NCBI RefSeq assembly: GCF_000284115.1
Contig: NC_017080.1
Span: 240,001 to 272,000 of the forward strand
Length of the DNA: 32,000 nt
Direction of reading: 5' to 3'
Origin: Phycisphaera mikurensis NBRC 102666
GTDB taxonomy: Bacteria > Planctomycetota > Phycisphaerae > Phycisphaerales > Phycisphaeraceae
The position numbers and the translations under genes were made by a program. Positions 1 to 32,000 of the stretch are shown here, in pieces (within the stretch, counting starts at the first letter, position 1; each line of letters starts with the position of its first letter). The notes under the pieces were generated by a model, which was not told the origin of the DNA, searched no databases, and was given only the letters and a program-made list of their open reading frames with translations.

Positions 1-93
1 GGCTGGGGCCTGTGGGCCTTCGCCGGCAGCGTCCTCCTGTCGATGATCGCGGGCATGGTGCTGGCGAGCGTGCCGACGCGGAGCGCCTTCTGA
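1..93 (+). CDS. C-terminal end of a membrane protein whose start lies upstream of the window (partial)
   Basis: Frame 1 is open from base 1: GWGLWAFAGSVLLSMIAGMVLASVPTRSAF, with TGA at 91-93. Hydrophobic TM-like stretch and G/C-rich third positions. Absent from the ORF track because no start codon lies in the window. Confidence 0.4.
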   Translation, partial: GWGLWAFAGSVLLSMIAGMVLASVPTRSAF

Positions 94-252
94 CCCGATG
101 CGCCGGCCGGGCCGGCGGACCCGCCGCGTCTCGCGTGGCGCCGGCCGGCGCGAGGAGGCCGCTGGGCTCCACGGCCCCGGCCGGCTTGGTAGGTTGATCG
201 CCGGAGAAGCTGGCGTTGCAGCTCTCCCGCTTCTTGAACCCTGGAGGCCGCG

Positions 253-1047
253 ATGAGCTCTCGAACCCGCGTCGTTCTGCTGACTCTGTTTTCCGGGGCT
301 TGGGCCGCGAGCCCGGCCGGGGCCACGCCCGACTCGGGCTATGGCGTCCGCGTAGAGGCCGGCGGCTACGAGTCGCTGGACTTCGGCTTCACCGCCCTGC
401 CCGCCGTCGATGGCGGAGAGTTCACGGCCTTCGCCGAGGCGGATCGGGAGATCTTCGGGCTCCGCGGCGAAGCGACGGCCTTCTACGAGGAGGGCTTGGG
501 GTTCCTGCCGCGGCTGACCGCGTCGGCGGAGACCGTCGCGGCGCCCGGCGACCGGCTGGCGTCGGCGGCGACCGGCATCCAGGGGTTCCGCTTCGACGGG
601 CAGGGGCCCACCGAGCTGGTCATCGACTACCAGCTCAGCGGCGACGTCACGCAGGGCAGCAACGCCGAGTCCTTCATCGGGGCCGACGTCTTCGTCTACC
701 TCGGCTACGACGTGGCCTTCACCTCCCTGCTGAACCTGCGGACCGAGGAGGTCCCCGCCGAGGATCGGCTCGCGGAGTCCGTCCGGACGCTGACGGCTTC
801 GGGGTCCATCAGCGACCAGCTCCGCTTCCTCATCCTGCCCGGCGAGGACTTCTACGTGGCGGCCGAGCTCGTCGCCTCCGCCGAGCGTGGCGGGGTCGCC
901 GACGCCCGGAGCACCCTCACGCTCTCCTTCGAGGACACCACCGACTTGATCGCGGCCCTGCCGCTGAGCATCCCCGAGCCCGCCTCGGGCGCCGCGTTGC
1001 TGCTCGCCGGAGCCGGCCTGCTCCGCCGCCGCCAAGCGGAACGCTGA
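253..1047 (+). CDS. Secreted PEP-CTERM sorting-domain protein (function unknown)
   Basis: ATG start. N-terminal signal peptide MSSRTRVVLLTLFSGAWAASPAGA. C-terminus IPEPASGAALLLAGAGLLRRRQ = PEP motif + hydrophobic helix + Arg cluster (exosortase sorting signal). No other domain recognised. Confidence 0.8.
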   Translation: MSSRTRVVLLTLFSGAWAASPAGATPDSGYGVRVEAGGYESLDFGFTALPAVDGGEFTAFAEADREIFGLRGEATAFYEEGLGFLPRLTASAETVAAPGDRLASAATGIQGFRFDGQGPTELVIDYQLSGDVTQGSNAESFIGADVFVYLGYDVAFTSLLNLRTEEVPAEDRLAESVRTLTASGSISDQLRFLILPGEDFYVAAELVASAERGGVADARSTLTLSFEDTTDLIAALPLSIPEPASGAALLLAGAGLLRRRQAER

Positions 1048-1157
1048 GCCCGCTTCGACGGCTTGCGTGGCTCGGACCCGACCGGGCGGTCGCTCGGCTC
1101 CGTTACGCCTTCCCGCTCTCCGCGATCCAGCGGGGGACTGCCCCGGCGCCGCTGGAC

Positions 1158-1203
1158 CCGCGGACCGTCGCTCGTTTCGGCTGAAAGCGTCGGCGGTCCG
1201 CGG
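1158..1203. repeat. Bipartite palindromic element copy 1: CCGCGGACCG-N26-CGGTCCGCGG
   Basis: Exact 10-nt arms at 1158-1167 and 1194-1203. The 26-nt spacer contains an inner TTTC/GAAA mini-stem. Lies in the convergent gap, 4 nt after the stop codon (1208-1210) of the minus-strand transketolase-family gene. Possible bidirectional terminator hairpin, but there is no U-tract. Confidence 0.9.
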
Positions 1204-1207
1204 ATGC

Positions 1208-3172
1208 TCAGCCCATCAGCTTCCGGAAGCTCTTCTCGATGCCCTCGGGGTCGAGGCCCTGGAAGCCCATCTGGCGCCAGAGGCCGCCCGAGCCCTCGGC
1301 GTGGGTGCCGATGTGGTCGTAGCGGCCGGTGAAGCCGGCCTTCAGAAGCATCGAGCCGAAGCGGGAGCCCAGGCCGGTCTTGACGTTGAGCTCCTCGGCG
1401 ACGAGCACACGCGGGGCGGCGGCGAGCTTGCTCATCATCGCGTCGTCGGTGGTGTTGAGGCAGGCCTTGTTCACGAGGCCGACCTTCTTGCCATCTCCGC
1501 GGAGCGCCTCGACCGCGGCGAGGGCGCGGTGCAGGGTGGCGCCGAAGCTGACGATCACGCCGTCGGAGAAATCGTCGCGGATGGCGTCGTCGGTGCCCGG
1601 CTCGAAGGACCGGCCCGCGTAGAACCGCGAGCCGTCCTCGGCGAGGATCCACGGCAGCTTGCTGCGGTTGGAGAACACGAAGCGGAGGCCGACGTCGTCG
1701 AAGACCCGCTTCACGCAGGCTTCGAACTGGGCGGGGTCCCCGGGGAAGTAGAGACGCGTCGTGTCCGCGTGGCTGTCGGGGGAGTGGTCCGTGTCGGCGG
1801 GCGCCCCCGGGATGCCGCCGTCGGCGAAGAAGTGGTTGATGCCGAAGTGGCACGTGTTGTCGGCCATGTCGTCCACGCCGGAGTGGCTGAAGTGGCAGAG
1901 CACGTTGCTCTGGTTCAGCCGCGCCATCGTGATCTCGGAGATGCACATCTCCAGGAAGGCCGAGAAGGTGGAGAAGACCCCCTGCCGTCCCTCCTCCATG
2001 CCGAAGCCGGCCGCGGCGGAGAAGTTGCCCCGCTCCTGGATGCCGCCGGCGACGAACAGGTCGGGGAAGGCCTTGTGGATCGTCGCCAGCCCGGTGGAGC
2101 CCTCCAAGTCGCAGTCGAAGACGCGGACGGTGGTGCGGCGGTCGGGCTCGGGGATGCCGTTGATGATGTCGACCATCACGTCGCCGAACAGGGCGCGGTT
2201 GGCTTTCACCTCCTCGCTGGAGCCGGCGTACCGGGGCTTGCTGTCGACCTTGGGGGCCTGCCCGAGCATCTCGATGGCCGCCTTGCAGCCGGCGGCGTCG
2301 CCGCGGGTCTCGAGGTAGGCGACCGCGGCGTCCTTGCTGAAGACGTCGTGCCCATGGGTGGTGCCCTCGACACCGGGGACGCCGGGGGCCATCGGCCGCT
2401 TGCAGATGACGGCGGTCGGGCCGTCGGAGGTGGCGGCGGCGCAGACCTGCGCGAACAGCGCGTCGAGGTCCTCGGCCTGCACGGTCTCGACGGGGAGGCC
2501 GTGGCCGGCGAGCGTCTTGCCGACGTCGAAGCCCTCCATGTAGTTGCTGGGGTGGCCGGCGATCGTGACGTCGTTGTCGTCGATCAGCAGCTTCACGTTG
2601 AGGCGCTGCGCGACGGCGAGGCGCGCGGCCTCGGCGTCGTCGCCCTCCTGCTGGCTGCCGTCGCTGCCGAGCATGAAGACCGCCTGGTCGGGGTGGGCCA
2701 TCGCCACGCCGTTCACGAAGGGCCAGATGTGGCCGAGGCGCCCGCCGGAGAACTTGACGCCGGGCGTGAAGCCGCGCTCGGGGTGGCCGGGCAGCTTCTC
2801 CATGTACTCGCGGTAGTGCAGCAGCTTCTCGGCGGGCATCGCGCCCTCGAGCACCGAGAGCAGGTACTGCGTGGCGACGCGGTGGCCGGCCTCGTCGAAC
2901 ACGATCGGGACGATCGGCGTGCCGCCGCCGTCCTCGGCGTGCTTCATGAGCGCCTTGACGATGACGACCTCGGGCACGGTGTCGTACGGGCCGCCGGAGT
3001 GGCCGGAGAGCCCGCGGGCGCCGGCGTAGGCCGTGAAGAACACGATGACGTCGCGGCAGAGCTCGATGTTGTGGCGGAGATCGGCCCGCTGGTCGTCGGT
3101 CAGCGTCGGCCGCTTCGGGTCGAGGGCGACGTGGCGGTACGTGGAGAGGTCGAAGGGGAAGGTCTGGGGCAT
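1208..3172 (-). CDS. Transketolase-family thiamine-diphosphate enzyme (~654 aa)
   Basis: Track ORF 1208..3334 trimmed to the internal ATG at 3172 (MPQTFPFDLSTYRH...); the 54 upstream codons are Arg/Pro-rich junk. TPP-enzyme signatures GHSGGPYD and GSDGSQQEGDD...LLIDDNDVTIAG, followed by pyrimidine-binding-like and C-terminal transketolase-like regions. Confidence 0.88.
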   Translation of the reverse strand: MPQTFPFDLSTYRHVALDPKRPTLTDDQRADLRHNIELCRDVIVFFTAYAGARGLSGHSGGPYDTVPEVVIVKALMKHAEDGGGTPIVPIVFDEAGHRVATQYLLSVLEGAMPAEKLLHYREYMEKLPGHPERGFTPGVKFSGGRLGHIWPFVNGVAMAHPDQAVFMLGSDGSQQEGDDAEAARLAVAQRLNVKLLIDDNDVTIAGHPSNYMEGFDVGKTLAGHGLPVETVQAEDLDALFAQVCAAATSDGPTAVICKRPMAPGVPGVEGTTHGHDVFSKDAAVAYLETRGDAAGCKAAIEMLGQAPKVDSKPRYAGSSEEVKANRALFGDVMVDIINGIPEPDRRTTVRVFDCDLEGSTGLATIHKAFPDLFVAGGIQERGNFSAAAGFGMEEGRQGVFSTFSAFLEMCISEITMARLNQSNVLCHFSHSGVDDMADNTCHFGINHFFADGGIPGAPADTDHSPDSHADTTRLYFPGDPAQFEACVKRVFDDVGLRFVFSNRSKLPWILAEDGSRFYAGRSFEPGTDDAIRDDFSDGVIVSFGATLHRALAAVEALRGDGKKVGLVNKACLNTTDDAMMSKLAAAPRVLVAEELNVKTGLGSRFGSMLLKAGFTGRYDHIGTHAEGSGGLWRQMGFQGLDPEGIEKSFRKLMG

Positions 3173-3270
3173 CGGAAGGCTTCGGGGCGTGGAATCGGCG
3201 GTCCGTCGCCGCGCTCGCAGCGGCTGGGCGGGCGAGCTTATCGGCCGTCGGCCGGGCCTCCCCGGGCGCC

Positions 3271-3963
3271 TCAGCCGCCGAGCGCCCGACGCAACGCCGA
3301 CTCCGCGGCGGGGTTCCGCTTCCACCGGTCCCACCGCAACCCGGCCGCGCCGGCCGCCGGGCCGGCGCCTCCGGGCCGCGTGGCGGAGAAGAAGCCCTCT
3401 GGCGGCCGGCTCTCGCCGGTTGGGGGCGTGTCGCCGCCGGGGAGCGGATCGGATGCGTCGCCACGATCGCGGGCGGCGGAGCCCGCGTCGTTGAAGACGC
3501 CCCCGCTGGAGCGGATCACCAGGCGGCGCGACGGCCGCCGCGCCCGCTCCGTCCAGACCTCGATCGCGGGCCGCGGCCCCGCGGACAGGTCGATGGTCGC
3601 GACGTCGCGGAGCTCGCCGAGCGTGCCGGCGGCGGCGAGGGCCACCCCCCCGCCGCCCCGCCGCAGCGGCTCGAGCAGCGTGGGCACGGGGCGGGGCCGC
3701 GACCGCACCAGGCTCTCGCCGCGGTGATCGACGCGCCAGCCCGCCGCCCGCATGGCCGCCGCGGCCCGATCGACCGCGGCCGAGCCCGGGGCGCCGGCGT
3801 CGCCGGATCGCTCCGCCGGAGCGGGGGGCTCCGGGGGTGCCGCGGGGCGGGCGTCCGCCGCCGTGCAGCCGGCGACCGGCAGACCCAATCCCGTCGCGGC
3901 CAGGCCGCAGGCGAGCAGGACCGGCCGGAGCGGGAGCGGGAGGCGACGCGGCGTGGGCAGCAC
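3271..3963 (-). CDS. Hypothetical lipoprotein (~230 aa)
   Basis: This is the 3' 693 nt of track ORF 3271..5898. In-frame GTG at 3963 gives VLPTPRRLPLPLRPVLLACGLAATGLGLPVAGC-TAAD: basic n-region, hydrophobic core, lipobox VAGC. Third codon positions are almost all G/C. No domain recognised; exact start uncertain. Confidence 0.6.
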   Translation of the reverse strand: MLPTPRRLPLPLRPVLLACGLAATGLGLPVAGCTAADARPAAPPEPPAPAERSGDAGAPGSAAVDRAAAAMRAAGWRVDHRGESLVRSRPRPVPTLLEPLRRGGGGVALAAAGTLGELRDVATIDLSAGPRPAIEVWTERARRPSRRLVIRSSGGVFNDAGSAARDRGDASDPLPGGDTPPTGESRPPEGFFSATRPGGAGPAAGAAGLRWDRWKRNPAAESALRRALGG

Positions 3964-4029
3964 GCGAGGAGGGTAATCGTCCCGCCCGCTCGGCCCGCCG
4001 GCGGGTGAATCCGCGGCGGCATCCCGCCG

Positions 4030-5706
4030 ATGCCGCCGCCGATGACGCCCAACGCCCCGCCGCCGCCGATCGCCACCGGCACCCCCGGCACGAACCACCG
4101 GCCGGGCACGCTGCGCCGGCGGCTCATCGGGTCGGCGCTCGGCGGCCTGCTGGTGGCCATGCTGGCGCTGGGCCTGACGGCCTACCTCCTGCTGACCGCG
4201 GCGGTGCTCGACCGGGAAGCGGCCGCCTCCGCCTCCGCGGCGGCGTTGATCGAGCGGTCGGTCTCGGAGGCTCCACCGCAGGAGCGGGCGGCGGTGCTGC
4301 GGCGGCTCGCGGCCGCCGCGGGGATCGAGCGGCTCGCCCTCCGCCGCGGCGACCACGCGCTGTTCGAGTCGGGTGTGACCGAGGAGCCGCCCGCTGGGCT
4401 CGGGCGCCTCCTCTCGGCGGCCACCCTGGCCGAGCCGTTGCACCTGATCCGGCTCCCCGTCCTGCCGCCCGCCGGCGGTCCGCGGGCCGCCGGCGGCGTC
4501 GTGCCCGAGCTGGAGGTCGGCGTGCGTTCCACGCAGCACGCGGCCACGCTGAAGCGCCTGGGCCTGCGGCTGGTCGCGGCGATGGCCTGCGTCTTCGCGG
4601 CCGTCGGCCTCGTCGTCGTGGTGCTGATGATCCGCCTCACCGCCCCGCTGCCGACGCTCCGCTCCGCGGTTCTGCGGGCCCGGCAGGCGGGGCGGACCGG
4701 CTCGGTGGAGCCCGTCCCGGCACCCCGCGGCCGGCAGCGCCACGGCGAGATCGAGGCGCTCTGCCGCGTCGTCGACGCGATGGGGGCGGACATCGCCGAC
4801 GCCCGCCAGCGCATCGTGAACGCCAACGAGGAGCTCAGCCAGCAAGTGAAAGCCCGCACCGCGGAGCTGAGCCAGGCGAACCGCCAGCTCGAGCTCGAAG
4901 CGGAAGACAAGAACCACTTCCTCCGCGCGGTCAGCCACGACCTCAACGCCCCGCTCCGCAACATCGACGGCCTCTCGCGGCTGCTCATGAGCAAGCACGC
5001 CGCGGAGCTCTCCGAAGGGGCCGCGTCCCGCCTCGAGCGGATCTGCATCAACGTCAAGCAGCAGCACGAGCTCATCAGCGACCTCCTCGAGCTCTCCAAG
5101 CTGCGGACCAAGGCCCACCGCCCGACGATCCTCCGGCTCGGCGAGCTGGTCGACGAGGTCGCCAAGGGCCTCGGCTTCGACCTGGAGACGGCGCGGATCG
5201 GCTTCGAGATGCGGGGCGAGTGGCCGGTGATCCACGCGGAGCGGAACCGCATGCGGCAGGTGTTCCAGAACCTGATCGACAACGCGATCAAGTACATGAT
5301 GGACAGCACCGAGCGGCGGATCACGGTGGGGGTCGTCCGCGAGCACGACTTCGAGGCGGACGTCTTCAAAGGGGTCGACAGCTACCGCTTCACCGTCGCC
5401 GACACGGGGCGGGGCATCGCGGCGGAGGACCTCCACACCGTCTACCGGGTCTTTGCGCGGGCGATCCATTCCGGAACGCACGCGGTGCCGGGCCGCGGCG
5501 TCGGCCTCGCGAGCGTCGAGGCGATCGTGCGGGGCTACGGCGGCCGCGTCGGCGTGGAGAGCACCCTGGGGTCCGGCTCGCGCTTCTGGTTCACGCTCCC
5601 GGTGGCCGCCGTCGCGTCGAATCCGGCCGCGGGCGCCGAGGCCACGTCCGCGGAGCCGGAGCCGCCCAAGACGCCCGGCTCGGCCGCTCCGCGGGTCGCG
5701 GCTTGA
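4030..5706 (+). CDS. Membrane sensor histidine kinase (2 TM, linker/coiled coil, HisKA, HATPase_c)
   Basis: TM segments LIGSALGGLLVAMLALGLTAYLLLTAAV and LVAAMACVFAAVGLVVVVLMI. H-box FLRAVSHDLNAPLRNI. N-box QVFQNLIDNAIKY. G-boxes DTGRGI and GRGVGLA. Confidence 0.92.
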   Translation: MPPPMTPNAPPPPIATGTPGTNHRPGTLRRRLIGSALGGLLVAMLALGLTAYLLLTAAVLDREAAASASAAALIERSVSEAPPQERAAVLRRLAAAAGIERLALRRGDHALFESGVTEEPPAGLGRLLSAATLAEPLHLIRLPVLPPAGGPRAAGGVVPELEVGVRSTQHAATLKRLGLRLVAAMACVFAAVGLVVVVLMIRLTAPLPTLRSAVLRARQAGRTGSVEPVPAPRGRQRHGEIEALCRVVDAMGADIADARQRIVNANEELSQQVKARTAELSQANRQLELEAEDKNHFLRAVSHDLNAPLRNIDGLSRLLMSKHAAELSEGAASRLERICINVKQQHELISDLLELSKLRTKAHRPTILRLGELVDEVAKGLGFDLETARIGFEMRGEWPVIHAERNRMRQVFQNLIDNAIKYMMDSTERRITVGVVREHDFEADVFKGVDSYRFTVADTGRGIAAEDLHTVYRVFARAIHSGTHAVPGRGVGLASVEAIVRGYGGRVGVESTLGSGSRFWFTLPVAAVASNPAAGAEATSAEPEPPKTPGSAAPRVAA

Positions 5707-5821
5707 GGCGGCCGGGCCGTCGGCACCCGCTCCGGCCGGCCCGCCGGGCCCGGGCACGCGTCGCGCCCGGCGGGTGCCGGGCCGCTGGATCGCCGGCCCG
5801 ATCCACCCGATCTCTCCTCCC

Positions 5822-6853
5822 GTGGAGTCCACCCCGCCCGCCAACGCCGTCGCAAGTCCCTCCCCCCGGCTCCTCCTCATTGAGGACGATCCCGACACCG
5901 CGGACCTGATCCTCGAAACCGTTCAGGATTACTTCGGACGCGGCTGCTGCGACCACGCCCCCGACGCCGCCGCGGCACGCGCGGCGGACATCGACGGCTT
6001 CGACCTGGTGCTCTCGGACATGAACCTGCCGGACGGCACCGGCCTGGAGGTGATGGACTCGCTGCTCGAGCGGAGGCCCGACCTCCCGATCGTTTTCGTG
6101 ACGGGCGAGAACATCCTCGGCAACGCCGTGGCCGCCGTGAAGAAGGGTGCGTACGACTACGTGGTGAAGGCGGGCGACTACCTCTTCACCATCCCGGTGG
6201 TGGTGGAGAAGAACCTCGAGCTCTGGCGGATCAAGCAGGACAACCAGCGCATGGCCCGGGAGCTCGCCGAGATGCTCGGGGCGGTGCAGCAGAAGAACCG
6301 GCAGCTGGAGGAGGCGGTGGCCCGGGCGGAGACGCTGGCCGCGACCGACCCGCTCACCGGCCTCGCCAACCGGCGCTCCCTCAACAAGAGCCTTAGCCAA
6401 CGCTTCGCCGAGACGAAGCGCAGCGGCGGCGACCTGGCGGTGCTGATGATGGACCTCGACGGCTTCAAGGGCCTCAACGACCATGCCGGCCACCCCGCCG
6501 GAGACCGGATGCTCGTCGCCGCGGCGCGGGCGATCGAAGCGAACTGCCGGCACTCCGACGTCGCGGGCCGCTTCGGGGGCGATGAGTTCGTCGTCGTGCT
6601 GCCGTCGACGGGCCTGGACCTCGCGCGCGGCGTTGCCGAGCGGATCCGCGAGGATTTCGAGGCGTCGGCCCGCGGTGCCTGCCGCGAGGTGGGCTACCCC
6701 GACTCGGTCAGCATGTCCGCGGGGCTCGCGACGCTGCGGGGCAGCGACAGCCGGAGCGTCGAGCAGCTGGTGGCCCACGCCGACGCGGCGTTGTACGCCG
6801 CGAAAGCGGCCGGGAAACGCCGCCTGGAGATCTACACGCGCGAAGCCGCGTGA
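5822..6853 (+). CDS. Response regulator with REC and GGDEF (diguanylate cyclase) domains
   Basis: Track ORF 5453..6853 overlaps the kinase, so it is trimmed to the in-frame GTG at 5822 (start uncertain). REC: LLLIEDDPD...LVLSDMNLPDGTG...KKGAYDYVVK. Coiled-coil linker. Intact GGDEF motif with an RxxD I-site five residues upstream (RHSD-VAGRF-GGDEF). Confidence 0.9.
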   Translation: MESTPPANAVASPSPRLLLIEDDPDTADLILETVQDYFGRGCCDHAPDAAAARAADIDGFDLVLSDMNLPDGTGLEVMDSLLERRPDLPIVFVTGENILGNAVAAVKKGAYDYVVKAGDYLFTIPVVVEKNLELWRIKQDNQRMARELAEMLGAVQQKNRQLEEAVARAETLAATDPLTGLANRRSLNKSLSQRFAETKRSGGDLAVLMMDLDGFKGLNDHAGHPAGDRMLVAAARAIEANCRHSDVAGRFGGDEFVVVLPSTGLDLARGVAERIREDFEASARGACREVGYPDSVSMSAGLATLRGSDSRSVEQLVAHADAALYAAKAAGKRRLEIYTREAA

Positions 6854-7151
6854 ACGTTGTTCACGAATTATCGGACGGGTCCGGTTTGCCGCGGCCCGAT
6901 GTGTGTTGCGAACGGGCGGCGGCACCGGTGGGCTGCCCGGAAGCGTGCACGGCACGCTGGCTCGAACGGGCGGTGAGTGTGTCCATTGATGGCTCCACGC
7001 GTGGTGGTCGCGTCCTCCGCTCCGCCCGCACAAGCTGCGGGCAAGCGGTCGGAGAGGTGAGGCGGAAGCCGTCGACCCCGCGCGACCGTTCGGCGTGGAG
7101 GAACGCCCGCGGCGTGCGTCTGCCGCTTCGCGTGTGCCGCACCAACCGGCG

Positions 7152-7167
7152 GGTTCCACGTGGAACC
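7152..7167. other. parS-type centromere site, perfect 16-bp palindrome GGTTCCACGTGGAACC
   Basis: Matches canonical parS TGTTNCACGTGNAACA at the 14 inner positions. Lies in non-coding DNA, 870 bp from a second copy and near parB. Confidence 0.75.
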
Positions 7168-7938
7168 GTTCCGCCGATGCGATGCCTTCCGCTCGGCGGC
7201 GTGCTCGCCGGTGGAGGGGCGGCGGGCGGCTGGGATCCCGGCCGCCGCTTCGCCCGGCGGGGAGCGGGACCGGATCCCGCGACTCCCGCCTGAACCAGCG
7301 GGTGGACGGACAAGCTCCGGAGGTGAGGATGGCGGAGGACGCGGTCGCTGGCGTTGGGCCTGCAGAGCGCTTCCCAAGCGGCCGGTGCGGAACGTCCGAT
7401 CGCCGCGACGCCCCTCGGGTCCGGAGGCTGCGGCGTCGGCGCGGTCCCGGATGCCGCCGCCGAGCCCGGTGGACCTCCACGGATCCGCGGTCGGCCGGCG
7501 GCCCCGGGTGCCAGCAAGGCCGACGACGCACCCGACGGCTTGCCGGCTGCCGTCGCTCCTCCGGGGGGCGAGGTGACTCCGCTCCCGCGGCAAGAGGCTG
7601 CGCGGGTGCGGACGCCTGCTCGACCCCGTGCCGTCCGCATCAGCGGAGACGGCACGCACCCGACCCGCCCTGCTCCTACGCCGATCGCGCGGCGGGGAGC
7701 CGTCGCGTGGGAGCGGTGCGAGGAGCCCCATCGGCCTTGCAGCTTCACGACACGCGGTGCGTCGGGTGACGCTGAGGCAGCAGGCTGGTGGGTTCCCGCG
7801 TCCGAACCCGCCGAGCAGCCCTCCACATCCTGGAAACGGGTCGATTGACGCCGGCGAAGCACCGCTCCGGTGTCAACGACTCAAACGTCGGGAGCGGGCC
7901 GCTCCTGAGTGTCGCTGCCGCGGCAGGCCGGTCCGGGC

Positions 7939-7962
7939 GGGCGGTCGGGCGGTCGGGCGGTC
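7939..7962. repeat. Short tandem repeat (GGGCGGTC)x3
   Basis: Three exact head-to-tail 8-mers at 7939-7946, 7947-7954 and 7955-7962, inside the non-coding gap. Confidence 0.9.
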
Positions 7963-8021
7963 ACCTCGAAGGATGCCGCGTGTCGGCCGCCCGAGACGAC
8001 GCGGACCGCCCGCCCCCCACA

Positions 8022-8037
8022 CGTTCCACGTGGAACC
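8022..8037. other. parS-type site CGTTCCACGTGGAACC
   Basis: 14-bp perfect palindrome GTTCCACGTGGAAC, directly abutting the parB stop codon (8038-8040). Confidence 0.75.
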
Positions 8038-8994
8038 TCAGCCCGTCTGAATGCCGAGCCGGGCGAGCAGGCGGTCGAAGTCCTCGAGCGAGCGGTACTC
8101 CAGGGTGACGACGCCCGTGCCTCTCTTCCGCCCGGGCGCGACGCGGACGGGCGTCTCCAAGCCCGCGGTGAGTTGAGACTCCAGGTCGCGGAGCCATGCG
8201 GCCTTCACCGCCGGCGGTGCGTGCTCGTCGGAGCGACGTCGGGCCGGCGGGCCGCCCCGCTGCGCCTCCTGCTCCAGCCTCCGCACGGACCAGCCCTCCG
8301 ACACGCAACGCTCCGCCAAGGCCTCTTGCAGCGACGGCTCCTCGATCCCCGTGAGCACGCGTGCGTGCCCCATTTTCAGATGATCCTCGATGACGAGTTT
8401 CTGCACCGCGGGCGTCAGCCCGAGCAGCCGGATGAGGTTGGAGACGGCGGGGCGGGAGAGGCCCACCGCGGCGGCGACCTCGGCGTGGCTGAGGCTCTGC
8501 GTTTCGCAGAGGTCGTGGAGCGCCCGCGCCCTCTCCATCGGGTTGAGGTCTTCCCGCTGGACGTTCTCGATGAGTGCCCACCGGGCGGCGTCGCCGTCGT
8601 TCAGCGGCCGCACCACCGCGTCGACGGTCTCCAGCTCCGCGATGCCCGCCGCCCGCCAGCGTCGCTCGCCCGCCACGATCTCGTACCCCCCGGCGGGGCG
8701 GGGACGCACGGTGATCGGCTGGACGAAGCCGTCCACGCGGAGGCTCTCCGCCAGCCCCTTCAAGGCTTCCTCCGTGAACCGCCGGCGGGGCTGCAGCGGA
8801 TTCGGATGCACCTCCCCCAGCGGCAGCGCCACGACGGCGGCCTCCGTGGATCCACGTGGGACCTCCGGAGCCTCGGCTTCCCGGGGCGGGAGGGCGGCCG
8901 CGGCCGCCGGCGGTGGAACGCGCACCGGAGCGGCCATGAGCGAACTCAAGCCCTTCCCGAGGCGTCCTGAAGATCGTCGTTTCTCGTCGGCCAT
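8038..8994 (-). CDS. parB: Chromosome partitioning protein ParB (Spo0J family)
   Basis: ATG start. N-terminal LGKGLSSLM motif, ParB box IVAGERRWRAAG, HTH SHAEVAAAVGLSRPAVSNLIRLL, C-terminal dimerisation-like region. Confidence 0.95.
   Translation of the reverse strand: MADEKRRSSGRLGKGLSSLMAAPVRVPPPAAAAALPPREAEAPEVPRGSTEAAVVALPLGEVHPNPLQPRRRFTEEALKGLAESLRVDGFVQPITVRPRPAGGYEIVAGERRWRAAGIAELETVDAVVRPLNDGDAARWALIENVQREDLNPMERARALHDLCETQSLSHAEVAAAVGLSRPAVSNLIRLLGLTPAVQKLVIEDHLKMGHARVLTGIEEPSLQEALAERCVSEGWSVRRLEQEAQRGGPPARRRSDEHAPPAVKAAWLRDLESQLTAGLETPVRVAPGRKRGTGVVTLEYRSLEDFDRLLARLGIQTG
8848..8863. other. Degenerate parS-like site GGATCCACGTGGGACC inside the parB 5' coding region
   Basis: Matches the 7152 copy at 14 of 16 positions. 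The CCACGTGG core is intact, and each half-site has one mismatch. Confidence 0.4.
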
Positions 8995-9107
8995 CCCGGA
9001 CGATACCGCGGCACGCGAGGCCGCACTTGTGGGAAACTGGGTAATATAGGCAGTCCAGATATGTTATCGGACGTGCAGGAGCCCGATAACGCATTCTCGG
9101 CGTAACA

Positions 9108-9136
9108 ATCGACAGGCCGCGGAGATGCGGCTACAT
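9108..9136 (+). promoter_or_regulatory. Candidate sigma70-like promoter TCGACA-N17-TACATT
   Basis: TCGACA at 9108-9113, a 17-nt spacer, then TACATT at 9131-9136, in a locally AT-richer segment. Purely motif-based; promoter consensus for this organism is unknown. Confidence 0.25.
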
Positions 9137-9142
9137 TGATGC

Positions 9143-9243
9143 TCCAGGGAGGGATTGTCCGATACAGAGCGACCACCCTCCGGGATTCACCCGCTTTCTC
9201 CTCCGCCGTGCTCCGTGGCTTGCCACGGGGCACGGTTTTTTTT
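9143..9243 (+). ncRNA. Candidate ~100-nt small RNA of unknown family
   Basis: Bounded by the candidate promoter and a strong terminator. No credible ORF. 5' hairpin GGAGGG (9147-9152) / CCCTCC (9175-9180). The 5' end is a guess. Confidence 0.3.
9205..9243 (+). terminator. Rho-independent terminator
   Basis: 13-bp stem CCGTGCTCCGTGG (9205-9217) / CCACGGGGCACGG (9222-9234) with one G.U pair, CTTG loop, then nine consecutive T (9235-9243). A T9 run is striking in this GC-rich DNA. Unidirectional: the other strand has no T-tract. Confidence 0.75.
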
Positions 9244-9646
9244 CTGCCGGACTGGGTTGCTGCGAAGTCTCCTCGCCCCCCGGGTCACGCCAGAACCCGG
9301 CCTCTCCCCCTGGCCTCCGTCGCGGTCACGCCCGAGGGTGTCGGCCACCCCCAGCCCACTCCTGCCGGGCGATCACGGCATGACCCACCCGCCCAGACCC
9401 GGCGCTGCGTCGATCCCGAATCACCTGTCGGCTCCGGCTCGTGCGCGCCGGCCGGGACGGACACCCGCCGCCGACCGCCCGCAGGCGCTTCCCCCCCGGG
9501 AACACGTGACTCGCGCTCCAGTCGATCTCTTGTGCACCCGTGGTGCCGAGCATCCGAGCTTTCCGAAGAGACGTGGCGGGGGTGAGTCCGAAAGGGCGTG
9601 ACGGTCGAGCCGGTGCATCCGCGGACGCCCGCAGCACGACCGGCGT

Positions 9647-11119
9647 TCAGCCGCCGCCGATCCGGCGGAGGATGTTCGTCGTGCTGCGTCCCTCCACCAG
9701 CGGCACGAGCTCGACGCGGCCCCCGCGGGCCTCGACGAAGCTCGCGCCCACCACGGTGTCTCGCGTGTAGTCCGCGCCCTTGACGAGCACCGAAGGCTGC
9801 ACCGCCTCGATCAGCGAAAGGGGGGTGTCGGTGGCGAACGGGACCACGTAGCGGACGCAAGCCAGCTCGGAGAGCACCCGCAGCCGATCCTCCAGCGGGT
9901 TCACGGGCCGCTCCGGCCCCTTGAGGCGGCGGATGCTCTGATCGTCGTTCACGCCGACCACCAGGAGGTCGGCGGTGGCGGCGGCGGACCGCAGGTAGCC
10001 GACATGCCCGGCGTGGAGGACGTCGAAGCAGCCGTTGGTGAAGGCGACGGTCCGGCCGCGGTGCCGGTGGGCCGCCAGCTCCGGGACCAGCTCCTGCAGC
10101 GTGCGAACCTTCCCGCGGTCGGCGGCCGCTTCCTCCATCGCCTCGAGGTAGAGCTCTTCGAGCGGGATGGGAACGACCCCGGATCGCTCCACCTCCAGCC
10201 CGGCGGCGAGGTTGGCGAGGCGGACGCCGTCGGCGTAGGCCGCTCCCTGCGCGACCGCCGCGGCGAGGGTGGCGAGCACGACGTCGCCGGCCCCGGTGAC
10301 GTCGTAAACGGAGCGGGCTCGGGTCGGCAGCGTCTCCTCGACGCCGTCCGGCGAGCGGAGCAGGGCGCCGTGCCGGTCGAGCGTCAGGACCACGTGGCCG
10401 AAGCCGTGCTCGGCCTGGAGGCGGGCCGCCATCGCGGAGGGGTCGTCCGCGGAGAGGCCGGTGGCTCGCTCGGCCTCGGTGCGGTTGGGCGTGATGGCGT
10501 CGGCGCCGGCGTAGCGGCCGTAGTCGGCGATGGCGGCGGGGTCGACGAGCACCGGGAGGCCCGCGGCGTGGGCGCGCTCGATCACGCCCCGGCACAGCTC
10601 GGGGGTGCAGACGCCCTTGTGGTAGTCCTCGAGGATCACCGCCTGCGCCCCGTCGATCGCCTCGTCGACCGCGGCGAGCATCCGCTCCACCGCCGCCCCC
10701 GGCAGCGGGGTCCTGTCCTCGAAGTCCAGGCGGAACATCTTCTGCGGGTGCCGGTGCTGGGCGAGGCCGACGAGGTTCTGCTTGACGGTGGTGGGGCGGT
10801 CGCCGTCGGCGGCGAGCCCCGCGGTCTCCACGCCGGCGGTCTGCAGCGCAGCCCGCAACGCCCGGCCCGGCTCGTCGTCGCCGGCGATCCCGACGGCCCG
10901 CACCCGCGCACGCAGCGCGGCGAGGCAGACGCAGACGTTCGAGGCGCCGCCGGGGCGGTCGTCGGTGCGCTGCACGTCCAGCACCGGCACGGGCGCATCG
11001 GGCGCGAGGCGGTCGGCGTTGCCGAAGAGGTAGCGGTCGAGCATGAAGTCGCCGACGACGACGACCGTCGGCGGCGACCAGCCGTTGAGCAGCGTGAGCA
11101 GGGGGGTGGCGGTCGGCAC
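9647..11119 (-). CDS. hldE: Bifunctional D-beta-D-heptose 7-phosphate kinase / D-beta-D-heptose 1-phosphate adenylyltransferase
   Basis: 3' part of track ORF 9647..12766, with GTG start at 11119 (VPTATPLLTLLNGWSPPTVVVVGDFMLDRY). PfkB-type sugar kinase N-domain (DVTGAGD). C-terminal cytidylyltransferase domain (AFTNGCFDVLHAGHVGYL). Confidence 0.9.
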   Translation of the reverse strand: MPTATPLLTLLNGWSPPTVVVVGDFMLDRYLFGNADRLAPDAPVPVLDVQRTDDRPGGASNVCVCLAALRARVRAVGIAGDDEPGRALRAALQTAGVETAGLAADGDRPTTVKQNLVGLAQHRHPQKMFRLDFEDRTPLPGAAVERMLAAVDEAIDGAQAVILEDYHKGVCTPELCRGVIERAHAAGLPVLVDPAAIADYGRYAGADAITPNRTEAERATGLSADDPSAMAARLQAEHGFGHVVLTLDRHGALLRSPDGVEETLPTRARSVYDVTGAGDVVLATLAAAVAQGAAYADGVRLANLAAGLEVERSGVVPIPLEELYLEAMEEAAADRGKVRTLQELVPELAAHRHRGRTVAFTNGCFDVLHAGHVGYLRSAAATADLLVVGVNDDQSIRRLKGPERPVNPLEDRLRVLSELACVRYVVPFATDTPLSLIEAVQPSVLVKGADYTRDTVVGASFVEARGGRVELVPLVEGRSTTNILRRIGGG

Positions 11120-11145
11120 GGGCGGCCAAGGTAAAGCCGTCCCGC

Positions 11146-12624
11146 TCACTCCACCCGCAGAGCTTCCATGGGAGACAGGCGCGCCGCCAGCAGCGAGGGC
11201 ACGACCGCCGCGACGGCCGAGAGCGCCACCCCCAGCGCCGCGGCCGCCAGCACCGCGAGCGCCACCTGGCCCGCGGCGGGCACGGCCAGACCCAGCAGCG
11301 GGCCGAACGTCAGCAGCGCCGACGCCACCGCGAGCGCCGTGCCCAGCAGCGCCCCCGCGGCGGCGCCGACCACGCCCAGCAGCAGGGCCTCGAGCAGGTA
11401 CATGCGCAGGATCGAGCCCGCCCGAGCACCCAGGCACTTCATGGTGGCGATCTCTCCGAAGCGCTCCGTCACCGACATCAACATCGCGTTGCCGATGCCC
11501 ACCACGCACACCAGCGCGGAAAGCCCCAGCAGCAGCGCCGTCCGGCCCCCGCGGCCCGCCGGTGCGGCGGCCGCCGCCGCGGCCCAGGCGTCGGTGCGGG
11601 CACGCGCGTGCGCGAGCGCAGCGAGGCGCTCCGCCGGCGGGACGGCCGCGGCGCCGCCAGCCCGCAGCGCCCCGGCGAGCGCCTCCGCGCCGGCGGGCGT
11701 CGTCGCGACGCCGAGGGCCGCCTCGGCGTCGACCTCCGCCGGCGGCAGGCCCAAGAGCCTGCCCACCGCCTGACGCGGGGCGGTGGCGCCGATCGCCTCC
11801 GCGAGGTTCGCGGCGTCGGCCATGCGCCGGGCTTCGGGCGCGGCGGCCACGACCGCGGCCCCGTCGAAGCCGAGGCGGTCGAGCTCGCCGGCCAGCCCCG
11901 CCGGCCGAGCCGCCACCACCTCGGGCAGCCGCCGGCCCGGGTACCGCCGCCCGAGCGCCTCGACCGCGTCGGCGTGGCCCTGCGCGACCGCGTCGATGGC
12001 CGCCGACACGCCCGCCCGCTTCCGCGTGAGCAGGTCCACCAGGGCCGCGGGCGAAGCCGCCGGGATTGAGGCGCGCGCCGCTGGCCGCAGCGCCTCGAGC
12101 TTCTCCACGAAGCGTTCCGCCTCGGCGGGTTCGGCCAGCCGCGTCGCCGCCACGCCGGTGCTGCGGCCGCCCAGCAGCCCCGCGGCGTCGGTGGCGTCGA
12201 GCTCTCTGAGCCACCGCTCCGCCGCCGCGAGCGCCCGCGCGTCGGCCCCGACCTGCTCGAAGGCGTCGGCGTCCAGGCCGCTCCAGGCCGCCCAGGCCGC
12301 GGGGACGATGCCGCGCCCCAGGCCGGCGGCGACCTCCGCGGGCGGGTCGGGCCGCGTCAGCCTCGTGAGCGTCACCCGGTCCGCGGTCACCGGGCCCAGG
12401 CGCTCCGCCGCGGCCCCGGCCACCCGGTCGGCGAGCCGCTCCCCGGCGACGGTGAAGACGAGAAACGCCACGGCCAGCGCCTGGATCGAGACGGTGATGC
12501 CCGAGCGGACGAGGCGGAAGCCGATGCCCGACCGCACCAGCCGCAGCGCCGTCAGCAGCGGCAGCCCCGGCTGGTCGTGCGCCGGAAGCCCGGCGGTCGC
12601 GGTTTCGGGCGGGCGCGGATCCAC
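11146..12624 (-). CDS. FtsX/MacB-type ABC transporter permease
   Basis: GTG start. N-terminal TM ITVSIQALAVAFLVFTVAG, ~300-aa Ala-rich extracytoplasmic domain, C-terminal three-TM FtsX domain (LSALVCVVGIGNAMLMSVTERFGEIATMKCLGARAGSILRMYLLEALLLG...). No cognate ATPase gene is adjacent. Confidence 0.8.
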   Translation of the reverse strand: MDPRPPETATAGLPAHDQPGLPLLTALRLVRSGIGFRLVRSGITVSIQALAVAFLVFTVAGERLADRVAGAAAERLGPVTADRVTLTRLTRPDPPAEVAAGLGRGIVPAAWAAWSGLDADAFEQVGADARALAAAERWLRELDATDAAGLLGGRSTGVAATRLAEPAEAERFVEKLEALRPAARASIPAASPAALVDLLTRKRAGVSAAIDAVAQGHADAVEALGRRYPGRRLPEVVAARPAGLAGELDRLGFDGAAVVAAAPEARRMADAANLAEAIGATAPRQAVGRLLGLPPAEVDAEAALGVATTPAGAEALAGALRAGGAAAVPPAERLAALAHARARTDAWAAAAAAAPAGRGGRTALLLGLSALVCVVGIGNAMLMSVTERFGEIATMKCLGARAGSILRMYLLEALLLGVVGAAAGALLGTALAVASALLTFGPLLGLAVPAAGQVALAVLAAAALGVALSAVAAVVPSLLAARLSPMEALRVE

Positions 12625-12651
12625 GGCGGGACGCTACGGGGGCCCGTGGCT

Positions 12652-12697
12652 CCGCGGACCGCGACCGGCGGAGGCCGTGCGGCGGCACGGTCCGCGG
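12652..12697. repeat. Bipartite palindromic element copy 2: CCGCGGACCG-N26-CGGTCCGCGG
   Basis: Exact arms at 12652-12661 and 12688-12697, with a 26-nt spacer. Begins 4 nt after the epimerase stop codon (12702-12704, minus strand) and ends 27 nt before the FtsX-permease start. Confidence 0.9.
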
Positions 12698-12701
12698 CTC
12701 G

Positions 12702-13649
12702 CTAGGCCAAGTCCGCCAGCGCCGCCCGCACCTCGGGGTGCTCGAAGGCGAACCCCGCCTCCGCAACCAGCCGCGTCGGGACGCACCGCCGGCCCTCCAG
12801 CGCGAGCTCCGGGTCGGTGTCGAGCACGAAGCGGCTGAAGAGCCGGACGCAAAGCGCCGGCGCCGGCGGCGACCACGGCCGCCGGTGCGCCGCCCGCAGG
12901 GCCGCCATGAACTCCCGGTTGGTCACCGGCTTCGGCGCCGTCGCCACGTAGACGCCGCTCAACGACGGGTCCTCGAGGGCGCGGAGGAAGAGCCGGTCGA
13001 GGTCGGCGTGGTGGATCCACGAGATCCACTGGTCGCCCGGGCCGACGGTCCCGCCCAGGCCCATCCGCGTGAAGCGGACGAGCTTGCCAAGGGCGCCGCC
13101 GCCGGGGCCGAGCACGAAGCTGATCCGCAGCGTCACGCCGCGCTGGGTCGGCAGCCTCGCCGCGTCGAAGGCCTTCTCCCACGCGGTCCCCACCCGCGGG
13201 GCCATCTCCTCCGGCGGCCCCGGCGGCGTCGTCTCGTCGCAGATCCGGTCTTTGGGGCGCGGGTCGCCGACGATGTGAGCCGTCGCGGCCTGGACCCACA
13301 CCGGCGGCGGGGCGGCCGCCGCCCGGCACGCCTCGCCCAGCACGCGGCACGAGTCGATCCGCGACCGCAAGATTTCCGCCTGGTTTGCCCTGGTCTTGCG
13401 GCAGTCCACCGTCCGCCCCGCGAGGTTCACGATCCCGTCCGCGCCGTCGAGGGCCCCGGCCCAGTCGCCGAGGGTGGAGCCGTCCCAGCGGTGCCAGCCG
13501 ATCCGCCCGTCGAGCCCCGCCGGACGCGGCCGCCGCGAGAGCACCTCCGGCCGGTCGCCCCGCCGGAGCATCGCCGCCGCGAGGGACCCGCCCAGGAAGC
13601 CCGATCCGCCCGCGAGGAGGGTCCGCCGCGGGGTCCGGGGGTGGGCCAT
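12702..13649 (-). CDS. TIGR01777/YfcH-family NAD-dependent epimerase-like protein (with DUF1731-type C-terminus)
   Basis: Track ORF trimmed to the internal ATG at 13649: MAHPRTPRRTLLAGGSGFLGGSL (Rossmann GxxGxxG). The C-terminus VPTRLVAEAGFAFEHPEVRAAL is typical of the family. Confidence 0.85.
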   Translation of the reverse strand: MAHPRTPRRTLLAGGSGFLGGSLAAAMLRRGDRPEVLSRRPRPAGLDGRIGWHRWDGSTLGDWAGALDGADGIVNLAGRTVDCRKTRANQAEILRSRIDSCRVLGEACRAAAAPPPVWVQAATAHIVGDPRPKDRICDETTPPGPPEEMAPRVGTAWEKAFDAARLPTQRGVTLRISFVLGPGGGALGKLVRFTRMGLGGTVGPGDQWISWIHHADLDRLFLRALEDPSLSGVYVATAPKPVTNREFMAALRAAHRRPWSPPAPALCVRLFSRFVLDTDPELALEGRRCVPTRLVAEAGFAFEHPEVRAALADLA

Positions 13650-13806
13650 GGGCCGAGCGTACGGAAGCGGGGCGGCGTCCCGCCGCCCCCCGCTCGGGGG
13701 TGCTGCGCCGGCCGCGCCGGCGCCCGCAGCGTCGGGGCAGCCGGCCGGGGCGGCGTCGGCCTCGGCTCGCGGCCCTCCGCCTCCTCCTCCAGTACCTTCC
13801 TCCCGC

Positions 13807-15756
13807 GTGCCTTCCGCACCTTCCCAGTCTCCGAGTCCGAGCGCTCCCGCGGCGGCGGGCGTCGGCGCCGAGGCCTCCACGGCCCGGCTCATCCTGCGCC
13901 TGTGCCGCCTCGCGTGGGGCTACCGCCTCCAGGTCATCCGCTCGCTGGTCCTGCAGCTCGTGCTCCTGACGCTCACGCTCTCGGGCCTGGGCCTGCTGGG
14001 CCTGGGCATCGACGTCATTGGCCACGCCTTCGACCCGCTCTCCGAGGCGAACCCCGGCGGGAACAAGCCGCCGGCCTGGCCGCTGGGCTACGCGCCGCCG
14101 AGCGCGTGGACGTCCGGGCAGCAGGTGCTGCTGGTGGCGGGGCTCATCGCGGTGATCGGACTGGTCCGCTTCGCGCTGGAGGCGCTGTCGGCCTTCTGGA
14201 TCGCGCAGCTCGTGCAGGACATCGTCGTGTCGCTCCGCAGCCGGGTGTACGACAAGCTGCAGCGGCTGTCCTTCCGCTTCTTCGACGCGAACGAGTCGGG
14301 CTCGATCATCAACCGGGTCACCGGCGACGTGCAGGCGGTGCGGATGTTCGTGGACCAGGTGCTGGTGCAGGTGCTGATCATGGCGGTCTCGCTCGCGTTC
14401 TTCGCGGGCTACATGCTCTCGCTGCACGTCGGGCTCACGCTGGTGTGCCTGCTCTCCACGCCCCTGCTCTGGCTGCTCACCGGCAACTTCAGCCGCATCG
14501 TCAAGCCGGCCTACCTCGAGAACCGCCGCCTCTTCGACACCGCCATCCGCGTGCTCAGCGAGAACGCGCAGGGCGTGCACGTGGTCAAGGGTTTCGCCGC
14601 CCAGGACGCGGAGGTCCGCCGCTTCGCCGCCGCCAACCACGCGGTGACGACGCAGAAGCGGCAGATCTTCCAGCAGGTCGCCATCTTCGTCCCGCTGATC
14701 AGCTTCCTGCCGCAGCTGAACCTGGTGATCCTGCTGATCTACGGCGGCTGGATCTACATGGAGGACCCGGCATTCACCGTCGGCACGCTGGTCGTCTTCA
14801 GCGGGCTGCTCCAGCAGTTCTCCGGCCAGATCGGCAACGTGGCGCAGCTCGCCAACTCGGTGCAGCAGTCGCTCACCGGCGCGTCCCGCGTGTTCGAGGT
14901 GCTCGACACGCCGCTGGAGATCCAGACCCGCGCCGACCCCACGCCGCTGCCTGCGCCGCCGGCGGGCGGGAAGCGCGGCGGGATCCGCTTCGAGGACGTC
15001 GGCTTCCGCTTCGGGAAGGAGGACGCGGTCCCGGCGCTTGCGCACCTGGACTTCGAGGTCAAGCCCGGCCAGCTCGTCGCGGTGCTCGGCGCCACCGGCG
15101 CTGGGAAGAGCACGATGCTCTCGCTGATCCCGCGCTTCTACGACCCGACCACCGGACGCATCCGGCTCGACGGCGTCGACCTCCGAGACCTCCCGCTGGA
15201 CGCGCTGCGCCGCAGCATCGGCATCGTCTTCCAAGAGAGCTTCCTCTTCAGCAACACCGTCGCCGAGAACATCGCCTTCGGCCACCCCGACGCGACGCAG
15301 GAGCAAGTGGAGCGCGCGGCCCGCATCGCCAGCGCCCACGGCTTCATCACCGAAGACCTCAAAGACGGCTACCGCACCGTGCTCACCGAGGGCGGCAACA
15401 ACCTCTCCGGCGGCCAGCGCCAGCGGCTCGCCATCGCCCGGGCGGTGCTGCTGGACCCGCCGGTGCTGCTGATGGACGACCCGACCGCCGCGATCGACCC
15501 CGAGACCGAGGGCGAGATCCTCGCCGCGATGGCCTCGGCCATGGCGGACCGCACGACCTTCGTGGTCGCCCACCGGCTCTCGACGCTGCGCCGCGCCGAT
15601 TTCGTGCTCGTGCTCGACCGCGGCCGCGTCGTCGAGCGTGGCACGCACGACGAGCTGATGGCCAAGGGCGGGCACTACGCCGAGGCCGCCGGCGTGCAGG
15701 CGGCCGACACCGAAAGCCGCGAGATCCTCGGGATGGACGAGGCGGTGGATCCGTGA
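13807..15756 (+). CDS. ABC exporter, fused permease/ATPase (MsbA-like), subunit 1
   Basis: Six-TM exporter domain, then Walker A GATGAGKST, signature LSGGQRQR, Walker B LLMDDPTAAID. Start ambiguous: GTG 13807 is chosen because it is the nearest start upstream of the first TM helix and leaves a 157-bp divergent promoter region. ATG 13648 is the alternative. Confidence 0.8.
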   Translation: MPSAPSQSPSPSAPAAAGVGAEASTARLILRLCRLAWGYRLQVIRSLVLQLVLLTLTLSGLGLLGLGIDVIGHAFDPLSEANPGGNKPPAWPLGYAPPSAWTSGQQVLLVAGLIAVIGLVRFALEALSAFWIAQLVQDIVVSLRSRVYDKLQRLSFRFFDANESGSIINRVTGDVQAVRMFVDQVLVQVLIMAVSLAFFAGYMLSLHVGLTLVCLLSTPLLWLLTGNFSRIVKPAYLENRRLFDTAIRVLSENAQGVHVVKGFAAQDAEVRRFAAANHAVTTQKRQIFQQVAIFVPLISFLPQLNLVILLIYGGWIYMEDPAFTVGTLVVFSGLLQQFSGQIGNVAQLANSVQQSLTGASRVFEVLDTPLEIQTRADPTPLPAPPAGGKRGGIRFEDVGFRFGKEDAVPALAHLDFEVKPGQLVAVLGATGAGKSTMLSLIPRFYDPTTGRIRLDGVDLRDLPLDALRRSIGIVFQESFLFSNTVAENIAFGHPDATQEQVERAARIASAHGFITEDLKDGYRTVLTEGGNNLSGGQRQRLAIARAVLLDPPVLLMDDPTAAIDPETEGEILAAMASAMADRTTFVVAHRLSTLRRADFVLVLDRGRVVERGTHDELMAKGGHYAEAAGVQAADTESREILGMDEAVDP

Positions 15757-17657
15757 GCCGGCGACGCCCCGATCCAGCCGCCGCGGAGGCCCCCGGGGCC
15801 ACGCTCGCGACCGCCATCACGCGGCTGGACCTCAAGGCGCGGGCCGAGGAGGAAGGGCCCGCCAGAGCGCCGCTCCGCTGGCCGCTGGTCCGCCGTCTCT
15901 GGTCGCTCACCACGCCCTACGCCGGGCTCCGCAACACGCTGCTCGTGCTCACCTGCGTCCGCGGCATCCAGCTGCCGGCGCTGCCGTGGATCCTGTCCGC
16001 GGTCATCGCCGGGCCGCTGGCGGCACGGAACTGGCCGGGCGTGCTCTGGGGCAGCGCGGGCTTCCTGGCGCTGCTGCTGTTCACCGCCGTGACCTTCCAC
16101 TACCGGATGAAGCTGTCGCTGGTCCTCGGCGAGGTCGTCGTGCAGGACCTCCGACGCGACCTCTTCGGCCACCTCCAGAAGCTGGGGATGCGCTACTACG
16201 ACCGCACCAAGGTCGGCGCGATCATCAGCCGGATGACCTCCGACGCCGAGGCGCTGCGGCAGGGCATCCAGGACGTCGTCTTCGTGTCGCTGGTCAACGT
16301 CGGCCACATGGTGATCGCTTCGCTGATCATGGCCTGGTACGACCTGCCGCTGTTCGGCTTCGTGCTGGCGATGAGCCCGCTGATCTGGGCCATCCACCGC
16401 TTCTTCGGCAGCCGGCTGGGCACCGCCTGGCGGGAGGTGCAGTCCTCGATGAGCCGGGTGACCGCGACGCTCGCCGAGAGCGTCTCGGGCATCCGCGTGA
16501 CGCAGGGCTTCGTCCGGCAGGAGCGCAACGCCGCGCTGTTCCACGAGCTCGTGAGCGACCACGCGGGCTACAACCTGCGGGCCTCGCGGCTCTCGGGCGT
16601 GTACATCCCGCTGCTGGACTTCAACAGCCAGCTCTTCCTCGCCGGGCTGCTCGTGCTCGGCGGCTGGCAGGTGCTCCACGGCGGCCTGCCCGGGTTCGGC
16701 GGCGAGCAGAGCCCCGCCGAGCAGGCGGCGACCTTCGCGGCGCTGGTGGTTTTCATCTTCCAGCTGCCGCCGTTCTTCCTGGCGCTGCGGGTGGTGGCCC
16801 GGCAGCACAACACCGCGCTCACGGCGATGGCCGGCGCCGAGCGGGTCTTCGCCTTGCTCGACACCGAGCCCGAGGTGCTCGACGAGCCCGACGCGGCGGC
16901 GCCGGAGACGATCCGCGGCGAGGTCGTCTTCGACGACGTCTCCTTCGGCTACGACCCCAAGCGGCCCGTGCTGCACGGGATCTCCTTCAAGGCCGAACCC
17001 GGCCAGACCATCGCGCTGGTCGGTCACACCGGATCGGGCAAGTCGACCGTCATCAAGCTGATCAGCAAGTTCTACCTGCCCACCGGCGGCCGGGTGCTTA
17101 TCGACGGCATCGCCACGCCGGGCCTCAGAACCGAGGCGTTGATGGCGGAGCTGGGCATCGTGCTGCAGAGCAATTTCCTGTTCACCGGCACCGTGATGGA
17201 CAACATCCGCATGGGCCAGCCGTCCGCGAGCGATGCGGACGTCGTCGCCGCCGCGAAGAAGCTGGACTGCCTCGACCTGCTCGAGCAGCTGCCCGAGGGC
17301 CTGCACACCGCCGTCGGCGAGCGCGGGGGCGCGCTCTCGCTGGGTCAGCGGCAGCTGGTGTGCTTCTGCCGCGCGATGCTCGCCGACCCGCGGCTGCTGA
17401 TCCTCGACGAGGCGACCAGCAGCGTGGACGGGCTGACCGAGGCCCGCATCCAGAAGGCCCTCAACGTGCTGCTCCGCGGCCGCACCAGCTTCGTCGTCGC
17501 CCACCGCCTCTCGACGATCCGCCACGCCAGCCGCGTGATCGTGCTCGACCACGGGAAGATCATCGAGAGCGGCCGGCACAACGAGCTCCTGCGGGAAGGC
17601 GGCGTCTACGCCGGCATGTACCGCCAGTTCATCCGGGCCGGCGAGGCAGCGTCTTGA
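15753..17657 (+). CDS. ABC exporter, fused permease/ATPase (MsbA-like), subunit 2
   Basis: GTG at 15753 overlaps the upstream stop (GTGA). Exporter TM domain, Walker A GHTGSGKST, signature LSLGQRQ, Walker B LILDEATSSVD. This is the only real part of the 1639-aa track ORF 12738..17657. Confidence 0.9.
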   Translation: MSRRRPDPAAAEAPGATLATAITRLDLKARAEEEGPARAPLRWPLVRRLWSLTTPYAGLRNTLLVLTCVRGIQLPALPWILSAVIAGPLAARNWPGVLWGSAGFLALLLFTAVTFHYRMKLSLVLGEVVVQDLRRDLFGHLQKLGMRYYDRTKVGAIISRMTSDAEALRQGIQDVVFVSLVNVGHMVIASLIMAWYDLPLFGFVLAMSPLIWAIHRFFGSRLGTAWREVQSSMSRVTATLAESVSGIRVTQGFVRQERNAALFHELVSDHAGYNLRASRLSGVYIPLLDFNSQLFLAGLLVLGGWQVLHGGLPGFGGEQSPAEQAATFAALVVFIFQLPPFFLALRVVARQHNTALTAMAGAERVFALLDTEPEVLDEPDAAAPETIRGEVVFDDVSFGYDPKRPVLHGISFKAEPGQTIALVGHTGSGKSTVIKLISKFYLPTGGRVLIDGIATPGLRTEALMAELGIVLQSNFLFTGTVMDNIRMGQPSASDADVVAAAKKLDCLDLLEQLPEGLHTAVGERGGALSLGQRQLVCFCRAMLADPRLLILDEATSSVDGLTEARIQKALNVLLRGRTSFVVAHRLSTIRHASRVIVLDHGKIIESGRHNELLREGGVYAGMYRQFIRAGEAAS

Positions 17658-17898
17658 GTCATGTGAGGCAGCGACGCGCCGCCCCCGACCAAGCCCCGCC
17701 CGCCACGGACCTCCTCGCCGCAGGCGTTCGCTCGGAGGCTGTCGGCTGTCCCACCGGCGTCTCCGCCCTGCGCCCGACGACGTGGGCGCCCGCGGCCGGC
17801 GCGTGCCAGGATCTCCGGGATGCGCCGAAGAACGATCGGGCGTTGCTCGGCGGGGGCGGCGGCGGGCGGCGTCGGCCGCAGGCGGCTCCGGCCGGGCG

Positions 17899-18924
17899 CT
17901 AGAAGGCCCACTCGAAGCGCAGCGACGCGCTCGCGACGCCGTCGGTCGTCCGCTGCGTCTCGAAGCGGTCGGTCAGCACCAGCTGCAGGTACTCGAAGGC
18001 GAATCGGGCGCGTTCGCCCTCCCACGCGAAGCGGAAGCCGCCGCCGAGCTCGCCCCGCCACGGCTCGCGCGACACCGACGCCGAGGGATCCCGCACGCTG
18101 CTGCCGTCGAGGAAGGTGTCCCACTGCACGTAGGAGCCGCCGGCTCGCCCGAAGAGGCCGGCGCGGAAGCCGGTGACGGCGGCGCCGGTGGCGGCGGGCG
18201 GGGCGAGCAGGCGGCCGGCGGAGAAGGAGTCGCCGAGGCGGTGCCCCAGCTCGACGTCGACGCCGGCGGAGGCGTAACGCTCGACGGTGCCGAGGCCGAA
18301 GCCGACCCGCGGGAGCACCCGCAGGCCCAGCGGCACGCCCCACGCGTCGATCTCGCCCAGCGGCACCCGCCACTCGCGGCGGTAGGTCAGCTGGGCCGCG
18401 AGCTCGTCGCCGAGCTGGTCGATCCAGTTGGGGTCCTCCTCGCCGATGAGATCGTGGACGGCCGACTGCGTCTCCTCGCCGAGCGCCGACGGGCCGACGA
18501 TCCCCAGGTCCAGCTGCAGGTGGTCGAGCGCGTCGCCGAGCTCCCGCTGCACGAAGACGCCGCCGTAGAGATAACCGGCGAAGGGCCGGTCGCCGGGATC
18601 ACGCGTCGGCGCGTCGATCACCTCCGGCGTGAAGAGCCGCTGGCCGCCGACGAGGCCCCAGGCCGTGCCCCGGTGGGCGAGGCCGAGCGCGTCGAACAGC
18701 GGGTCGGCCGCGTCGCCGTGGAAGGAGAGGATCGCGCCGGCGGCCGAGGTCTCGTGGCGGTCGGAATCGGCGTTCTCGCGGACGAAGCTGCCGTCGTTCT
18801 CGAAGGCCAGCGTGAGCGAGACGCGCAGCGGTGGCTCCGCCGCCGCGATCGCCTCGGCCGCTCGCGCCGCCGCGGCGGAGGCGAGCGGGAGGACCGCGAC
18901 GACGCAGGCGGGCACGATGCGCAC
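17899..18924 (-). CDS. LpxR-family (DUF2219) outer-membrane beta-barrel, putative lipid A 3'-O-deacylase
   Basis: GTG start and signal peptide (VVAVLPLASAAAARA). Family-like motifs recalled from LpxR: LFTPEVI, DRPFAGYLYGG, LGIVGPSALGE, FLDGSSVRD. Terminal aromatic residue (..RFEWAF) is typical of OM barrels. Confidence 0.7.
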   Translation of the reverse strand: MRIVPACVVAVLPLASAAAARAAEAIAAAEPPLRVSLTLAFENDGSFVRENADSDRHETSAAGAILSFHGDAADPLFDALGLAHRGTAWGLVGGQRLFTPEVIDAPTRDPGDRPFAGYLYGGVFVQRELGDALDHLQLDLGIVGPSALGEETQSAVHDLIGEEDPNWIDQLGDELAAQLTYRREWRVPLGEIDAWGVPLGLRVLPRVGFGLGTVERYASAGVDVELGHRLGDSFSAGRLLAPPAATGAAVTGFRAGLFGRAGGSYVQWDTFLDGSSVRDPSASVSREPWRGELGGGFRFAWEGERARFAFEYLQLVLTDRFETQRTTDGVASASLRFEWAF

Positions 18925-18945
18925 GACGCGAGCATGGCAGAGATT

Positions 18946-18991
18946 CCGCGGACCGTGGCGGTTCCGGCGGTCCCGGGCCCACGGTCCGCGG
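18946..18991. repeat. Bipartite palindromic element copy 3 (arms extended to 13 bp)
   Basis: CCGCGGACCGTGG (18946-18958) / CCACGGTCCGCGG (18979-18991). Counted from the 10-nt core, the spacer is again 26 nt. Lies in the divergent promoter region between the LpxR-like gene (start 18924) and the DUF502 gene (start 19058). Confidence 0.9.
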
Positions 18992-19057
18992 GTTTTCGGC
19001 CCCGCTCCTTAAGGTCAGCCGCCTGCCCGCGCGACCGCAACGACCGATGACCCCGCC

Positions 19058-20110
19058 ATGGAAGGCCCGCAGACGCCCCAGACCGCTCCCCCGGAGGCCG
19101 CCGCCGTCTCGCCCGGGAAGCCGCGCCGCCGCGACGGCTTCCGCCGGCTGTTCATCCGCGGGCTGGCGATCGTGCTGCCCACGGTGCTCACGATCTGGCT
19201 GCTGAGCATCGCCTACGGCTTCGTCGACCAGCGGATCGGCGCCCCCATCAACGCCGGCCTCCGCGAGGTCGTCATCCGCTTCTCGGAGTGGCCGCCCGCC
19301 GCCGCCGACGATTACCGCGCCACCTTCGACCGCCTGCCGCAGGAGATCCGCGACGACTGGGAGGACGTGCTGGAGCGGTACGCCGCGTCGCGGGACCGCA
19401 CGATCAACCAGCTGCCCGCCGGCGACGTCCGCGCCCGCCAGCTGGAGTGGCAGCAGGAGCTCCCAATCGCCAAGCGGCTGGCCCGCCGCCACGCCTTCAT
19501 CGAGCTCTGGGACGACGCCAACCTCGGCGGCTGGCCGGTGCTCAACCTCATCGGCGTGGTGCTGGCGATCGTGCTCGTCTACATCCTGGGCGCGTTCCTC
19601 TCGCGGTCGATCGGCAAGCGGCTCTGGAAGATCGGCGAGGGGTACATCCAGCGCGTGCCGCTGGTCGGCCGCGTGTACCCGGCCTTCAAGCAGATCACCG
19701 ACTTCGTCTTCGGCGACGAGACCGAGGAGAAGCTCTCCTTCAACCGCGTCGTCGCCGTGGAGTACCCCCGCCGCGGCCTCTGGTCGGTCGGCATGGTCAC
19801 CGGCAACACGCTGCGGACGATCCAGGACGCCGCCGGCCGCGAGTGCCTCACCGTCTTCGTGCCCAGCTCGCCGACGCCCTTCACCGGTTACGTCATCACC
19901 ACCCCCGTGGACGAGACGGTCGAGCTGCCGATCACCGTCGAAGACGCCTTGAAGTTTGCCGTCTCCGGCGGCGTGGTCGTCCCGCCCGCGGAGCTGATCG
20001 ACACCCCCACCGGCACCGCCGGCCGCCGCCCCGCGGCCGCGTTCGCTCCCGCCACTGCGCCGGCCGACGCCCCCACCCCGCCGCCGCCGGCCCCGTCGCT
20101 TCCCGCCTGA
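19058..20110 (+). CDS. DUF502-family membrane protein with long inter-TM insertion and Pro/Ala-rich tail
   Basis: ATG start. TM1 LFIRGLAIVLPTVLTIWLLSIAYGFV, TM2 VLNLIGVVLAIVLVYILGAFL. Conserved DUF502 core RVPLVGRVYPAFKQI...VFVPSSPTPFTGYVI. Confidence 0.8.
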   Translation: MEGPQTPQTAPPEAAAVSPGKPRRRDGFRRLFIRGLAIVLPTVLTIWLLSIAYGFVDQRIGAPINAGLREVVIRFSEWPPAAADDYRATFDRLPQEIRDDWEDVLERYAASRDRTINQLPAGDVRARQLEWQQELPIAKRLARRHAFIELWDDANLGGWPVLNLIGVVLAIVLVYILGAFLSRSIGKRLWKIGEGYIQRVPLVGRVYPAFKQITDFVFGDETEEKLSFNRVVAVEYPRRGLWSVGMVTGNTLRTIQDAAGRECLTVFVPSSPTPFTGYVITTPVDETVELPITVEDALKFAVSGGVVVPPAELIDTPTGTAGRRPAAAFAPATAPADAPTPPPPAPSLPA

Positions 20111-20144
20111 GTCCTCCCGCCCGCCACCCTCCCGGAGCCACCCT

Positions 20145-20438
20145 TTGAACGTCCACATCACCCACAAGCAGCTCGAGCTCACCGACTCCATCACCGCCTA
20201 CGTGAAGCAGCGGGCCGAGAAGCTGCCGAAGTACTGGAGCCGGGTGACGCGGGCGGACGTCGACATGGAGAAGCGGGGCGGCCACACCTACTGGGTCGAG
20301 TTCATCGTCCACGCCGAGGGCCACGACCCGTTCGTGTCGCACCACAAGCACGACGACCTCTACGCCTGCATCGACGAGGCGGCCAGCCGGGCGGAGCGGC
20401 AGCTCCGCGACCACCACGCCAAGCTCACGCACCACTGA
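20145..20438 (+). CDS. hpf: Ribosome hibernation promoting factor (short HPF/RaiA type)
   Basis: TTG start. MNVHITHKQLELTDSITAYVKQRAEKLPKY... matches the sigma54-modulation/S30AE family pattern. 97 aa. Confidence 0.9.
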   Translation: MNVHITHKQLELTDSITAYVKQRAEKLPKYWSRVTRADVDMEKRGGHTYWVEFIVHAEGHDPFVSHHKHDDLYACIDEAASRAERQLRDHHAKLTHH

Positions 20439-20460
20439 GGGGCCGCCGCCGGAGGCGGAG

Positions 20461-20871
20461 TCAGATCTTCCCGTCCCAGTTCGCGGGCAGGAGCAGCACG
20501 GGCAGGTCGGTCTGGCGGATGAGGTTCGCCGGCACGTCCCCGGCGATCAGCCGCTTGAGGACGCCCTTGCCCGTGAGGCCCAGGACGATGCACGTGCAGC
20601 CCTTCGCCCGGGCGGTGTTGAGGATCGCCTTGGGGGTGTCGTCGGAGAGCAGCATCACGCCGTCGCACTCGACGCCGGCTTCCCGCAGCCCCTTGGTGAG
20701 CAGGCCCAGCGTCTGCTCGCCGCGCTCGGTCGCGTCGCTCTCGGCGTCGTCGTCGTCCTGCAGCGTGGCGACGTGAGCCACCAGCACCTCGGCGTTGAGC
20801 CGGGCGGCGAGGTCGGCGATGGGGCCCACGAGCTTCTCGCTCGCCCAGGGCGAGCTCACCGAGACCAGCAT
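20461..20871 (-). CDS. Universal stress protein (UspA family)
   Basis: Track ORF starts at TTG 20937. The internal ATG at 20871 (MLVSVSSPWASEKL...) fits USP N-termini better. C-terminal GxxGxG-like motif VLGLTGKGVLKRLIAGDV. Confidence 0.8.
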   Translation of the reverse strand: MLVSVSSPWASEKLVGPIADLAARLNAEVLVAHVATLQDDDDAESDATERGEQTLGLLTKGLREAGVECDGVMLLSDDTPKAILNTARAKGCTCIVLGLTGKGVLKRLIAGDVPANLIRQTDLPVLLLPANWDGKI

Positions 20872-20994
20872 CCGGCTGGGTCGCGCGGCGGAGGGGCCGG
20901 GGGCGTTCGCGTCGGACGGGGCGGCGTTCTCGGGCAAGGGGAGCGGCCTTCGGGGAGACTTCGGGCGCGACCGGAGCCCGGCGCGGCCGGGACT

Positions 20995-21516
20995 TTACCC
21001 CGGTCGGCCGGCCGGGGTGCCCGCGGGAACGCCCCGCGCTTCCTCCAGGCCCGCGACCCACTCGAGGTAGCGGTACGCGATGCCGTGCGCGGCGTGCAAC
21101 GCCTTGAGCTCCGAGAGGTACCGCTCGTAGAGCTCGTGCTGCCAGCGCTGGGTGCCGTGCTGGCAGAAGAAGACGCGGCAGCCCAGCGGCCGCACCCCGT
21201 GTGCGGTGCAGGCCTCGCCCACCTGCCAGGGGCAGTCACCCGCGCGCGTGCGGCCCAGCTGCGGGAGGGCGAGGCCGGCCGGTTCCGGGGGCGGCGGGAC
21301 GCGCGACAGGAACCAGGCGATCTCCAGCGCGGTCACGTACAGCCGGTGCCCGAAGTCGTGGAAGTGGCAGCACTTCCCCGACTGCCAGCAGGTCGGGCCC
21401 CGCTCCGCCACCGCCGCGTCGAGGCCGGCGTACAGCGACCGGATCGCCGCGTCGACGGCGGGCGTGGCGGCGGCGGCGTGCCAGGCGTGCCAGGGGGAGT
21501 GGGCGTCGTGGCTCAT
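20995..21516 (-). CDS. YkgJ-family Cys-cluster (putative Zn/Fe-chelating, UPF0153) protein, paralog 1
   Basis: CWQSGKCC variant of the CxxCxxCC motif, plus downstream Cys residues (CPW..C..GC.VFFC). Confidence 0.72.
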   Translation of the reverse strand: MSHDAHSPWHAWHAAAATPAVDAAIRSLYAGLDAAVAERGPTCWQSGKCCHFHDFGHRLYVTALEIAWFLSRVPPPPEPAGLALPQLGRTRAGDCPWQVGEACTAHGVRPLGCRVFFCQHGTQRWQHELYERYLSELKALHAAHGIAYRYLEWVAGLEEARGVPAGTPAGRPG

Positions 21517-21556
21517 GGTGGCGGGGGGCGACGCCCGGAGATCCTCAGGACGCGGC

Positions 21557-22036
21557 TCACAGCCCCGGCGGGTTGCTCGCCGCCGTCACGCGGATGTCCG
21601 CCGCCGGGACGAAGTTGCCGCCCGGCTCGCCGGGCACCTTCATGCCGGGGCAGTGCGCGGCGGCCTCCCGCCAGCTCCGCTCGGTCTTGAGGTTGCTCGC
21701 CCAGAAGGGCCAGGTCCGGCACTGGGTCGGCCGCAGCGCGTACACGCCGCACTTGCCATGGCCTCGCTCGTCGCGCACGAGGAAGACGCAGTCGTGATCG
21801 CGGCCGCGCCGCACCTCGTCGAGCGTCCACCGGCCGTGCTTCCGCTTCGCGTACTTCTGCCGGAAGTCGAAGCGCGAGAGGCCGAAGTGGTCGGCCAGCG
21901 CCTGCTCCTCCTCGTCGTCGTACCACACGTACCCCGGCGGCCCCGTGCAGCAGCCGCCGCAGGCGGTGCAGGCGAAGGACAGGCCGGCCCCGTACCAGGT
22001 GGTCTGTTCTTCCGCGGCAGGAGGAGGATTCGGCAC
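21557..22036 (-). CDS. YkgJ-family Cys-cluster (CxxCxxCC) protein, paralog 2
   Basis: Canonical CTACGGCC motif near the N-terminus, followed by DCVFL...GKCGVY..RPTQCRTWPFW. Confidence 0.8.
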   Translation of the reverse strand: MPNPPPAAEEQTTWYGAGLSFACTACGGCCTGPPGYVWYDDEEEQALADHFGLSRFDFRQKYAKRKHGRWTLDEVRRGRDHDCVFLVRDERGHGKCGVYALRPTQCRTWPFWASNLKTERSWREAAAHCPGMKVPGEPGGNFVPAADIRVTAASNPPGL

Positions 22037-22045
22037 CGACGCGAG

Positions 22046-22206
22046 GTTAGCGCACCGTGCGCAATTCTCCGATCGCCTCTGCGGGCGAGTCGTGCCCCTC
22101 GCTTCGTCGGCTGCATCGCCCTGCCGGGGCAGGGCTGCTTCGCCTCCTCACGAGGAACACGACGCGCGGACGCAGGCCGATCGGAAAATTGCGCACGATG
22201 CTCTAG
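22046..22206. repeat. ~160-bp long imperfect palindrome (MITE-like or structured-RNA-like)
   Basis: Basal arms GCACCGTGCGCAATTCTCCGATCG (22051-22074) and CGATCGGAAAATTGCGCACGATGC (22178-22201) are complementary at 22 of 24 positions. Further partial pairing occurs inward (CCT..GCG/CGCAGG, GTCGTG, CTCG). An apex hairpin GCCCTGC-CGGG-GCAGGGC (22117-22134) sits exactly at the dyad centre. Confidence 0.8.
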
Positions 22207-22286
22207 GAGCGAGAAGGCAGCGGCCGGGACGCCGGAAGGCCGCGGCGCTCGTTGCGTCGGGTGTATTCTTCGGCCTTCCAAGCCCT

Positions 22287-22370
22287 GCCGGAGTGGCGGA
22301 ATTGGCATACGCGGTGGATTCAAAATCCACTGACCGCAAGGTCTTGTGGGTTCGAGTCCCACCTCCGGTA
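22287..22370 (+). tRNA. tRNA-Leu (anticodon CAA)
   Basis: 84 nt. Acceptor GCCGGAG/CTCCGGT (G1.U72). 3-bp D stem with 11-nt loop. Anticodon stem GTGGA/TCCAC with loop TTCAAAA. Long variable arm GACC-GCAA-GGTC. T arm GTGGG-TTCGAGT-CCCAC. Discriminator A. CCA is not encoded. Confidence 0.9.
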
Positions 22371-22385
22371 CTCGCTGAGTTTCTC

Positions 22386-22832
22386 ATGCCCGAACCCCCG
22401 CCGAAGCCGTGCCGCATCGGATGGCGTGAGCGGGTTGCGTTGCCCGACCTGCACATCCGCGGGATGCTCGCCAAGGCCGACACCGGCGCCCGCACCGGCG
22501 CGATCGACGTCGTGTCCTTCGAGGAGCTGCCCGGTGAGCGGGTCCGCTTCCGGGTCGCGCTCTCGCGGGAGGACCGCACGAGGACCCGGGAGCTGGAGGC
22601 GCCCATCCGCCGCCGCTCCGGGGTCAAGAGCGCCCACGGCAAGACGCAGCAGCGGCTCTTCATCGAGACCACGCTCGTGCTCGCCGGCATCACCAAGACG
22701 ATCGAGCTGTCGCTGGCGAAGCGTGCCGACCTCCGTCACCGCCTGCTGCTCGGCCGCGCCGCGCTCTCCCCGGAGTTCCTCGTCGATTCGGGGCGAACCT
22801 TCGTTGTCTCCACCCCGCACCGACGGGGCTGA
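22386..22832 (+). CDS. RimB-like retropepsin-type protease (DUF785, annotated in databases as putative ATP-dependent zinc protease)
   Basis: Track ORF trimmed to ATG 22386, 15 nt after the tRNA. IGWRERVALPDL...AKADTGARTGAIDV...ELSLAKRADLRHRLLLGRAAL matches the DUF785 pattern (GW.E.v.LP...aKiDTGA.tS...LtdR..m....LLGR). The gene sits just upstream of rimK, as in rimABK loci. Confidence 0.8.
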   Translation: MPEPPPKPCRIGWRERVALPDLHIRGMLAKADTGARTGAIDVVSFEELPGERVRFRVALSREDRTRTRELEAPIRRRSGVKSAHGKTQQRLFIETTLVLAGITKTIELSLAKRADLRHRLLLGRAALSPEFLVDSGRTFVVSTPHRRG

Positions 22833-22895
22833 GTCGTTCATGCCCCACCCGATCCTCCCGCGAAGCGGGCCCGCCCGGGTCCAAGGACAAGCCTC

Positions 22896-24026
22896 TTGAA
22901 GCTGCTGACACTCTCCCGCAACCCCCGCGGCTACACGCTGCGTCGCCTCCGCGAAGCCGCCCACGCCCGCGGCCACAAGCTGCTCTCGCGGGACCCGCTG
23001 AACTTCAGCATCCACGTCGAGCGGAACGCGCCGAGCGTCGTCTACAAGGGCGAGCCGTTCGCCGCGGTCGACGCGGTGATCCCGCGGATCGGGGCGAGCA
23101 TCACCCACTACGGCACGGCCGTGGTGCGGCAGTTCGAGCAGATGGGCGTCCCGGTGCTGAACACCTCGGCGAGCATCACCACCAGTCGCGACAAGCTCCG
23201 CTCGATGCAGATCCTCTCGCGGCACGACGTGGGCCTGCCCGCGTCGGCCTTCGTCCGCCGCAAGCAGGACGTGCTGACGACCATCCGGAGCCTCGGCGGG
23301 GCCCCGGTCATCATCAAGCTGCTCGAGGGCAGCCAGGGCGTCGGCGTCATCCTGGCCGATTCGGAGAAGGTCGCCGAGGCCATCGTCGAGACGCTGCAGA
23401 GCGCCAAGCAGAACGTGCTGCTGCAGAAGTTCGTCAGCGAGAGCAAAGGCCGCGACATCCGCGCCTTCGTGATCGGCGGCCGCGTCGTGGCGGCCATGCG
23501 TCGCAAGGCCGCCGGCAACGAGTTCCGCAGCAACGTGCACCGCGGCGGCAGCACCGAGGCGGTGACGCTGTCGCCGGAGTTCGAGACCTGCGCCGTGAAG
23601 GCGGCGCAGATCATGGGCCTCCGCATCGCCGGCGTGGACATGCTCGAGGGCGCCGACGGCCCGCAGGTGATGGAGGTGAACTCCAGCCCCGGGCTCGAGG
23701 GGATCGAGGGTGCGACCGGCATCGACATCGCCGGCGCGATGATCGAGCACGCCGAGGACATGGCCGAGCTCCCCGACATCGACGTCCGCCAGCGGCTGAC
23801 GCTCAAGAGCGGCTACGGCGTCGCCGACGTGATCGCCGGCGAGGGCTTCGCCTTCGTCGGGCAGACCATCGCCGAGGCCGCCTTCCGCGAACGCGAGGTG
23901 CTCGTGCTCTCGATCACCCGCGGCAGCGTGGTGATCCCGGCGCCCAAGGGCGACGTGCCGATCCTCGAGGGCGACAAGCTGCTCTGCTACGGCAAGCTGC
24001 TCACGATCAAGACCCTCGGCACGTGA
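22896..24026 (+). CDS. rimK: RimK-type ATP-grasp alpha-L-glutamate ligase (ribosomal protein S6 modification) with C-terminal TrkA_C/RCK_C-like domain
   Basis: TTG start gives MKLLTLSRN..LRRLREAA, colinear with E. coli RimK as I recall it (RDKLRSMQ, GGAPVIIKLLEGSQGVGV, FRSNVHRGG, VMEVNSSPGLEGIE). An extra ~75 aa follow (GQTIAEAAFREREVLVLSITRGSVVIPAPKGDVPILEGDKLLCYG), fitting the TrkA_C pattern. Confidence 0.9.
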   Translation: MKLLTLSRNPRGYTLRRLREAAHARGHKLLSRDPLNFSIHVERNAPSVVYKGEPFAAVDAVIPRIGASITHYGTAVVRQFEQMGVPVLNTSASITTSRDKLRSMQILSRHDVGLPASAFVRRKQDVLTTIRSLGGAPVIIKLLEGSQGVGVILADSEKVAEAIVETLQSAKQNVLLQKFVSESKGRDIRAFVIGGRVVAAMRRKAAGNEFRSNVHRGGSTEAVTLSPEFETCAVKAAQIMGLRIAGVDMLEGADGPQVMEVNSSPGLEGIEGATGIDIAGAMIEHAEDMAELPDIDVRQRLTLKSGYGVADVIAGEGFAFVGQTIAEAAFREREVLVLSITRGSVVIPAPKGDVPILEGDKLLCYGKLLTIKTLGT

Positions 24027-24102
24027 GGGCGCCGCTTCGCGGGGGGGGCGCCGCCGCCGCGCGAGCGTGCCGCCCGCGGCATTCCTCGGGTAGCGTCCCC
24101 GC

Positions 24103-25134
<1,032 letters not shown>

Positions 25135-25176
25135 GCCGCGGCCCCCGGCTCTCGCGACCGCCGTGCCCCGGGAGCG

Positions 25177-26433
25177 GTGCGCCCGCCGCGTAGCTTTGCC
25201 CGCGTGCCGGAGGCCCCAACCGAGCCCAAGCCCGAGCCCGAGCTCCTCCTCGCCGCGGCCGTTTGCGATCCGTGGGGCGAGCTCTTCCGGCCGGGCGCAC
25301 TCGCGGTCCGCGGCGGCGAGGTCGCGGCGTGGGGACCGGCCGACGATTTGGAGCGGACCTGGGCCGGCGCCCGCCGCGTCGATCTCGGGCCGGTGGTGGT
25401 CCTGCCGGGCATGGTGAACGCGCACGCGCACCTCGACCTCGCCGGGCGCGGGCCGCGGCCGTACGGCGGGGACTTCCTGGGCTGGGTCCGCGCGGAGGTG
25501 CTGCCCATGCGCCGCGCCGCCCCGGGGCCCGCGCTGGCGGCGGTTCGCGCGGCCGCGGCCGCGTCGCTCGCCGCGGGCGTGGAGGCGATCGGCGACGTGG
25601 CGGGCGTGCCTGGAGCGCGGGCGGCGCTGCGGGGCACCGGGCTGCGGGGCGTCTCCTACGAGGAGGTGTTTGGGCTGCGGCCCGCCGCGGTGGAGCGGCT
25701 GGCCGGGCGCGCGGCCGAGGTGGCGGCCGAGGGCGAGGCCGGCGGCGTCGCGCCCGGCTTGCAGCCGCACGCGCCGTACTCCGTGTCCCCGGCGGGCTAC
25801 GCGGCGTGCGTGGGCACCGGCTTGCGCCTCTCGACCCACCTGGCGGAGCTCGCCGAGGAAGCCGAGCTGGTGGCCCGCGGCACCGGCCCGATGCGGGCGA
25901 TGCTCGGGGAAGCCGGCCTCTGGGGCCCGGAGCTGGAGGAGGCCTACGGCGGCGGCCGCTCGCCGGTGGCCTGGCTGGCTCCGTCGCTCGCCGCGGCGGC
26001 GGGGCGGTTCGTCGTCGCCCACGCGAACCACGTGAGCGACGAGGACATCGCCACGCTCGCCGCCACCGGCACCTCGGTCGCGTACTGCCCGGTCGCTTCG
26101 GCCTATTTCGGCCACCGCGGCCACCGCCACCGCGAGCTGCTCGACGCGGGCGTCAACGTCGCCCTCGGCACCGACTCGGTGCTGTGCCAGCCGCCCGACG
26201 AGCCGCAGCCCCACGGCATCCTCCCGCAGGTCCGCACGCTCCTTCGCCGCGACGGCACCGAGCCCGCGACGCTCGTGCGGATGGCGTGCGCCAACGGCTT
26301 CGCGGCGCTGGGGCTCCCGGTGCGGACGACGCGTCTGCTGCTGCTGCCGGTGGACGCCGACGCCGGCGACCCGCTGCGTCGGGCGCTCGCGGGCGGCGCG
26401 CCGCCGCGGACCGTGGCCCTCGGCCCCGTCTGA
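25177..26433 (+). CDS. Amidohydrolase-superfamily protein (nucleoside/nucleobase deaminase- or chlorohydrolase-like)
   Basis: GTG start (uncertain; GTG 25204 is an alternative). Metal-binding HxH in PGMVNAHAHLD; later HANH and GTDS motifs. Substrate not assignable from sequence. Confidence 0.78.
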   Translation: MRPPRSFARVPEAPTEPKPEPELLLAAAVCDPWGELFRPGALAVRGGEVAAWGPADDLERTWAGARRVDLGPVVVLPGMVNAHAHLDLAGRGPRPYGGDFLGWVRAEVLPMRRAAPGPALAAVRAAAAASLAAGVEAIGDVAGVPGARAALRGTGLRGVSYEEVFGLRPAAVERLAGRAAEVAAEGEAGGVAPGLQPHAPYSVSPAGYAACVGTGLRLSTHLAELAEEAELVARGTGPMRAMLGEAGLWGPELEEAYGGGRSPVAWLAPSLAAAAGRFVVAHANHVSDEDIATLAATGTSVAYCPVASAYFGHRGHRHRELLDAGVNVALGTDSVLCQPPDEPQPHGILPQVRTLLRRDGTEPATLVRMACANGFAALGLPVRTTRLLLLPVDADAGDPLRRALAGGAPPRTVALGPV

Positions 26434-26449
26434 GCCCCGCGGTCCGCGG
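26404..26449. repeat. Bipartite palindromic element copy 4: CCGCGGACCG-N26-CGGTCCGCGG
   Basis: Exact arms at 26404-26413 and 26440-26449, with a 26-nt spacer. The left arm lies in the last codons of the amidohydrolase gene (..PPRTV..), and the spacer contains its TGA (26431-26433). Confidence 0.9.
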
Positions 26450-26560
26450 GGGGGGCGTTGGTGCCGTACGCGAATCCGCGCGCAGGCCATTGCCCCACGC
26501 CCCACAGCGGGTTAGGTTCCCAGCGGCATCCGCTGTTTCCCCCCCCCTCGGCCTCCGCTC

Positions 26561-27079
26561 ATGGCTCCCAGCCCCGCCCCCGCAGACGTCTCCAGCCCCC
26601 CTAGCTCCCCCGGCCCGATCGCGCAGGCGCTGGGCAACATCCCCGGCGGCGTCTGGGTGCTGACCTCCCGCGTGGACGATCGGCGGCGGGGCCTGCTGGT
26701 GGGCCGCGTGCAGCAGCTGGGCTCGCGCCCGCCGGTGGTGGCCGTCGCGGTGCCCAAGGGCGAGCCGATCATGCCGCTGCTCTCCGACAGCGGCCGCTTC
26801 GCGCTGTGCCAGCTCGGCGAGGAGGACCGCCGCATCCGCCGCAAGTTCTCCACCGAGCCCGAAGAGGACGAGGACCCCTTCCTCGGCCTGCGGCTGGCGG
26901 ATCCCCGGCAGGCGGGGTTGCCGATCGTCGAGACGACCGTCGGCCACCTCGAGTGCTCGATCGTCCGTCACCTCGACTTCGAGGGCGACCACGACCTGTT
27001 CATCGGCGAGGTCGTCTCCGCGCGACGCGGCGCCGGCCTTCCGCTCGTGCGGCTGCGGGATGACGGCTTGGAGGCCTGA
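26561..27079 (+). CDS. Flavin reductase-like (FMN-binding split-barrel) domain protein
   Basis: ATG start. GGVWVLTSR...LLVGRVQQLGSRPPVVAVAV...GHLECSIVRHLDFEGDHDLFIGEVV fits the flavin reductase family pattern. Confidence 0.78.
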   Translation: MAPSPAPADVSSPPSSPGPIAQALGNIPGGVWVLTSRVDDRRRGLLVGRVQQLGSRPPVVAVAVPKGEPIMPLLSDSGRFALCQLGEEDRRIRRKFSTEPEEDEDPFLGLRLADPRQAGLPIVETTVGHLECSIVRHLDFEGDHDLFIGEVVSARRGAGLPLVRLRDDGLEA

Positions 27080-27166
27080 GCGCGGCACGCCGCCGGCGCG
27101 CGTCTCGCCTCCCTGGAGCGCAGCATCGGTCCGTGCCCCCGTGCCCCGCGGGGCTAGCGGTTCCCG

Positions 27167-28084
27167 CTACGCCCTCACCAGCCCGCCGGCGCGAAGCACC
27201 GGCAGCACGCCAGATTCCAGCGGGTCGGCGGAGCTGACGCGGCCGTAGGAGACGCCGCGGCGGAGGCAGGCCGAGCGGGCGCCCGCGCAGAAGGCGTCGA
27301 GGGTCTGCCGGTACCGGCGGAGCAGCTGCGGGGTGGCGGAGACCTCCGCGGCGTCGCCGTCCTCGCGGTCGGTGAGGCGGAGGTCGCCGGTGATGCCGGC
27401 CGAAGCGGGGTCCAGCTCGGCGGGGGAGAGCAGGTGCAGCACGTGGGCGTCGAAGCGCTGCGCGGCCAGCGGCTTGAGCGCTTCCTCCAGCCGCCCCCCG
27501 GAGGGCTTGTCCAGGAGGTCGGAGATCACCAGCACCACGCCGGCGCGGGGGTGGCGGCGGGCGAGGTCGAACAGCGAGCGGCCCAGGTCGCCGGGACCCT
27601 CGGCGGACCGCAACCCCTCCAGAAACGCGAGCAGCCGCGGGATCGGCCGGCGTCCGCGGAGGCCCGAGATCCCGTCGGTCAAGCCGTCGTGGAAGCCGTG
27701 CACGGCGAGCCGGTTCATGCGCGAGAGGGCGAGGTAGCCCAGCGCCGCGGCGATCCGCTTCGCCGCGAGCAGCTTCTCCGGCGGGTCCGTGCCGCTCGGC
27801 TGGCCCTCGGCCATCGACGGGCTCACATCGATCAGCACGGTGAGCGCGAGGTCCTGCTCCTCGAGGAACAGCCGCAGGATCAGCTTGTCCAGCCGGGCGT
27901 AGAGGTTCCAGTCGATCCGCCGCAGGTCGTCGCCGACGGTGTAGGGCCGGAAGTCGGCGAATTCGACGCTCTGACCCTTCTGCTTCGCCCGCCGCTCGCC
28001 CTGCAGCCCGCCGCGCAGCAGCTTGCGGCTGGCGAGGTCCAGGGCGTCGAGGCGGCTGCGTTCGGCGGGGGAGAGGAGGGTCAT
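27167..28084 (-). CDS. DUF58 domain protein (MoxR-associated, vWA-like)
   Basis: ATG start. GQSVEFADFRPYTVGDDLRRIDWNLYARLDKLILRLFLEEQD is the DUF58 signature. Lies downstream of a MoxR ATPase gene. Confidence 0.9.
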   Translation of the reverse strand: MTLLSPAERSRLDALDLASRKLLRGGLQGERRAKQKGQSVEFADFRPYTVGDDLRRIDWNLYARLDKLILRLFLEEQDLALTVLIDVSPSMAEGQPSGTDPPEKLLAAKRIAAALGYLALSRMNRLAVHGFHDGLTDGISGLRGRRPIPRLLAFLEGLRSAEGPGDLGRSLFDLARRHPRAGVVLVISDLLDKPSGGRLEEALKPLAAQRFDAHVLHLLSPAELDPASAGITGDLRLTDREDGDAAEVSATPQLLRRYRQTLDAFCAGARSACLRRGVSYGRVSSADPLESGVLPVLRAGGLVRA

Positions 28085-28098
28085 GGGAAGGGGGGGTC

Positions 28099-28186
28099 AG
28101 GAAGCGGAGAAGCGGAGAAGCGAAGAAGCGAAGAAGCGAAGAAGCGGGGAAGTGGAGAAGCGGGGCAGCGGGGAACTGGAGAAGTC
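28099..28186. repeat. Tandem array of eleven 8-bp units (consensus RRGAAGCG)
   Basis: AGGAAGCG GAGAAGCG GAGAAGCG AAGAAGCG AAGAAGCG AAGAAGCG GGGAAGTG GAGAAGCG GGGCAGCG GGGAACTG GAGAAGTC, contiguous with no spacers. Located in the moxR-DUF58 intergenic region. Confidence 0.95.
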
Positions 28187-28254
28187 AAAGATTCAGGCAG
28201 CGGAGGGGGCAGGCAGAGCGCACCGGCCGCTGCCGCGTGGGGGTTTCCGCTGCT

Positions 28255-28286
28255 GACTTCTTCGCTTCTTCGCTTCTTCGCTTTCG
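28255..28286. repeat. Four inverted copies of the same 8-bp unit
   Basis: GACTTCTT CGCTTCTT CGCTTCTT CGCTTTCG is the reverse complement of AAGAAGCG-type units. It can pair with units 3-6 of the array (about 27 of 32 positions). Confidence 0.9.
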
Positions 28287-28311
28287 CGCTCTGACCGGCC
28301 CAGCCGGTGCT

Positions 28312-29337
28312 TCAAGCCTCCACCGGCAGCGAATCTCGGATCTCCTCCACCACCTGGTCCTGCCCGACGCCCTCCGCTTCACCCTCGAAATTGAGCAGGA
28401 CGCGGTGGCGGAGGGCCGGCAGCATGACGGCCTTCACGTCGTCGACGCTCGCGTGCGGGCGGCCGCTGCGGAGGGCGGTGACCTTGGCGGCGAGGACGAG
28501 CGCCTGGGCGGCGCGGGGGCTGGCGCCGACGCGGGCGAAGCGGTTGATCTTCTCGCTCGCGAACTCGCCACCGGGGTGCGTCGCGAGCACCGCCCGCACG
28601 GCGAAGTCCTGCACGGCGGGGGGGAGCACCACCTGGCGGACGAGCTTCTGGAAGGCGACGATCGTCTTCGCGTCCAGCTGCGGCCGCACCTCGGCGGAGA
28701 CGCCCGCCGTCGTCCGATTCAGGATCTCGTGCATCTGGGCCCGGTCGCTGTAGCCCACCTCCAGCTTGAAGAGGAAGCGGTCCAGCTGCGCCTCGGGCAG
28801 CGGGTACGTGCCCTCCTGCTCGATGGGGTTCTGCGTGGCCATCACGAAGAAGGGTTTGGCCATCTCGTAGCTGGTGCCACCGACGGTGACGCTCTTCTCG
28901 GCCATCGCCTCGAGCATCGCCGACTGCGTCTTGGGCGTCGCCCGGTTGATCTCGTCGGCGAGCACGATCTGGGCGAAGAGCGGGCCGCGGCGGAACTGGA
29001 AGTCGCGCTGCGTGGTGCCGTCGGCTTTCTGCTCCTCCACGACGATCGTGGTGCCGGTGATGTCGGCGGGCATGAGGTCGGGTGTGAACTGGATCCGCGA
29101 GAACTCCAGCGAGAGCGCCTCGGAGAGGCTGCGGATCAGCAGCGTCTTGCCCAGCCCGGGCACGCCCTCCAGCAGCACGTTGCCGCCGACGAACAGCGTG
29201 GTCAGCACGCCGTCGACCACGTCCTCCTGGCCGACGATCACGCGGGCGAGCTGCTCCTTGACGGCGGCGTAGGAGGAGGCGAAGCGTTCGATGGCGGCGC
29301 CGGCTCGGTCGGGGGCGTTGGAGGTGGGTTCCGGCAT
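28312..29337 (-). CDS. MoxR-family AAA+ ATPase
   Basis: ATG start. Walker A LLEGVPGLGKT, Walker B IVLADEINRATPKTQSAMLEAM, sensor region ATQNPIEQEGTYPLPEAQLDRF. 341 aa. Confidence 0.95.
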   Translation of the reverse strand: MPEPTSNAPDRAGAAIERFASSYAAVKEQLARVIVGQEDVVDGVLTTLFVGGNVLLEGVPGLGKTLLIRSLSEALSLEFSRIQFTPDLMPADITGTTIVVEEQKADGTTQRDFQFRRGPLFAQIVLADEINRATPKTQSAMLEAMAEKSVTVGGTSYEMAKPFFVMATQNPIEQEGTYPLPEAQLDRFLFKLEVGYSDRAQMHEILNRTTAGVSAEVRPQLDAKTIVAFQKLVRQVVLPPAVQDFAVRAVLATHPGGEFASEKINRFARVGASPRAAQALVLAAKVTALRSGRPHASVDDVKAVMLPALRHRVLLNFEGEAEGVGQDQVVEEIRDSLPVEA

Positions 29338-29370
29338 TGGGGGTCTGGAGCGGTCGCGAGCGAAGGAGCG

Positions 29371-29422
29371 GGAAAAAGAGTCCGGCCGCAGAGCCAGCGG
29401 GCGGGGGTGCGACCTCCGCGGC
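29371..29422 (-). terminator. Weak terminator/attenuator-like hairpin with T5 between the hypothetical gene and moxR
   Basis: On the minus strand, GCCGCGGAG (29414-29422) pairs with CTCTGCGGC (29385-29393), 8 of 9 bp with a 20-nt loop, followed by CGGACTCTTTTTCC. Only ~35 nt remain before the moxR ATG, so full termination seems unlikely. Confidence 0.25.
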
Positions 29423-29430
29423 TTCGCCGA

Positions 29431-30492
29431 TCACGCTCTTGAGGTCTCTGTCTCGCTTCCCCGCTCGCCGGCCGGAGCCCCGGCCCGCACCATCGCGGCG
29501 GCGAGGTCTCGCGGGAGCGGGTGGCGGGCGACGTAGTCGCCGTCGCGGCCGGTTTCGGCGGGGTCGAGCCCGGCGTCGGCGGCCGGCTGCGCGAAGACGC
29601 GGGACCCGCCCGCGAGCGCGGCCCAGCGGGCGGCGTGGGCGGGGCCGCCGACGGGCAGCAGCAGCGTCTCGCCGGCGCCGAAGGCGAGCCACGGCCGTTC
29701 CATCCGCGGGTCCTGGACGACCCGGGGCCCGCCGCCGGCGGAGGTCTCCGCGGCGGCGGCGACGTCGAGCGCCTCGGCGAGCCGGTCGGCCGCGGGCGAG
29801 AGCCGCAGCGTGACGCGGCGGCCGCCGGCCTCCTGCGCGAGCGCGGCGGCGAGCACGAGGGGCCGGGCGTCGACGCCGGCGCCGCCGGCGACCGAGAGAG
29901 CGAGGCCGTCGCCGGCGTGACCGGTCGCCGCGGCGTCGGCGCGGCGGGCGTCCAGGCGGGCGGGGTGGTGCCGCACCCGGCCGGCGGGCAGGCCGCCGGC
30001 CACCAGCAGCGACGCGAGCGATTGCGAGGCGGCGGCCACGTCGAAGCCCGCGGCCTCCATCCGGCTCACCAGCCAGGCGAGCGTGTCCGGCGGCGGGACG
30101 TCGCTCAACCGCAGCACGCGGGGGACGGTGGGCAGGAAGGCGGCGGCCGCGGCGAGGGAAGCCGCGTCCCAGGCGATCACGCTGCGGGCGCCCGCCGCGG
30201 CCTCCCGCAGCGCCCGCCGGAGGGCGGCGCGGCAGGCGAGCGGGATCCGCCCGCCGACGCCGGGGCCGCCCGGCGGCCGGCAGGCGTGCCGCGTGGCCAG
30301 CCCCGCCGCCCGGGCGGCCGCCGCGGCCGCGGAACCCAGCGTCATCGCGTGGTGCTGCGCCGGCTCCGGGTCGCCGGCCAGAGCGGCGGGCAGCGGCACC
30401 GCGGCGGGCTCGGACGCGGCCGCCGCGACGCAGTCCGCGGCCTCGGCGGCGTGGACCGCCTGGCTCCCGGGCCCGAGGAGGTGGAGGATCAC
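29431..30492 (-). CDS. Hypothetical Ala-rich protein with weak GT-B (GT4-like) glycosyltransferase-fold resemblance
   Basis: 3' part of track ORF 29431..31281. GTG at 30492 overlaps the upstream stop (GTGA). Very high GC3. The order of segments (VILHLLGPG.., SVIAWDAAS.., FDVAAASQSLA..GRVRHHPARLD, LALSVAGG.., LLLPVGGPAHAARWAALAGGSRVF) resembles GT4 enzymes, but the acidic EX7E-type residues are not evident. Low-confidence pattern match only. Confidence 0.5.
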   Translation of the reverse strand: MILHLLGPGSQAVHAAEAADCVAAAASEPAAVPLPAALAGDPEPAQHHAMTLGSAAAAAARAAGLATRHACRPPGGPGVGGRIPLACRAALRRALREAAAGARSVIAWDAASLAAAAAFLPTVPRVLRLSDVPPPDTLAWLVSRMEAAGFDVAAASQSLASLLVAGGLPAGRVRHHPARLDARRADAAATGHAGDGLALSVAGGAGVDARPLVLAAALAQEAGGRRVTLRLSPAADRLAEALDVAAAAETSAGGGPRVVQDPRMERPWLAFGAGETLLLPVGGPAHAARWAALAGGSRVFAQPAADAGLDPAETGRDGDYVARHPLPRDLAAAMVRAGAPAGERGSETETSRA

Positions 30493-31274
30493 AGCCGATC
30501 CCCGGGACGCGGGGTGCCGGTCGTGCGGCGGCGCTCCTCGTAGACGGTGTCGCCGGGGGCCTGCCCCGTCCAGTCGTAGAACAACCGGGCGACGGCGAGG
30601 CCGGCGGCGTCGGCGAGGTCGCGGCGGACGTTGGCGGGGTCGGCCGCGTCTTCGCCGATGCGGCGGGCCCGGAGGTCGACCGAGAAGGGCCGGCCGGCGG
30701 GGCCGCCCAGGAAGCCGCCGGCGTCGGCGTCCTCCCGGCGTGGGAACAGCTGCACGCCCCGTGCATCGACCACCCGCACCGTGCCCGACGCGGCGGGCAC
30801 CACGAGTGCCCCGGTCATGCCGGCGTCCGCGGCGTTGGGCAGCCGCAGGGCCTGGACCTCGACGAACACCAGCGTGTCGACGCCGAGCCGCGCGGGCAAG
30901 GCGTCCAGCGGGAGCGCCGCGAAGGCGGCCGCGTCGCGCTCCCGCTCGCGGGCAACGCGGCGGCCATCGACGACCGCCTGCCCCTTCTTCGGGCTCCCGT
31001 CGGCCCGCCGCTGGAGCGGGCGGAGGTTCGTCGCGAGGTGCTGGCCCGCGGTGGCGGCGACCTGGTCGGTGAAGGAACGAACGCGGGGGTCGCCCGCGGG
31101 CAGACCGGGGGCCGCCTCCGCCAGCACGGCCACGGAGCCGGGGGGCAGCCGGGCCACCGCCTCGACCTTGTGGCTCCGCAGCAGAAGAAAGGGCACGGCG
31201 ACCGCCTCGCAGCCGGGCAGCGAGAGCGATCCGAGCGCGAGCGCGGCGGCGAGAACGGCGGGGACCGGCTTCAA
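30489..31274 (-). CDS. Hypothetical lipoprotein (paralog of the next gene)
   Basis: TTG at 31274 overlaps the upstream stop (TTGA). LKPVPAVLAAALALGSLSLPGC-EAV contains lipobox LPGC. Very high GC3. Shares LGVD.hV.VEV and ..hFYD(W/Q) blocks with the upstream protein. Confidence 0.6.
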   Translation of the reverse strand: MKPVPAVLAAALALGSLSLPGCEAVAVPFLLLRSHKVEAVARLPPGSVAVLAEAAPGLPAGDPRVRSFTDQVAATAGQHLATNLRPLQRRADGSPKKGQAVVDGRRVARERERDAAAFAALPLDALPARLGVDTLVFVEVQALRLPNAADAGMTGALVVPAASGTVRVVDARGVQLFPRREDADAGGFLGGPAGRPFSVDLRARRIGEDAADPANVRRDLADAAGLAVARLFYDWTGQAPGDTVYEERRRTTGTPRPGDRL

Positions 31275-32000
31275 GCGGCACCCTCCGCCGAGCGGCTCGG
31301 CGGGCCGGCGTCGGCGCGTTCTCTCTCGCGGCGGCGGTCCCGCTTCTGGGCTTCCTTCTGGTCGTAGAAGATGGGGCCCACGCGGCGGAGCCAGGCGGCG
31401 AGCAGGTTCTTCTTGACCGCCGCCTCGTCGGGCCCGCTCTGCGTGGCGGCGCCCCCGGGGCCGGGGTCGCCGGAATCGCCGAGCGTCGCCAAGCCCACCG
31501 GCGAGTCCTCCGGGAAGCGGACGGTCACCCGCTCGAGGAACACCGGTCGGTCCGGGTCGCCGAGGCCGGCCGCGCCCGCGGTCCCCTCGGCCTCGTACAC
31601 CTGGACCGCCGCGTTCAGCACGCCCTCGAGCACCCAGGCGTTGCCCTCCTGCCGCGTGCGGAACTCCGACACCTCCACCCGCACCACGCGGTCGACGCCG
31701 AGCCCCTCGGCGACGCGGCCCGGCGGGGCGGTCTCCCAATAGGCGTGCTCGCGCTGCCAGCCGGTGACCTCCTCCGGTGGCACCACGGCGGCGCCCTCCA
31801 CGTGCCGGGCGAAGCGCAGGGCGAGCAACGCCTCGAGCGCCGGCCCGAGCCCGGGGTGGCGACGCTTGGTCTCGGGGTCCACCGCGGCGACCACCGCGAG
31901 GCTGCGGCCGTCGAGGTCGTGCGAACGCTGGACGACCCGCACGTCGCCGGCCCCGCCGCCGCCGAAGATGCCGGCAACCGCCTCGACGCCGACGCAGCCG
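31271..32000 (-). CDS. Hypothetical (lipo)protein, 5' end beyond window (partial)
   Basis: The frame stays open upstream of the track's GTG (31942) to the window edge and reads ..GCVGVEAVAGIFGGGGAGDVRVV.., so a possible lipobox Cys sits at the edge. Very high GC3. Basic/acidic C-terminal tail (KEAQKRDRRRERERAD). Confidence 0.55.
   Translation of the reverse strand, partial: GCVGVEAVAGIFGGGGAGDVRVVQRSHDLDGRSLAVVAAVDPETKRRHPGLGPALEALLALRFARHVEGAAVVPPEEVTGWQREHAYWETAPPGRVAEGLGVDRVVRVEVSEFRTRQEGNAWVLEGVLNAAVQVYEAEGTAGAAGLGDPDRPVFLERVTVRFPEDSPVGLATLGDSGDPGPGGAATQSGPDEAAVKKNLLAAWLRRVGPIFYDQKEAQKRDRRRERERADAGPPSRSAEGAA

Follow-up and report, generated by a model that had tools for sequence, protein, structure and literature searches.

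Probable REP/REPIN-like miniature palindromic repeats with an exact 26-nucleotide spacing in Phycisphaera mikurensis and its near relatives

Why should a short bipartite palindrome recur along a bacterial chromosome with both of its arms identical, and the distance between them fixed to the nucleotide? The question is raised by a 32,000-nt stretch of the Phycisphaera mikurensis genome (G+C ~74%; hereafter the window), in which a pattern search for CCGCGGACCG and CGGTCCGCGG with spacers of 10-40 nt finds four matches, all of them with exact arms and a 26-nt spacer (N26), and all at the positions given in the original prediction. Here we show that these sites belong to a family with an exact 26-nt spacing. 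In our reading, to which we would give a probability of roughly 60%, the four sites are dispersed, lineage-specific, REP/REPIN-like miniature palindromic repeats of ~46-56 bp, carried by P. mikurensis and its near relatives.

The four copies, to which no strand is assigned, occupy a variety of positions relative to genes. Copy 1 (1158..1203) lies between convergent genes, 4 nt beyond the stop codon of a minus-strand transketolase gene and 110 nt beyond that of a 264-aa gene; with its spacer, TCGCTCGTTTCGGCTGAAAGCGTCGG, it is the copy nearest to the family consensus and almost wholly self-complementary. Copy 2 (12652..12697) is found between tandem minus-strand genes, 4 nt beyond the stop of an epimerase gene and with the start of an FtsX-family gene 27 nt downstream, and has a GC-rich spacer distant from the consensus. 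Copy 3 (18946..18991) sits in the 133-nt divergent region between an LpxR gene (start 18924, minus strand, 21 nt off) and a DUF502 gene (start 19058, plus strand, 66 nt off), and its arms reach 13 bp when extended. Copy 4 (26404..26449) covers the last 30 nt of an amidohydrolase gene, the stop codon of which falls inside the spacer (gene end 26433), and a flavin reductase gene lies 111 nt downstream. Called genes bear out the predicted 4-nt distance of copies 1 and 2 from a stop, the spanning of the amidohydrolase stop by copy 4 and the location of copy 3 in a divergent promoter region near the LpxR start, and the 13-bp arms of copy 3 and the TGGC that opens the spacers of both copies 3 and 4 were likewise recovered.

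The claim that four perfectly spaced pairs could not be due to chance holds up well, since 100 dinucleotide-preserving shuffles of the window contained no match to the arm pair. Unpaired half-sites had been placed inside coding sequences, which is where they lie, but their number is three rather than two: 4476..4485 (minus strand; histidine-kinase gene, no partner at 26 nt), 12377..12386 (minus strand; FtsX-family gene) and the previously overlooked 25304..25313 (minus strand; amidohydrolase gene). Against ~1 expected from the composition estimate that accompanied the prediction, three lone 10-mers are near the chance level, and they are most likely chance occurrences outside the repeat family. 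Their scarcity bears on one alternative, that the repeats are inverted pairs of a DNA-uptake signal, like those of Neisseria and the Pasteurellaceae, doubling as terminators. The over-representation of a 10-nt word as inverted pairs near gene ends would suit such a role, as would the ComEC and pilin-like genes nearby. Uptake signals, however, are mostly single copies, many of them intragenic, and their pairs have short, variable loops; here the excess consists of N26 pairs only, real occurrences being always pairs at exactly 26 nt, and we regard the uptake reading as highly improbable.

The distance of 26 nt is itself the preferred one. In public high-GC genomes, which served as an unrelated-genome null and were searched for the arms with N11-41, spacings among the matches listed (single matches only) were spread from 11 to 41, with 3 of the 121 at 26. 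A metagenome scan for arms paired at N24-28 returned 15 matches at N24, 13 at N25, 56 at N26, 13 at N27 and 15 at N28, the N26 excess coming mostly from one marine assembly. In 127.5 kb of sequence from the Phycisphaera clade, 21 arm pairs with at most one total arm mismatch had a spacer of 26 nt, compared with at most one occurrence for each other spacing between 0 and 2500 nt, none of which recurs; no arm pair in these 127.5 kb encloses a gene, and the non-26 spacings are single coincidences. Since 26 nt is preferred both in metagenomes and in the clade, the possibility that the arms pair at many spacings with no excess at 26, which would have undone the original prediction, does not describe these data.

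Proteins encoded in the window match exactly those of contig JACHEL010000010.1 (GCA_014207395.1), from which ~18 kb of flanking sequence was added. The flanks contribute three copies with perfect arms and N26 (L234 409, L234 4271 and L232 5791) and one N26 copy with two mismatches in one arm (L232 1088), so that in 50 kb of the source genome seven copies are perfect and one has two mismatches. Of the perfect seven, two are in divergent promoter regions and one separates convergent genes; the other four separate tandem genes, and two of these overlap a stop. The related genomes to which the search was to be extended were reached via DUF502 and transketolase orthologues at 83-91% protein identity, and together with P. 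mikurensis make up a clade set of ~130 kb from the source species and three to five close relatives, some contigs of which may share one organism. Among relatives at this identity the N26 family is present in L236/L244, L241, L243 and L245. The 22 kb of L244 hold six perfect copies and one with a single mismatch, and L236, from the same metagenome-assembled genome, holds four N26 copies (one perfect, three with one or two arm mismatches); two perfect copies and a one-mismatch copy are found in L245, one copy with one mismatch in L241/L242, and one perfect copy in L243. The spacer is 26 nt in each of the 24 clade copies, which occur at a density of about one per 7 kb, and the arms carry no mismatch in 16 copies, one in four, two in four and more than two in none. 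A profile made from the 24 copies and run with filters off recovers exactly those 24 at E <= 2e-4, and nothing between E = 2e-4 and E = 0.37, later matches being fragments.

Outside this group the repeat is present in another marine planctomycete, represented by a two-copy contig of a marine metagenome assembly (L164) that encodes a MamK-like actin, the named relatives of which are all Planctomycetota. Copies are absent from the 2.2 kb of L246, which belongs with the close relatives, and from the more distant Phycisphaerae-like loci L237 (21 kb), L239 (17 kb) and L240 (21 kb), and the family is lineage-specific and patchy. Viral contigs gave no matches to the repeat and a plasmid collection gave them at chance level only. 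In an Rfam scan of the window a tRNA alone reached the gathering score, and no covariance model matched the repeat. The literature searched for the repeat sequence and the accession held nothing relevant, the matches to the 10-mer being cloning primers, in line with the view that no described element was involved.

Placement in the genome is non-random, as had been proposed. The coding fraction of the source DNA is 0.888, and 12.4% of 46-mers overlap coding sequence by at most 30 nt, which yields P ~4e-7 that all seven perfect source copies would land in intergenic sequence or overlap only a gene end. Across the clade, copies are nearly all intergenic, often 2-7 nt beyond a stop codon, with some in divergent promoter regions. 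The repeat also comes and goes at particular junctions. The source, L244 and L245 share synteny over one block of genes (transketolase-PqiA-DS-MatE-h136-PALP-DUF2784). After the DS stop, the source is empty, L244 is empty with a 14-nt region, and L245 is filled, with the same region plus 46+3 nt. After the 136-aa gene, the source is empty (24-nt region), L244 is filled 4 nt past the stop, and L245 has a different palindrome. The DUF2784/PALP junction is filled in the source, where the gene ends inside the copy and the region is ~48 bp longer than in L245 (boundaries approximate); it is empty in L245, and DUF2784 was not detected in L244. After the transketolase stop, the site of copy 1, the source is filled 4 nt past the stop and L244 2 nt past it, L246 is empty, and L245 has an unrelated palindrome with 33-nt arms. 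Since an orthologous junction can carry a copy in one genome and lack it in the next, the repeat has been gained or lost over the time in which these genomes diverged. In general, palindromic insertions either favour the sites directly after stop codons or are best tolerated there.

Insertion is not confined to intergenic DNA. A minus-strand coding sequence of L244 (6218-7072) has two copies within it. To either side of each copy a single frame keeps a third-position G+C of 0.89-0.92, which indicates that both copies are translated in frame. The repeat thereby explains 16-codon inserts in a relative's gene, and it also explains odd C-terminal extensions, two genes in the source region ending inside a copy.

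Direct repeats of 1-8 nt at the flanks of copies were no commoner than in permutations, and comparison of filled with empty junctions revealed no target-site duplication. The flank profile has neither a GTAG nor a CGTC tag at the repeat ends; it is symmetric, with a partial A-[G/T] ... [C/A]-T. AT abuts ~23-31% of arms, about a quarter to a third, on each side independently, and the idea of a one-sided AT tag was accordingly dropped. Some copies have longer symmetric outward extensions (GAAT...ATTC or CCCGAC...GTCGGG), from which it follows that the arms of the prototype exceeded 10 nt and that the inner 10 (or 11) alone stay fixed.

What lies between the arms turned out to be less arbitrary than it appears by eye. 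The description of the spacers as unrelated stands for the by-eye comparison of the four window copies, but family-wide they are diverged homologues: for the 24 clade spacers the mean spacer-spacer alignment score is 1.15, against -3.0 when shuffled, and three pairs score at least 10, against none in the null. In the best-aligned pairs (for example L244-7109/L244-11980, L236-14575/L244-1670 and window copy 3/L244-17230) one insertion is offset by one deletion, and the total is held at 26. The consensus of a position-weight matrix fitted to the N26 copies is weak (roughly TCGCCGGTTTCGGC...GAAAC.GGCGA); copy 1 fits it well, and copies 2 and 4 score like background. After the transketolase gene of L244, at 11975-12030, the element is a 56-nt near-perfect hairpin, TGAATCCGCGGACCGTCGGCGGTTTGGATGAAATCTGCCGACGGTCCGCGGATTCA, with a folding energy as DNA of -30 kcal/mol (z = -9.3). 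We read the prototype as a complete palindrome, the core of which drifts afterwards. The proposal that the spacer is unconstrained in sequence is not supported; the spacers go back to a common, once palindromic core in which compensating indels hold 26 nt. The same homology, of cores with one another and with the palindromic prototype, leads us to reject captured, CRISPR-like spacers, for which there were also no viral matches.

A structured loop was considered and rejected too, since the spacers fold like shuffles and in-register pairs 2-13 are without covariation. With the arms forced to pair, spacer folding compared with mononucleotide shuffles had a mean z of -0.56 for seven source copies, and z was -0.79 for the metagenome N26 set vs -0.81 for the N24/25/27/28 controls. 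In-register complementarity exceeded permutation only at spacer positions 1/26 (0.56 vs 0.37), and pairs 2/25 to 13/14 showed no covariation. For positions 1/26 covariation reaches P = 0.0005 when chance matches are included and ~0.05 within Y/R copies; nearly all copies have a pyrimidine first and a purine last in the spacer, and the combinations TA, CG, TG and CA are all common. The arms, being invariant in perfect copies, are uninformative on covariation; where arms do carry mismatches, in L236, L241 and L245, the opposite arm shows no compensating change. Given shuffle-like folding and no spacer covariation past position 1, the hairpin is not demonstrably the selected form.

The arms behave quite differently from the core. 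Transketolase of the source and L244 shares 90% protein identity and 71% identity at four-fold sites, and the post-transketolase copy that both genomes share has arms identical at 20/20 positions, compared with 13/26 in the core. If this was a single insertion, the arms were held as the core drifted at about the neutral rate; at neutral rates, and for this one locus with a single insertion assumed, 20/20 arm identity has a chance of ~1e-3. Because the two copies differ by 2 nt in their distance from the stop, separate insertions into a hot spot are also conceivable. Under neutral decay, copies with at least three arm mismatches should be as many as perfect ones, and none were seen; selection on the arms or very fast turnover fits this lack of decayed copies better than a simple selfish element does. 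Taken together, arm identity and the lacking decayed copies point to ends under selection, to re-copying or to a turnover that far outpaces mutation.

Such conservation is what would be expected if the repeats were instead bipartite duplex binding sites for a host protein, a nucleoid-associated protein or global regulator acting as a dimer or tetramer that contacts half-sites at a fixed distance, with host selection keeping the sites and leaving the core free except for bendability. The original prediction had leaned towards such a protein, gauging how far apart two half-sites lie. Perfect arms in 16 of 24 copies, the lack of more-decayed ones, arms at 20/20 in an apparently orthologous copy with a core only 50% identical, a strict spacing of 26, and a spacer with no maintained pairing beyond a weak pairing preference between a pyrimidine at position 1 and a purine at 26 all agree with it. 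A/T-rich positions, moreover, recur about every 10 bp, or once per helical turn (flank -2/-1, the A or T within each arm, spacer 7-10 and 17-20). This phasing is real, but as evidence of bending it was set aside as a weak hint, because the tracts are unevenly oriented (9 T...A, 0 A...T and 9 same-strand), a pattern more readily put down to descent from one or two prototypes than to selection for bendability. Binding sites with a site-by-site role in host regulation would also hardly be present or absent at orthologous junctions of close relatives, occur in every intergenic context and twice in frame within a gene, or number ~1 per 7 kb, which is far too many for a specific regulator; their cores share ancestry with a full palindrome, which means that they were disseminated as an element rather than formed where they stand, and no candidate protein was found. 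Arm conservation keeps duplex sites alive as an explanation, whereas gain and loss and the intragenic copies weaken it, and on balance we find it doubtful.

The abundance of copies next to stop codons suggests a further alternative, in which the repeats act mainly as RNA and the GC-rich stem past the stop is a terminator, a hairpin protecting the 3' end or a brake on translation termination. Many clade copies lie 2-7 nt past a stop or overlap one (copies 1, 2 and 4, L234-4271, L236-12409, L244-11980, L244-17230 and L245-13409 are stop-adjacent), as do many metagenome copies at 1-16 nt past a stop, a qualitative observation based on crude GC3-based gene calls. As RNA, the stems reach -35 to -47 kcal/mol in 66-nt windows. 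In Escherichia coli, REPs stabilise upstream mRNA, and within ~15 nt of a stop codon they lower translation. The copies, however, are not GC-rich short-loop hairpins followed by a U-tract, as intrinsic (Rho-independent) terminators are. TTTT follows copy 3 only, which sits in a divergent promoter region, and a terminator and promoter scan of 12000-27000 picked up none of the copies. Divergent promoter regions account for about 5-7 of the 24 copies, and at least two are inside genes; the repeat is symmetric, its spacer is without covariation, and a structural role would not need an identical 10-nt sequence across copies. Nor does the variable stem position favour U·G over C·A on the transcribed strand: at the first spacer pair, G·U and C·A gave a mixed picture with no signal of strand bias with respect to transcription. 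We consider a primary role as RNA unlikely.

Dispersed copies, invariant arms and the bias towards gene 3' ends are best fitted by a REP-like family, which the original prediction had named as one alternative. REPs are mobilised by RAYT-type transposases, and the RAYT/TnpA-like gene that the prediction suggested looking for was sought with the HUH motif followed by the Y motif in every fetched locus. One gene matched, at L232 3704-4768; it lies ~3.7 kb to the right of the window and, in the orientation of the window, on the minus strand. Its protein, with motifs NHVH, WA and YVDLNP, is divergent. The NCBIfam model NF047646 (REP_Tyr_transpos, REP-associated tyrosine transposase) scores it at 38.8 bits (E = 7.6e-10; cut-off 80) and the Pfam model PF01797 (Y1_Tnp) at 16.5 bits (E = 0.009; cut-off 23), both short of the curated threshold. 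The protein is long (336-354 aa), the two motifs being separated by an insertion and the C-terminal region extended and in part of low complexity. A PDB sequence search with it gave spurious matches only, and the other fetched loci held no homologue. The repeat does not flank the gene, the nearest copies lying 1.0 and 2.6 kb off behind other genes, and with about one copy per 7 kb a proximity of 1.0 kb means little; a hairpin upstream of the gene is unique within the fetched data. Judged from its sequence, the gene is a candidate for the enzyme that acts on the repeat.

The REP/REPIN-like reading suggests the following course of events. A fresh copy would be a near-perfect, hairpin-forming palindrome, inserted without target-site duplication, mainly into intergenic DNA and often just past stops, and able to persist in frame inside a gene. 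Its core would then drift at a roughly neutral rate, and the only parts to stay intact would be the two 10-bp ends, exactly 26 bp apart, to which AT/GAAT or GAC is often added on the outside and, on the inside, a pyrimidine at one end and a purine at the other; copies would come and go over species-divergence time. We infer that a dedicated protein, for which the divergent RAYT-like gene is a candidate, recognises the two ends where they pair to form the foot of a single-stranded DNA hairpin, that its geometry tolerates only the 26-nt distance, and that it copies or moves the repeat as RAYT-type HUH-Y1 transposases do with REPs. As a side effect, and by analogy with REPs, copies at 3' ends would probably give the mRNA a strong GC-rich stem directly after the stop. 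Counting against this reading are the unpaired loop of 24-26 nt, unusual for the substrate of an HUH enzyme, the unflanked RAYT-like gene with its sub-cut-off matches, and the lack of a GTAG/CGTC tag.

A bolder and rather unlikely version holds that the repeat and the enlarged RAYT-like protein form a new class of REP-RAYT-type partnership in the Planctomycetes, in which the protein is a ruler for two 10-bp ends at exactly 26 nt and copies are kept by continuing interaction (repair, re-copying or host-level selection), and not by recent origin. If true, it would account at once for the perfect arms, the neutrally evolving core and the lack of decayed copies. In bacteria, small palindromic repeats affect the make-up of intergenic regions, the 3' ends of mRNAs and the rearrangement of genomes, and their biology is known almost only from Proteobacteria; the present family is a clean planctomycete case. 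Its signature is sharp, with base-exact ends and spacer length, a near-neutral core and almost no decayed copies, and gives a handle on a question that concerns REP-type elements at large, namely whether copies are merely young or actively maintained. The 46-bp repeat can also serve as a convenient bait for isolating its recognition protein.

Among known systems, the miniature inverted-repeat elements (Correia, RUP) and the Rickettsia palindromic elements share with the Phycisphaera repeat terminal inverted repeats, a non-coding interior and a dispersed location beside or into genes, and the Rickettsia elements also share survival in frame inside coding sequences. The Phycisphaera repeat differs from MITEs in lacking the direct target-site duplication and, in these data, any parent insertion sequence sharing its ends; at 46 bp it is far below known MITEs and too short for duplex looping in a DDE transpososome.

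The TnpA-Y1 family offers a second comparison. Class 3 HUH-Y1 (TnpA-Y1) genes are rare, occur mainly in Planctomycetes and Acidobacteria, and are accompanied by atypical, high-copy, non-GTAG secondary structures that have a 5' CnGA foot and flank the gene (Quentin et al. 2018, PMC6006769). The HUH motif NHVH and the next motif, W[TA], are both found in the Phycisphaera protein, but its Y motif is YVDLNP, in place of YV[VI]..EQ, and it has ~336-354 aa, compared with ~178 aa described. Phycisphaera is mentioned neither in this study nor in a survey of REP dimers and related repeats (PMC3733652).

The closest likeness is to REP/REPIN/BIME elements, which are short, GC-rich, hairpin-capable repeats, dense in extragenic DNA and often downstream of coding regions, with a conserved outer stem and a less conserved middle. 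The Phycisphaera repeat is likewise dispersed and almost wholly extragenic (7 copies in 50 kb, 24 in ~130 kb), spreads in a patchy, lineage-specific manner, inserts without target-site duplication and has a RAYT-like gene in its source genome. It differs from REPs in having no conserved unpaired GTAG/CGTC tag at one end, a 24-26-nt unpaired loop and a base-exact length, and from REPINs in that its arms, of only 10-14 nt, do not each form a stem-loop (CCGCGG and CGGWCCG cannot self-fold), so that it is not a doublet of two inverted REP units; compared with REP-RAYT systems, its RAYT-like gene is divergent, unflanked and encodes ~350 aa, with an insertion and a long C-terminal tail. It shares with REPINs a spacer conserved in length and less so in sequence. 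A published survey (PMC3733652) describes REP dimers with spacers alike in length and unlike in sequence, as well as families of TIR-type repeats linked to RAYT-like genes, and the keeping of spacer length while sequence differs is common to those doublets and the Phycisphaera repeat. The family is previously undescribed, and is best filed beside the REP/REPIN elements as an additional member.

Among the 26-nt spacers of the 46-bp REP-like palindrome, an 11-mer, CGGCTGAAAGC, is common to that of copy 1 (window 1168-1193) and to that of a copy in the flanking P. mikurensis DNA (L234 4281-4306), at offsets 11-21 and 1-11, respectively, so that its register differs by 10 nt while both spacers still total 26 nt. 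Two neighbouring copies in L244, one of two loci from close relatives that are syntenic around the transketolase block, share an identical stretch of 19 nt (6636-6654 and 6904-6922) made up of the last 9 spacer nucleotides and the right arm. Their spacers differ everywhere else, a hint of recombination or template switching between copies.

Two repeat copies stand in frame within a 284-aa gene without a Pfam match (L244 6218-7072, minus strand). The third-position GC of this gene holds steady at 0.89-0.92 through both of them, so a short translated insert comes from each copy. Long palindromes unrelated to the repeat, with arms of 29-52 nt, directly follow stop codons at 11978-12075 and ~16253-16334 in L245, the second relative's locus, and at 6042-6219 in L244, occupying junctions where P. 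mikurensis or L244 has the 46-bp repeat. In this clade, the 3' ends of genes seem to serve generally as places where palindromic elements land.

Gene content differs as well: the 264-aa gene that separates PqiA from transketolase (window 253-1047, plus strand) and a RES/Xre-like pair adjoining the deoxyhypusine synthase gene (L234 8203-9281) are present in P. mikurensis and missing from the syntenic blocks of both relatives, and appear to be recent insertions. Within the window, the sole Rfam or ARAGORN match is a tRNA-Leu (anticodon CAA; 22287-22371, plus strand). G+C is flat over codon positions in a called 287-aa gene without a Pfam match (6868-7731, minus strand), and the coding signature is also absent from the ~580 nt between ParB and HldE (9064-9646); for either region, possible explanations are a gene-calling error, a pseudogene or non-coding RNA.

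Beyond the right end of the window, L232 holds a divergent RAYT-like gene (3704-4768, plus strand; minus strand at ~35725-36789 in window orientation, 3.7 kb past the window end), for which the precomputed Pfam annotation has no entry. Its unusually AT-rich leader contains, ~30 nt upstream of the gene, a short, perfectly paired hairpin, TCAAGGGGAC-T-GTCCCCTTGA (3652-3672), which occurs once across all the DNA analysed. The RAYT-like gene is of the HUH-Y1 type, encodes the motifs NHVH and YVDLNP, and matches NCBIfam REP_Tyr_transpos (E = 7.6e-10) and Pfam Y1_Tnp (E = 0.009), both under the curated cut-offs.
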